64,000 nucleotides of DNA, from contig OZ251232.1 of NCBI GenBank assembly GCA_965240325.2, forward strand, positions 1,550,001 through 1,614,000, given 5' to 3'. The notes beneath the pieces are model-generated. The model searched no databases. It was not told the origin of the DNA and saw nothing but the letters and a program-made list of their open reading frames with translations. Shown piece after piece: positions 1 through 64,000 of the stretch (position 1 is the stretch's first letter; every line of letters starts with the position of its first letter). A program made the position numbers and the translations under genes. The DNA is from Rebecca billardiae RCC1528 (taxonomy: Eukaryota; Protista; Haptophyta).

Positions 1-818
1 TGGTGCCAAAGGCATTTCGGCGCGCGGGGTTGAAATCAAATTTCAAAACCCAGGTCCGGAGTGGCCCCGCCGGTCCCCCGGACCACGGCGGCCCGTCGTG
101 CGTTTCGGGGGGAGAGGGGTTTGTCGCGAAACGGGCAGGATGGGGAAGGGGGGGGGGGGGGGGCTCGCGGCCGCCGCGGGGAGGCCGGGACGGGCGCGGT
201 CTCCACCTGAGGGCCGGGCGCTGCTCAGGAAGGAGGGCGGCCCACACTCCGCGTGTCGCTCCCCAGTGCCTCCGCACTTCGCCGTCGTGTCGGGATGAGC
301 ATGCGCTTGGCGTCCGCACCGGGCCAGTCCTTGCATGGTCAGCAAGCAGGCGGGGGGGGGGGCGTGCGTGTGCAAGCGCGGGTGGATATGTCGTGTCTGC
401 GATATGCGGAGTGTTGGATGCGGGTTGCGCCGGTGCCCCAGGGCACCGGTGAGTGTGTAGCTGTTTCGGGCACGCCTCGCGAACGCGAGGCGCTGGAAGA
501 CATGGCCGAGGGAGGACCGCCTGGCTGGTCCCCAGCTGCTAAAAGATTCATCGAGAGTTCCCATTCAAAATGTGCTGGCGCGCGCGCCATTCATCAATTC
601 ATCACCTGCGCTGCGCCGAGAATTGAGGCGAAGGACGGCAGACGCAAAAAAACATTTCGCTTCGAGATCGACAGAAGATCAAACTGGAGGCGGAGGGTCG
701 CCCTCCCATATTTACTCCGTCCGCCGCCTCCCGGAAACTGCCGCCTGTGTCGCGTCAAAGCTGACGTTGGCGTCATCGTCTGCGCCTCGTCCAGACGGCC
801 GAGCACCCGCCCCGAATC

Positions 819-2972
819 ATGGCGCCGACGACCGCGCTTGTGTCATGCGCCGTGCGTCCTTCGGACATGGACTCGACGGAGCAGCCCAAGTCGCTGCTCC
901 CGATCGGTGGGCACCCCCTGCTTAAGCTCTCTCTCACGCAGCTCGTGAATGCGGGCATCGAGCGCGTTGTGCTCGTGCTCGGTTTCCACGGCCAGCACAT
1001 TCGCCAGATGATCGAGGCGGAGAAGGCCTTCAAGGAGGTCAAGTTCGACTTCATCGACCTCGGGGACGACTGGCGCGACGGCTTCTGCCCTTCCCTGCTC
1101 AAGGCGCGCGACGCCCTCAAGGACACCGGCGAGTTCATCCTGTGCACGTTCGACCACATCTTCGAGCCGAGCATCATCGAGCGCATGATCAAGATCCCGG
1201 CGACGCCAGACGGTACCACGTGCCTCGTGGACACGTCGCGCAACGAGCCGCTCGCCGGCTCGGGCGACTGCACGCGGCTCACCATCGTCGGCGAGGAGCG
1301 CTCCGTCACCAAGGTGAACCCGCCCGAGGCCGAGTCGTCGGGCACGGAGGCGGGCCTCTTCAAGACGACGCCATCCATCCTGGACGTGATGCAGGAGCTG
1401 CACGACTCGAAGCCGTACTTCCCGTTCTCGGCGGTGCTCCAGGAGCTCTCGTCGCGCGGCTCGCTGTACGCGATGCCCACCGAGGGCGCCCTCTGGTTCG
1501 CCATCGAGAACTTCCAGCAGCTCTCGAGCGTGCGCGAGCACGCGGCGACCGGCGCACCGCTCTTCGCAGGCATCCTCGGCGCCGAGGCTCCGAAGCGCAA
1601 GAGCTTCATCGCGCCGAGCTCGTCGGACCCGGACGCGATCTTCTCGCTGCCCGAGCGGCAGAAGGGCAAGATCGTCGGGCGCGACGACTCGCTCGGCCTG
1701 CCCAGGAAGATCAACGTGTGCCTCGTCGGCCTCGGCCGCGCAGGCCACTTTCACATGCGCTCGATGGCGATGCTCACGGACAAGGTGCGGCTGCTGTGGG
1801 TTGTCGACGTGAACGAGAAGGAGGTGGCGCGCGTGGCGAACGAGTTCGACTGCCACGGCACGGCGGACCTGGACATCCCGCTCAACGACGCCAACGTCGA
1901 CGCCGTGATCGTCGCGTCCACCACCTTCCTCCACTACGAGCACATCATCCGCTGCCTGAAGGCGGGCAAGGCGGTGCTCGCCGAGAAGCCCATCTCGCAC
2001 GACCCTGCAGAGCTGCAGCACGTGCTCGACACGGCCAAGGAGAAGAAGGTGCCGTTCCTCGCGGGGTACCAGCGGCGCTGCGACAAGAACTTCCGCGCGC
2101 TCCGCGCCGAGCTGCAGTCCGGCCACATCGGCGGCATCCGCGTGCTCAAGTGCACGTCGCGGTGCGCGCGCGCGCCCGCATACTCGCCCTCTGTCACGCG
2201 CCCGCGCCCCGCGCCGCGCGCCGTGCGCGCGCACGCTTCGGCGCCAGCTCCGCCGACCGGTACCCGCTCCCACCACGCGCCGCGCCGCGCGCAGTGACAA
2301 CCCGGAGCCTCCGCTCGAGTACCTGCGCATCAGCGGCGGCATCTTCCACGACATGCTCTGCCACGACTTCGACATGATCCACTACCTCACCGGCCAGTTC
2401 CCCGAGTCTGTCTACTCTGTGGGGCACACGTACAACAAGGCGATCGCCGAGATGGACGACATCGACACGGCGGTGGTCACGCTCACGTTCGCGTCGGGCC
2501 TGCTCGCGACGGTGGACACGTCGCGCATCGCGGCGTACGGCTACGACCAGCGCATCGAGGCCTTCGGTGACAAGGGCATGTGCCAGGTGCGCAGCTGACG
2601 CCAGTGCGCGACCGCCGCAGCGCATCGCGCTTGCCCGTTGCTCACACTTGGAACGCGCACGCGCGCCCTGCGCCCGCGTCGCCGCAGGCGCACAACATGT
2701 CCGAGAGCTCCATCATGCTCGCGACGGTCGAGGGCTACACCACGCCGCGCTCGGAGTGGTCGTTCCCGCAGCGCTACCCGCAGGCGTACCTCACCGAGCT
2801 CGCCGAGTTCGTCGAGATGGTCCGCTCCAACCTGATGGAGGAGGAGTCGACGATGATGCGGCACATCATGCTCGAGAAGGTCACGACCGCGGCCGAGCTC
2901 TCGTACCGCCTCGGCCGGCCTGTGCGCATCGACGAGGTCGAGGGGCTGCGCGACAAGCTGCCGAAGCACTGA
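819..2972 (+). CDS. Fusion of an N-terminal nucleotidyltransferase-like domain (IPCT/LicC-like, degenerate) and a Gfo/Idh/MocA oxidoreductase (myo-inositol 2-dehydrogenase-like); exons 819-2161, 2295-2586, 2688-2972
   Basis: N-terminal motifs PKSLLPIGGHPLL, GIERVVLVLGF and FILCTFDHIF. C-terminal motifs VGLGRAG (Rossmann), AEKP, GYQRRCD and GGIFHDMLCHDFD. GT-AG introns 2162-2294 and 2587-2687 restore CTSR|DNPEPP and MCQ|AHNMS. Confidence 0.85.
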
Positions 2973-3792
2973 GCCCACCAAGACCGGCATTCGCCCCGCG
3001 CATTCTGCGTGGGGGCCGAGGCCAGCAGAGGCGCAAGCTTGCAGGCGTGGTGATGATGCCGCGCCGCCCGCCTTTCCTGCGAGCGCGCGTGGCCACAATC
3101 ATGCTGTGGTGAGGCCTTCCCGCCAATGTACAATATCAGGCAACGTTGGTCTTTGGCGACATCCATTCCAAGACTGAGCGAGTGCCAACCACCCAGGACT
3201 ACTACTAGGTCTAGGAGGGCCATCACCGCCCCACCCGCCGCGCTGTCGCGGACCGTCTGTTGCGCCGTGCGCGCGGCCAACGCACGCGGACGCCGACGGT
3301 CTGCGTCTGCGACCGCCGACGCGGCTGAGTGCTGACGCCTCACGGCCCGACGGGCCAGTGCGCCAGTGACGCTGACTCACGCGGCTGGGCCACTGTCACG
3401 TACGACGGTCGGTCGTGGCAGCCCGCGTGCCCGAGCGCACGGTGTCGCGACTCGCTTTTACTTATTATATTATTTTTCGTACGTCGCGCGCGCTGACGAA
3501 TCTGATGCGCTGACATCATCGTCGTCAATTCATAATCATCGATCGACGATATATCTCAATTATTATATATAATAATAATAATATTTGCTACGACTGTTAT
3601 TCAGATTCGATTTATGTAGTAAGTATATATATATGGCAGCACGTGCAGCCCCCGGCCGGGCACACGCCCGCGCAGGGGCGCTGCGTACGACGACTACTTC
3701 GAGACGACGGCTGACGACGCGTGGCACCGCGACCACCGCGGTGGCGCGCGCGCGTCGACGCCAGACGGTGCGTCGAGCTTCCGCTCGGCGAT

Positions 3793-3878
3793 GGAGTGAT
3801 GGGCGACTACGAGGGGGGGGGGGACGACGGCGAGGAGCGCTGATCCTGGTGTTTGTCTCTGCTGCTCGATCTGCTGCT
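3793..3878 (+). repeat. Dispersed poly-G-containing repeat, copy 1
   Basis: ggagtgatgggcg-ctacgag(G)n acgacggcgaggagcgctgatcctggtgtttgtctctg-tgctcgatctgc recurs at 33860 and, without the first ~16 nt, at 54163. Confidence 0.9.
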
Positions 3879-3955
3879 CGTTGCTCACCGCATCAGTGTG
3901 CTCACCGCATCAGTGTGAGCTCACCGCATCCTCATCGCCCATCTTCCCCAGCAGC

Positions 3956-5122
3956 TCATCGGCGAGCATATCGCGGCAGCCGTGCGCGGACCCGGCTGCT
4001 TGTTGCTGCGCCCGCGCTCCCAGGGCCTTCCGCAGCGAGTGGCTCTGCATGTGGCATGCCCAGACCGCCATCCCCAACGCCCTTCGGCTGGGTATCTGCT
4101 CGGCCGACAGCATGCGGCTTGTCCACCTCCTGCCCACAGCTCTTGAGGCACGTCCGGATCTTCTTGAGAGACGCGAGTCGGCGCTGATCCAGCGCCTCGA
4201 GATCGGAATCGCTATCCGACCCTGCAGGGGCGCCCGCGTCGCGACTCGCCGCGTCATCCGTAGGCGCGACCGGGGCGGCCATGTCCAGGTCGAAGTCCTC
4301 GAGCTCGGCGTCATCCGCGTCGTAGCCCTCGTCCCAGCGCTGATAGCCGGCGGGGAACGCCGTCGCGCGCCGCCGCGCCCCCTCCAGCCGCGTGAGCAGC
4401 TGCTCGTGGTCAAGCAGCAGCTCATGCAGAAAGAGAAGGGACTCGGGGAAGTCCAGCAGGCACACGTCGACGAACGACGCCTTCGCCTCGAGGAGCTCGA
4501 GCTCACGGCGGGAGGGCACGGGCGCGTCGTCCGCTGGATAGGGGCCTGCGCGCGCGCCGTCGGCGGCGCGCTCAGGCGCGGCGCTGCACCCTGCGGCCTG
4601 CCGCTGCGCGCGAGTAATGCGGAGCTCCAGCTGGTGCTTTGCGCGCAGCTCAAGCAAGGAGCGCAGCTGGGCCAGCTCGGGAGGAAGCGTGATGCCGTCG
4701 ACCACGAGAGGCTCAGGGTCCACCTCGGACTCGTCCTCGATGCCGAGGGAGGAGAGCACGCTGCTCACATCCAGAGCTGAGTCGAGCTGATCGGCACGGT
4801 CCTCCGTAACCTGCTCCACTGCGCCTGCGCGCTGCGCTGTCGTGACCAGTCCGGGCCCGGCGACGGCTGGGCGCGGCGGTGGGCGAGCAGCTCCATTCGT
4901 ATTCGCACGCAGCGGTGCGAGCTGCGCCCCGCTCTGCGCTCGCCGCAGGCCGGGTCGCGGGCGAGGCTGCTTAGTTGCTGCAACGGCGGCGGGCCTCGCA
5001 TCCGCCATCATCATTTCGAGGTGCTTCAAAAACGGCCGGTTGGGTCCAGACCTCCACGGCTCCGGCGGCATTTTCGCCATTATTTTTGCCATTTTCGTCG
5101 TCCGCGGGAATCGGCGAGTCAT
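3956..5122 (-). CDS. Hypothetical protein (start uncertain)
   Basis: 388-aa ORF with GC3-biased codons and helical/acidic segments; no family recognised. Confidence 0.5.
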   Translation of the reverse strand: MTRRFPRTTKMAKIMAKMPPEPWRSGPNRPFLKHLEMMMADARPAAVAATKQPRPRPGLRRAQSGAQLAPLRANTNGAARPPPRPAVAGPGLVTTAQRAGAVEQVTEDRADQLDSALDVSSVLSSLGIEDESEVDPEPLVVDGITLPPELAQLRSLLELRAKHQLELRITRAQRQAAGCSAAPERAADGARAGPYPADDAPVPSRRELELLEAKASFVDVCLLDFPESLLFLHELLLDHEQLLTRLEGARRRATAFPAGYQRWDEGYDADDAELEDFDLDMAAPVAPTDDAASRDAGAPAGSDSDSDLEALDQRRLASLKKIRTCLKSCGQEVDKPHAVGRADTQPKGVGDGGLGMPHAEPLAAEGPGSAGAATSSRVRARLPRYARR

Positions 5123-5130
5123 CTGTCATC

Positions 5131-6516
5131 ATGGCGCCGACGACCGCACTTGCGCGCGTCGTCGTCCTAACGAGCCTGCTCGCCGTCGTGGGCGCGACAA
5201 GGCATGCTTCGCCGCGGCTCGGGCGCGCGCCAATCGCAATGCGCTCTCGAATGGCCATGTCATCGCCCAAGGAGGGACCGCTGCAGTCGGCTCGTGAGCT
5301 GTGGGAGGCGGTGCGCATTCCCAACTTTGAGACAGACACCTCTCCGAGCGCAAAGGCACTACGGGACAGGCTGGCCGAGTTGCAGCGCGAGAGCGATGCG
5401 TACGTGGCGGCGGGGAAAACACGGCAGCGAGAAACGGACGAAGTGGTCGACGAGCTGCGCGAGGTGGGCGGCCTCATGCTCGACTACTACAAGGACAAAC
5501 TAGGTGACATGGTGACGAACGAGAAGGTGCGCAGCTCCATCCCGAAGCTGGGCACGGCGTTCAACGTCGCGTTCGTGCTGATCATCCTGCGCGTGGTGCT
5601 TCCAAGGCTACTGGCGCTCGAGACCATCGGCGACCTCGAGGACAACCTCGGCTTCCTCGGCATCCCGACACGCGCAGAGCTCTCGACCTACCTGAGTGCA
5701 GTCGCTGCGCTGCCGCTGCCGCTCAAGCTCGCCGGCTTCATCGGGACGGTCGTTCTCGAGAAGGTGCTGTGCGTCACCGAGTTCATCCCGCTCGGGATCA
5801 TCCTGCCGACCATCTCGCCCCTCCTCTTCGGCGGAATCGCGCAGGGCGTCCTGGTCTCTGCGACAGCCTCAGCGACGGGCGCCACTGTCAACTTTTATCT
5901 CGGCCGCCGGCTGCTGAAGGAGCGCATCCAAGGCTTCTCGCTGTTCGGCGGCGAGCCCGTGGGCGAGACGGCGTGGTTCCGCGCGGTGAACAGCAACTTC
6001 GAGAAGGCCGGGTTCAAGACGGCCCTCATGCTGCGCCTCGCGCCCATCCTGCCGATCCCGATCGACTCGCATTGGTACCTCTGCGGAACGACCAGCCTGC
6101 AGCCAGCGCCATTCGTCGCTGCGCAGCTGCTGGGCGCGCTCAAGGCGTGCTTGATCGACGCATACTTTGGTAGCCTGCTCCTCGCCAACTACGTTGGTGG
6201 TTCGCAGGCCGGTCTCCCCTCACAGACCAAATGGGTCGTGACCGTCGAAGTCGTCGCACTCATCCTTGCCTCGGTGCTCGTGACCAACGCCGCCACTACC
6301 ACACTTGAGGAGTTGCTCAGGGAAGAGGGCTGGGAGCGCAGCACGCTGCTGGGTGGCGCCGGCGAAGAGTTGGAGTCCGGCGACCCTTCGGCGAACGAGG
6401 TGGCCTCTGGGACCGTCGGTCTGGAGGGTCCTGCAGCAGACACCGCGGCTCCGGCATCATCTGCAATGATACGCGACGATGCGGCGGCGGATGCCAAGCG
6501 TGCTGACACACTCTGA
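5131..6516 (+). CDS. VTT/DedA (SNARE-associated Golgi protein, TVP38/TMEM64-like) membrane protein with signal/transit-like presequence
   Basis: ATGATVNFYLGR, GFKTALMLRLAPILPIP and YLCGTT motifs; several TM segments; hydrophobic N-terminus. Confidence 0.8.
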   Translation: MAPTTALARVVVLTSLLAVVGATRHASPRLGRAPIAMRSRMAMSSPKEGPLQSARELWEAVRIPNFETDTSPSAKALRDRLAELQRESDAYVAAGKTRQRETDEVVDELREVGGLMLDYYKDKLGDMVTNEKVRSSIPKLGTAFNVAFVLIILRVVLPRLLALETIGDLEDNLGFLGIPTRAELSTYLSAVAALPLPLKLAGFIGTVVLEKVLCVTEFIPLGIILPTISPLLFGGIAQGVLVSATASATGATVNFYLGRRLLKERIQGFSLFGGEPVGETAWFRAVNSNFEKAGFKTALMLRLAPILPIPIDSHWYLCGTTSLQPAPFVAAQLLGALKACLIDAYFGSLLLANYVGGSQAGLPSQTKWVVTVEVVALILASVLVTNAATTTLEELLREEGWERSTLLGGAGEELESGDPSANEVASGTVGLEGPAADTAAPASSAMIRDDAAADAKRADTL

Positions 6517-6882
6517 TCGTGACAATAATCAGCGGCAGCCATCAGGCTGATGATCAGCCTATAGTGGCGTGGCAGGCTCAGGCCCAGGGGCGGCTCAGGC
6601 TGCGCGCGAGCCGGTGAATTCGGCAGCAGTTGTGCGTGGCGCCGCTGACTGACCGCTGGCGCGCTGCCGAGTCCGCTACTCCGCTCCGACTCAGAATGGC
6701 GCGGCGGCTTAAATTACGTGCGTATATTACTGCGCTAAAAACATCAGCAACATCTGCACCATCATCAGCTGGCAGAGAGGTTGCCGATTGGCACTCACGC
6801 GGCGCAGACCGACACGCGCGCTGCGCGCGGCGCGCATTCAATCAGCAAGGCTTGCGTCGAAGTGCCCGCCGATGATCTGACG

Positions 6883-7551
6883 CTATTTCGCGCCTGCCAC
6901 CTCAAACGAGTCGACGATTTTCGAAACCAGCTGTTCCACGTCGTCATCCCAGTACCGCACATATCCCTCGACTGTGAGCACGACGAGCTTGTTGTCGGCG
7001 ACCGCGATGCGCGACACGTAGCGCTTCTTGCCGCGCTCCGCTGACTCTACCACGTATCTCAGACGGTAGTAGGGCTTATCATCCCTAGCATCTTCCAGCA
7101 CGACGTCGATGTTGCCGTCCTTGGCACGCTCCACCTTGGTGACGCGCTCGCCCACGCCTGCAGCCGTGTCGAACGCCGCGAGCGAGTCAATGCGCACGGG
7201 GTCGACAGTAACACCAGCCCGGAAGTATTTCCAGTCAGCGGCGCGCGGGCCTTTGTACGCATAGCGTACCTCGTCGGCGTGCGTCTTGAGTATCGCAGGG
7301 GATGGCTGAAAGTCCCCGCCCGGTGTGAAGCTCCAGCGGCCGTCAGGCGCCACGACGGCCTGCTTTCCATCCGCAAGTGCTGCGCGCCCCACGAGGAGGA
7401 CAGGTGAGCAGAGCGGGAGTGTCACGAAGCCACGACGGGTCGACGTGTACATCCATCGGGACGCAGCGCCGCGCGGTTGCGCAGGTGCGCGCGCGAGAGA
7501 GCCGGTGCCTACACCGCCTAACGCAAGCACGACGACGAGCCCGGCCGCCAT
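6883..7551 (-). CDS. PsbP-domain thylakoid lumen protein (PPD-like)
   Basis: Signal peptide, twin-arginine TRRGF...ALA motif, GVTVDPVRIDSLAAF, YYRLRYVVES and C-terminal IVDSFEV. Confidence 0.8.
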   Translation of the reverse strand: MAAGLVVVLALGGVGTGSLARAPAQPRGAASRWMYTSTRRGFVTLPLCSPVLLVGRAALADGKQAVVAPDGRWSFTPGGDFQPSPAILKTHADEVRYAYKGPRAADWKYFRAGVTVDPVRIDSLAAFDTAAGVGERVTKVERAKDGNIDVVLEDARDDKPYYRLRYVVESAERGKKRYVSRIAVADNKLVVLTVEGYVRYWDDDVEQLVSKIVDSFEVAGAK

Positions 7552-7652
7552 CAAGTTCTCGTGTCGTCGTCCAGAGTTTCGTCAAGGTGGACCACCCAAA
7601 CACAAGGTCTTGTCCAGTGGCCCGCCCTGCGGCGGCTGCCGTCCAGGGACCG

Positions 7653-8429
7653 ATGGACGTGCTCCCGCAGTTGGGGCACAGGCGCCGTGGGCTGGACGGT
7701 GTCGGCAGGCGTCTTGGGACGATTGCCGTGCTTGCATGCCTACTTTCCTCGTGCCCCTCCGCAACTGGCGCACATCGCGGCCTCAGCGCTTGCTCGCGCA
7801 CGTTCCACCCTCGCGTGGGAATCAAGGCCCTCGCCACATCGTCGAGCATGGATGCTGTCGCTGTGACGAATCACTGGCTCGAGAGCATCGTGGTGAGGCT
7901 TGGCCTCTGCCCGTTCGCGGCGGAGCCACTTCGCAACGGCCGCATCCGGGTGGAGGTGTCTGGAGCGACAAGCCTCGATGAACTTTTGGCCGAGGTCGAG
8001 CCTGCAGCGGACCGGCTGCTCGCAACCAGCGCTGACGTCGTGGAGACGACACTGCTGGTCGCGCCGAGGCTGGACGTCGCCTTCCTCGAATGGGTTCAGA
8101 CGATCGGCGCCCTCGAGGACCCCGAGGCGTTCGCTGAAGCCTTTCCACGCCTGGCGGACGACGTGATGCTCGTGTGCTTCCACCCGCAGCACAGCTGGGC
8201 GGGCCTTGCCGCGGACGACCCAGTGCAGTTCGAGAAGAGGTCGCCATTCCCGATCGTCAACTTCCTCCGTGGCAATGCCGTGGATAGCGCGATCGAGGCG
8301 GGGCTGACCGCCAACATCGGCGCTCACAACGAGCAGCGCCTCCGCCAGGAGGGCATCGACGTTATGCGGGCGGCCTACTCCGCGCTCTTCGCGCCTCATG
8401 GACCCAAGCCTGAGCTCACGTCCGGCTGA
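7653..8429 (+). CDS. DUF1415-family protein (start uncertain)
   Basis: WLESIVVRLGLCPFA, ETTLLVAP, CFHP and RSPFPIVNFLR match the DUF1415 pattern. Confidence 0.75.
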   Translation: MDVLPQLGHRRRGLDGVGRRLGTIAVLACLLSSCPSATGAHRGLSACSRTFHPRVGIKALATSSSMDAVAVTNHWLESIVVRLGLCPFAAEPLRNGRIRVEVSGATSLDELLAEVEPAADRLLATSADVVETTLLVAPRLDVAFLEWVQTIGALEDPEAFAEAFPRLADDVMLVCFHPQHSWAGLAADDPVQFEKRSPFPIVNFLRGNAVDSAIEAGLTANIGAHNEQRLRQEGIDVMRAAYSALFAPHGPKPELTSG

Positions 8430-9954
8430 TTGCTTGGATGACAACGCGCCAGCGCCGCCAGTCGGTCTGGCGGCCGGTGCCAGGCGTGCTGGACCAAGGC
8501 GATCCGATCGAGAACAGGTTGGCCGCGTGCGATGTCATGCGCAGGGCGCGCAGCGACTCGAGTCCATGCGGCACGCCGGTGTCCGATGACGACGACATGA
8601 CGAATGATGCCATCTGTGATGAACGGTCCGCACGGCCCGACACAGCCGACACTGGCCGAATGTCCGGCGACCGGGCGCCGTCGGAGCGCGGTCGAGGTGC
8701 CGGCCGCCAGCGGCGGCGCTGGGTCTGCCCGAGCCGTGGCCGGATCCGGCCGCGCGGTGGCCCTCTGTGGCGTCCGCGGCGCGGGCTCCGCGGGGTCCGC
8801 GGTACTGGCGGGCTGGCGGCGCGGCCGGGGCCTGCGGGGCCGGGCCGGCGCGGACTGCCGCGGCGGACCGCGCGGCGGCCCCCAGGCCCGGTGGCCACGA
8901 GCCCACGAGGGCGAGGCACGACCCGAATCGCCCCCGTTCGATCAATCTGATCGGACGATGACAGATCGGATATATTGACCGTACGGACGATTCAGCAGTT
9001 CAGCTAACCGACTCATCGGACCGGACACTTAGTAGACTTGTGATATATCGATATAAATGTAATACCGATACCGCGATCGGCCTCGGGCTGGATACGATAT
9101 ACTAATTATTCTATGATTTAAAGACACAGGCACGAGGGCGCAGCTCTCCTGATTCGTCTGTAGTCGGGTACTGGTCGACTACGGCTTGCAGCAGTGGCAG
9201 TCCGCAGTGGTGTGAGCACGTTGATGTTCCGAGGTCGCCATGGTGGACGTCGTTGTTGTCGTCGTCGACGTCGTCAGGCCCACCGGGGGCAGGATGCATG
9301 GGTACCAAATCAAAGGCGAGTGAGCATGTTGGCGTCGGCAAGGCCGTCCCCTACTTGGTCAGCAGCTGGACTGCTGGTGGATCAGATGTCGTCGCCTACT
9401 TAGTACTTGCCACTAGACTGTCAGTAACTTGGTCAGTGGCTGGTCATGGCGGACGATGGTGTAGCCTGTTACTCTTGGTCAGCAGCTGGTGGATGATGTT
9501 GTGGCCGAAGTTATATATATAGTAGAATTAAGTTCCAGGACTCGCCGTCGGGGACTGGTTCCGGTACTTGTGGGGGATGGCCGTGTCTCTGCTGGGCCTG
9601 GTCTAGTCGTAGACTCTGTAGAGTCGTACTAGTTCTGCGGTTCACGGAGCCTCGTCCTCCCGCCCCCCCCTCCTCCTCCTCTCCTTGCCCCCCCCCCCCC
9701 CAGCCGATACTGATGTGATTAGTTAGTCGTATGATTTAAAGTGCGCCGCGCCGGCGGCGGCACATGCGCTGAGTGCCCCCCGAGTTCACGCCAGCTAGCT
9801 AGGCCTAGGAGCCTCTCACTGAGCACTCCCGTGCTCCGGTGCGACACGGTGAGACGGTACCCGTACCGCGGGCCTCACGACTGCAACTGTGGCCTGCCAC
9901 ATGCTGTGGCGGGAATGCCTGAGGCGCGGCGCTGCCCTGCGGTCCGGTGCGCGC

Positions 9955-10566
9955 TCAGACAATCCGCTTCACCTCGAAGAACTTGCGCAGGTAGACCACC
10001 TGCCATACGCTCATGGTCACGAGCACGAGCGACTCAAAAACAGACCACCACAGCACACGCCTCTTTGTCGACTCTGTGGTATCACGGTGGGCCTTTTCGC
10101 GGCCACGCATGTACTTCTGGAGATCCGTGATCGAGTTCATCGACTGCTCGAGCGCCTTGATGCGCGTCTCCAGCGGCGAGAGGTGCTCGGCCTGCGCGAT
10201 CTCGTCGACAAGCTTGCGCTCCGGCTCTCCCACGGCAATCTTGGCGCTGATAGTCGCCGGGCGCGTGCGCGTGCGCTCGTTGGAGTAGCAGACCTGGTAC
10301 GCGCCCTCCTCGCGAGAGGTGAACTCGAACGAGCCCGACGACTCCGCCTCTGCGTCGTAGATCACGTCGCCCTTCGGGCTGACCACCTTCACGTCGATGT
10401 CCATCGAGACGTCGTACAGCACAGACCACACGCCCGCCACTTTCTCCTTGAGCGGAGCCTCCTCGTCGAAGCACTCCTGCGAGCCCGCCTGCACGGTGAA
10501 GGTGAACCCCGCGGCGGGGCGCGCGAGGAGCGCCGCACCCAGCGCGGCCACCCCGAGCAGGCGCAT
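9955..10566 (-). CDS. p24/emp24/TMED GOLD-domain cargo receptor
   Basis: Signal peptide, ECFDE...YQVCYSN GOLD domain, coiled coil, TM segment and YLRKFFEVKRIV tail. Confidence 0.95.
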   Translation of the reverse strand: MRLLGVAALGAALLARPAAGFTFTVQAGSQECFDEEAPLKEKVAGVWSVLYDVSMDIDVKVVSPKGDVIYDAEAESSGSFEFTSREEGAYQVCYSNERTRTRPATISAKIAVGEPERKLVDEIAQAEHLSPLETRIKALEQSMNSITDLQKYMRGREKAHRDTTESTKRRVLWWSVFESLVLVTMSVWQVVYLRKFFEVKRIV

Positions 10567-10712
10567 CTGCGCACGATGGCGGCCGATCGGCGGCGAACGT
10601 GGAGACGGTTGGTTGGCGCGGATAATGTTCGTCAAAGTTGAAAGTGATGCGTCTGCAGCTGGAAACTTGGCTCCGTGTTAGAACACGGAGCACTTCTTGT
10701 CGTGAGGAGGCA

Positions 10713-11813
10713 ATGAGCAGGTTCATGCCCGCCTCATCGGGCACCGCGCAACAGGCGGCGCTCGCGACTCTCGCGGCCTCGACGGCAGTCCTCTCGGCAG
10801 TGGTCGTGTGGCTGGGCTGGCATGTGCGCAGACTCGAGCTGGGTCGGCGGCCCACCTACCCTAGGAAGATCATCCTGGTCCGCCACGCCGAGTCGGCGGG
10901 CAATGTCGACGTGGATGCGTACCGCACGATCGGGGACCCACTCATCCCGCTCACGCAGCGCGGGCGCGCGCAGGCGCGCGTGATGGCGGAGCACCTGCGC
11001 GATTTGGTGGGGGACCGCCGCATATGGGCCTTCACAAGCCCGTACCTCCGCAGCCGCGAGACGGCGACGATTGCGCTGTCAGCGTTCGACGCGTCCACAT
11101 GGCGGCTGGTCGAGGACCCGCGGCTGCGCGAGCAGGAGTTCGCGGGCGGGTTCCAGCACAGCGTGCCCGATCGGACGGAGCAGCGCCTCTACGGCAAGTT
11201 CTTCTGGCGCTTCCCGGGCGGCGAGTCCGCCGCTGACGTGTACGACCGGCTCTCCATGTTCATGGACACGCTGTGGCGAGACATGATGAAGGTGGACCTC
11301 TCGGACTCGGTCGTGGTCATCTTCGCGCACGGGCTGACGAACCGGCTGTTCTGCATGCGCTGGCTGCACTGGTCGCCGCGCGTGTACGAGCAGACGCGGA
11401 ACCCGCCCAACTGCGGCTTCATCGTGCTCGACCTGCAGCCTGCGGACGCGACCGGCCACCCGTATTATCGGCTCACGCCAGACTCGATCGCGATGCTTGG
11501 CTTGCAGCACACAGAGGCGCACCACGACTTCGCCGAGTCGGCGCCGTCGACGTGGGCGATGTCACGGCTCTACGACACAGAGCCGAGCGCGACGGCTCTG
11601 GGCGACGTCAGCAGCCGCGCGATCGCGGCGCTCAGCAGTGCACTGTGCACGAGCCCGCGTGGCACACGCGCGAGGCGGTCAGGCAGCTCGCTCTACACGA
11701 GCGCCAGCTCCGCGCAGCAAGGCCTCGAGATGCGTGTCAAGTGGACGCCGCCGACGATCGCGGGGGGAAGCGGGTGGAGCTCGGGCTCGACGACGGACTG
11801 GGGCCCGAGCTGA
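10713..11813 (+). CDS. Histidine phosphatase superfamily protein (phosphoglycerate mutase/DET1-like) with N-terminal membrane anchor
   Basis: IILVRHAES, SPYLRSRET, LREQEF, FPGGES and AHG motifs. Confidence 0.9.
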   Translation: MSRFMPASSGTAQQAALATLAASTAVLSAVVVWLGWHVRRLELGRRPTYPRKIILVRHAESAGNVDVDAYRTIGDPLIPLTQRGRAQARVMAEHLRDLVGDRRIWAFTSPYLRSRETATIALSAFDASTWRLVEDPRLREQEFAGGFQHSVPDRTEQRLYGKFFWRFPGGESAADVYDRLSMFMDTLWRDMMKVDLSDSVVVIFAHGLTNRLFCMRWLHWSPRVYEQTRNPPNCGFIVLDLQPADATGHPYYRLTPDSIAMLGLQHTEAHHDFAESAPSTWAMSRLYDTEPSATALGDVSSRAIAALSSALCTSPRGTRARRSGSSLYTSASSAQQGLEMRVKWTPPTIAGGSGWSSGSTTDWGPS

Positions 11814-12910
11814 TTCCCCGCCGAACGCGCGTCCACGAGCTAACGCTGGCTGGGGCAGCACGGGCGCCGCGCGCGCCCCCGGCCGCACCACGCGCGGCCC
11901 ACGCGCTGCACGCAGCCCGTCAGATTTCGTATCGCCTGTCGGCATTACGTCGTAAAAACAATAACGGACGTCGCTGTCAATGGCACACTGCAGTCGCGCG
12001 GGCTGCCAGCAATAATCCGGGGGGCTCGTCGCGGGCGACGCGGCCGAGACCGAGTCGGGGACCCTACTGGGCTACTGGCCCGGGCCGGCTGCGGCGCGGC
12101 CCGCTGAGTGCAGCCAACTAGCCCAACTACTGTACGTGCGGCGGCCGCGTGCGGTCAGTCAGAGTCACACACATTCGGTCACCGCCGTGTCGCGGTCGCC
12201 TGCTCATGCTGAGTCGACAGCTGAGTGCTGTCGGTCACGGACACTCCCGCTGACAGGCTGGCAGGCTGATGACAGTGTCAGTCGGACTCCGTCTCCGTCT
12301 CCGGTCTGACTCTGAGCTTCACCACTATCAGACTCAGTACTTATACTCTCCACATGATTCGGATGAGCCTGACGAGTGACAGTCTGGCGGGCCGGACTCG
12401 GTACGAGTTCACGGTATAGTCGATCGCCCGGACCGGTCACGGTGACTGACCCGCTCTGCGCTCGAACTAGTCGAAGGCGTCGTCACTCACTAGCTTATAA
12501 TATATACTCATTCGTCACGGACTCAGTCTCACGGAGTCAGCACGATATAGACGATCGGGATCGTTCCGGGGATCGGACATCGGAATATGGCACTGTATAT
12601 GCCGTCACGGATGAATCTACTGCGGGAATATAAGTCGTCAGATAAATTACGTACTCAGCAGAACAATAAGTCGTAGTAATGTTCAACGTTAACGGGAACG
12701 GGATATGACGGATGAATCAGCACGACGCCGACGGTCTCAACGGTTGGTCGTTGGAAGCGCCGAAGCGCGGCGCCGGCCATGGCGGCCATCAAACCGCCCG
12801 CGCGAGCCCGAGGCGGAGCCGGACCGGGACCCTTGGCCTTGATAGTTGATGCCGCTTACGGGGTCGGACGATAAGCTTACGCTTGGGTGATCGTGTGTGC
12901 ACGCGCAGCC

Positions 12911-14559
12911 TCACGCCCCCCGCGCGGGCGGCTCATCGTCGGCGTCGGCCGCGTTGCCCTCGGTCTCGATCTCCTGCAGCGCGACGAGCGAGCGGAGCGC
13001 GAGCTCGTGCTGCCGGAAGGTGTTGGTCAGGAACGCAAGGCGCTCGCCGACCGAGCCGATCTCGAGGAGCTGCTGCTGCGGCGCGCCGGGCATGAGCGAC
13101 GAGGCGACGAACGAGAGGCGCTGTGCGCGGCGCACTGTCGGGTACGCCTCGTCAAAGGCCCACTCGCTCGTGGCGACCGCGGCCGAGCCCTGCTGCATAC
13201 AGTGCTGGTGCTCCCACCCGCCCGGAGGCGGCGGCGGCTGCAGCTGCAGGACCTGGTCCGGCAGCAGCAGCGAGCGCTTCGACGAGAGCTTCGAGAGCAG
13301 GAACCACACCGAGTCGATGGTGAGCCACAGCTCCCACTCCGCCGTGCGGATGCCCTCGTTGAGCGAGGTGACGCGCGCGTTGCCGAGTGCGCCATCGGCC
13401 GCCGAGCCCGCCTGTTGCGCCTGCGCCGCCAGCTGCGACAGGCAGCGCGCAGCGGCCGAGGCGGCGAGCACAACGTGGACTGGCTCTGACGCGCGCGGCG
13501 CGCCGTCGGCGCCGCCGTCCCCCTCCGTGGTCGCTGCCCTCGCCGCCGCGTCGGAGACGCGCGCATCCTCCGCGCCGCCGCGCGACTCGGCGTCGCCGGC
13601 CGGTGGGTTGCCAACGCCAGCTGGGCCGTCCGCTTCCCAGCCCGCGGGCGCGTCCGCGGGCGCGCCCCAGCGCATGTGCGCGAGCTGCGCCGCCTGCGAG
13701 GCCGCGGCCTTGGCCAGCGCGTTCGCCTCGCTCGCCAGCGCCATCGTGTCCACCGTGCGGTTCATGCGCACCAGCTCCGTCACGCCAAACTTGAAGCTGC
13801 CAATCCGATCAGAGCATTCATACTCACCCCAGGTGCGCGCAGTCGCGGCCGAGGCGGCGACCGCGACACGGCGGACCACCTGCTCGGCGAGCGTGCCGTT
13901 GAGCCAGCCGCTCGCGCGCGGGAGCGAGCCGAGCGCGTGCACGGCGAGATCCAGATGCGTCGACACCTCCTCGCTGTCCGGCAGCAGCTGCACATCCGCG
14001 AAGCGGAGGCTGTCGCGCGTGCGGCTGCGGAGCACCTGCCACGCCGTGGCGCGCGCGCGCGTACGCGCGGCGAGCGGTGCGGTGAGGCGAGAGCAGCGGC
14101 AGCGGCGCACGCTTGGGGCAGGGCGCGTGCGCCAGCGGGCCGTACCTGCACGCGCGCGCGCGCCTGCATCACCACGGCCACGCCGTGCTCGAGTCGCTCG
14201 TCCTCGACCGTGAAGAAGCGCACCAGCGTGCCGACGGACGAGTTGGCGGTGACGCGTGCGACCTCGACAGGCGAGTCATGCATCTGCCACCAGCTGCTGA
14301 CCTCAACACTAGCGCGCTCCTGGAAGCCTGGGAGCAGCGGCCGCTCGGAGACCCACAGCGGCAGATTGTCGATCTCCGAGCTGTAGTCCATCATGGCCGT
14401 CGTTGTGCGTGCCGCGCGTGGCACGCGCGCCGCCACCACCGCTAGTCGCGCCAGGGGCGGCGAGGAGATCCTGCGAGCAGGCATTGCGAGCGGCTCAGCG
14501 GGCTCCATGCCAAGGGCGATGATCAGCGTGCTGCACAGGGCACGCCTCGCCGTCGTCAT
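12911..14559 (-). CDS. Putative LON peptidase substrate-binding (N-terminal) domain-like protein; intron 14036-14145
   Basis: LPLWVSERPLLPG start and QRLSFVASSL...QQQLLEIGSVGERL end resemble LON_substr_bdg. A GT-AG intron joins two ORFs in frame. Confidence 0.5.
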
Positions 14560-14749
14560 CGTCACCGCGCGAGTCACCGGGGTGCGCCTGCCGCCGTCCT
14601 GCGAACACTGCGTGTCACAGGACTCTGTCGGTCCGGTGCAGCCATCGTGCACCGAGAGAATCCGGACGCCCGGAAAGCCGCGTGGCCTTCAGTCAGCAGC
14701 GTGTAGCGAGGGAGTGCTCCGTGGCGCCCGGCTGTAAGCCTCACGCACG

Positions 14750-15708
14750 ATGCGCAGCCCGGCGTCGCTGTCGAACCCGCGGTACCGCAGGTACAACGTG
14801 AGCAAGTCGGGGGCGCGCCCCAAGGCCGCCAAGCCCGCGGCGCCGGGTCCGGTCACCAAGCAGATTGGTGGGCCGAAGAACGGCGGGACTCGGGTCGTGC
14901 AGCCCAAGGGGCCTAAGCTCTACCCGGCGGACGACGAGAAGAAGCCGAAGTTCGTGCGCACAAAGGCGAAGGAGGTCACGAGCGCGAAGGTGGCGAAGCT
15001 GCGCTCGAGCATCACGCCTGGCACCGTGCTCATCCTCCTGTCCGGCCGCTTCCGCGGCAAGCGCGTCGTCTTCCTCAAGCAGCTCGAGAAGAGCGGGCTG
15101 CTCCTCGTCACCGGTGTGTGGGCCGCGCACGCGGGGCGCGTGGCGCACGGCGCGCGCGTGCACCGGCGCACCCTCGCGTGCGCCCCACGCACGCACGCCC
15201 TGAACCGCCCGCGCCGCCTCGCCGCCGCGCAGGCCCGTTCAAGGTGAACGGCGTGCCGCTGCGGCGCGTCAACCAGGCGTACGTGATCGCGACGAGCACC
15301 AAGGTGGACGTCTCGAGCTTGGGGAGCGACATGGGCGCGTTCGACGACGCGTACTTCGCGCGCGAAAAGAGCAAGAGCTCGAAGAAGCCGGGCGAGGAGT
15401 TCTTCGAGGAGAAGGCCGAGGTGCGCGCGCACACTGCGTCCCCCTGCGCGCGGCTGTCTGCGTGGCCGGGCGGCGCGGCTCGCCGCTGCGCCACGACTCT
15501 CACCGCCACCCCGCGCGTCGTGTGACCCGCACGTGCCCGCCACGCACGCGAGCAGAAGGCCCCGATCGACCCGAAGCGCGTCGCCGACCAGAAGAAGGTC
15601 GACGACAAGTTGATGGCGGTGATCAGCGCCAAGCCCAACCTCAAGGAGTACTTGTCCGCGCGCTTCTCGCTGTCCAAGGGGCAGCGCATCCACGAGATGA
15701 AGTTCTGA
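14750..15708 (+). CDS. RPL6: 60S ribosomal protein L6 (eL6); introns 15114-15232 and 15421-15555
   Basis: [34 protein letters not shown]|[22 protein letters not shown] and C-terminal HEMKF. Confidence 0.95.
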
Positions 15709-17509
15709 GCGGCCGGCTCGGGCTTGCCGCGCGCACGCGGGAGGCGCGCGCGGCGCGGCTTGCACGAGGCGAGTGCTCGCACGCTACGTCACTGCGCGCT
15801 TGCGCAGGGCGGTGGTTCGCGCAGCGCTCGGTGTATGGCTGACACTCATCACTCATCAGCGGACAGCGGTCCGCTGCTCGGCAGAGCAATCAATCGATCA
15901 ATGAATCATCATCCGAATCATCAGCGGCGGACTCAGACTGGCGGCCCGAGTGCGGGCACCTCGCGGGTCTCCGGCAGCAGCCACGGTGTTGGGCCGGGTC
16001 TCTACTAGTGACTGGAGAGTCTGGAGACTCCCGTTCCGGGCCGCGATGCGGCCCTCGGAATGAGCCAAGTATGAAGTATATAAGTTATTCCGCGAGCGGC
16101 GAAACTCGGGCTACAGTATCTCGGACGGTACAGTGCCAGTCGCACTTGTCGCCGGCGGCACCGGGCGGGTGGCTGCGAGTGCGACCTCGGCGGCTCGGCC
16201 TCGGGCACCGCGTCCACGTGTGAAATTCCGCGGCCTGACGCTGCGGCGCGCGCCGTCTATATTATTAGTTAGTCTTTAGAGTTTAATTAATAGATCTATA
16301 GATGACTGACAGAATGACTGAGCAGTGCAGAGTGGGCTGAACGGTGAACCGCGTTAAAATAATTACGCTTGTAACGTCAGTCTCGACTAAACTCGAGTCT
16401 GCTTAGACTGTGCTGTCGGCGAATATTATAATTAACGACGTGGTAACTAGTTAATAGTTATATGCAACGGGCAGCAAGCGTCAGGCTCAGAGTGCAGCAG
16501 ACACATAGAATGCGTCCGCGCCTTCCGACCAGGTCAGGCAGTGCTACGGGAGCGGGGCCGGGATGGAGCACCGCCTCGGCCTGGGGCACGCGGCGGCGAC
16601 GGCAGATGCCGCCGCGGCCGAGCGCCTTCCGGAGCACTTGGATGAGGGTGAGGTCAGAGGTCGTAGTCGATGTCGCCGCCCGCCGACCTAGCGGCGAGCA
16701 GCTGCGGCAGGCGGCAGCCGCGGCTGTCCGGCCCCCGTGCGCCCGCGTGGGCACCTGGATGAGGATGAGGTCGTAGTACGCTTCGCCGCGCGCCGGCCAA
16801 GCGGCGCGCAGCTGCAGATTAATTATCGTCATATTTATCATATGTAGTCAGCATGCACTCACAGTGTCAGCGCCGAGCGCGCCGCCGCACGGCGAGGGCG
16901 GCTGAGCAGTGACTCTCAGTCAGACTGCTCGGCACTGTCTCTGAGTCTGACTGACTGACTCGAGACTGACGAGTCGCAGACGAGTGACGACTCTGACTCC
17001 GCGCCCGCCGACTCCGCCGGGGGCGGTCCCAGACTCATCACTCAGTCCCGGACTCCGCAAGTCGGCAGAGGCTCAGAGTTACGGTCCTCAGGCGCCGCCG
17101 CAGCAGCAGCAGACGCATCACGGTCCGACGCGCAGAGTATATAACTGCTTATTAACTACTGATCCGAGCCTGACTCACTCGGGCCCTGACAGCAGTCGAC
17201 GGTCACAGCGTCAGCATGCCGGCACTCGTCATGTTCCGGATTGTAAAATTATGATGAATGTTGGCGGCCTACGTCCAGCAGACTAAGCTATCCGGGCAAG
17301 GGCCGCAGCAACTGCCATGGACCGTAGTACCCTGCCATGGCATAATGTGGCATGATGTGATGGCACTTATTATGAACGCGTGCCACCAATTCACGGCGAG
17401 CTGCTGATAGCAGTACCGTGATCACTGATCGGCTAAACTTATTCGGGAAATGCGTGGTTCGCGGACGAGAGGGTTGAACACCGTGCACGCCGAGCGCCGG
17501 CCCAGCAAA

Positions 17510-18172
17510 TTATGACGACTCCCCAGCCGAGCTCGAGAGGAACTCCTCCAGGCGGGCGCTGGCTCCAGCCGCATCGAGGCCGGATGCTGCCAGGCGGGCC
17601 CTGAGAGCGCGCGCTGTGCCAGGCGTGGCCGCGATGGTGACAGCGATGATGAGCGGCCCAGCAAGCTCGGCGCTCGCAAGGGCGAGGGCGAGGTCGCCAA
17701 GCTGTGGGTCGAGCTTTCCGAGCGTGCTCTCTACCCACGGCGCCGAGTCCGTCTTCGACCGAATGAGTTCGATCGCCTCGGCGTAGCCAATGCCAGAGAT
17801 CTTGAGGCCTGCGAGTGTAACCCCAACCACGACGAGGTATGCGCCGAGATTGGCAAGTGCGAAGGCGCATGCCGGCACGAAGACGCTTTGGTACATCTCA
17901 ATGATCTCGGCGCGCTTGGCCACGCGTTCCTCCTCGTCCAGACTCGCGCTCTGTGATCGGTACTCTGCAATCTTGCCCATTAGGCCAGACATGGCTTCCG
18001 AGACCTGTGAGGCATTTTGCGGCGCGGACACCGCGCCCTCGTCCACCATCGCCATGGATGGTGCTGCTAGTGGCCGGTGGACGACCACCGTGGGCGTGGC
18101 GAGCAGCCGCGTGCGCAGCTGGACTGGTGGCGCGAAGGCCGTCATCGCCGTGATCATCGCGGTGGCAGCCAT
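17510..18172 (-). CDS. Small organellar membrane protein, possibly DUF1279/FAM210-like
   Basis: Transit-like N-terminus, two hydrophobic segments and LALALASAELAGPLIIAVTIAATP. Confidence 0.5.
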   Translation of the reverse strand: MAATAMITAMTAFAPPVQLRTRLLATPTVVVHRPLAAPSMAMVDEGAVSAPQNASQVSEAMSGLMGKIAEYRSQSASLDEEERVAKRAEIIEMYQSVFVPACAFALANLGAYLVVVGVTLAGLKISGIGYAEAIELIRSKTDSAPWVESTLGKLDPQLGDLALALASAELAGPLIIAVTIAATPGTARALRARLAASGLDAAGASARLEEFLSSSAGESS

Positions 18173-18407
18173 GATGATCGTGTCGTGGACGTGGCCGATA
18201 GGCGCGTGAATTCCGTGAAAGCGGGAAGGCATCATTGCATCAACGGGAAACGGACTTCGCACGATGGCGGCGGCTTGGGCTTGACGTCCACTCAAGTAGC
18301 CAACTTGCGCTTTGCCGCAAAGCATCGGTACTGCAGCAGCTTGCGAGCCATCTGCGAGCACTGCGCGAGGACCTCCTGGGCCCTTTCGCGCGTGCGCTGC
18401 GACGGGC

Positions 18408-19019
18408 ATGTTCTACGCCCCAGGTTTCGACCCGTTCCTCATACTCGCGCAGATCGCGTGTATGCAAAGCGCGCTCTACCTCTCACTGGGCATCTGGCTG
18501 GTTATTCTCACCGCCCTGAGCGGCAGCCCGATCTCGAGCATCTCGCTACGGCACATGTTCTCCGACAGCGCCATGCGCTTATCTTTTACGAACGGCTGGG
18601 TGCCCATGGTCGCGTCCCTCATCAACGCCGCGAGCGGGTGCGTTACTCTGCTGCGCGCGGTCGTGTGCGCCGTGGGCTCACTCGCGCTCACTTCCTGCGC
18701 CCACACATGGCGCAGGGCGCTCGCTCTGTGCGTGATCGTCGAGCGCGCAAAGAAGTGCTTGGACTTCACGACCACCTTCTTTTGCCTGCACATGCTCGGC
18801 TGCTGGTACCACAGCGGCTTCCCCACAAGCTGGGAGTGGTGGCTGACCACCGGCCTGGGTATCATCATGATGGCTCTGCTGGGCGAGTTCCTGTGCATGA
18901 AGCGCGAAATGCAGGAAATCCCGCTCTTCTCGCTGTCGGCAGGTCATGGCCCGGGCTACAGTCGAGTCGCCGGGCTCAGACGAGCATCGGACGCGGACAG
19001 CATCGGTAGCCAACGCTAG
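18408..19019 (+). CDS. SYS1: Golgi membrane protein SYS1; in-frame 78-nt intron 18638-18715
   Basis: FDPFLILAQIACMQSALY, IVERAKKCLDF, FPTSWEWW and GEFLCMKREMQEIP. Confidence 0.92.
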   Translation: MFYAPGFDPFLILAQIACMQSALYLSLGIWLVILTALSGSPISSISLRHMFSDSAMRLSFTNGWVPMVASLINAASGCVTLLRAVVCAVGSLALTSCAHTWRRALALCVIVERAKKCLDFTTTFFCLHMLGCWYHSGFPTSWEWWLTTGLGIIMMALLGEFLCMKREMQEIPLFSLSAGHGPGYSRVAGLRRASDADSIGSQR

Positions 19020-19555
19020 TGCTTCATCGTGGCCAACAGGCGATCGAGTGGTAGGTCACTCGTTAGTCGTTCGGACTGTACATACGATCCGATTCTGCCG
19101 CCGCGCCGAGACAAGCTTCACTACATCGTCTACATCCGCCGAGGGCACGAGTGGCTTTCCGCGATCTAATATCATCGCAACGGTCCCACTCCCAGCGCAC
19201 TTGTGACTTGGCACGGCCGCTGACCGAGCCCGGCGGCACGGGCCCCGGCCCCGGGCCCGCGGGTGGCGGGTTGAAGTCGTCAGCTGCCAGGCGCTGATAA
19301 ACGATTTTCACTGAGCGCACACTGTGCGGTTATTACATTTTCATGACAGTAGTCGGACACTCGGACCATCCAACTTCCAAGTCATCAGCAACAGCGCCGC
19401 GGGCGCCTGACCGTGTACCTACTGTCTGGGCGGTGGTCGCACGCGGCATGCTGCACTGATCTGACGAGTGACGGAGGCGTGCCTCCGCTCGGCGGGCGCA
19501 TCAAGAATCGTCCAGCCCATCGCCAGGCTAGCTGGCGCCCGGTGCGATGCGCGAG

Positions 19556-21144
19556 CTAGCGCTGGGCGCGTCCGATCTGCACGCCGATCGCGAGGCCGGC
19601 CAGGACAGCTGCAAGGCAGAGGCTCGTCGTCGACGCGACGCGCTTGATCGAGGCCACACGCGACGAGCGTGCATTGGGCGGGTCGAGCGCGAGGGTGGAC
19701 GAGTCGACGAAGAACGGGCAGTTGAAGCTCACCGCGTCGCCTGCCCGCCGCTGCCACGCCGGCCACACGCGGCAAGAGAGCGGCTTGCGCAGCCGCATCG
19801 CCATGCTGGCCACGTCGCAGTACAGTGCAGAGAGTTGGTCGACAGAAGCGTCGCCGGGGACGGCGACAGTGTCGATGCCGGTGCCGCAGACGGAGGAGTT
19901 GAGCAGCAGCGTGTCTATCGAGAGCGCGCCCTCGCGGCCAAGCCGCGCGAGCCCGTCGTCCTCGGTCTGCGGTAGCACTGCACGCAGTGCGCGCGCGCGC
20001 ACGCGCACGGAGAGGCGCGGCTGTCAGCGCGCAGCGCGATGCGCCGTGCTGCTTCCGCAGTGCGCGCGCGCGCGCGCAGAGGGAGCGCGGCGAGAAGCTG
20101 GCGCCATCGCGGCGGCGGCGACGGCGCGCGCGCACTGAGCCCGCAGTACCCGACCAGGCGGTACGGCATGCGCTTGAGCACCGAAGTGACGAGCGCCGAG
20201 AGCGTGAGCGTGCCCGCGCCTCCGAACGGTCCGAGCCCGATCGAATCAAACGCGTTCACGATTGATTCCTCGGGGTGCGCAGCGGAGGCGACACTCGGGT
20301 CGCAGCCGGCGTAGGTGACGCCGGGGGAGAGCGCCTCGAGCGCCATGCCCAGCTGGTCAAGCTGCCGCAGCGTGCCGTCGAACTCGCGCTCGAGCTCGGC
20401 GGCGGCGAGGCCGAGCACGGCTGTCTGAGGCTGCGCGCTGCTGGGCAGAGCGTCTGCCTGCGCGCGCGCTGCGCCAAAGGCGCGCACGAGCAGGTCCGAG
20501 TTCTCGCACGCGAATGCGAAGGCGGGGGTGGACCACGTCGAGTCCGGTGGGTTCACCCGGCGCCCCGTCATGCCCGGCGCGGGCGAGAACGCGCCCGGGA
20601 AGAAAGGTCCTCCAGGCTCTGTGTTGCAGACAACTGTCAGCTTGAACGCGTACGGCGCGCCGGACAGCGGGCCGCTCCGGATCTCGCCGCGCGTCGAGCG
20701 CGTGGCGTCATTCAGGTCGAGTAGGAGCTGCGCACACCGCCGTGCGTGCGCCACGTCGGGCAGCCCCTCCGCCGAATGCCTCGCCTGCAGGCACACAAAC
20801 AGGTGCTCCGTGGATGCGAGCGCGCGCACGAGCACGCCGTCGTCCAGGCGCTCGTGTACATTGCCAAGCGAGGCGATGACGGCGACGCCACCGCCGACGC
20901 GCTGCTCGATGCGGCTGCACAGGGCGTCGAACTCCTTCAGCTGCGCGAGCGCCACGTCGGCGTCCTGGTCGAGCCACTGCTCGCACGTGTTGGTCGCGAT
21001 GCGCACCATCTGCAGCCCATGGCCGTCACGCTTGAGCTCGGCGATGGCCGTGTCGAAGAAGCTCACCGCCGCCTCGGCGCTCGCGCAGATGAGGTCGAAT
21101 GATGACGCCGAGATGAAGTAGGTCACGGCTCGTACCTTCGGCAT
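19556..21144 (-). CDS. DUF711/UPF0210-family protein with C-terminal hydrophobic tail; intron 19978-20135
   Basis: KVRAVT, VRIATN, PFFPGA, GYCGLMLPQTED (after splicing), SSVCGTGIDTVAVPGD and KPLSCR. Confidence 0.8.
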
Positions 21145-21363
21145 CCCGCACGGCCTGCGTCTCAAATCTCGCGCCCGTTCGACTCGTCGAAGTGTTTTGC
21201 TTCAGGCCTTGGTCAGACTGACCAAGGGCGGTACCGCCCTTGGACTGACGAACCGCCCTTTCTTCGAGCCAGCTGCGGTCGCTCGGAGCGTGCGGAAAGC
21301 ACTGCACAAGATCCGGACTCGCAGAGATCCGTCGTGCGCCAGCAGGCGCATCTGTTTGAAGGC

Positions 21364-22425
21364 ATGGCCGCGGCGGGAGACCGATCGCGGCGCGGAGATG
21401 GGGCGCGCCCGCGCCGGCTCGTGATGATCAACGGCGCGCTCGTGCTGCAGTGCCTCCTCATGAGCGCGCCGTCCAGCTCGGTGGCGGCCGCCGCGTCCGC
21501 CGATGCAGGCGAGGCCTCCGGCGCGCGCTCTCTCCTCCGGTCGCTGCGCGCTGTCGACTGGAGCCGACCGCTTCGCCTTGGGCGCAAGGGGGGGCGGCGC
21601 GAGCTTCCGCAGCCGACGTCCGTCGCGGCCACCCCGAGTCCGCCCTCGTCATCTTCCCGACGGAGACGGCCGCAGGCGTGGTCCTTCCAGCGCTCGGCGC
21701 TGGCGGTCGGTCTCTTTGCGGCGGGCGGCCTCGCTTCCGAGGCGATTCAGTACGCCAACACGGCGCTGCTGGTGGCGTACCTGCGCCGGCGCACGGGGAA
21801 GGACGTGGTCGGGCTGGTCGACTCGATCGTCGAGCGCTCGCGCGCCATGGGCCTCTCGGCGTACGCGCTGTACCTGCTCGCGATCGTCTCGTTCCAGGTG
21901 GTGCCTGTTCAGCTCTCCGCGTTCATCGGCGTGTTGTTTGCCGGGCTGCTCTTCGGCGTGTGGCGCGGCACGCTGCTCGTGTCGTTCGCGTGCTCGGTGT
22001 CGGCGTGCCTCTCCCGCGTGATCGCCAAGCGCGCGCAGCGCCGCTTCCCCTCGCTCGAGCTCTCGTCCATCGGCACACACATGGCCGCCCTCGAGCGGCA
22101 GCTCGCGCAGGCGCCGTTTAGTACGCACGTGCTGGCCATCACGCTGCTGCGGATGAGCCCGGTCTTCCCATTCGTGCCGACGAACTACCTGCTCGGGCTG
22201 ACGAGCGTGCGCCCGCTGGCGCTCTTCGTGGGCACCTTCATCGGCTCGATCCCGATGCAGGCGGCGTACATCTCGGCTGGCGTGCTCGGCGCCGCCACAA
22301 TAAACGGCGGCGTGCGCGTACCGCCTGCAATCGCGGCCGTCGGCTTGCTCGCAACCGTGCTCGCATGCTGGCTGATGGGCAAGCTGGCGACGCAGGCGCT
22401 CGATGGTACGCTGGTCGCGGCGTGA
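21364..22425 (+). CDS. Second VTT/DedA (SNARE-associated) membrane protein (start uncertain)
   Basis: GLLFGVWRGTLLVS, LLRMSPVFPFVPTNYLLGLT and FVGTFIGSIP. Confidence 0.88.
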   Translation: MAAAGDRSRRGDGARPRRLVMINGALVLQCLLMSAPSSSVAAAASADAGEASGARSLLRSLRAVDWSRPLRLGRKGGRRELPQPTSVAATPSPPSSSSRRRRPQAWSFQRSALAVGLFAAGGLASEAIQYANTALLVAYLRRRTGKDVVGLVDSIVERSRAMGLSAYALYLLAIVSFQVVPVQLSAFIGVLFAGLLFGVWRGTLLVSFACSVSACLSRVIAKRAQRRFPSLELSSIGTHMAALERQLAQAPFSTHVLAITLLRMSPVFPFVPTNYLLGLTSVRPLALFVGTFIGSIPMQAAYISAGVLGAATINGGVRVPPAIAAVGLLATVLACWLMGKLATQALDGTLVAA

Positions 22426-23948
22426 GGGCACAACGGCTGCGGCTGCAAGCGCGCTGGCGCCGACTTGTTCGATGGTGCATATCCTGCTGTACCGGTACAT
22501 GTGTCTGAACGCACCTCGGCCAGGCGAGCTTCTGCGGCGGGGCACTCATTGCGACGCGAGTGACCTACTGCCAACATGCGCGGCATCTCTGCCTCAGCCG
22601 CTGGCTGTGCTGACTCACATGCACAGCCGACAGCGCGGCGCCGGTGGCGGGTCGACGTCGCCCGGCACCTCACGTTCGCAGTTTGGCATCGCGACCAGAC
22701 ACGTGGAGCCCGTAGGCGTGCTCAGAGTGGCTCACGGACACTGCCCGCGCACTGCGTCTGCGGTGACCGGGTCCGCGCCCGTGGGGTCCGGACCGCGGGA
22801 CCGCCGACGCCGCGGGCGGCCGCGCGGCCGACTGCCGACGCCGACGCCGACGCCGACGGTGTCACGACGCCATCATCTTCACGGCACTGTTCCCGGGGCA
22901 GACTCGTCCTTTATAGTCACGGAGTGATGAAGTCGAGTAATAATAACAGTAACGATTATTATTTTTATAATAATTTAACGATTATTGATTAACGGACTCT
23001 CACTGGACTCGGGTCACAAGTCTCAATAAATTGTCTTGATAGTTGATGACTCTTGAGATTCTCAGTGTGAGTCTCTGTGACTCGTGTGAGTGACAGAGTG
23101 ACTGTCACTGTGTGAGTCAATCAGCCTATCAATCAGGACTGATTGTCTGGACCGTGAATTCTTGTTATTCTTGAGTCTCAGTCTTGACTACTACCAGTAG
23201 TACTGCTAGTGACTCAAGTCGTCTGAGTCGGAGACTTGACGACGACAATTTGACGACGTTGCGTTTCAGCCATCGAGTATCGACACGGCCGCACGGCCGA
23301 ACGTTGCCGTTCATTCACGTTCGGGGCCCGGCCGTAGGCGTAGCCCGTACCGGGTGGCGTTGCCGCGTCATAATATATATCGGCGGATCACTCATATAAT
23401 AACTCACCGACTACTCGGACACTCACATTGTACTGAGTCACTCCGAGAGGCCCGCGCCGCCACACTGACACTGGTGAGTACTGACTGAGTGAGTGCGGTC
23501 GGGCCACTGCCGATGATGATCATAATCCGATAGTGGCGATCCTCGGATCATCATCAGTGATCATCATCGTCGCAGTTATCAATGTATAAAGACCTCACTC
23601 ATCAGTCCCATGGCAACGACTCATCAGAGTTCAGAATCAGACAGGACGCAGGTCACGGACACGGGCCGGTCGGGCCGCGCGAGGCCCGCCGCACCGCGCG
23701 TCGCCGTGTCGGCGCCGGCTCGAGCCCGTGATGAGGTCCCGCGGTGGGGGCCGGGCTCTTCCCGACTGCCCGAGCAGAGCCGACAGGTGAAAGGAGTTGC
23801 GGCGGGGGGCGGCCGGGCCCGGGGCCGTCCGCAACAGCCTCCGGAAACCTCCAGCCTCCGCACTCCACCACACCCGCTGCACGGCCTGAGCGCGCGCCGA
23901 CAGGCCAGGATCAGCCGCTCTCGCGCACGAGGCGACGCCGAGAGCGCC

Positions 23949-24817
23949 CTAGTCAAAGCTCTTCCGCGGCCCCTTAGCCTTGGACTTCATCTTCTTGCCG
24001 CCCGGCTTCTGCGTGGCCAGCGAGCCCGCGGGCCACTCGTACTTGACCGGCGACTGCGCCTCGTGCGGGTGCTCCGTGCCGGCAAACACCTTGAGGTGGC
24101 GGTACTGCTCACGACCGAGCACCCCCTTGGGCAACATGCCCTTCACGGCCTTCTCGACGATGCGCTCGGGGATGCGCTTCTGGAGCTGCTCGAACGTCTC
24201 GGTGGTCACGCCACCGGGCCGGCCAGAATGCCGGAAGTACGTCTTCGCCTTGGCCTTGGACCCCGAGATGAGGACCTTGTCCGCGTTGATCACGATCACA
24301 TAGTCGCCCACGTTGCTGCCGGGGAAGTACGTCACCTGCGCGCGCGCACGCGCGAATGCGGTGGCGTGGGGGCGCGGGGAAGACGCGGGGTGAGCGACCA
24401 GCGATTGCATTGGCAGTGCGACGGGGCACGTGCGGCGGCCTCTGCGTCCGCGCCAGCCGTGTGGCGCGCCCGCCCTGCCAATTGTGATCGGGCGGCGTAT
24501 GTGCGCACCTTGTGCTTGCCCATGAGCCGCTTGGCGATCTCCGTGCACATACGGCCGAGGCGCATGCCCTCAGCGTCGATCAGCCACCACTGCTTATTCC
24601 TATTGTCCATGTCCTCCGCTTTGGGCACCCATGTCTCCACGTGGATGGGCTTCTTCGAGTCCCACTCCGAAAGGATGGCCGTGCCCGCCTCCGCCGTGTC
24701 AGCCATGGACACGCCGCCGCACCGCGCCGCCACCCCGCGCCTGCTCGGCGTTGGGAGCGACCACAACGCCGCCCCGGGCAGCGAGAGCACCAGCATCATG
24801 CCCACCGTGCGCGCCAT
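23949..24817 (-). CDS. rpl13: Nucleus-encoded bacterial-type 50S ribosomal protein L13 (uL13), probably plastid-targeted; intron 24336-24508
   Basis: [19 protein letters not shown]|[32 protein letters not shown] and HPHEAQ; bipartite-like presequence. Confidence 0.93.
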
Positions 24818-25049
24818 CACCGCCTGATGACGGTCGTCGACGAGCAGATGAAGATTGCGCGAAGATGGCCGGCGCTGCGCTGCCCTCGTGGAAAAGGCCA
24901 AGGTGCCGGACTCAAAGGAGCCCAATATGGAGTCCGGTAACATCCGGACAGCCGCTTCGGTCATCAAGCTCAGCAAGCGCGGCGAGAGCGAGAGCTTGGG
25001 ACGGCGCGGTTTATCTCGGCGCAGCCCGACCGCCGCACGCTCGCCTAGG

Positions 25050-25541
25050 ATGCTGCGCCCCATGCGCGCGCTCCTCGCGCTTGTTGCGTTCGTGCTCGCC
25101 GCGTCGCCTACCCGCGCTGCTGTTGCGAGCGGCCGCTCGGCTCTTCTTTCGGGCTCGAGGGCCTTCCCGCTCCGCAGCTCGCGCGTGCTGCGGCGCACGT
25201 GCACGCCTGTTGCGGCCGTGCAGGACCTGAAGTCGGAGAAGGAGTTCAAGCAAGCATTGAAGGACGCCGGTGACGGGCTGCTGGTCGTGGACTACTCGAC
25301 CTCCTGGTGTGGGCCGTGCAAGGTGATCGCTCCCAAGTACGAGGAGTTCAGCGAGCAGTACACAAACGTCGCCTTCTACACCGTGATTGGTGACTCGAGC
25401 TCGGACGCGAACAAGCTCATGTCCAAGCAGGGCATCCGCGCCGTGCCCACGTTCCAGCTGTGGAAGGGCAACAAGAAGGTGTGCGAGATCTCGGGTGCCA
25501 AGGCGGCGGCGCTGGAGGAGGCGATCCAGGCGAACGCGTAG
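25050..25541 (+). CDS. Thioredoxin, f-type-like, probably plastid-targeted
   Basis: WCGPCKVIAPKY active site, GIRAVPTF, and a signal plus transit peptide. Confidence 0.9.
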   Translation: MLRPMRALLALVAFVLAASPTRAAVASGRSALLSGSRAFPLRSSRVLRRTCTPVAAVQDLKSEKEFKQALKDAGDGLLVVDYSTSWCGPCKVIAPKYEEFSEQYTNVAFYTVIGDSSSDANKLMSKQGIRAVPTFQLWKGNKKVCEISGAKAAALEEAIQANA

Positions 25542-28176
25542 CTCGAACGCTCCCGCTTCTCAAAGTCGCATGGCACGGCGGGTGTAGCCCGAGACGAGCC
25601 CGTTCGACCGGTGGCGCCGAAGCAGACGGTCGCGGTGCTGATGTTTGCAGGAGTGGCGCGGCTATTCGACGCCCACGCCGTCCTGGCGATTTGAGCGCCC
25701 TACCTTGGGCGGCGGCGTCATGGGCTCCGGCAACAGACGCCTAGCGTACGCCGTTCGTCGCCGTCACGGAATCCCGCCAGGATCTTGTCCCGGCTCGATC
25801 CACGGCAGGCTCGTGCGCATGCCGCTCGCTGGCGTGCTGGTATGACGCTGCTGCGCATGCCGCGCGTCTTAATCAGCACTCGCTGTGGCATGACGGCATT
25901 GCAAGGCGTTTGAGGCGCGACATGCCGCCATGCCGCCGACCGTCCGTGCCGCACTCCGCGCCTCAGGGCAATACAGGCTTCTCGTAACAGTGTCAGTCGT
26001 CGTAGTGTGGCTCACCGCATTCCTCGTCCACCGTCTGTCCGAATGAAGCCGAAGGCGCGCGCGCGGACGATGTGACAGGATATAGATCGAGTCTTATCAG
26101 TACTCAGTAGACAGGTTACTAAGGAGTAAGGACTAAGGAGTAGTCTCGGATGATTCATCCCGGGCCCATTATTTGACATCACTGACATCACTGACACTGT
26201 GCCCGGAGTGTCAGGCTGGGCAGCGCATCAGCAGATACTGATGCCCCGCGCGGCCCGCGTCCGGCCGAGCTCCGGCTTCGTCAGCCTGAGTTCAGCTGGC
26301 TGCTCGGACCGGACTGCGTCAGGCCGGTCCAAGTGCCGCGGAGTGCGATAAGCGATATTGCGGCTGACGCCGGATCCGTGGCCGTGCCGCGATAGGCTCA
26401 TACTGTGTCGCGGACGGCCGAGTTCCGGGGGCATTCATCGCCTTCGGGCGATGTCCGCTGGCGCTGGCGCCGGCGGGCGTCGCCGGGGCGTCTGGGTGCG
26501 CCGGTCAGTCGATACGCCGATATCAGAATATTGACGATGCTGACTACTGTACATAGTATTATTATTGTTTACTCAGGCTTCATCATCATACGGCTCGTCC
26601 GGCTCGCGTCGGTTTCACTGAGTCACTCGGTTGAACCCCCCGCCCGCCCAGACGGGCCCAGTCCGACGGTCACTGACACTGGAGGGCTACAACATCTTGA
26701 CACGGAAATCGATCGGCCTCAGTGCCGCCTCTGATATGATCTTCAATACTGCTCCTAGACCACCCCAGGCGGTCCCTTGGACGATATATCAATACGGCGG
26801 CCAGCCAGATGGATCAAGTCAGCGCCACACCTCCAATAGGTCCAGACTCGTCTGTAGTCTATATCTAAATGCCCAGTCGAAAAATAGACGGGCACAGTCA
26901 GTCTGATGCCGGGGCCAGTAGCTATACTCAGTAACTAGTACTGAGTTAAACTAGTCTACTCGTTGTCAAAGTCATCAATCGGAGGTCGGACGGGACTCTG
27001 CTGCATAGTCTGCTTGGTTTACCGTTTAGACTTCGGCTCGCAGGGCCAAGCCTAACGGACGCTACGGAGCTGGGGGTGGTAGACCGGAGCTGGAGCCATA
27101 CGCACTCTGACTCATCATAGTACGGCGTACTGCGCGGACCTGCGGCTCACTTCGTCCATACATATATATGGTGATCGTCTGACGACCCGTAGCTATATGA
27201 TGTCCATGGTGCCAGACCGGTCGCGGTCGGTTGCGCGTCCTTCGCTGAGGGCCCTGAGTCAGCCTGGTAGTGAGGCCTGAGGGAGCGCCGAGCGCGGCCG
27301 CTGGCCTGTTTTAAGTATAATTATTAGACGACGTAAATAGTATAAAGGCGCACTCGGATGCCGGATCGGCTGCTAACGTATGTATCATTATAAGTAGTAG
27401 TATTAGGCGTAACTAATAACTAGTAAAAGCCTCAGCCGGTCCGAGCCGAACGGGGCCGCCGCGGCATCAACTACCGGACCGCCGCTAATTACTCGGGCAG
27501 ACATTAGTAGGCAGACATCCACAATCCAATAAACAGGCGCTTAGCTACTAGACCAGCACGCAGCAGTCTTACAGGCAGGCGGTCTTATTAGCAGTAATAA
27601 TATATTATAAGAATAATAATATCGCTGATGGCATCATCAGCTGCCGCAGCGAAATCAGAATAATAATAACGAACGACTACGCGCGTATATTATATACTAT
27701 TAGGCATTAGCAGCAGTAGGATTATGACATACGTCGTACTACATCGTATACGTACTATACATACATACATAGACTCATAGTCCGCCGTTACGACACACCG
27801 ACCGGCACACACTGATCGACACACTCGTCGGACACTCTGAGTCTCGGACGACACACATATATATATATATATATCAGTATAACAGTAGTATATATGTCAT
27901 GATGATACCGTCAGCAGAGATCAGTTGCCGTCACTCATCCGGTCATGCACATGCAGAGCCGCCATCAAATCGGCAACATGCCGGCGGCAGTCGGGCTGCC
28001 ACCGCCGCGCCAACCAAGTGCGCGCGCGCGCCTCGCGTTAACACGCCGCAGCGTCTTCGACGACAACCTGTATCGTCCTTTCCTTGCTGCGACGGGAACG
28101 CGAGTCACTCGTCGTCATGGATCGTCGTCGTCCTGGAATGGAATTGAGGAGCAGCTGCGTCTGCGCCTGGTCGCTG

Positions 28177-31044
28177 CTACGATGCTGCTGCAGCGCTGCC
28201 GCTGCTGCTGGTGCTGCCGCTGCTGCTGCCGCTGCCGCTGCCGCTGCCGCCTTTGTCGACGGCGCACGCGTCGTGGCCGACATGCTGTGCGGCGCACGGG
28301 GTCGCGGCGACGTCGAGCTCGCCTGTCGGCTGCGATGTGTCGTGTTCCCAGCTGGGCGAGCTGCTGAGTGAGCTGCTGCTGCACTTCAGCATCGAGCCGG
28401 CGACGTCGTCGCCGGTGGCCGGGAGGGGCAGCGACGAGAGAGGGCCAGCCTCGTGCGCGTCGGCTTCGAGGCCATGCCTCGCCGTGAAGGCCGGCGAGTT
28501 GGCCGGCGAGTGGCCCGGCGAGAGCAAGAGGGGCGTCGGCGTGAACCGCTTGCACCACAGCTCGTAGACGAGCTCGCGCACCTCGGCGCGCTTGTAGGGC
28601 GTTTTGGGCATCGCGCCGTGCGCGCGCTTGAGGTACGCGACGCGGTCCTCGTCCGAGTCGTTGGCCGAGCGGACGATCATGAGCGTGCGCGCCTCCTCGT
28701 CGGGGCTGAGCATGCGGCGCAGCTGCGCGAGCTTCCACGAGCCCGAGACGATCTCAATCCCCGCGCTCGTCTGGTCGAGCTCGAGGTTCTCGTCGCAGAT
28801 GATGAACACGCGCTGCTCGGCCGTAGTCTCGCGGATGTAGTTGAGCAGTGTGATGGCGAGGTCCGGCAGCTCGGCTGGCTCCCCGAGCAGGTGCGTCTTC
28901 TCGGGGCTGGCGCCGAGGTCGCGGAGCATGCGGCGCATCACGGTGCGCTGCAGCTTCGAGTCGTCGATCGCGATGGCCACGCAGTCCTCAGGCAGCGAGA
29001 AGGCGGCTGCCGCGGCCTCGCCGCCGCTCAGCCGCGCGCCCGCGAGCAGAGCCCGGTCGATCGGCAGCACGTCCGGCACGCGCAGCTCGAACACCGTCGC
29101 CTCGGGGGAGAAGCGTATGGAGGGGCTCGCGCCGAGCGCGCGCGCGCACTGCGCGATGACCCAGCCGCCGACCCCGCCGTTCCGCCGGTGCTTCACGCCG
29201 CGCATGTCCGCCGAGCCGTCGCTGGCCTGCGCGGCGCTGTGCAGCTTGCTCCCCTTCTTGAAGACGGCTGAGGGCGCGTCCGCGTCGGCGCAGAGCTGCG
29301 CGTGGCCCGGCCCCGGCGCGTTGGTGATGGAGAGCAGCAGGTCGGCGGGCCCGCCGGCGCCGCGCGGCTCCACCGCCACAACAACCCGCACCGGCCGCTC
29401 CGCCGCGCCGAACTGCAGCGCGTTGCTCAGCGCGTGCCGGAAGATGGTGTGCAGCAGGAGCGGGTCGGACGCGACGTGGGGCAGCGCGCTCGCCGCGTGC
29501 ACGAGCTGCACCCGAGGGTTGTCCGAGGAGAAGACGGAGTGCAGGTGGACGCGCTCGCGCTTCGCGACGTACTCGCCGCGCGTCGCGTCGCGCGCGCTCA
29601 CCTCCGCCGTGATCGAGCGCAGCGTCGTGTGCAGCATCGTGTGCAGCTCCGTCAGCTCGGGCTCGTCGACGCCGCGATCGCGCATCGCGGCGGTGAGCTC
29701 GAGCGCGGAGATGACGGCGTTCTTGAGCTCGTGCCTCTCGAAGTGGTTGGCCTCCTCGTCCTTGACGCGCTCGATCTCGGCCGCGCGGCGCTCGAGCTCC
29801 TCCGCCTTCTCGCGCTCGCGCTTCGTCACGTCGCGCACCACGATCACGAGGAACTGCTCGTCGGCGTGCCGGTTGACGCGCACCTCGCACGTGAGCGAGT
29901 TGCTTCCGCCCGTCACGCATGTGAAGTGCGGCTGCGCGCTCGTCCACGCGGCGAGGAGGAGGCGGTCGACGTCCGTGTCGTCGGTGAGGTCGTGCGTGCG
30001 CCCCGAGATCCACTCGGCCGCGCCGCGCACGAGCGACCCGATCGAGCGCGACGCGACGGAGTGGTACCGCTGCCCGTCCTTCTGCGAGACGATGATGGCG
30101 TCGGTCGCGTGCCGCCACGCGAGCGACATCTGACCCTGCAGCTTGGCGAGCCGGTGGCCGGCGAGCTGGCGCTTCGTCGTGGAGTGCGTCTCGGTGAGGT
30201 ACACGGCGTAAATCATCTTGCCCGTGCAGTCGAGCACCGCCTCGACCATGCCCAACGCCGCCGGCTGCTGCAGCCAGGCGCCGAGCGCCCACACGACCGG
30301 GAAGAGGGTCCACAGCGCGCAGCAGAGCCCGAGCGTGCGGACCGCGCGCGCGTGCTGCGTGGCGAGCGCCTTGTCGGCGGGCGGCGTCTGGTTGCGCCGG
30401 GTGTACCAGCGGGCAAAGATCCCGCCGTAGCACGCGAACGAGCCCGTCGCCAGCACCAGCCACGCCGTTGTCGACGGCGCGAACGGCAGCGCCATCCCGA
30501 ACAGAATGCATGCCGACTGCGTGCACGCAAAAAGGACGGCACCGCGCACGGGCGCGGAGGCGAGCGACTCGACGATGAGGCACATGACGAAGAGGCAGAT
30601 GGTCCACTCGGCGTAGCGCACGAGCACCACCGGCGTGCCCAGCACCGGATCAATCCGCACGGGGACGGGCAGGAGAGCCATGATTGCGTTGGACAGGCCG
30701 GCAATCCCGTGCACAACAAAGACGAGCACCTCGGCCTGGGAGCAGGAGCTGAGGCTGCGCTCGCCGATGGCGATGAAGCGGGCGATGCATACCGCCACGA
30801 GCGCCGTGGCGCACAGCCCGCACGCGGAGCGCTCCTCGTCGCTCAGCAGCTCGGCGCCGCCAAACTGCATCACCGCCACGACAATCATCACCCACGCGCA
30901 GAAGGCCACGAGCGCAAACGTGCTGGCGTCACGGTTCGACATCGCGCCGTTGGGCTCGACGGGCCCACCGAACATACCCGCCAGCTGGTCCGTTGACGGC
31001 GTGAGCCGCCGTTCTGTGGAGGGCCGGCGAAATTGCAGCGACAT
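28177..31044 (-). CDS. Type-1 (microbial) rhodopsin-PAS-histidine kinase-receiver hybrid photoreceptor, intronless
   Basis: Eight hydrophobic helices, with helix C RYAEW, helix F LWTLFPVVWALG and helix G LDCTGKM (Schiff-base Lys codon 30217-30219). PAS ends in VRDVT. H-box RHELKN; N-box HALSNALQFG; G2 GGVGG. Receiver motifs AIDDS, CDENL, RSAND and MPK. Confidence 0.9.
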   Translation of the reverse strand: MSLQFRRPSTERRLTPSTDQLAGMFGGPVEPNGAMSNRDASTFALVAFCAWVMIVVAVMQFGGAELLSDEERSACGLCATALVAVCIARFIAIGERSLSSCSQAEVLVFVVHGIAGLSNAIMALLPVPVRIDPVLGTPVVLVRYAEWTICLFVMCLIVESLASAPVRGAVLFACTQSACILFGMALPFAPSTTAWLVLATGSFACYGGIFARWYTRRNQTPPADKALATQHARAVRTLGLCCALWTLFPVVWALGAWLQQPAALGMVEAVLDCTGKMIYAVYLTETHSTTKRQLAGHRLAKLQGQMSLAWRHATDAIIVSQKDGQRYHSVASRSIGSLVRGAAEWISGRTHDLTDDTDVDRLLLAAWTSAQPHFTCVTGGSNSLTCEVRVNRHADEQFLVIVVRDVTKREREKAEELERRAAEIERVKDEEANHFERHELKNAVISALELTAAMRDRGVDEPELTELHTMLHTTLRSITAEVSARDATRGEYVAKRERVHLHSVFSSDNPRVQLVHAASALPHVASDPLLLHTIFRHALSNALQFGAAERPVRVVVAVEPRGAGGPADLLLSITNAPGPGHAQLCADADAPSAVFKKGSKLHSAAQASDGSADMRGVKHRRNGGVGGWVIAQCARALGASPSIRFSPEATVFELRVPDVLPIDRALLAGARLSGGEAAAAAFSLPEDCVAIAIDDSKLQRTVMRRMLRDLGASPEKTHLLGEPAELPDLAITLLNYIRETTAEQRVFIICDENLELDQTSAGIEIVSGSWKLAQLRRMLSPDEEARTLMIVRSANDSDEDRVAYLKRAHGAMPKTPYKRAEVRELVYELWCKRFTPTPLLLSPGHSPANSPAFTARHGLEADAHEAGPLSSLPLPATGDDVAGSMLKCSSSSLSSSPSWEHDTSQPTGELDVAATPCAAQHVGHDACAVDKGGSGSGSGSSSGSTSSSGSAAAAS

Positions 31045-31475
31045 GGCGCTGCCGCGCGTTGTCAGGCAAAGCGCCCGCCCGGCTGTGGCGGCTGGATTCT
31101 GTCGCATTCGCAAGTGCTGGAGATGCGGGCCAATTCGGTTGCTTGGTGAAGAAGTTAAGACTTGATTACTTAGTGCTTACCGACGACGGTCGACCTCGGG
31201 GGTTTAATTGCAAGTATGATAATGAGGGAATGACTCTGAATATTATGGGCGGCGGAGACTACGGACGAAGCCGATACGCGAACCGGTTACGAGTTGCGAC
31301 CACGTTGGGTGATTGAGAGAACACTGCCCAATCTTCGCTGGAAGCGTGAATCGGATTATGTCTCGTCAAGATTCTGTTGCCGTTGAACGACCTTGATTCA
31401 TAATCTCGTCAATTGGGGTACTTTCACGGTACCCCTAGATACGGTTTGACGTAAGTTTGAACGTCGTGGTCAGGG

Positions 31476-32045
31476 GCGTTGCGCCAGCTGGACAAACGCC
31501 CTCCGGTCTTTTCAGATCTGCGCTTTTCAAAACGAAATGTTCCGCGCTCTGTTTAGGGCGAAGGGCGGTGGATGGCGGCTCGCCGCCGCATGGGCGGGCG
31601 AGTCGCCGCTGCCCGCAGAAAACGTGCGTCGGAGGCAAGGAAGCAGGCAGATGGCGCGTCGCGCGCGTCGTAGAATTCGGCCGTGACGCTCGCCAGCCTC
31701 AGCGCGCGCGGCGAAGCCAAGTCCATGGGCGCACTGCGTGCAGGCGGCACGGCCACGCCGCTCGGCCGCGCGACCGGCCTCGCAAGCGTCCTTGCGGCGC
31801 GAAAGGGCATCCCAGCTGCGGTCATTCGACTTGTGCGTCGGGAGACGTGTGCCATCTAGCCAACGCGCACGCGCCGCGAGCTGCACGGCGTGCGCACACG
31901 TCGCCCGCCGCACCGGTCAGGCGTGCGCCGCAAGCGGCACAGCGGGAGAGGGCCCCGATCCGAGTGCAGGTCTCGCCGGGGCCCTCCACAAGTCCAAGGA
32001 TCCTGGACGGTGGGTCCCTTCGCGTTTGTCCAGCTGGCGCAACGC
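31476..32045. repeat. Perfect 24-bp inverted repeat pair (31476-31499 and 32022-32045) bounding a 570-bp segment; possible MITE/DNA-transposon relic
   Basis: gcgttgcgccagctggacaaacgc and its exact reverse complement gcgtttgtccagctggcgcaacgc; no target-site duplication seen. Confidence 0.7.
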
Positions 32046-32879
32046 TCCGAATGGCGGGCCGCCGGGGTCCGGCGGTCCGCCTTGTACCTGGGGAAAAGAT
32101 AAGAAAAAGAAAAGAAAAAGAAAATCGCCTCGCAAAGAAAAGAAAATCCGCTTCGCTCACTACCGGGCGCCCTTGGTCACTGGGGTCTGGGGACGCTCGG
32201 CCGAAAAAGAGTTAGCGGATGGCGCGGAGCGCATGGGCGGCGCGCGCCAAATCCAACGCCGGCGCGGACATCGCGCGGGGATTCCCGAACGGTCTTTTCG
32301 CCCGATTCGCGATTGCTGCCCTCGTCGTCTCGCGTGCAGGTCGAACGGGGGCCAAAGTCAACGCGTCTGGAGGCACGCCCCGCGCGTCGCCACGATCGCG
32401 CGACCTGGGGCGGTGCTCGCCCGACTTGCACGTCGAGCGCTCGCACCGGCCATAGCACCAGGCGCTGCGCACGATGGCCGCCTCGCGCGATCCACCGCCG
32501 CGCGTCGGGCTCGGTGCGGAAACGCACTCACACGAGGTGTCTCGCGGGCGGGAAGCGCCATCGCACGCGACGCAAGATTTGGCGCGGCCTTCTGAACTCG
32601 ATCGCCGGAATCCGCGCGCCGGACTCTGCGTCGCTCGCGGTCCCTCAGCCGAAGCCCACGTCCGGCCTGCATGGCGTCGACGGTGACCAATGCGACGGAA
32701 GCGCAGCGCCAACGGCGTACGACGCGCAGCGGACGCACCTCCCGGGTCTGTCGCCGTGGCAGCAACCGCGTCTTCGCGAGTTGGCGACCCTCGCCGCAGC
32801 GTGACACAGACAAGCCCGTGATGCCATCCGCAGAGAGACGAATCGTCGAGCATGCAACATCGCCGCGCCATCCTCGTCG

Positions 32880-33401
32880 ATGGCGCAGGCGCTGCGGGAC
32901 GAGGCGGACGTCGTCACGCCGGTGACGGATGCGCTGCGAATCGTGTGTTTGCTCGAGCAGCTCGTGCCCACTCTCGATCGCGAGTGGCACACGCTGTCGC
33001 TGTGCGCGCGCGCGCACAACCAACAGCTCCTCGTGCCGCCGAACACGCAGGCGCCAGACCTGTCGCACGAGGCGAAGAGCGACGACCGCGCGAACGTCAA
33101 CGCGCTCGTGCTCAGCGTGGCAGCCGTGCACGACGTCAACGCGACCTGCGCCGAGCCCATCATGCCCGGAGCAGACATCGGCAAGCATCCTCGCGACGAC
33201 CGCTCTCGGCTGGCGGCAGGAGGACATGCACACGATCTACTCTGGCGGCTTCGTCGGCGGCGACTGAGGCGCTCGATTACGCCATCGCGGTCGAGATGCG
33301 GCACATACAGCGCGCACCCGCGCTCGCGCGGAGCCGCGCTCGCGCGGAGCAACGGGCAACCCGCCCCGCCCCGCGTGCTGCACATTCCCTCGTGGGTGTA
33401 G
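32880..33401 (+). CDS. Hypothetical protein or gene fragment
   Basis: 173-aa ORF whose first ~100 codons are GC3-biased; no family recognised. Confidence 0.3.
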   Translation: MAQALRDEADVVTPVTDALRIVCLLEQLVPTLDREWHTLSLCARAHNQQLLVPPNTQAPDLSHEAKSDDRANVNALVLSVAAVHDVNATCAEPIMPGADIGKHPRDDRSRLAAGGHAHDLLWRLRRRRLRRSITPSRSRCGTYSAHPRSRGAALARSNGQPAPPRVLHIPSWV

Positions 33402-33859
33402 GCCTCGCTGATGCGCACGGACGTGACACGTGTACTCACTGTACACGCCAGTGGCAGTGGGAGAACTTCAGGTGTCACTGCCACTGGTCCGACTGTCCGT
33501 CACCCACGGCCACGAGCGCATGTGAAAAGACGCAAACCCGCAGAGAAAACATTGCGACAGCACTGGCACGGCCCGCCGACACCCCCGCCCGCCAGGGCAC
33601 AGTTCAGTACTTGTATTATAATAAATCAATAATAATAATGCTTCGGAAAGGAGCCATGGCGGGCGTGAATGCCCGTCCCACCGCGATCCAAGGCGCGAGT
33701 CCAACGTCCGGGACCGGGGAGCGTTGCACTCGCCGGTCGGCGTCGCCTTACGAGCGCGTGCGCGTGAGTGAGAGCTTCCCATCCGACTTTTCGACCACTC
33801 TCACGTCCACGTCCACGTCATCGTGCGTGACTGGCGCGCGTGAGGCAGTATTCAACGTC

Positions 33860-34014
33860 GGAGTGATGGGCGGCTACGAGGGGGGGGGGGGGGGGGGGGG
33901 GGGGGGGACGACGGCGAGGAGCGCTGATCCTGGTGTTTGTCTCTGTTGCTCGATCTGCTGCTACAGCTTGCTGACTCTGACGCCTGCCCGTTGCATACCA
34001 CGTCGTTAATATAT
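33860..34014 (+). repeat. Dispersed poly-G-containing repeat, copy 2 (longest G run)
   Basis: Matches 3793-3878 and 54163-54293. Confidence 0.9.
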
Positions 34015-35444
34015 ATGGCGGGAACAGTGATTGATGGGCAAGTAGCGCGGCCAGGATGGCACCCTTCTTACGGCCGTGCTGATCTCGGAGGCATGCCAGG
34101 CGAGGGTGCAGAGCTATCAATGTTCGTCCGTCTGACCCCATAGAAGTCGTGAGTCTGACGATCATCAATGTTGGCTGCGGAGTGCGGTGCGTCCGAGCCG
34201 GACTAGATTGTTTACAGCGGCGGCGACTGGCTGCCAGCCGGACGCGGGGCGGTCCTAATACGCTTTACAGTTAGGAACTCGGCGGTGGCAGTATTTACTG
34301 GAGACGATTACCGGACACTCGGACTGCCCCGGACCGTGTCGCGCTGTAGTCAGCACTTGAATGCGCCAATAAGGCGTGGCGTAGTGTGCTGCGCCGTGCG
34401 CGCCTGTCCGCGGCCCCCGGGGCGGCGCCGTCAGAACGGCGGCGCGGCGCCGGCGCGGCGGGGGCTGGCGGCCAATCGGATCAACTGCTTGATTCATGAC
34501 CAGGACTCGCATGGTTCGACACTGTGAGTATGTCAAATTCTCACTAGTCACTGCTAATAAATCTGGTCATCATATCATACCAGCAGGTCGATACCGAGTA
34601 TTCTCAAGCTGAAGTAGAGTACAGTAGGCAATCGCGGGCAATAAGAAGTCAGAGATCTCACCGCTAGTCTCGGTTTCTTAGCCGTTCGGTAGCCCGAGCG
34701 CCTACGGAGTCTCGCGGTCTCATCTTAGCTACTAGGACTAGGTCCGCCCGCCGCGCAGGACGCGGGGGGCGCACGGGGGGGCAGAGCCTGCTGCCCCGCT
34801 GAGTCAGTTAGGCCGCCAGCCGGCGAGGCCGAAGAAAAACATTGGGCCATTTTGGAGCAAATATCAAATCTGGCATGATGTTGCATGGATGCCGCGGTGC
34901 ACTGGCGAGGAGTCAGTCAAGTCAGGAGAAGTCGGCGGGACTTGGCCTGTACTCGTAGTCGGGCCGCGCGCCGCGTCCCACGGGCACTGCCGACTGCGGC
35001 CTCGGCGCGGACCGGACCACTCGGTCAGCCGCGACGACATAGTCCCGGTTTCTTAGTGAGTGTGACTATGCGTATAGCGAACCAGCCAATCGCTAATCAT
35101 CTCAGTTTCTAGGGGATCGAGATCCACAGATAGCAAGCCCCACTTTCTTATCATAACGTGACTGTACATTGCTCGTCCTGTTAAGTATATATATCAGGCC
35201 CGGCGCGATCAGTGCCTCACAGGCTCACAGCTCACTGACAGTACGGCCTACTACGGCTACGGGGGGGCTGCCGCCTGCCAGTCAAGCTATACCCGCGCGA
35301 TACCGATTACAGTCGTGTAGAATCGGTAGCGGGTATAGCTTGCCTGGCAGCCCCGCGGTTTAACGCGCGGTTCGGTTTATTAATAACAAATAGTAACATA
35401 TCGATGTATATATATACATATATATAGAGTTAGTACATACGTAT

Positions 35445-35958
35445 TGTCAAAAGCCCAAGGCAGCCATTGGCGCCATTCCCCAGCTCGAGGTTTCAATCTC
35501 AAGGCGCTGAGCAATTCTAAGCGCCACCATGCTGAGGATTCATTCCAATTCAAAACCTTATCATCGACCTCAACTGTCGGTTTTATTCACGTCCAGTGCA
35601 CAAATTCATTCATCATCATTCATCGTGCATTTCATAATGGCCAACAAGCCCAACAAGCGTCGCGGAACAATCCAGGAATCAAAGCTCCTGAGATGTTCTC
35701 AAGCCTTCGCAGGGCAATGCACTATCAGATCATTCCGAGAACGTGCCTTCGCAATCAGAAGCCGAGAAGCATCTCCAAACTTTCTAATCACGAAAGTTCT
35801 GGGATGAGTCCTTCGTGAGAACCCTACAAAAGTTTTTTCTCAGCGATCTGGAGCTGCACCAGCTACACAACAAAACCGAACTGATCAGCAAAGCAGGGAG
35901 ACCCCTGCGCCACCATCGCCAAAGAGCGAACCTCCGCCAGCGCACGAAGTGCCAATCA
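35445..35958 (+). repeat. 5' LTR
   Basis: Starts tgtcaaaagc and ends gccaatca; no differences from the 3' LTR seen by eye. Confidence 0.97.
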
Positions 35959-38900
35959 TGAGCTCATGGGGGCTTCACGGCGGACAACGTGGGAACACAC
36001 CGTGCGGACGCGCGCGGTTTCACCCGAACTCGAAGGTCGACATCCGCGAGGATTTGACCGACGACACCACCAGACCGGCGGCGCAGCAGCCAAAGCGCGC
36101 GTCACGCGACCGACCGGAACGCAACCACTCTCGACCTTCGCAGCAGCCGCGAGGCGAGAGGACGCGTACTTCGAACGAGCAGCTGCGCTCGTTCAAGAAC
36201 CTCGACTACCGCTTCGGACATCCCCCGCGGAGCGAGCAAGACCACAACCTCAGCGGCCGCGACGGCAAAGCCCAGCGACAACGCGTACTACAGGTCAAGC
36301 GCCGCAAGTGGCGCTTCAAGGTCAACAAGGACTCCAACCACGCACCCGACGACGGGGCGTGGAGAGCGGAGCGCACAGGGCCACCCAGCGCCGCGTCTGC
36401 GCTGCGGGACCCGCTCCAGCCGCGGGGTCACAACCACCAAACCTCGCAACGCGAGGCCAAACGCGGCGCGCGCACGCGCACCGCGCACGCGCAAAGTATC
36501 CCCACGCTGATTCCCAGCGCGCGTCAGACACAGGGACGACAGTCGGCGACCGACTCGATCCCATATGTCCCCTCCTTCACGCTCCAGTTTCTCCCTTCCG
36601 TCTATGCGAGCGGCTGGGACTCTACGCCCGCCAACAACAAGGGCGCTGCGACAACGCCTAACCAGTGGAGTGAGATTGATGACGATGATCCAGCGTCGTG
36701 CCAGCCATGCGACAATCAGTCGTGCACATCGAGGCATTGCCTTCTTGAGTGCAACATCTGTGGGATGGGCAGAGTCTGCAGCTACCGATGCGCAGACGCC
36801 ATCCAAGTTCAGCATCAGCTCGAATGTGAGCAGATCATCCAGTTTGCAGCGATGAACGACGGGATTGACATCGATGATGATGGCATTCACGTCCACCAGC
36901 AGGACGGACCCGTCGCAGCGGCTGATCGCCGCAGCCTGAGCGTTGTGAATGACGCAGGCGCCAGCCTCGATGATATTTGCCCTCGGCGGCCATCGGGAGG
37001 CTTCATCGCAGCAGCCGCAGAGCGGCAAGGTCACAACTACACAGTTGGAGACTATGTGCGGGAAAGGGACGAGCTTCACCAAAGCAAGTTTGATCTCATG
37101 TTCCATTGTAACGACGCACTCCTACAGCCAGGTGTCGCATGCTTACTGCACGACGAGTTCTATGGGCTGACTTCTGAAGCAGGCGAGGGACACCCGCCAG
37201 CTGACGACGGTCCACCTGGACATGGCACAAACTACCCGCCTGCCGCGACTGGCGCCGACAACAGCGCACAGCAGAGCAGCAATGGGGACGAGTCCTCTAC
37301 GTCGGACATTGACAGCTATGCCACAGCAGAGGACCACATTGAGACAAGCTCGCTCAACGCGTCACCGCGAACGCGCAGAAATGGAAGCGAAGCTTGCACC
37401 TACTTGCCCGACGCACACGCAATGATGGCTGTACAGACAAGCCAGCCCGGCGTCGGAAGCTACAAGCTGAATTTCTTCACAATCAAATCGAAAATGGCTA
37501 TCCACAGAGCGATCAAGGACGCAGTCACCGAGGTCAAGGCTTCCTACAAGGGAAGAGCGACCGACACTACGTCGTCCATGGTCACCCTCGTCGAGGCCAG
37601 GCTCTCCGGATACGCGCTGGCCGAGGCCGCCGTGTGGACAGCCGAAATTGCTATTCGGGAACCTTACGCAACCGCATTCGCAAACATGGACGCGGACACC
37701 ACCATCATGCAGATGACGATCGTCTACGAGCGATCGGTGGAAGTACTTTTCAAGCGTATCAAGGACATGATGCTGCCAAGTCTCTTTTCGTACCTCGAGT
37801 CGAAAAGGCACATCGTGAACCCGAATGAGAATTTCCTGAATTTACATACTCTGCTCGAAATCTTCGAGCACGAGCTGAACGTATCGACCATGTCGGAGCT
37901 CCGGGCTGAGTTCAAGAAGCTCTACCCGGACCGACCGACCCCGGTGAGCGGCCCTGAGATGATCAAGCAAACGGTGGAGATGGTACGCGCATCACGCTAT
38001 CGAGAGCTAGACGACGCCACACTCCTCGTGTTCAAGCTGTACAATGGGATGCACGAGCACCCAGAGGTCTACTCGACCGTCATCTCTATTTACGGTTCAA
38101 TGTCGCCCCAGCAATGCGTGGCGCAGACCGAACAGCTCACCGCCCAGATCGAGGACGCATACAGGCGTTGGACTCAGTCGCCCAAGGGACGACAGGCAAC
38201 GCAACGTGACCCCAAGCGGGGCGGTCCCGCGCACGCTCTCAATACTGAGGAGGCGGACCGCCGACAACCAGCAGTCACGTGCTCGCATTGCGGACTACGC
38301 AATCACACCGCAGAACGGTGCTGGAAGCTACATCCAGACTTGCGGCCACCCAGGCCGCCCGGTGCACCAAAACAGGGCAACTTCAAGCCGCCCGCCGAGC
38401 CCGGCAGGTATGACGGCAAGTTCATCAAGGTACCTCCGCCCCCCAAGTGGGCGGGGAGGCCGCGAGCCCAGATGGTGCAAGACGAGGACATCGACCCGGA
38501 ACCCGATGACGCAGATCTCGAGCCGACGCAATACGCGTATCTGGACTCGGGCGCGTCCCAATCATTTGTCGATATCAACCTCGGCCTGCTACACAATGCT
38601 CATCCGATCAGCATGTCTGTCAAGGTCGCCAAGCGCGACATTGAGCTACACGCATCCAAGGCAGGCGACATGTACGTATACTTACTCGACGCCGACTCAG
38701 ACACAACCGTGCCGGTGTGCCTGGAAAACGTCGTCGGAGTCGAAGATCTCGATACTACTCTCTTTTCAGTCAACGCGTTCGCCGCGGCCGGAATGGCTGT
38801 GGTGTTCGACGAACGACCATACATCCGCATCGGCCCCAAGAGGGTTCATTTGCGCCCCGACAACACTGTCGGATTCAAGGCAGTCGTACCCAAGGCCGAG

Positions 38901-41900
38901 ACAGCCATGCCGGCCACCACGGACGACATGCCACCAGACGTCGACCCGATCAAGAACGGGCGAAAGATCACGCTCTGGCAATCCAGACTAGGATACGCCG
39001 ATATCAAGCGTGTACGCGCAACCTACCGCGCGAACGACAAGATGTCGGAGGCATCGCCCTGCTCGTACCAGCCCTCCGACGTTGCCAAGTTCAAAGCTAA
39101 GCCGTTCCCGGGCACACGTGAGAGGACAACTCGACCGCTCGAGATGCTCCACAACGATGTCATCGGGCCCATCAACGGGCTGCCCGCCAAGACTCCAAGG
39201 TGGGGAACTCTATTCATCGATGATTTTTCCGGATACATGCGCTTCTACGACATGCAAAACAAGGCTGAAGCGCCGGAGAAGCTCGACCTCATGGCCAGCG
39301 AGATGGGAGCCAACTCTCTATCCGCCACCATGCAGAACAAGGGCATCGCCGGATGCACCATTCACCTCGACGGAGGCCGAGAGTTACACTCAAAGAATTG
39401 GAACCGAGTCCTTCGCAGGTACGACATGCTATGCAACTACATGTCGCCCCCCCACACGCAGCAGCTGAACGGCGTCGCCGAACGTGGCCTCGGAGTCATC
39501 ATGAATGACGCCAGGACAATGCTGTACCTCTCAGGCGTACACCACAAATGGTGGCATTGGGCAGCCAAGTGCGCTGCCGCGCAACGCAACCTGATGAGCA
39601 AGCATCCTACCAGCGATGGCAAGCTGGTTTCACCGCACGAGTTGATGTTTGGCACCTCGCCCGGGCCATTCCTGCAAAAGCTGAGAGTCTGGGGCTCGCC
39701 CTGCATCTACCTCGTACAGTCGATCAACAAGCAGAACAAGCTACTCCCGCGCGCGCGGGAGGGCATCTTATTGGGATACGGATTTGACGGTATCTTCGAG
39801 CGAGGCGCCATCAAGCGATCGCACGGATACATCGTTTTGAGTGCCGACGACGGGAAAATCGTCATCACTCGGCATGTCAAGTTCAACGAGCAAGTCATTT
39901 TGGATCGAATCTCTACGCATTTCAAGGAGATCCGCGAATTTCGGGACCCCCTGCTGGCGTGGAGCGCTCGGCGACCTCCTCAAGGTGCAGATGCTGGTAA
40001 GACCCATGACAGCAACACCATCGAGGAGGGCGACGAAGAGTTTGCCAGCAGCAGCAGCGACGCCGACAGCGGCTCCGAGCGCGGAGGAGACGATCCACCA
40101 TCGCCGGACGAGAAATCAGACGACGATGACGACGAGGATGACGGGGACGGCCCCGACGACGACGAGAAGGGAGATGACGGCGACGACGACGGTGATGAAG
40201 ACGGCCCCGGAGCTGGAGGCGGACCATCGCCCAGCAACGCGCCGCCGCAGCCGAAGCAGCCTCCTCCCTCCGCCGATCGTCGCCCACAGCGGACCCGCAA
40301 CATGACTGGCAAGTCATACTTCCCGTCGACGCGGCGCGCGCGCGCGCGCGCGCAGCTCGCGCAGCTCGCATCAGATATCCCGGTACCTACATCGTTCAAG
40401 GAAGCGATGGAGAGCAAGCAAGCATCCGATTGGACAAGGGCTATCATGGAAGAATACGAGGCCCACGACAGACTGGGCACATTCACGCCCGTCGTTGTTC
40501 CCAAAGGGAAAGCAATTATCCCATCGAAGCTGGTCTTCAAGGTCAAAGCCAATCCAGATGGTACCATCGAACGGTACAAGGCAAGATTGGTTGGTCAAGG
40601 CTTCCGCCAGATTCAAGGAGTCAATTACGACGAGGTGTTCTCGCCTACTATCCGGTACGAGAACGTACGCCTCCTATTGGCACTGACGACGGAGCTACGA
40701 ACACCAGAAAGACCTTGGATCATCCACTCCGCGGACGTGAGTACGGCGTACCTCCAAGCCCCTTTGGAGGACGGCCTGAAGATCTACACTACGCTACCCC
40801 CGCTGTACCCGTGTACTCTCAAGCCACCCGAGGGGCATGTGGTCGCGGCCGACTGGGATATGGCCCTTCCAGGATTTAAGCAGAGCGGCCGACGATGGCA
40901 CCTCCGCCTCAGCCAGAAACTGCGAGAGAAAGGATTCAAAAAACTCGCACAGTCGGAGTGCATCTTCGTCCGCATCTCCGGAGACATCATCGACGTCATC
41001 GCAGTGTACGTGGACGATCTGCTTATTCTGAGCAGCTCCCCCGACAGCGCAAGGCCCAGCTCGATTATTGAGGAAATTCGAAAAGAATTTACCCTCCGGG
41101 ATTTGGGACCAGCAACGACGTTCCTGGGCATGAATATCACCCAGGGGCCCAAGTCGACGACTATCTCCATGTCACAGTACATCACCGATCTCCTCAAGAG
41201 GCACGACATGAGCGACATTACGCCCGTCGACAACCCATGCAGATCGGCAGCAGAGCAACCGACATCAATCGAGACAGACGATTCATCATCGTGCTCGTCG
41301 GAGGAATCAAAGACCTACCGAGCAATCGTCGGAGCGCTACTATTCATCATGAACACCTGCCGACCCGACATCAGCTATGCAGTCAACATGTTGGCAAGGT
41401 ACATGGCAAGCCCAAGTTCGAACGACCTTAAAGGTGCCAAGCGAGTGCTCAGGTACTTGGCCGGGACAAAGAATTCCGGCATCACTTTCAAATCAACACC
41501 TACTCAGCCACGGACGGAGATGTTTGTGGACTCGGATTGGGCCAACGATACAAAGGATCGCCGCTCGACAGGAAGCTATATCTACTTCCACGCAGGCGGC
41601 CCAGTATCGTGGCGCACCTTCAAGCAGTCAATCACAACCCTCTCATCATGTGAGGCCGAATATGTCGCTCTCGCGGAAGGATCCAAAGAGGCAGTTTACC
41701 TACGCGACATCATCAGCGATATTCTCAATATTCCCAAGACGCCCATTGTGATCCATGAGGACAACAAGGGGGCGATTGATCTCTCGAAGAACAGCATTCA
41801 TCATAAGCGCACCAAGCACATCGACGTACGACACCATTTTATTCGAGATTGTGTCGACCTCGGTGCAGTCAACATTATCAAGGTACACACATCGGAAAAC

Positions 41901-41984
41901 ATCGCCGATTGTCTTACCAAGGCGCTACCCAAGGACAAATTTGCAAAATTCCGAGACATCATGGTTGCACCAGTTTCGAATTGA
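35958..41984 (+). CDS. Copia Gag-Pol polyprotein (single ORF, about 2008 aa) with an N-terminal MYND-like zinc finger
   Basis: Gag CSHCGLRNHTAERC knuckle; protease YLDSGAS; integrase LHNDVIGP, HLDGGRE and NGVAER; RT YKARLVGQG and VYVDDLLI; RNase H VDSDWA, SSCEAEY, EDNKGAI and ADCLTK. Confidence 0.96.
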   Translation: MSSWGLHGGQRGNTPCGRARFHPNSKVDIREDLTDDTTRPAAQQPKRASRDRPERNHSRPSQQPRGERTRTSNEQLRSFKNLDYRFGHPPRSEQDHNLSGRDGKAQRQRVLQVKRRKWRFKVNKDSNHAPDDGAWRAERTGPPSAASALRDPLQPRGHNHQTSQREAKRGARTRTAHAQSIPTLIPSARQTQGRQSATDSIPYVPSFTLQFLPSVYASGWDSTPANNKGAATTPNQWSEIDDDDPASCQPCDNQSCTSRHCLLECNICGMGRVCSYRCADAIQVQHQLECEQIIQFAAMNDGIDIDDDGIHVHQQDGPVAAADRRSLSVVNDAGASLDDICPRRPSGGFIAAAAERQGHNYTVGDYVRERDELHQSKFDLMFHCNDALLQPGVACLLHDEFYGLTSEAGEGHPPADDGPPGHGTNYPPAATGADNSAQQSSNGDESSTSDIDSYATAEDHIETSSLNASPRTRRNGSEACTYLPDAHAMMAVQTSQPGVGSYKLNFFTIKSKMAIHRAIKDAVTEVKASYKGRATDTTSSMVTLVEARLSGYALAEAAVWTAEIAIREPYATAFANMDADTTIMQMTIVYERSVEVLFKRIKDMMLPSLFSYLESKRHIVNPNENFLNLHTLLEIFEHELNVSTMSELRAEFKKLYPDRPTPVSGPEMIKQTVEMVRASRYRELDDATLLVFKLYNGMHEHPEVYSTVISIYGSMSPQQCVAQTEQLTAQIEDAYRRWTQSPKGRQATQRDPKRGGPAHALNTEEADRRQPAVTCSHCGLRNHTAERCWKLHPDLRPPRPPGAPKQGNFKPPAEPGRYDGKFIKVPPPPKWAGRPRAQMVQDEDIDPEPDDADLEPTQYAYLDSGASQSFVDINLGLLHNAHPISMSVKVAKRDIELHASKAGDMYVYLLDADSDTTVPVCLENVVGVEDLDTTLFSVNAFAAAGMAVVFDERPYIRIGPKRVHLRPDNTVGFKAVVPKAETAMPATTDDMPPDVDPIKNGRKITLWQSRLGYADIKRVRATYRANDKMSEASPCSYQPSDVAKFKAKPFPGTRERTTRPLEMLHNDVIGPINGLPAKTPRWGTLFIDDFSGYMRFYDMQNKAEAPEKLDLMASEMGANSLSATMQNKGIAGCTIHLDGGRELHSKNWNRVLRRYDMLCNYMSPPHTQQLNGVAERGLGVIMNDARTMLYLSGVHHKWWHWAAKCAAAQRNLMSKHPTSDGKLVSPHELMFGTSPGPFLQKLRVWGSPCIYLVQSINKQNKLLPRAREGILLGYGFDGIFERGAIKRSHGYIVLSADDGKIVITRHVKFNEQVILDRISTHFKEIREFRDPLLAWSARRPPQGADAGKTHDSNTIEEGDEEFASSSSDADSGSERGGDDPPSPDEKSDDDDDEDDGDGPDDDEKGDDGDDDGDEDGPGAGGGPSPSNAPPQPKQPPPSADRRPQRTRNMTGKSYFPSTRRARARAQLAQLASDIPVPTSFKEAMESKQASDWTRAIMEEYEAHDRLGTFTPVVVPKGKAIIPSKLVFKVKANPDGTIERYKARLVGQGFRQIQGVNYDEVFSPTIRYENVRLLLALTTELRTPERPWIIHSADVSTAYLQAPLEDGLKIYTTLPPLYPCTLKPPEGHVVAADWDMALPGFKQSGRRWHLRLSQKLREKGFKKLAQSECIFVRISGDIIDVIAVYVDDLLILSSSPDSARPSSIIEEIRKEFTLRDLGPATTFLGMNITQGPKSTTISMSQYITDLLKRHDMSDITPVDNPCRSAAEQPTSIETDDSSSCSSEESKTYRAIVGALLFIMNTCRPDISYAVNMLARYMASPSSNDLKGAKRVLRYLAGTKNSGITFKSTPTQPRTEMFVDSDWANDTKDRRSTGSYIYFHAGGPVSWRTFKQSITTLSSCEAEYVALAEGSKEAVYLRDIISDILNIPKTPIVIHEDNKGAIDLSKNSIHHKRTKHIDVRHHFIRDCVDLGAVNIIKVHTSENIADCLTKALPKDKFAKFRDIMVAPVSN

Positions 41985-41991
41985 GGGGGCG

Positions 41992-42505
41992 TGTCAAAAG
42001 CCCAAGGCAGCCATTGGCGCCATTCCCCAGCTCGAGGTTTCAATCTCAAGGCGCTGAGCAATTCTAAGCGCCACCATGCTGAGGATTCATTCCAATTCAA
42101 AACCTTATCATCGACCTCAACTGTCGGTTTTATTCACGTCCAGTGCACAAATTCATTCATCATCATTCATCGTGCATTTCATAATGGCCAACAAGCCCAA
42201 CAAGCGTCGCGGAACAATCCAGGAATCAAAGCTCCTGAGATGTTCTCAAGCCTTCGCAGGGCAATGCACTATCAGATCATTCCGAGAACGTGCCTTCGCA
42301 ATCAGAAGCCGAGAAGCATCTCCAAACTTTCTAATCACGAAAGTTCTGGGATGAGTCCTTCGTGAGAACCCTACAAAAGTTTTTTCTCAGCGATCTGGAG
42401 CTGCACCAGCTACACAACAAAACCGAACTGATCAGCAAAGCAGGGAGACCCCTGCGCCACCATCGCCAAAGAGCGAACCTCCGCCAGCGCACGAAGTGCC
42501 AATCA
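41992..42505 (+). repeat. 3' LTR
   Basis: Direct repeat of 35445-35958, preceded by the polypurine tract and followed by the target-site duplication. Confidence 0.97.
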
Positions 42506-42944
42506 CGTATATATTATATATAATGATATCATCGATATATATATATATATATATATCGATCTCTCTAGTCTCTGGCTCTCTCTTACTCTCTCTCTCTCTC
42601 TCTCTCTCGGCCACTGTATCATCTGGCTGACTCTGAGACTATGAGTAGTGAGTAGTCCGATAGCAGTGACGAGTGACCACGCCACGCGATTTGGCGACCT
42701 CGCCACGGCTCAATGCCCATCCAGAGGTACGGACGTGCCGCACTCCCGGAGCCTGGCCAGCCACCATCGAAGTACCCGCCACCATCTGGCCGCGCCAGTA
42801 CCGTAGCCGTAGGTATCAATCCGGCGGGTAGAATTCCAGTCTCCCGACACCGCCCTTTTGCGCAGCGGTTGGCGTCCACGGCAATGGCGGACGCGGTTGT
42901 CGGGGGCGCAGCGTCCTTCTGCGCGCAGGCCGTCCCGCCGTCCG

Positions 42945-45700
42945 TCAGAGCCGCGCCTTGAGCAGCTCGGCGCGCGCGACGGTGCGCGCGTGCACCTCGT
43001 CAGGCCCGTCCGCGAGTCGGAGCGTGCGCGCGGCGGCGTACGCGGCGGCCAGCTCAAAATCCTCGCTCACGCCCGCGCCGCCAAAGATCTGGACCGCGCG
43101 GTCGATCACGGTGCACGCGGCGCGCGGCGCGGCCAGCTTGATCAGCGCGATCTGCTGCGCAGCCGCGCGGCTGCCCACCGCGTCGATCGCGTGCGCCGCG
43201 CTGAGCGTGAGCAGGCGCGCGCTGTCGAGCTCGGCGCGCGACTGCGCGATCGCCTCCTGCACGCTCGACTGCGCAACGCGCCGCGATGCGCGTGGGCGCG
43301 CGGCGGAATCGCGCACGGCGCGCGAGGGCGGAGGGCGGCCGTGGGCTGAGTGCGCGCGCGGCCCGAAGGGCGGTGCGGCGGGCCGCGCATCGAGCGCACG
43401 CCGCTGGGCGGCGCGCACGGCGGTGCCGGCCAGCACGTCTCCGCTCATCCGCGCGACAGGCGGCCACGGAAAGGGCGCGCAGCGCCGGCGGCGCGGGGCG
43501 CGGGGCGGCGCGGCGACCTCTGAGTAGCCACAACGGCGCGGCGCGGCGCGCACACCTTGTGAGCAAGGGGCTCGCCGAAGGCGTGGCGCCGCTTGGCGCG
43601 CGCGCACATCGCCTCGAGGCAGCGCTCGGCGAGGCCGAGCACGCGCATGCAGTGGTGCACGCGGCCGGGCCCGAGCCGCGCCTGCGCCATCTCGAAGCCG
43701 CGGCCCTCGCCGCCGAGCACCGCGTCCGCACCGACGCGCACGCCGCTGAAGACAAGCTCGCAGTGGCCGTGCGGCGCGTCGTCGTACCCAAATGTCGTGA
43801 GCGCGCGGCGCACGCAGAGCCCCGGCGACTCCATCGGGACCAGCAGCACCGTGTGCGCCGCGTGCCCTCGGCGCGCGCCGCCGCCAGAGCCGCCAGAGCC
43901 ACCATCGCCCTCCTCCTCCATGCGGCCGACGACGAGACACAGTCGGCAGCGCGGGTCGCCAGCGCCACTGACCCACCACTTGGTTCCGCTCAGCTCGTAC
44001 CCGCCGCCGCCCGGCAGCCGGCGCACGCGCAGCGCGAGGTTGGTCGGGTCGGAGGAGGCGACGTCCGGCTCAGTCATCGCGTAGCACGATCGCAACCGCC
44101 CGTCCAGCAGCGGCGACAGCCAGCGCGCCTTCTGCTCGTCCGTGCCGAAGCGTGCCAGCAGCTCCATGTTGCCCGTGTCCGGCGCCGAGCAGTTGCACGC
44201 CTCGGGCGCGAGCTGCCCGATCCGCCCGCTCAGCTCGGCGAGCGGCGCGTACTCGAGCGTCGACAGGCCAGCACCGCCGCGCCCGCCGCGCGCCGCCTCG
44301 CCCGCCGCGCCCTCCAGCTCAGGAGACAGCCACAGATTCCAGAGGCCAGCGGCGCGCGCGCGCGCCTTGAGCCGCTCCACGGTGGCGAGCGGCGACCAGC
44401 GCCGGCCGGCGCGCGTGTTGCGCGCGAGCTCAGCCGCGGCCTCCGCCTCGGCGGGGCCCACCTCGTACTCGAGGAACGCCGCCATCGCTGCGTGCAGCCG
44501 AGCGGCGCGCGCCGAGAGCCGCACCGGCAAGAGTGAAAGCGTCGCTGCGGACGCGGCCGTGACGTGGGCAGGCGGCGAGGTGATCGGATCGGCGGGGCCG
44601 GGCGGCGCGGCGCACGCGACGCGCCAGCCCTCGGCGGCGGTCGCGCGGAACAGCGCGCCCGCCTCCGCGCCGCGCGCGGACGACGCGTTGCCCTGCAGCG
44701 CGCGCGCCAGCACACCCTGTTGGATCGCGGCTAGGCGAAAGGCCGCCAGGGCCTCAAAGAACGCGCGCTCGGCAGGCGCAAGCGGCGGCGCGTTGGCGCG
44801 CGAGGCGTAGCCGCGCGCGAACTCGTCGGCGGTGGGCACGCCGGCGGGCGGGCGGAGCGGCCGCGCCGCGCCCAGCGCCGCGCCCAGCGCCCACTGCGCC
44901 GTCACGTACCCCACGTCCGCGCGCGCGTCACCGAGAGTCGCGAGCTCCCAGTCAAGAACGGCACACACGGACAGGTCCGGCCTGAAGACGAGGTTGTCCA
45001 GGCGGAAGTCGCCGTGGACGAGGGCGGGCGGCGCGGCGTGCGCGAGCGCGTCCATCCCCGCCGCGCGCTCCGCGAGCCACGACCCCAGCTTGGGCAGCTC
45101 GGCCGACGGAGGCTCGCGCGCGGCCGCGAGCGCGCCAGCACCCGCCTCCACCTGCGCCGCCCAGCGCCGCACCTGCCGCGACGCGTAGCCCGCGGGGCGG
45201 CCGAAGCCATCGAGGCCGGCCGCGGCGGGGTCGACGGCGTGGATGCGCGCGAGCACGTCGCACATGCTTGCGTACACCGCGTACCGCTGCGCCGGCGCCA
45301 GCCCGCGCAGCGTCGGGTCGAGGAAGACGAGGCCGCTCACATGCTCCATCAGATAGAACGGCGTGCCGAGCACGGACGCGTCGGCGCAAAAGGCGACGGG
45401 GCGAGGCACGGGCACGTTGGTGTGCGCGTGCAGCGCGCACAGCACGCGGTACTCGCGGTCGACCGCGTGCGCCGACGGTAGGATCGCGCCGCCTGGCTGC
45501 TTGCGCAGCACTAGCGCGCCGCCGCCGCGCGCGCCGAGCTCAAGCCGATAGGTCGGGTTGGACTGGCCGTGCGAGAACTGGCGCACGCGCATCGCGCCAT
45601 CAAAGGGGCGCACGTGCGCGCGGACCCACGCGCCGAGCGCCGCCTCGTCGATCGGCGCGCGCACGCCCTCGTCGAGCAGCTCGTCGGTGCTCGTCGCCAT
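42945..45700 (-). CDS. ACAD10/11 (IBR3-like) phosphotransferase plus acyl-CoA dehydrogenase, probably peroxisomal; intron 43269-43555
   Basis: QFSHGQSNPTY, HGDFRLDNL and LDWEL (APH-like); NCSAPDTGNME, MTEPDVASSD, RLGPGRVHHCMR and LRLADGPDEVH; C-terminal ARL is a PTS1-type tripeptide. Confidence 0.92.
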
Positions 45701-46016
45701 GGAGTCGGCGGGGAGCCCGCGGGATCAACAGCCGGAGCGGCTCCCGAGCTTGCCCGGACGCCACGGGGAGGGGGGCGCTAAACCCGGAGTGGGTTCCACT
45801 TCTCAACTCGCTTCGGTTGGGGCGCTGCATGATTGGCTGAGCTTGGTATGGGGGTAACTTAAGTTCGGCTAATTGTTTTAGGGTTTTTAGTCAAAGCGGC
45901 TGCTCCGTCCACTGTCCAGTCGTCCTCGCAGCCGAGGAGTGCATCTCGTAATCTCGTTCATCACTCTGAGCGCGCCTCGGCGTCGTCGGTGTTCGCCTCG
46001 GTCGTCGCGTGTCATC

Positions 46017-46778
46017 ATGGCGGTGCGGGCATGCGCGCTCGTCATGGCGGTGGTGGTCGCGCTCTTGAGCATGGCGAGCGTGGGTGCATACCAGCTGCCA
46101 GGCCTGCTGCGCGCGAGCGTCGCGCGCAAGAGCGCCTTCATCACGATGCGCGGCGGCGAGGGTAGCAAGAAGGTGATTATCGCCGGCGCGCCCGCCTCGG
46201 GCAAGGGCACGCAGTGCGAGATGATCAAGTCCGAGTTCGGGCTGGTACACCTGTCGACGGGCGACATGCTCCGCGCCGCCGTCGCGCAGGGCACTGACGT
46301 GGGCAAGAAGGCGAAGGCGTACATGGACGCGGGCGACCTCGTCCCAGACGAAGTGATCATTGGCGTCGTGGTCGAGCGGCTCAAGGCGCCGGACTGCGAG
46401 TCGAACGGCTGGCTGCTCGACGGTTTCCCGCGCACGGCGGTGCAGGCCGAGGCGCTGCGCGCGGCGGGCGTCGAGCCCGACGTCGTGCTCTACCTCAACG
46501 TGCCCGACGAGATCCTGGTCGATCGCGTCGTCGGCCGACGCACAGACCCAGATACCGGCCGGATATATCACCTCACGTACGACCCGCCCCCGCCCGAGGT
46601 CGCTGAGCGGTGCACGCAGCGCTCGGACGACACGGCGGAGAAGGCGCTCGTTCGGCTCAAGGCGTTCCACACGCACCTCGGCGCCATCCTCGACACGTAC
46701 AAGGAGATCACGACCGAAGTGGACGGCACGCGCCCCAAGGCTGAGGTGTTCGCAGACGTGCAGAAGGTGCTCAGCTGA
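46017..46778 (+). CDS. Adenylate kinase, probably plastid-targeted
   Basis: GAPASGKGTQC P-loop, HLSTGDMLR, GWLLDGFPRT and GRRTDPDTGRIYH; signal peptide. Confidence 0.95.
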   Translation: MAVRACALVMAVVVALLSMASVGAYQLPGLLRASVARKSAFITMRGGEGSKKVIIAGAPASGKGTQCEMIKSEFGLVHLSTGDMLRAAVAQGTDVGKKAKAYMDAGDLVPDEVIIGVVVERLKAPDCESNGWLLDGFPRTAVQAEALRAAGVEPDVVLYLNVPDEILVDRVVGRRTDPDTGRIYHLTYDPPPPEVAERCTQRSDDTAEKALVRLKAFHTHLGAILDTYKEITTEVDGTRPKAEVFADVQKVLS

Positions 46779-47357
46779 GCGGCGGCGCCCGCCCGGCCGC
46801 GCGAGCGTGCAGCCGCCGCGGTGGCCCTGCGCGTATGTACACGTACTCTCAACAGCATCGCGGGCCTGGCCGCCTCGCGCCAGACAGCTGCGCTCGTTGG
46901 CGAGTGACACCCAGACAGAATTGGCGCCGCCGCAGCTTGCCGTGCTCCGAGCGGCCGCGGCTGACACTGCCCGTCGCACTCAGCGGCGGACAGGCGGTGC
47001 TGACTGCTGTCCCGCCGCAACTCGGTCGCCGCTGAACCGGGGACTGACGACTCTGCTCCGCTGCAGCGGCAGTGTCGCCCGGAGTCAATGAGTCACCATC
47101 GAGGCTCGCGATCGAGCACTAATGCTGTCGTGATATGTCCACTACTCCGGTTCCGGGTTCGGCGACTCGGCGCGGCGTCATCTTGTCGCGGCCCTGAAGG
47201 CCCGATGAAAACAAAAATGAAAATCACCGCCGCTGAATATTAAAATCACTGCGCTGAATAAAATGATGGGTTTTGAGCCTGCGTGCTCGTCCGCCCTTGA
47301 CGGCCGACGAGGCCGCCGCGCCGCCGACGCGCGCCCTGCTCGCCCGCGAGCGCGCGC

Positions 47358-50300
47358 ATGAAAGGCTCGGCGGGCGCGGGGCTGGCCGGGTTGGCCAATG
47401 AGGCCGCCGCCCCCCGTCCCCCACGCTGGCGGCTCAAGCGCTCTGCTTCGGAGGAGAGCGGCGCCGAGCGCGCGTGCGCCACGGCTGACCAGTTCGATGG
47501 CGCGCAGCTCGAGCAGGAGCTGGCGAGGCTGTGCACGGCGCTGGTGCCCTCGGACGCGCCTGAGGGCACGGCGTGCGTGCTCGCGCGCCTCCTCCTTCCG
47601 CACGCCCCGCCGCGAACGGCGGACAGCGAGCTCGTGCGCTGCGCGGCTGGGCTGGTCGCGGACCACTTTGGTGAGTGTCTGCTGCGCGACGCGCCGACCG
47701 ACCTCGCGGGCGCGTGTCCAGGCGCGGGCGCGGGCGAGGCGGGGCGCGAGGCGGAGGTGCACTGTGGCGCAGCCTCCCCCGCGCCCTCGCCTCGCGCCGA
47801 GTCAGCCGCCGCCGCCGCCTACCCGGCCGCGGCGCGCGCGCTCGCCGAGGCTGAGAGAGGGGCGAGCGAAGCGGCCGCGCGCGTCGAGCAGCTGTACGCC
47901 GAGCTGTCGCAGATGCACGCGCACGCGCGCGCGACGGCGACGTCGCAGCTACTGCAGCTGCCGCGGTACACGCACTGCACGCGCCTCTTCGTCGCCGGCC
48001 TCGGCCTCGGCGCGACGCACTCGGCACTTGCCGCCGGGCTCGCGCCTTTCGGTGCTCTCGTGCGAGCCGAAGTTTTCTACTCTCCGTGCGCGCGCGCGGC
48101 GGACGGCTCGGCGCTCTCGCTCCGGGTGGGCACCGCGGTGTTCGACTCGGCCTCGGGCGCGCTCGCGGCGCTCGCCGACGGCGCCAACGGCCGGCTCGAG
48201 CTGTGCGGCGTGCGCTCGCCTGAGCTGGCGGTGATGCTAGATGACGAGCCCGGATCGTACACGCGCGCGGCCGTCGAGGCGGCGGCCGCGGCGAGCGGCG
48301 CGCTGCTCGAGGCGCAGCGCGCCGCGGCGTACGCGAGCCAGCTGCGCGGCGCGGCGTGGGCCGCGCCCGCGCAGCCCGCGGGGTGCACGCGCCTCTTCGT
48401 CACCGACGTGCCCTTTCGGCTCCCAGACTCGGCGCTGGCGCGCGCGCTCGCGGAGTTTGGGGACGTGTCTCAGGCGCGTCAGCTGACACACCCGCGCACA
48501 GGGAGGCCGCTGCGCGTCGCCGTCGTCGAGATGGCGGACGAGGCGGGTGCGGCGCGCGCGCTCGACGCGAGCGCGCGCGGCCTGCTGCGCGTGCAGCCCA
48601 GCGCGCCGCCGGCCGCCCACGCCGAGGCCGGAGCCATCCTGAGGGCTGCCCCGGACCCGCGCGGTGCCAAGGCTTCTGCGGCGTTCGGCGCGCTCGCCGC
48701 CGATGAGGGCACGGAGTCTACGGAGGGGCAGGCCGAGGACGGCACGCGCGGGGACGCGCCCGACGCGCGGGCCGACGCCGGCGGCGGCGGCGACGCCGAA
48801 GGCACCGAGCACGCGCCGCCGCGCCACTGCGGGCCCAAGGCCGAGGCTGAGCCCTTCGCACCAGCGGAGGCGGCTACGGCCGTTACGGCCGTAACGGCCG
48901 TAACGGCCTGCGGAGGTGCCAGCCCAGAGCAGCTCGGCGCCGTCCCGCCGGAGGTGCGTGTGGAGCGCTCGGCCGCGGGCTGTGGCGGGCACAGGGACCA
49001 CGCCACGGCGGCGGGGGCACGCGCCGCTCCCGCCGGGCTGACAGCCGCGGCCGGCGGCGGCGGCCACCCGGGCGCTTGGCCCCGTCGGGCGCAGGCGGCA
49101 TGCCCGCGCCCTCACCTGATCGCCCAGGTTGATCGCATGTTGGCGAGCGGCGCGCCGGGCGTGCGGGACGCGTGGGCGTGCCGACTGGCCGCGCGCGCGG
49201 GCAGCAGCGGCGCAGCGGAGCACGCGGAGCCCGCGTGCCTCCCGACCGCCCTGCTTGCCGAGTTCATAGACTCGCAGGCAGGGTCAGGGGCGCATCAGCC
49301 GCCGGGGCCGCACGAGCCACGGGCGCAGCAGCCTGGGGCGCAGACGTGGCGGCGCGGCGCGGAGCACTGCTCACAGCCGCCGAGGCTGCCCGCGCAGCCG
49401 GTGCCGCCGCCGCCCGCGCAGAGGCGCGCGCAGTCGCACGCGCAGTGCCAGGCACAGCGGCAGCAGCATGGGCCGCCGCACTGGCCTGCCCCGGCCGCGC
49501 CGTGCGCGGCCGCGCCGGTGCCAGGCGCGCTCGCTGCGGACGGCGGCGCGCCAGCGCGCGCCGCGGCCGCGAGCAGCGGTCCCCTCCCTCATGAGCACAC
49601 CCGGCCAGGAGCAGGGTGCGCAGCTGTTTCGGCCACGCCGCCGGCGCGCCCCGCGGCAATCCCGCTGCAGCGCGTGCGCTCGCGCTCGCCCTCGCCGTCG
49701 GTGGCTCGCGGCCCGCGCCAGGCGCGCGTCACGCCCGCTGGCCCGGCCGGCCGGGCGGACAGCGGCCGCCTGGCAACCGAGGCGCGCGGCGCGCGAGACG
49801 GCTGCGCCGCGCCGGCCCGCGCAGATGCGCAGCCGGGGCCGGCCCAGGCGCTGACGCGCGCGCACAGGCTGTCGCCATCGTCCCCGGTCCCGACGCATAG
49901 CTCGTCCTCGCCGCAACGCGCGGCGCGCCCGTCGCCACGCCGCGAGTCCCTCTCGCCGCGGCCCGCCGGCCGTGCGCCAGGCGCGTGGCCGCCCCGGCGG
50001 CACGATGGGAGCAGCAGCAGCAGCGGTGGCCACGGCGCCAGCGCCGCGCGCGCGCCGGGGCCCCAAGCCCCGCGAGGCGGCGGTGGCGCCTGGTGCGCAA
50101 CCGCGGGCGCGCGCCGCCGCCGCCGCTCCGCCTCCTCCGCCTCCTCCGCCTCCTCCGCCACCTCCTCGCGCGAGCGACCGGACGCGAGCCCGCGCACGCC
50201 CGCATCGCCGCTCCTCCGATCCGAATCTGCTTCGGCGGCAGACGAGCTGCTCCCGCGTCGCAAGAAGGTCCGGCGCGGGGGCCGCAACCGCCGCAAGGGC

Positions 50301-51035
50301 GCGATGTCTGGGCCACGCGGCGCGGCGAGGCGCCGGCTCGGGCCGCGCAGTCCGGCGCAGCGGTCCGCGTCTCCACGCTCGCGCTCGCCGTTGCGTCCTG
50401 CTGCGTGCGCCAGCGGCCTCGGCTCGTCACCGGCACCGCGTGGCGCAGGCAGTTGGGCCGCGGTGGCGCGCGCGGGCGCCCAGGCATCGCGCGCGCCGCT
50501 GGCGCAGATGGGCGGTGCCGGGCACCCGCCGTCGGGGCCCGCGGCCGCGCGCGGCAGCGCGACCGGTTGGTTTGACGCGCCTCGCGGCTCGGCCGCGAGT
50601 TGGGCCGAGCGCTCGCGGCTAGCCGCCGCCGGCTGGCGTGCGCCGGCGCAGCCCGGCGCCGCGCCGTGCCAGCAGCAGCACTACGCGTGTGCCCAGCAGC
50701 ACCTGCCGCCGGCGCCGCCGATGCCGCCGATGCTGCCGCCGCGCCCACCGCACGGCACTCACGCGCTGGGCGCAGCTGAGCACTCGCATCGCGCCGCACA
50801 GCTGCAGCACCACGCACTGCCCTCGCTTGGCAGCGGCGGGCACAGCGGGGGCGGGTACGGCGGAGCACCTCCACGGCAGCAGCAGTCGCAGCAGCAGTCG
50901 CAGCAGCAGCAGGCCCAGCACCTGCCAGCTGCCGGTGCTGCACACCCGCCGCCCCAGCGGTACCACCCGACAGGCTACGCGCAGCACGGGGCGCAGCACC
51001 ATTACCAGCACTATCATGCACCGCCGCAGTCGTAG
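47358..51035 (+). CDS. Protein with two RRM-like domains and a long low-complexity (Ala/Pro/Arg/Ser/Gln) C-terminus
   Basis: TRLFVAGL and TRLFVTDVPF RNP2-like starts; EFGDVSQA...TGRPLRVAVVEM; 1225-aa ORF. Confidence 0.65.
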   Translation: MKGSAGAGLAGLANEAAAPRPPRWRLKRSASEESGAERACATADQFDGAQLEQELARLCTALVPSDAPEGTACVLARLLLPHAPPRTADSELVRCAAGLVADHFGECLLRDAPTDLAGACPGAGAGEAGREAEVHCGAASPAPSPRAESAAAAAYPAAARALAEAERGASEAAARVEQLYAELSQMHAHARATATSQLLQLPRYTHCTRLFVAGLGLGATHSALAAGLAPFGALVRAEVFYSPCARAADGSALSLRVGTAVFDSASGALAALADGANGRLELCGVRSPELAVMLDDEPGSYTRAAVEAAAAASGALLEAQRAAAYASQLRGAAWAAPAQPAGCTRLFVTDVPFRLPDSALARALAEFGDVSQARQLTHPRTGRPLRVAVVEMADEAGAARALDASARGLLRVQPSAPPAAHAEAGAILRAAPDPRGAKASAAFGALAADEGTESTEGQAEDGTRGDAPDARADAGGGGDAEGTEHAPPRHCGPKAEAEPFAPAEAATAVTAVTAVTACGGASPEQLGAVPPEVRVERSAAGCGGHRDHATAAGARAAPAGLTAAAGGGGHPGAWPRRAQAACPRPHLIAQVDRMLASGAPGVRDAWACRLAARAGSSGAAEHAEPACLPTALLAEFIDSQAGSGAHQPPGPHEPRAQQPGAQTWRRGAEHCSQPPRLPAQPVPPPPAQRRAQSHAQCQAQRQQHGPPHWPAPAAPCAAAPVPGALAADGGAPARAAAASSGPLPHEHTRPGAGCAAVSATPPARPAAIPLQRVRSRSPSPSVARGPRQARVTPAGPAGRADSGRLATEARGARDGCAAPARADAQPGPAQALTRAHRLSPSSPVPTHSSSSPQRAARPSPRRESLSPRPAGRAPGAWPPRRHDGSSSSSGGHGASAARAPGPQAPRGGGGAWCATAGARRRRRSASSASSASSATSSRERPDASPRTPASPLLRSESASAADELLPRRKKVRRGGRNRRKGAMSGPRGAARRRLGPRSPAQRSASPRSRSPLRPAACASGLGSSPAPRGAGSWAAVARAGAQASRAPLAQMGGAGHPPSGPAAARGSATGWFDAPRGSAASWAERSRLAAAGWRAPAQPGAAPCQQQHYACAQQHLPPAPPMPPMLPPRPPHGTHALGAAEHSHRAAQLQHHALPSLGSGGHSGGGYGGAPPRQQQSQQQSQQQQAQHLPAAGAAHPPPQRYHPTGYAQHGAQHHYQHYHAPPQS

Positions 51036-51152
51036 CCAGGCTGCCAGCGGCGCGACCGAGCAGCAGCAGACAGCCGCGGTCTAGTGTGTGGCTGCACTGG
51101 CGGCGATGCCGATTCTGACTCTGGTCTTAGAGTGGCGCGTGCCATCACTACG

Positions 51153-52958
51153 CTATGATATCGTCACCGTCTGTAGTGATTCGTCTCTACTGAACTGATG
51201 GCCGGTCCCGGTGTTGGTTGCTCCTGGCAGCAGCCGCTGGCGTTCACCGCGGCGTCGACTCACTCGACTGCGGTCGCGCCACGCGACCGCGCGCACGCAC
51301 TCGGCCCACCCACGCGGCCCTTTGCACGCGCAGTGCTGCCCGCGCGCAAGCCACGAGGACCAGAGCGCGGCGCTCGTGCCGCGCACGCGAAGGCGTGCGC
51401 CCGGCTCGAGACGGCGCAGAGCGTGCACGCTCGTCGCGTTACCGGCCGCCTCCGCCCAGAGCTGGCGGCGCGCGAGCAGCACGGTGCGCGCGCTCGAGCG
51501 GCCCTGCGTGCAATCGTGTACCTCCCGCACCGAGTGCTCCTTGCTCGAGCTCACGAACGCGCGCGCGTGCGCCCCCAGCAGCTGCTCGACCAGCAGCACA
51601 CCCAGCGGTGTCTCCAGATCCGGGTGGTGCGCGCGCAAGTATTCGCGGATCGGCTCGTCGGCCTTGAGCCAGCCGGCCGCGCCGCGCGTGTACGCAAGCT
51701 CGGTGGGCGAGGCGGGCGGCGGGGCCGCGGCATCGGGCGCGACACTCGCCGGTGCGCACTCGAGCCCGAGGACGGCCGCGCCCGAGCGCGCGCGGCGCGT
51801 GGACGTGAGATTGAGCACAGCCTCGCGCACTGCGCTGCGCGGCGCGCCGAGCGCGCTCCGCGTGTTCGGCGACCAACTGAGGCAGGACCGGTGTGGGGGC
51901 TGCGCGCCGGCTGCCACGCCACGCGGCGGCGAGGGCTGCACGCCGCCCCCACCGCCGTCACCGCCGCACACGCGCGGGCTGGGCAGGTCCGTGATGAGCA
52001 CGACGCTTGGGGCCGGAGCGAGCAGCTGCGCAGCGCTCAGGCTCAGGCCAGCGAGGGCGCTCACCGCAGAGAGCTGAGCGAGCCGCGCGCAGCGCTGCGT
52101 GTGCGGCTCGCGCATCAGCTCGGTGCGCCACTGCAGCACGACTCGAGGCAGCTCACCGCCCAGCCGCGTCTCCACAACGTGACGGAACGCCGCCCAGAAC
52201 GGAGCCGCCGGCGGGATCCAATCCACACTCCCTTGCTGTGCCGAGTGTGGCTGCCCGGATGCGCCAACTTGGTTGGGCGGCAGAGGCGGCGTGCACAGCT
52301 TGTGCCAGCGCGCGCTGCCAATGTCAGCTACCTCGCTCGCGCCCGGCGGCTCTGCCGTGGCGAGAACGAGCACATCAGGTCGCAGCCGGCGTAGCACCGC
52401 GCCGAGCTCGCCCGCCTCCTCCTCGCTCCGCGGCGGCCGCGCGCGGACGACTGAATGAGATGGTGTGGCCATGCTCACGTTCGGAGGCGTCCGTGGCAGC
52501 TGCGCGCAGCCGCTCGGCGGGGCGGGCGGCACAAGGTACGTGACGTGGTACGCACAGCCCGCGTCTCGCAGACGGCGCGCACGCTGCAGCTCCTCGGCCA
52601 TGCCCACCGCGCGCGCCGGCAGCCGCGAGATGTCGAGGAACGCATCCAGCGAGGCGATGCGGCACAGCTCCAGCTCGTGGGCGGAGGAGCGCGCGTGCAC
52701 GCGGCGGATCTTGCCGAGCGCGTCGACGCACGGCAGCACGGCGACGGCGCCGTGCGACGCAAGCCACTGTGCGAGGCGGAACGCATAGGCGTACGAAGAG
52801 ACGAAGTTGTTCATGCCCTCAGGCATCGCGCCGACTGCCACGCGCAAGCCGGATGCACGCGACGTCTCAGGCCCCACCGTGGTGTCTGGGCAGCTCGCGG
52901 CGGCCCCATACTTGCACGCGAGTAGCGCCACGCACATGCGCACTCGCAGAGCCAGCAT
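51153..52958 (-). CDS. Secreted/Golgi protein, putative O-fucosyltransferase-like (GT-B) fold
   Basis: Signal peptide; EGMNN, LQWRTE, LITD and VEQLLGAHARAFVSS resemble O-FucT motifs. Confidence 0.55.
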   Translation of the reverse strand: MLALRVRMCVALLACKYGAAASCPDTTVGPETSRASGLRVAVGAMPEGMNNFVSSYAYAFRLAQWLASHGAVAVLPCVDALGKIRRVHARSSAHELELCRIASLDAFLDISRLPARAVGMAEELQRARRLRDAGCAYHVTYLVPPAPPSGCAQLPRTPPNVSMATPSHSVVRARPPRSEEEAGELGAVLRRLRPDVLVLATAEPPGASEVADIGSARWHKLCTPPLPPNQVGASGQPHSAQQGSVDWIPPAAPFWAAFRHVVETRLGGELPRVVLQWRTELMREPHTQRCARLAQLSAVSALAGLSLSAAQLLAPAPSVVLITDLPSPRVCGGDGGGGGVQPSPPRGVAAGAQPPHRSCLSWSPNTRSALGAPRSAVREAVLNLTSTRRARSGAAVLGLECAPASVAPDAAAPPPASPTELAYTRGAAGWLKADEPIREYLRAHHPDLETPLGVLLVEQLLGAHARAFVSSSKEHSVREVHDCTQGRSSARTVLLARRQLWAEAAGNATSVHALRRLEPGARLRVRGTSAALWSSWLARGQHCACKGPRGWAECVRAVAWRDRSRVSRRRGERQRLLPGATNTGTGHQFSRDESLQTVTIS

Positions 52959-53446
52959 GCCGTCCCGGCCTCGCGCTAGCCTGACCGGCGATGCATATCA
53001 GGCCGCAACTCTTGGCCGGTCGCCATCGTTGCCCGCGATTTCACACTACCGTCCCGCGCCGCCGTTGCAGCGTTGCTGCATGAAGCTGTTCGGCAGTCAG
53101 CAGGCTCGCGGACCTTGACAGTGGCGGTGGACGTGGTAATTGAGCGACGGCCGCTGCGCCAATTCAGGACGTACGTGGCCAACTGAGGCTTTGACGGTGA
53201 CAGTGAGTCAGTGACAGTGTGAGTGACTGACGGTGATGACGGCAATTTGTAGTTGGTAAACTTAATACTTATTATTTAATAATAAATACTGCTGCTGGAA
53301 ATTATAATATGACGACAGCAATTGACACTGATAAAAATGGGCGCCGGACTGACTACTTAATAAAATATATACTAGTAAGTATTTATTATAGTAAATATTA
53401 TTACTATCATCGGACTGTTACAGCATATAGAATTAGTAGTGTACAT

Positions 53447-53448
<2 letters not shown>

Positions 53449-53516
<68 letters not shown>
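53449..53516. repeat. (CT)n microsatellite
   Basis: Uninterrupted CT run. Confidence 0.98.
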
Positions 53517-53520
<4 letters not shown>

Positions 53521-54070
53521 TGCTTCTGAATTCTGAGTCACTATTCTGAGCCGCTGTCTGTCGTCAGCGGAGTAGCTGGAGTCTACGGAGACCGGCCGGC
53601 TGGTTACCTTGCTGGCACTCTGCTGCGGAATCCGAATCGTCATCATCAGTTATCGTCGTCGCGTCGGCGTCATTGTCATCATCTCGCAGTCGCATTCGGT
53701 CTCGGAAATGCCATTCTAGTACAGTTTACTAAGAATAAGAGACGCACACAGCTCAGGCAGGCGAGATTGACGCCCGCCAACTGTCACCGCCCATGAAGCC
53801 GTCGCCGATGGTAGCGCCGCCGGAAAAATTCGTTCAGCCGTCCGCCTGCGAGGCCTGGATGAGGGAGCCCTGCGGCCGCCTCGCGGCGCGCCAGCGCCCG
53901 TCGTCCTCGCCCCACCGTCGTCCACAAAACGTCGTCGTCCGAACTCGCCGACTGGGCGCCGATGCAACAGCGCGCCGACAGGATGAGGATACGCCCCCAC
54001 TATAAGGTTGGCAGTAACGGAATTCTCCGCCAGTCCGGCGCCGAGCCTCAGAGTTCTCAGCTGACTTCTT

Positions 54071-54072
<2 letters not shown>

Positions 54073-54156
<84 letters not shown>
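54073..54156. repeat. (AT)n microsatellite
   Basis: Uninterrupted AT run immediately before repeat copy 3. Confidence 0.98.
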
Positions 54157-54159
<3 letters not shown>

Positions 54160-54162
54160 GAC

Positions 54163-54293
54163 ACGAGGGGGGGGGGGACGACGGCGAGGAGCGCTGATCC
54201 TGGTGTTTGTCTCTGCTGCTCGATCTGCCGCTACAGCTTGCTGACTCTGACGCCTGCGACCGTAGTTGTCAGCATACCACGTCGTTAATATAT
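54163..54293 (+). repeat. Dispersed poly-G-containing repeat, copy 3
   Basis: Matches copy 2 through gcataccacgtcgttaatatat, with small insertions. Confidence 0.9.
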
Positions 54294-54368
54294 TAAGACG
54301 CTACTAGTCAATTATTATTTATGATAAACAATCAGGCACCGGGCAGCGAGTGCAACGTGGCCCCACGT

Positions 54369-55958
54369 TTAGGCCGTCGGTGTGGCCGGCTTGCCCTCCT
54401 CGTCCGGCTGCGCGTCCTCCTGCGAGAAGTCGGTCTGCGGGAGGAACATCGAGCCGAAGACCGGGTAGTGCACGAGCGGGATGAGCAGCGCCGTCGCGAT
54501 GACGCAGAAGCCGTGGATGAGGAATGGCGTGCGCGGGTCCGCCGCGTTGGCGTACGCGCGGTAGATGAAGCCCCACAGCACCGCCCCAAAGTTGCCGCCC
54601 GCGCCGACGATGCCCGAGACCGGGCCGAGCGCCTTGAGGTGCTTGCCCACGTACGGCACGACCGCGTACTGCGCGCCCTCCGCCATCTGCACAAAGGTGG
54701 AGAAGCCGATCAGGAGCACGATGGCGAGCGGGAAGAGCGTCGACGGCACGCGCGAGAACGCAACGAGCATCACGCCGCACATCCCCTGCACGAAGAAGAA
54801 GACCCAGTGCCGGCCGCGGTGCGAGAACTTCTTGTTGGCGAGGTCGGACGCGATGCCGCCGAGCGAGCGCGCAAACAAGTTCATCAGGCCGAACATCGAC
54901 GCGGCGAGGCCGGCCTCCTGCAGCGAGAGGCCGAAGTACTCGAAGAAGTACAGCGCAAGCACGTTGTTCATCGTCAGCTCCGTGCCGAAGCAGCCGCCGT
55001 ACACGATGAAGAGGACCCACACGCGCGGGTCCTTGGCGCCCTCGAGGAACACCTTGGCGCCGTTCTGCTTCTTGCGCTCGCCCGACGCGTACAGCTCCTT
55101 GAAGGTGCCCTCCGGCACGTCGTCCGAGGTGAAGTAGAGCGCGATACCGACGAGGAAGAGCATGAGCGCCGGCACGAGCACCGCGAGACGCCAAGCCAGG
55201 TCGTACCCGAACGAGATGAACCACGAGAAGACGAACGGCATGAACACCTGCGTGAAGCCGCCGCCCAGGTTGCCCCAGCCCGCCGACGTGGCGTTGGCCG
55301 TGCCGACGACGTTCTTCGAGAACATGACCGACGTCCAGAACTGCGTGATCACGAACGTCGCGCCCATGCCGCCGATGAAGAAGCGGCTCGTGATGATGCC
55401 CACCGGCGTGGTCGAGAGCGCCGAGCCGGCGAGCGGGATCGAAAAGACCATCACCATGAACGCCTGCGAGAAGCGCGGGCCATACGTCTCCGCCCACGCG
55501 CCGACGAGGAAGCGCATGGCGATGGTGCCTGCGATCGAGACGATGATCGAGTTGCCGATCTCCGTGCGGCACGACGGGCCGCACACGCAGTCACGCGGCG
55601 TGTCGACGCCGGTGTCCCAGCCGCCGTTCGAGCAGAGGCCGACGGACACGCGCCACACGGCCGTGAGCGGGGCGAGGGCGAACCAGCCCGTGAAGGCAAG
55701 GAAGAAGGAGAGCCAGGCGAAGTGGACTGCGCAGCACGGGGAGCACGGCGAGACGGGGTGATGAGTGCGCGCACGCGTGCGCGCGCGCGCGCGCGAGAGA
55801 CGCATGATCGCGCGCGACGTGCGCGTGCAGCGCTGCGCGCGGGGGCGGATGGCGCGGCACGCACAGGCACGCATGTGCGGCCGCTTGAACGACCAGAGCT
55901 TGATCATCGTCGCCTTTGACTCGGCGTCGACGGGGAGGTCGAACTTGGACTCCGACAT
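54369..55958 (-). CDS. NRT2: High-affinity nitrate transporter (NNP family), copy A; in-frame intron 55727-55864
   Basis: Spliced PHMRAFHFAW; nitrate signature AGWGNLGGG; FGLMNLFARSLGG; VSGIVGAGGNFG. Confidence 0.96.
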   Translation of the reverse strand: MSESKFDLPVDAESKATMIKLWSFKRPHMRACACRAIRPRAQRCTRTSRAIMRLSRARARTRARTHHPVSPCSPCCAVHFAWLSFFLAFTGWFALAPLTAVWRVSVGLCSNGGWDTGVDTPRDCVCGPSCRTEIGNSIIVSIAGTIAMRFLVGAWAETYGPRFSQAFMVMVFSIPLAGSALSTTPVGIITSRFFIGGMGATFVITQFWTSVMFSKNVVGTANATSAGWGNLGGGFTQVFMPFVFSWFISFGYDLAWRLAVLVPALMLFLVGIALYFTSDDVPEGTFKELYASGERKKQNGAKVFLEGAKDPRVWVLFIVYGGCFGTELTMNNVLALYFFEYFGLSLQEAGLAASMFGLMNLFARSLGGIASDLANKKFSHRGRHWVFFFVQGMCGVMLVAFSRVPSTLFPLAIVLLIGFSTFVQMAEGAQYAVVPYVGKHLKALGPVSGIVGAGGNFGAVLWGFIYRAYANAADPRTPFLIHGFCVIATALLIPLVHYPVFGSMFLPQTDFSQEDAQPDEEGKPATPTA

Positions 55959-56241
55959 GGTGGCGAGAGGCGCGGGGGGGTCCGAGGACGGAGGGGGGAT
56001 GCTTCACGCGGACTTGCCGTTCGCAGCTCGCGCGGGGCCGTCTGGGACGAGCGGACCACAATGAATCTCAGATCTCATCATCGTCACGAGATTCATCCGG
56101 CTTCTGATCAGCGGAATTGAGGTCACGCTGCAAACAGTAGCCACACTAGGCCCAGGCCCACGTGCAGCCTGCGCACGCGGACGGCGGGCTAAATCGTAGC
56201 CACAGTCGATCATGGGTCGATGACTGACTTTACAAGTGTAC

Positions 56242-57823
56242 TCAGAAGGGCACGGCTGCGTCATCGCCGTCCGCGCGCTTGCGCCGGAATCCACCGCCCG
56301 CTTTATTGCGCTCCACCTTGCGCCGCTTGAACTGGACGGCCGGCGCCTCCTCCGGCGCCGCCGCCGAGCCCATAGCCTCGGCGACAGCGGACGCAGCCGC
56401 GGGCGCCGCCGCAGCCGACGTTGGAAAGTGCGCCTGCAGGTGCGCCACGAGCGTGCCCGCGCCACCGACCAGCAGTGCCTGCGCATCAGTAGCCGCCTCG
56501 TCTCCGCCGGCGCCGGCAAAGTCCAGCCGCTCGACGATGGGCGCCCACGCTGCCTCGGCAGTGCCGCCCGCCGGCGGCGGCGCTGCGCCGGTGTGCCCCA
56601 CCGCGCTCGGCTCGGCCCGCTCCTCCGCCGCCCCCGCGCCCTCCGCAGCCGGCGCCTCTGGCTGCACGGCGCGCACGCGCACGGTGGTCCATCCGCCAGG
56701 CATCGGCGCGGCGTGCACTGGGGCGGCATCCGCGCTCGGGCTGTTGTCCGGACCTTGCTCCTCCGTGGCGCTCGCCGGAGCGGCTTCAGCAGCCGGCGGC
56801 GGTGGTGGCGGGCCAGGCGGCGGTGGCGGCGGCGGCCGTCGTGGTACTGCCGTCTGGCTCACGCCTGCATCCCCCGAGCCGGCCGCTGGCTGGGCCGACG
56901 GCGGCACACCGACTGCGAGCTCTGCGGCTGGCGCCGGGGCCGCGGGCGCCGCGCGCCCCGCAGCGCCGTCAACAGAGGGGGTCGGCGCGGACGGCGGCGC
57001 GGGCCGCTCCCATTGGGATCGGCCCGACTGCGGGTGGACATAGTACGTCCAGCCCTGTGGCGTGCGCTGCTCCGCCCAGCCCGCGAGCAGCACGGAGCCC
57101 CCCGCACCGGCGGGTGGCGGTGGCGCGGCCGGAAGAGATGGCTGCGCCGGCGTGTGCGTTGCGTGCACAGCAGTGGGCGGATGCCACTGGCTCTGGCGCG
57201 TCGCCGCGTGGAAGTAGTAGACGTGGCCCGACGGCGCGCGCTGCGCGGCCCAGCCGGCCGGGAGCCCAGACGTGCCGCTGCCGACCCCGCTTGCGAGGCC
57301 GGAGGCGGCATGCGGCGCGCAGGGCGCGGCTGGCATGCGGCCGGCATGCGCGCCACTCGCGCCGGCAGCGACGGCGGGCGTCGGGCGTGCACCCAGAGCA
57401 CTTCCGGCGCCAGCACCTGGCGCGCCTGGCGCATCCACCGCGTTGTACTGCTCGAGCGCCGCCTTCTCGATGTCCGCGAGCTGCTTCTCCAGCGTGTCGC
57501 GGCCCTGTGACACAGCATGGCCGGCAGGCGGCGTGTTCGTGCGAGGCCACGGCGAGCTGGCGTGAGCGGGTGCGCACGCAAGTGATTCGAGGGGGGTGCG
57601 CGCACGGAGGGTAACGCCGTGCCCCCACGCCTCACCACGGCCCAGGCGCGCGCACCTTCTTGTCCTCGCGCGACTGCTTGCGCGTCTGCTTGAGGTGCTC
57701 CTCCTCAATCTCCTTGTGCTTCTTGCCGCGCTCATGGTTGAGGATGGACTGCTGGTCGGGCTGGATCCAGATCTTGCACAGCTTGCACCAGTGCTTCCCG
57801 CGTGAGACCCAGAACGTCGTCAT
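56242..57823 (-). CDS. U1/matrin-type zinc finger plus two WW domains (WBP4/FBP21-like splicing factor); intron 57505-57655
   Basis: HWCKLCKIWI...HERGKKH; LPAGWAAQ...YYFHAATRQSQWHPP; GWAEQ...YYVHPQSGRSQWERP. Confidence 0.85.
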
Positions 57824-58083
57824 CCCGGAGCAGTCGCACTCTCGCGCCCAGCGAGTACCACTCAAGACTCCAACACACCCTGGTGGCGTCTCGACCGCGT
57901 GGGCGCCATTGTCCTGCGTGGCCTCTCCGCTTTCTGGACAGTGGACAGCTTCCTGCCGCGGCCGCGCGGCGCGGCACCCCAGCCCCCACAAAAAAACACA
58001 ATGGTGGGTGCGGCCCGCTGCTGACGGGGTCTGTGCAAGGCGCTTCGTCCGTGTGGCAAAGACCCACGAGCAAGGACAAGGCC

Positions 58084-58963
58084 ATGTCGGCTGCCAACAC
58101 TTACAAAGCAAGCTCACCCGATCGTGCGCCGCTGAGTGACCCGTGGGCCGTTCAGTCCGACGCTGCCGCACACGCGCACGACAGACCCGCGGGCGCAGCC
58201 GACACGCTGCGCCGGCATGCCTCGGCAGCGGCAAGCACGGTGCGCGTGCATCTCGCGCGCGTCGAGGCGGCGACCGAGGACGAGCTGCGTCTCTACCTCG
58301 GGCGAGGCTTCGAGGCCGTCTGCGTGCTCCTCGCGCTCGCCTCGATCAGCTTTGCGCTGCACGCCGTGCTGAGCCAACACACTGTACTACTCAGCTCAGT
58401 GAACGCGTTCACGCTCGCGCTGGCGCTGGCTGGCATCGCGCATGCGCGGCAGCTCGAGCGCTGGGGCCTCGCGCGCACGCTGGACATGTACTGCCTCTTC
58501 CTCGCCACCGTGCAGGGCCGCGCGGCGCTGCTCGTCACTCTTGGCTTCCTCCAGGGCACGAGCAACGTGTGGGGCTGGTGCGCGCATGCGCCATGCGTCG
58601 ATTCGAACACCCAGGCAGTCTGCTGCTCGCTGGCGTCCGGCACTCGCAGTTACGAGAAAACATGGCGGCTCTCGCCGCGCCGCGCGCCTAGCCTGCGATC
58701 CATGGGGCGCGCTCACCGCTGCTGCCTGATCTGTGCCTGGCCGCCCCGGCGTGCGCGCACCCACCCACCTGACGTGCGACGGCCGTGACGCGCGCAGGTT
58801 TGGCTTCTGGGGCGCGTGCCTGTATACTGCGGTGGGCGCATACACCATTAGCGTGCACGCGTGGTTTGCGCAGCACGCGCAGAGACCGACGCTCTTCGAG
58901 ATGCCACCCCAACCTGAAGCCGCGAACGCACCAGGCGCAGCCTCAGAGTCTGACATGACTTAG
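58084..58963 (+). CDS. Small multi-pass membrane protein, COPI-associated/TVP15-like; intron 58578-58797
   Basis: Four hydrophobic segments; YCLFLATVQGRAALLVTLGFL resembles the COPI_assoc pattern; the splice restores WGW-FGFW. Confidence 0.55.
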
Positions 58964-59400
58964 CTGCTTGTTGGCCGGGCGCACGTTCCATGTGTCGTTA
59001 CTGATGTGCACATACCGTACTTTGTAACTGTAACAATACTATGGGGTCATGAGTCAGAACTCAGAACCACGTCGACGGTTCGGCAATCTTGATTCGCGCA
59101 CAACGCGCCGAGTTTTCGCGGTTGACGTGACGCAGATTCGCAACGAAGCCAACGATACTCATGCCTTAGGACCACCAATGTTGCTCGCTTTTGGAAACGT
59201 TTCTAGTGCTTTGTATGCCAAGTGCCTCAGTGAATCGTTGCCACAACATTACGACCGCCGCTAAGTTTCAGGTTCAGTACGGGGTGGTCCCAGAGTCCCA
59301 GACGCAGTCGGCGCCCAACCGAACAAAAAAACGTTCCGTGAATCGCGAGCATCCCTGCCGACCGACCTCGTCGGACCCGTTCACGCCGCCTCTCGCCACC

Positions 59401-60981
59401 ATGTCGGAGTCCAAGTTCGACCTCCCCGTCGACGCCGAGTCGAAGGCGACGATGATCAAGCTCTGGTCGTTCAAGCGGCCGCATATGCGTGCCTGTGCGT
59501 GCCGCGCCATCCGCCTCCACGCGCAGCGCTGCGCGCGCACGTCGCGCGCGATCATGCTCGCGCGCGCGCGCACGCGTGCGCGCACTCACCACCCCGTCTC
59601 GCCGTGCTCCCCGTGCTGCGCAGTCCACTTCGCCTGGCTCTCCTTCTTCCTCGCCTTCACCGGCTGGTTCGCCCTCGCCCCGCTCACGGCCGTGTGGCGC
59701 GTGTCCGTCGGCCTCTGCTCGAACGGCGGCTGGGACACCGGCGTCGACACGCCGCGTGACTGCGTGTGCGGCCCGGCGTGCCGCACGGAGATCGGCAACT
59801 CGATCATCGTCTCGATCGCAGGCACCATCGCCATGCGCTTCCTCGTCGGCGCGTGGGCGGAGACGTACGGCCCGCGCTTCTCGCAGGCGTTCATGGTGAT
59901 GGTCTTTTCGATCCCGCTCGCCGGCTCGGCGCTCTCGACCACGCCGGTGGGCATCATCACGAGCCGCTTCTTCATCGGCGGCATGGGCGCGACGTTCGTG
60001 ATCACGCAGTTCTGGACGTCGGTCATGTTCTCGAAGAACGTCGTCGGCACGGCCAACGCCACGTCGGCGGGCTGGGGCAACCTGGGCGGCGGCTTCACGC
60101 AGGTGTTCATGCCGTTCGTCTTCTCGTGGTTCATCTCGTTCGGGTACGACCTGGCTTGGCGGCTGGCGGTGCTCGTGCCGGCGTTCATGCTCTTCCTCGT
60201 CGGCATCGCGCTCTACCTCACCTCGGACGACGTGCCGGAGGGCACCTTCAAGGAGCTGTACGCGTCGGGCGAGCGCAAGAAGCAGAACGGCGCCAAGGTG
60301 TTCCTCGAGGGCGCCAAGGACCCGCGCGTGTGGGTCCTCTTCATCGTGTACGGCGGCTGCTTCGGCACGGAGCTCACGATGAACAACGTGCTGGCGCTGT
60401 ACTTCTTCGAGTACTTCGGCCTCTCGCTGCAGGAGGCCGGCCTCGCCGCGTCGATGTTCGGCCTGATGAACCTGTTTGCGCGCTCGCTCGGCGGCATCGC
60501 GTCCGACCTCGCCAACAAGAAGTTCTCGCACCGCGGCCGGCACTGGGTCTTCTTCCTCGTGCAGTTCATGGAGGGCATCATGCTCATCTGCTTCTCGCGC
60601 GTGCCGTCGACGCTCTTCCCGCTCGCCATCGTGCTCCTGATCGGCTTCTCCACCTTTGTGCAGATGGCGGAGGGCGCGCAGTACTCGGTCGTGCCGTACG
60701 TGGGCAAGCACCTCAAGGCGCTCGGCCCGGTCTCGGGCATCGTCGGCGCGGGCGGCAACTTTGGCGCCGTGCTGTGGGGCTTCATCTACCGCGCGTACGC
60801 CAACGCGGCGGACCCGCGCACGCCGTTCCTCATCCACGGCTTCTGCGTCATCGCGACGGCGCTGCTCATCCCGCTCGTGCACTACCCGGTCTTCGGCTCG
60901 ATGTTCCTCCCGCAGACCGACTTCTCGCAGGAGGACGCGCAGCCGGACGCGGAGGGCAAGCCGACCACATCGACGGCCTAA
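59401..60981 (+). CDS. NRT2: High-affinity nitrate transporter, copy B; in-frame intron 59495-59623
   Basis: Near-identical inverted paralogue of 54369-55958 with the same motifs. Confidence 0.96.
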   Translation: MSESKFDLPVDAESKATMIKLWSFKRPHMRACACRAIRLHAQRCARTSRAIMLARARTRARTHHPVSPCSPCCAVHFAWLSFFLAFTGWFALAPLTAVWRVSVGLCSNGGWDTGVDTPRDCVCGPACRTEIGNSIIVSIAGTIAMRFLVGAWAETYGPRFSQAFMVMVFSIPLAGSALSTTPVGIITSRFFIGGMGATFVITQFWTSVMFSKNVVGTANATSAGWGNLGGGFTQVFMPFVFSWFISFGYDLAWRLAVLVPAFMLFLVGIALYLTSDDVPEGTFKELYASGERKKQNGAKVFLEGAKDPRVWVLFIVYGGCFGTELTMNNVLALYFFEYFGLSLQEAGLAASMFGLMNLFARSLGGIASDLANKKFSHRGRHWVFFLVQFMEGIMLICFSRVPSTLFPLAIVLLIGFSTFVQMAEGAQYSVVPYVGKHLKALGPVSGIVGAGGNFGAVLWGFIYRAYANAADPRTPFLIHGFCVIATALLIPLVHYPVFGSMFLPQTDFSQEDAQPDAEGKPTTSTA

Positions 60982-61261
60982 ACGTGGGGCCACGTTGCAC
61001 CCGCGCCCGCCGCCACGCAGGGGTCGCACGCTGCGAGCGCACACTTCTGCCCTCAGTCAGAGACATCGGTGCTGCCCACGTGCGCGGACACCGTCAGATT
61101 CATGGACGTTGATGGTCGGTCCGGACCGCCGACTGCTTGAAACGACTGGAACGTATCTATAGTTTACAGTTAGCCGCATTGTCATCATCATCAGTGTATC
61201 AGACTTAACATTGTAGTACTGCTGTCACGACGACAAATAAAGCTCACGACTATATATAGCT

Positions 61262-61263
<2 letters not shown>

Positions 61264-61314
<51 letters not shown>
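61264..61314. repeat. (CT)n microsatellite
   Basis: Uninterrupted CT run. Confidence 0.98.
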
Positions 61315-61317
<3 letters not shown>

Positions 61318-62056
61318 CACTCTGACGCCGAACTACCCGTCTACCGCTCGGTGCGCGGGGCGAGTGCTCGCGGCTGGCTCGGCGAGCGTGGGCGAGCGAG
61401 GGAGCCGGTCAGCCGCTCGGGCTCTGTCTCTGAGAGCGTGCCGCTGCGTCCCGGGGCGATGGCAATCCGACTCTCCGAGCACTGCCAGCGGCCGGGAGCT
61501 CGGGTTCCGGGCCCGAGCCGGCTCAGCCGCTGCTGGCCGCTGCGGGGCGCTGCACGGCGTCGGCTGCACGGGTGACGATGCCAGCAATATCATCGTCTAT
61601 CTGTCGCGGCCATCTAATTTAGATTGAGTGATCTAATGCTGCCAGTGACAGTGGCGCAATGAATGGAAGACGAAGTGCCAGCTGCTTATATATAACTGCC
61701 ATAATTAAATATCCGTCGGATCCAGGATCGGTACCGTCGCGAGTACCGTCTCCGCCGTCTCGCTCAGTCTCGCCGGAGCCGCCGCCCACTGCCGAGCTGG
61801 GCCGCTGGACCTGCGGCGCGGCTGCGGGCTAGCACGTGTGTGATGGAGCTAGCTTCCACCGCCCATCATGTTGTGCGGGCGGCCAGCCCAGCTGATGAGG
61901 TAGGGGCTCGTTCGCGCTCGCCAGCGGCCAGCCCAGCAGATGAGGGGCTCGTACACGCCCGCCATCTGGCGGCTGGCGGCGCCCTGCCCAGCACCCACAG
62001 GCCATAGTGCGCAGCCTGGTGGGATGCTCTCCCTCCGAAGCGGGGACAATCATCTA

Positions 62057-62965
62057 TCATACGCCCCAGCCCGGCAGCGTCCACGGCCTCGGAAGCACGC
62101 GGTGCTCCTCGGGCGTCATGTCGAAGGGCAGCAGCACCGAGATGTTCCCCTCGAGCGCCTCCACCTGGTGCCACCACGCGGGCGGCAGGTAGAGCGCATC
62201 GCCTGGCTGCAGCACGCACTCGAGCAGCTGCACGCGCGAGAGCAACGGGTGCTTGAGGCACTCGGCAGCGTCGCCCGCGAGCCAGAGCTGCAGGTCCACC
62301 CTGCTTTGCCGAGGCGAGCCCGTCCCCGCCGCGCACGGGTAGACGAACCCCGAGTCGGCGGGCGCGCAGAGTAGGACGCGCTTCCGGCCCACCACTTGCA
62401 CGATGAGGGCGTGGCAGAGGTCAAAGTGCAGCGGGCTCACATTGCCGCGGGAGCCCATCCAGAAGCGCGTCTGCTCGGCGCCGCCTACCCCCGCGCACAG
62501 CAGGGCGCGCGCGTGCGTCCGCTGCCGCGCCTGCACCTCGCCCAGGTCCGCGAGCAGCGCCTCTCCTAGCGGCAGCTTGCAGTAGGCGTGCTGCTGCTGC
62601 TGCTGCTGCTGAGGGGAGAGCTCCGTGCTGCCGCCGGGCAGGGGGCTGAAGAGGGTGCGATCGAGGACTGCGCTTACAGGTAGCTGCACGCGTGTCAGCT
62701 GCACCGAGCCTCCCGCTGTGTCGAACCGCCCGCCGGCCTCGCTGCTGAGCTCGCACGGGACGAGGGTGTCGAGACCGCCCAGCCGCGCTGCGAGCTTCTC
62801 GCGGTCCGTCCAGTGCGCGCAGGCGGGCCACGAGGAGACGGCTCCCACCATGTGCAGCGGCGCCTTGCCGCAGCTTGCCGTGAAGCTGGCCTGGCAGGCC
62901 TCGCCGCGCGCCACCGGTGCGAGCTCCGCATGTGGACCGGGCGTGGCCGACTCGGGACCGTGCAT
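62057..62965 (-). CDS. JmjC/cupin-like Fe(II)/2-oxoglutarate hydroxylase (JMJD5/FIH-type)
   Basis: FWMGSRGNVSPLHFD (HxD), QVVGRKR and LQPGDALYLPPAWWHQVE. Confidence 0.88.
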   Translation of the reverse strand: MHGPESATPGPHAELAPVARGEACQASFTASCGKAPLHMVGAVSSWPACAHWTDREKLAARLGGLDTLVPCELSSEAGGRFDTAGGSVQLTRVQLPVSAVLDRTLFSPLPGGSTELSPQQQQQQQHAYCKLPLGEALLADLGEVQARQRTHARALLCAGVGGAEQTRFWMGSRGNVSPLHFDLCHALIVQVVGRKRVLLCAPADSGFVYPCAAGTGSPRQSRVDLQLWLAGDAAECLKHPLLSRVQLLECVLQPGDALYLPPAWWHQVEALEGNISVLLPFDMTPEEHRVLPRPWTLPGWGV

Positions 62966-63234
62966 GGGCGGGCGCGGGTGCACACATGCAGCATCTGAGT
63001 ACCGGTACAAGTTTACTACACGTGAGCTCCGAGTAGTGCAAGCAAAGGAAGGGGGGTGACGTCATCCACTGGTGCCCGGTGACGTCCCGAGCAATGGCGA
63101 CCATGCCCGAGACCGATTGAGCTCACGAGCCGGCTTCGGGCGGACGTGTGGTCAGTGATGGCAGCGACAGAGACAGGGGTGCTAGACTCTTGACATGGTG
63201 CAGTTTCTTATACTCTCCGGGCGCTCGCTGGCGC

Positions 63235-64000
63235 TTAAGCCACGGAGGCGGAGGCCGCCATCGGAGCGCCAGCGCGCGCACCCACGGCCGCCGCGGTGCG
63301 CGACGCCCGGCGCTCTCCTGATGAGCCGCGCGGCGAGCGCCAGTCAGGCAGCGTCGAGGCGTACGCCAGCAGCACGGGCAGCAGCACACATCCATGCAGC
63401 ACGCCGAGGATGACCACGAAGACGAGCATGGTGAAGAAGGTGCGGAACACGACTGACGACGCAAAGGCGAGCACAAAGATGCCTGGCAGCGGAGCGGTCC
63501 GCGAGCGGTCGCCGTGTGAGCGCAGTGTGAGCACGCGTGCGCGCGCATCGGGCGGGAGGGTGCGCGCCGCGCGCCGCGCGAGCGCGGGCTCGGGCGCACC
63601 GAGGATCGTCGTCCACCCGCCCTTGAGCACGGAGACGCCCATCTGCACGAGCGCGTACACAACCGCTGCATGCACGGCGTCGCGGCCGAGCTCGCCGCGC
63701 TTGCGCGCCGCGATGAGCGCCGCGTCGTACGTGATGGCGATGTGCACGCAGTAGTCGACGGAGAGGCCGACGCTCATGACCAGGTTGACGAAGGCGATCG
63801 GGTTGAGCGGCACGCCCACCGCCCACATCATCCCCACCAGCTGCACGTTGATCGAGAAGACACAAAGCACGATCCAGAGCGCGACGAGCGGCGGCGTGAA
63901 CAGCAGCATGATGCCGAAAATCGCGAGCATCGCCGAGACGAGGTTGGTCACGACGAGCTCCCAAATGACGACGTCGCCTTCGTTGATCAGGAACGTGAAG
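63235..64000 (-). CDS. Patched/NPC1-like RND-family membrane protein, 3' part only (runs off the window); intron 63483-63599
   Basis: NLVMSVGLSVDYCVHI (GxxVD), MGVSVLKGGWTTILG|IFVLAFASSVVFRTFF and GVLHGCVLLPVLL. Confidence 0.88.
   Translation of the reverse strand, partial: FTFLINEGDVVIWELVVTNLVSAMLAIFGIMLLFTPPLVALWIVLCVFSINVQLVGMMWAVGVPLNPIAFVNLVMSVGLSVDYCVHIAITYDAALIAARKRGELGRDAVHAAVVYALVQMGVSVLKGGWTTILGAPEPALARRAARTLPPDARARVLTLRSHGDRSRTAPLPGIFVLAFASSVVFRTFFTMLVFVVILGVLHGCVLLPVLLAYASTLPDWRSPRGSSGERRASRTAAAVGARAGAPMAASASVA

Follow-up and report, generated by a model that had tools for sequence, protein, structure and literature searches.

2c-Cyclop, a light-controlled and ATP-dependent phosphorelay, carries its retinal lysine (K298) 54 residues ahead of its phospho-accepting histidine (H352) (PMC6284317). 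Together with HKR1 (Cop5) of Chlamydomonas/Volvox it has an 8-TM type-Ib opsin leading to a histidine kinase (HK) and then a response regulator; the 2c-Cyclop kinase directly follows the opsin, its receiver is about 500 residues away from the kinase, and these domains are followed by a guanylyl cyclase. Cyclase-free rhodopsin-kinase-receiver proteins are known in Ostreococcus and Micromonas, and these Mamiellophyceae proteins (Rhod-HK or Ot-HKR, 'noncanonical HKR') have the order Rhod-HisKA-HATPase-REC with a separate HPT protein, through which they are thought to signal to response regulators (PMC12704426). The solved rhodopsin domains closest in sequence and fold to the one described here belong to Rh-PDE of Salpingoeca rosetta (PDB 7cj3/7d7q) and to bestrhodopsin (7pl9), whose outputs are a phosphodiesterase and a bestrophin channel. 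An open-ocean protist metatranscriptome survey recorded no rhodopsin-histidine kinase transcripts (PMC8017926).

The gene that we analyzed lies in a 64-kb window (the whole stretch of DNA studied) and encodes a rhodopsin, a PAS domain, a histidine kinase and a receiver on one chain. As in Ot-HKR/Rhod-HK, the kinase and receiver come after the rhodopsin and there is no cyclase, so that the original prediction, which took the missing cyclase as a distinguishing feature, described nothing new in this respect (PMC12704426). The Mamiellophyceae proteins are described with ordinary HisKA/HATPase/REC domains and no PAS, whereas our protein has a PAS domain between opsin and kinase, belongs to a family of which all 42 members examined went unmatched by Pfam HisKA and Response_reg, and comes from a haptophyte/diatom host group. 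Unlike 2c-Cyclop, it has its receiver close after the kinase and 162 residues between Lys276 and His438, the PAS domain lying between them. The PAS predicted as an insertion is thus a real difference from Chlamydomonas HKR/2c-Cyclop (162 versus 54 residues), but within its own family it is a fixed module. Like Rh-PDE and bestrhodopsin, the protein has an 8-TM layout, carries Arg-x-x-Glu-Trp in helix C and runs from TM7 into a cytoplasmic helix, and it differs from them in having a two-component kinase as output. We regard it as a new variant of histidine-kinase rhodopsin, which would be a light-regulated and active kinase.

Gene model and domain order

The gene is known from a predicted ORF in genomic sequence of ~70% GC. 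A single unbroken ORF of 955 codons was found on the minus strand at 28177-31044 of the window (stop codon 28177-28179), starting at the second in-frame ATG and with no intron detected; all features given below are on this strand. Counted from a TTG, the maximal ORF (28177..31113) extends over 978 codons, and an upstream in-frame ATG at 31105-31107 is a candidate alternative start which would give a protein of 976 aa, 21 residues longer. The protein was co-linear with its relatives over residues ~36-836 by blastp and family alignment, and neither the alignment nor the AlphaFold2 (AF2) model contained an internal gap or low-confidence insert hinting at an unspliced intron. A single DNA read run covered the gene in fragments only, with the tail outside them. 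No functional link to the rhodopsin-kinase gene was found for the neighboring ORFs (DUF711, VTT domain, ribosomal L13 fragment).

The AF2 model, built with an alignment of 42 family sequences, had a mean pLDDT of 78.9 and placed an extra helix TM0 at residues 37-61, seven TMs at 69-~290, a PAS-like domain at 316-405, DHp helices at 407-456 and 462-488, a CA domain at 497-660, a (beta-alpha)5 receiver at 689-833 and a disordered segment at 837-955. The best PDB matches returned by Foldseek were PAS/LOV-histidine kinases, matches in AFDB to the hybrid kinases RpfC and BvgS extended to residues 832-851, and bacterial hybrid kinases were the sole matches in an ESM Atlas structure search. The Pfam scan that had been proposed for this protein matched Bac_rhodopsin above its curated cut-off and HATPase_c weakly, but left HisKA, Response_reg and PAS unmatched, and the calls of these three domains therefore rest on predicted fold and motifs. 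An NCBIfam scan gave no useful match. The residues R143, E146, W147, W245, D272, K276 and H438, as well as N541, G624/G626, D694/D695, D751, S793 and K814, were conserved in the 42 family members, and this (near-)invariance of the key residues means that the domain match is not due to chance.

What the original prediction had read from the sequence stood up to these comparisons, and its interpretation did so in part. The single intronless ORF at 28177-31044 agreed with the ORF scan, the co-linearity with relatives and the AF2 model; the order rhodopsin-PAS-kinase-receiver without a cyclase agreed with Pfam, AF2 and the conserved residues. Its individual readings were likewise recovered, namely an extra N-terminal helix with seven rhodopsin helices carrying RYAEW and LDCTGK with its Lys (AF2, Pfam), a PAS-like domain ending in VRDVT and followed by a coiled-coil linker (AF2, Foldseek), an H-box His and then a HATPase (AF2, conservation and the weak HATPase_c match), a receiver with a DD pair, phospho-Asp, Ser and Lys (fold and conservation) and nothing but a low-complexity tail behind it (low pLDDT, no domain match). 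The positions predicted for Lys276, His438 and Asp751 were all exact.

From the rhodopsin to the receiver

Pfam Bac_rhodopsin (PF01036) matched residues 79-287 with an E value of 4.2e-9 (36.6 bits, the cut-off being 24.6), which supplies the profile match on which the rhodopsin reading had been made to depend. The seven-helix microbial rhodopsin core (residues 69-290, 30175..30840), delimited by Pfam and the family profile, is preceded by TM0 (30862..30936, AF2 pLDDT ~95), an extra N-terminal TM helix comparable to that of 8-TM enzymerhodopsins. In the helix C motif RYAEW (30604..30618) Arg143, Glu146 and Trp147 correspond to Arg82, Asp85 and Trp86 of BR, with R conserved in 42/42, E in 41/42 and W in 39/42 family members, and Glu146 is the presumed counterion. 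The helix G motif DCTGK (30217..30231) contains Asp272 (BR Asp212) and the Schiff-base Lys276 (30217-30219); the lysine was found in 42/42 members and D/E at the aspartate position in 40/42. Retinal-pocket residues W245, P249 and W252 were present, W245 in all 42. By fold, Schiff-base Lys and pocket residues the protein is a type-1 microbial rhodopsin, which would bind retinal. RYAEW is common to this protein and Salpingoeca Rh-PDE, its closest solved rhodopsin by sequence. The family profile matched bestrhodopsin 7pl9 (E 2e-11) and Rh-PDE (E 4e-8), the latter alignment taking in Rh-PDE TM0; Foldseek matched the query to the Rh-PDE TM domain 7d7q with a TM-score of 0.69 by target. In an ESM Atlas feature search the rhodopsin part scored no more than 0.79, too low to be informative. 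The predicted helices correspond to an 8-TM (type Ib) layout with a C-terminal enzyme region. A cytoplasmic extension of TM7 (residues 291-312, 30109..30174), modelled by AF2 as part of a continuous helix 261-312, forms an A'alpha-like lead into the PAS domain.

The PAS domain (residues 313-406, 29827..30108) ends in the VRDVT motif and is conserved family-wide. When modelled separately by AF2 it reached a pLDDT of 90.9 and contained the five-stranded antiparallel sheet and flanking helices of a PAS fold, and Foldseek matched this sub-model to short LOV proteins, LOV-HK, FixL and sensory-box PAS domains (TM 0.55-0.63, E 1e-4); Pfam PAS matched neither the query nor any of the 42 family members. 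Conservation was concentrated on the beta-sheet and flanking helices, and the helical region of the would-be pocket was short in the query and carried variable inserts in relatives. Neither residues 300-415 nor the family alignment contained the LOV motif with its adduct Cys (GXNCRFLQ), and for want of this flavin-binding Cys motif we rejected LOV/flavin sensing by the PAS domain. The suggestion that light might be integrated with a PAS ligand accordingly gained nothing from the pocket region or the motif search. The domain is probably a relay element downstream of the membrane rhodopsin. PAS/LOV-histidine kinases were the best structural matches for residues ~300-660, and YF1, SB2F1, VicK, WalK, ThkA and Brucella LOV-HK have the same PAS core, D-(I/V)-T motif, coiled-coil helix and DHp-CA; most of these kinases are soluble (LOV-kinase chimeras, ThkA, Brucella LOV-HK) and sense through the PAS/LOV domain itself, whereas the PAS domain here is without LOV motifs and comes after a membrane rhodopsin.

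The linker helix and the DHp element of a four-helix bundle (residues 407-488, 29581..29826), delimited by AF2, contain the H-box RHELKN with His438 at 29731-29733. The family H-box motif RFTRHEVKNGLL is nearly invariant, as are H438, E439 and N442, and Foldseek matched the DHp region to the PAS-HK structures WalK, VicK and YF1; the H-box thus has the phospho-acceptor His of an HKR, with Pfam HisKA unmatched. The CA (HATPase) domain (residues 497-660, 29065..29556) was matched by HATPase_c at residues 527-657 with an E value of 0.007, below the curated cut-off, and 35/42 family members were matched. Its N-box contains Asn537/Asn541 and its G2 box G624-x-G626-x-W. In the G1 box (N575-A-P-G) an Asn at 29320-29322 replaces the usual Asp; the replacement is family-wide, Asn575 being almost invariant, and HMMER aligns the family ViNePG with VKDEG of YycG. 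The G1-box Asp contacts adenine in GHKL ATPases, and Asp-to-Asn changes at G1 abolish ATP binding in GHKL proteins. Ordinary ATP-dependent autophosphorylation is therefore not assured. The receiver (residues 689-833, 28546..28980), with a (beta-alpha)5 fold in the AF2 model, contains Asp694-Asp695, the phospho-acceptor Asp751 (28792-28794), Ser793 and Lys814, all (near-)invariant in the family, and is fused to the kinase as in HKRs.

Relatives in diatoms and haptophytes and the C-terminal tail

An exhaustive phmmer search for homologues yielded 529 relatives with E<=1e-3, of which 133 reached E<=1e-30; the relatives include proteins of Thalassiosira pseudonana (XP_002287358.1), Diacronema lutheri and Chrysotila, and single blastp HSPs ran over residues ~40-835. 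Independently of the seed, phmmer related the query to the family with an E value of 7e-76; the family HMMs also recognized it (Rh 3e-64, HK 1e-55, REC 4e-51), a circular result as the query is within the seed alignment. Its nearest relatives in the tree were haptophyte proteins, in keeping with the predicted non-green algal host, and its branch was long (2.59 substitutions per site) and its composition unusual. Among 150 representatives the family HMMs assigned ~49 to Rh-PAS-HK-REC-HPt and ~15 to Rh-PAS-HK-REC. An HPt-like domain, which the query is without, forms the C-terminus of most complete members, and in 22 of the family's 107 such domains the His has been lost. The rhodopsin was recognized by Pfam in 3/42 members; the HisKA, Response_reg, PAS and Hpt models matched 0/42.

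In the query the receiver is followed by a disordered low-complexity tail (residues 837-955, 119 aa, 28180..28536, pLDDT ~30) with a (CGCTGC)n microsatellite at 28184-28250 in its terminal part. No domain match was found in this tail with Pfam or otherwise, the guanylyl cyclase that distinguishes 2c-Cyclop included. The tail gave no match to the HPt HMM, nor did the 64-kb window in any reading frame, tblastn with the tails of relatives over the six frames of the window found no HPt, and the HxLKG motif was absent from the C-terminus. MAFFT set W899...S904-Q-P-T-G-E-L910 under the family W..LHxLKGDL motif, a placement without statistical support, and this stretch may be a decayed HPt remnant. 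S-M-L-K-C (884-888) was considered as a decayed HxLKG and dropped, as MAFFT put S-Q-P-T-G-E-L (904-910) there, again without statistical support. Since the usual C-terminus of the family is an HPt-like domain, we read the tail as an apparent secondary loss or decay of that domain. With PAS present family-wide and most complete members ending in HPt, the query is, as judged by sequence, a divergent and HPt-less paralogue of the Rh-PAS-HK-REC-HPt family.

Proposed signaling route and alternatives

We think it likely that the protein is an enzymerhodopsin-type membrane photoreceptor, in which an 8-TM retinal domain acts through PAS on a hybrid histidine kinase. This reading starts from the architecture, fold, catalytic-residue conservation and family membership described above, and from these we infer retinal binding, light regulation of one sign or the other, kinase activity and a downstream partner. 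Light would isomerise the retinal bound to Lys276, for which Glu146/Asp272 would serve as counterions, and movement of TM6/TM7 would pass by way of the TM7 extension to a dimeric PAS module and on to the coiled-coil linker, the C-terminal PAS helix continuing as the first DHp helix of the kinase. The linker signal would alter how the CA domain drives autophosphorylation at His438, and Asp751 in the fused receiver would then accept the phosphoryl group. The usual family form would add its HPt-like domain to give a one-chain His-Asp-His relay; with the HPt lost in the query, output would therefore go to a free HPt, a response regulator or an HPt-bearing paralogue, which supports, for this HPt-less copy, the earlier view that a separate HPt or response regulator is needed.

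The long terminal branch and unusual composition, an HPt of which a degenerate remnant survives at most, a G2 box reading GGVGGW where the family has GDGAW and the loss of the His from some family HPt-like domains would also fit a decaying or re-purposed paralogue, with no relay of its own, that modulates HPt-bearing paralogues through DHp/PAS heterodimers or as a receiver phosphate sink. We consider this unlikely, as the catalytic and retinal-pocket residues are all intact across 955 codons and the rhodopsin, with F-P-V-V-W in helix F, is closer to the canonical pattern than that of most relatives. Less probable still is a CA domain, across the family, that is not a conventional ATP kinase but uses another nucleotide or none, so that the proteins would serve mainly as light-controlled phosphatases or phosphotransfer scaffolds; Asn575 at the adenine-contacting site speaks for it, but the N-box Asn, G2 glycines and PGxxH are strongly constrained, as would be expected of a functional nucleotide site, and the H-box and receiver residues are conserved as well.

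That the gene model is incomplete, with introns or a tail spliced to a further exon such as an HPt, seems very improbable to us. At ~70% GC an ORF can run on by chance, and the window holds many long overlapping ORFs, so the 119-codon tail need not be wholly coding; against this, the HPt HMM result for all frames, the co-linearity with relatives free of unexplained inserts and the equally intronless Diacronema relative favor the model as given. The photoreceptor with HPt-less output thus remains our preferred reading of this gene.

For the family, the data suggest that diatoms and haptophytes have hundreds of divergent rhodopsin-PAS-kinase-receiver(-HPt) genes, which standard annotation misses. 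We suggest, tentatively and as something short of an even chance, a previously unrecognized major enzymerhodopsin class in diatoms (including Thalassiosira pseudonana) and haptophytes, with an 8-TM rhodopsin, a PAS relay, a one-chain His-Asp-His phosphorelay and an Asn-type nucleotide pocket. Photoreceptor surveys would have overlooked such a class, its members being missed by Pfam models, and dominant marine phytoplankton would then own a rhodopsin-based two-component light pathway missing from current reviews. Where the original prediction had envisaged a survey of algal genomes, the homologue search showed the family to be large, but the published cataloguing that the prediction had allowed for was not found; no description of the diatom/haptophyte family was met in the literature covered, which comprised papers readable without subscription and was searched with member accessions as well.

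If light-regulated, these proteins would add a sensory rhodopsin pathway in groups behind much of marine primary production and would offer a natural coupling of a membrane rhodopsin to a PAS-kinase, useful for the study of signal transfer and for optogenetic kinase design; they would also raise the biochemical question of a GHKL nucleotide site with Asn for the adenine-binding Asp. The HPt-less query is a natural variant for probing what a fused HPt contributes. Relatives were present in the transcriptomes of Chrysotila, Corethron and Rhizosolenia, and the family is therefore expressed.

The gene and its relatives in diatoms and haptophytes

The open reading frame occupies positions 28177..31113 on the minus strand and is open over 978 codons, starting at TTG. 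Residues are numbered here from the ATG at 31044 (minus strand), which gives a protein of 955 residues; an alternative in-frame ATG, read from the sequence, lies upstream of this start at 31105-31107 (minus strand). The exact protein had no match among public gene calls, and a single DNA read set covered the gene in fragments only. The gene has a G+C content of 66-71%, and the downstream 26-28 kb region is lower at 54%. A (CGCTGC)n / 18-nt-period microsatellite at 28184-28250 encodes the Gly/Ser/Ala-rich end of the reading frame directly before the stop codon.

A word-index search with the protein identified no relatives. When 1.84 billion cluster representatives were searched exhaustively with phmmer, 529 proteins matched at E<=1e-3, among them 133 at E<=1e-30. 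All are approximately 27-40% identical to the query, and most are 900-1250 residues in length. About 70 of the best 150 relatives aligned over the rhodopsin region as well (blastp), often as one HSP from residue ~40 to residue ~835. Haptophyte members included Diacronema lutheri KAG8462663.1 and Chrysotila/Pleurochrysis carterae, and diatom members included Thalassiosira pseudonana XP_002287358.1 (annotated "predicted protein"), Corethron hystrix, Rhizosolenia setigera and Cylindrotheca fusiformis; several of the named members are transcriptome sequences. The AFDB cluster matches A0A1Z5JZP0 and R1F5G8, which from their accession style we take to be from Fistulifera solaris and Emiliania huxleyi, span almost the entire model of the protein. 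The best-scoring relative, the 1080 aa Diacronema lutheri protein, is likewise encoded by a single exon (locus L001:10001-13243, JAGTXO010000019.1). This Diacronema gene is flanked by unrelated genes, one of which encodes a 2756-residue product.

A quick maximum-likelihood tree separated two groups, one of 8 sequences (SH-aLRT 98) which held the R. billardiae protein and the haptophyte sequences, and one of 34 which contained all named diatom sequences. The exact position of the R. billardiae protein is unsure because its terminal branch is long (2.59). When the 42 members were scanned with Pfam, Bac_rhodopsin was detected in 3 and HATPase_c, weakly, in 35, while HisKA, Response_reg, PAS and Hpt were detected in none of the 42. 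This pattern indicates that the family departs in sequence from the green-algal proteins that Pfam can recognise, and that it would escape profile-based surveys.

Domain organization and conserved residues

The original prediction had read the reading frame as a rhodopsin, PAS-like domain, histidine kinase and receiver, and this observation was borne out in every detail by Pfam, AlphaFold2, Foldseek and family conservation. It had also proposed a rhodopsin-profile check, and residues 79-287 did match Pfam Bac_rhodopsin (E 4.2e-9), exceeding the curated cut-off. The nearest solved sequence was the transmembrane domain of the Salpingoeca rhodopsin phosphodiesterase, Rh-PDE (E 1.3e-7), followed by fungal, cyanobacterial and archaeal rhodopsins. 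AlphaFold2 modelling with the family alignment placed an additional helix (37-61) ahead of the seven core helices, and the model superposed on the 8-TM domain of Rh-PDE with a TM-score of 0.69 by target (Foldseek). Bacteriorhodopsin positions Arg82, Trp86, Trp182, Pro186, Trp189, Asp212 and the Schiff-base Lys216 are kept as R143, W147, W245, P249, W252, D272 and K276. The Asp85 position is Glu146, a residue which the protein shares with Rh-PDE and bestrhodopsin, and Thr89 is replaced by Cys and Asp96 by Ile, so that the proton-pump donor is lacking. Across the 42 aligned members R143, E146, W147, W245 and K276 are invariant or nearly so. The helix F sequence L-W-T-L-F-P-V-V-W lies nearer the canonical pattern than does the sequence usual in the family, W-T-x-L-V-x-x-Y.

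In the AlphaFold2 model TM7 runs on as a single helix up to residue 312 and is followed by a compact alpha/beta domain at residues 316-405. Residues 300-415 modelled separately (pLDDT 90.9) matched short LOV proteins, LOV-kinase chimeras, FixL and sensory-box PAS structures (E ~1e-4, TM 0.55-0.63, Foldseek), and on the basis of this model and its matches we assign the domain as PAS; the LOV flavin motif was absent from this region. Language-model features of the whole protein likewise resembled PAS hybrid kinases. The module was found in all family members with motifs of its own (W..SSDVI.IS, SP.F, CE.KV and VVRDISER..RFEA) and is therefore a constant component of the family, not an insertion peculiar to this gene as the term "inserted PAS" had implied. 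The helical part of the relatives' PAS carries large variable inserts. Conservation is concentrated on the sheet and flanking helices and not on the pocket, a pattern which would suit a role in relay or dimerisation better than one in sensing a ligand, and the domain is probably a standard relay module throughout the diatom/haptophyte branch. In the PAS family alignment (A2), Cys386 (29887-29889), which precedes the nearly invariant Glu387 in the beta-strand C-E-x-K-V, is kept in most members.

The model continues with a 50-residue helix carrying His438 (residues 407-456), a second helix (462-488), an alpha/beta ATP-binding (CA) domain (497-660) and a (beta-alpha)5 receiver (689-833). The PDB structures that best matched the whole model (Foldseek) were histidine kinases with PAS or LOV domains, in alignments of 390-480 columns: WalK, VicK, YF1, SB2F1, ThkA and the Brucella LOV-PAS-HK. 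Residues invariant or nearly so in the 42 aligned members were H438, E439 and N442 of the H-box (family motif RFTRHEVKNGLL), N537/N541 (N-box), N575-x-P-G (G1) and G624/G626 (G2) of the CA domain, and D694/D695, D751-E752, S793 and K814 of the receiver. In GHKL ATPases the G1-box Asp touches the adenine amino group. HMMER aligned the family ViNePG to the YycG G1 box VKDEG, which places Asn575 (29320-29322) at the position of this Asp; Asn is found there in ~90% of the 42 members (alignment A1), within the motif V-I-N-x-P-G-x-x-H. The substitution may mean unusual nucleotide use. Nucleotide preference aside, the CA domain of the family is probably functional since the remaining nucleotide site is strongly conserved.

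The C-terminal region

Most complete relatives carry an invariant H-x-(L/I/M/F)-K-G motif 47-92 residues past the receiver. In 5 of 25 tails Pfam Hpt gave a weak match to this region, the best at E 0.002, and the only PDB sequence matches were weak ones to other helical proteins, including a designed four-helix bundle and, at E 1.1, CheA P1; the UniRef name of the Diacronema protein is "HPt domain-containing". HMMs built from family blocks and run over 150 representatives, a test that is circular for the 41 which are seed members, assigned ~49 as Rh-PAS-HK-REC-HPt and ~15 as Rh-PAS-HK-REC, and the remainder look fragmentary. The His was kept in 85 of 107 HPt-like domains. In the other 22 it is replaced by Gln, Arg, Leu or Phe with the L-K-G motif retained (relatives P0007, P0008, P0011 and others in the HPt-like alignment A3), so that His-less pseudo-HPt domains recur in about one fifth of cases.

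In the R. billardiae protein residues 837-955 form a disordered tail (pLDDT ~30, AlphaFold2 model). The HPt HMM gave a negative score on this tail, and scanning the whole 64-kb window with it in every frame produced no match. MAFFT set W899...S904-Q-P-T-G-E-L910 under the family W..LHxLKGDL motif, and the stretch may be a decayed HPt remnant in which His became Ser, although neither the placement nor this reading has statistical support. We read the protein as a derived, HPt-less paralogue.

Known histidine-kinase rhodopsins and the remaining window

The kinase of Chlamydomonas 2c-Cyclop1 is placed "directly behind the opsin" (Lys298 / His352), and ~500 residues separate this kinase from the receiver, which is followed by a guanylyl cyclase (PMC6284317). 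In the R. billardiae protein, by contrast, the distance from Lys276 to His438 is 162 residues and takes in the PAS domain; as had been predicted, no cyclase follows the receiver, only the disordered tail. The cyclase-less rhodopsin-kinase-receiver form is already known as Ot-HKR/Rhod-HK from Ostreococcus and Micromonas; published descriptions give it HisKA, HATPase and REC domains and place HPT on a separate protein (PMC12704426; PMC10662239). The claim of a different architecture thus holds for the PAS relative to 2c-Cyclop1 and not for the missing cyclase. The domain architecture was interpreted correctly but its context was not: the protein belongs to a large family.

A survey of eukaryotic histidine kinases listed only three in Emiliania, none with a rhodopsin (PMC6324907), and rhodopsin-histidine kinase transcripts were not detected in an open-ocean metatranscriptome (PMC8017926). 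A 2026 similarity network of ~40,000 rhodopsins contains canonical and noncanonical HKR clusters together with 17 uncharacterised clusters, of which the present family might be one (PMC13739731). Our search of the full-text literature, with the members' accession numbers included, found no description of the family. We conclude that the protein, divergent and lacking HPt, belongs to a large branch of histidine-kinase rhodopsins in diatoms and haptophytes that is apparently undescribed; we infer its function only from the predicted fold and conserved residues.

None of the neighbouring ORFs was linked to two-component signalling. They matched DUF711 (19915-21165, minus strand), a VTT-domain membrane protein (21334-22425, plus strand) and the beginning of ribosomal protein L13 (24332-25249, minus strand; probably a single exon from a split gene), and a 2011-codon ORF lies at 35949-41984 (plus strand). 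Across the block at positions 44001-52000 the G+C content is very high (0.71-0.80 vs ~0.65 in the remaining window). An inverted repeat pair of ~1.6 kb (54346-55972 and 59387-61004; 1449 nt at 98% and 171 nt at 97% complementary) encloses ~3.4 kb. The structure could represent either a transposon bounded by long terminal inverted repeats or a segmental duplication in inverted orientation.
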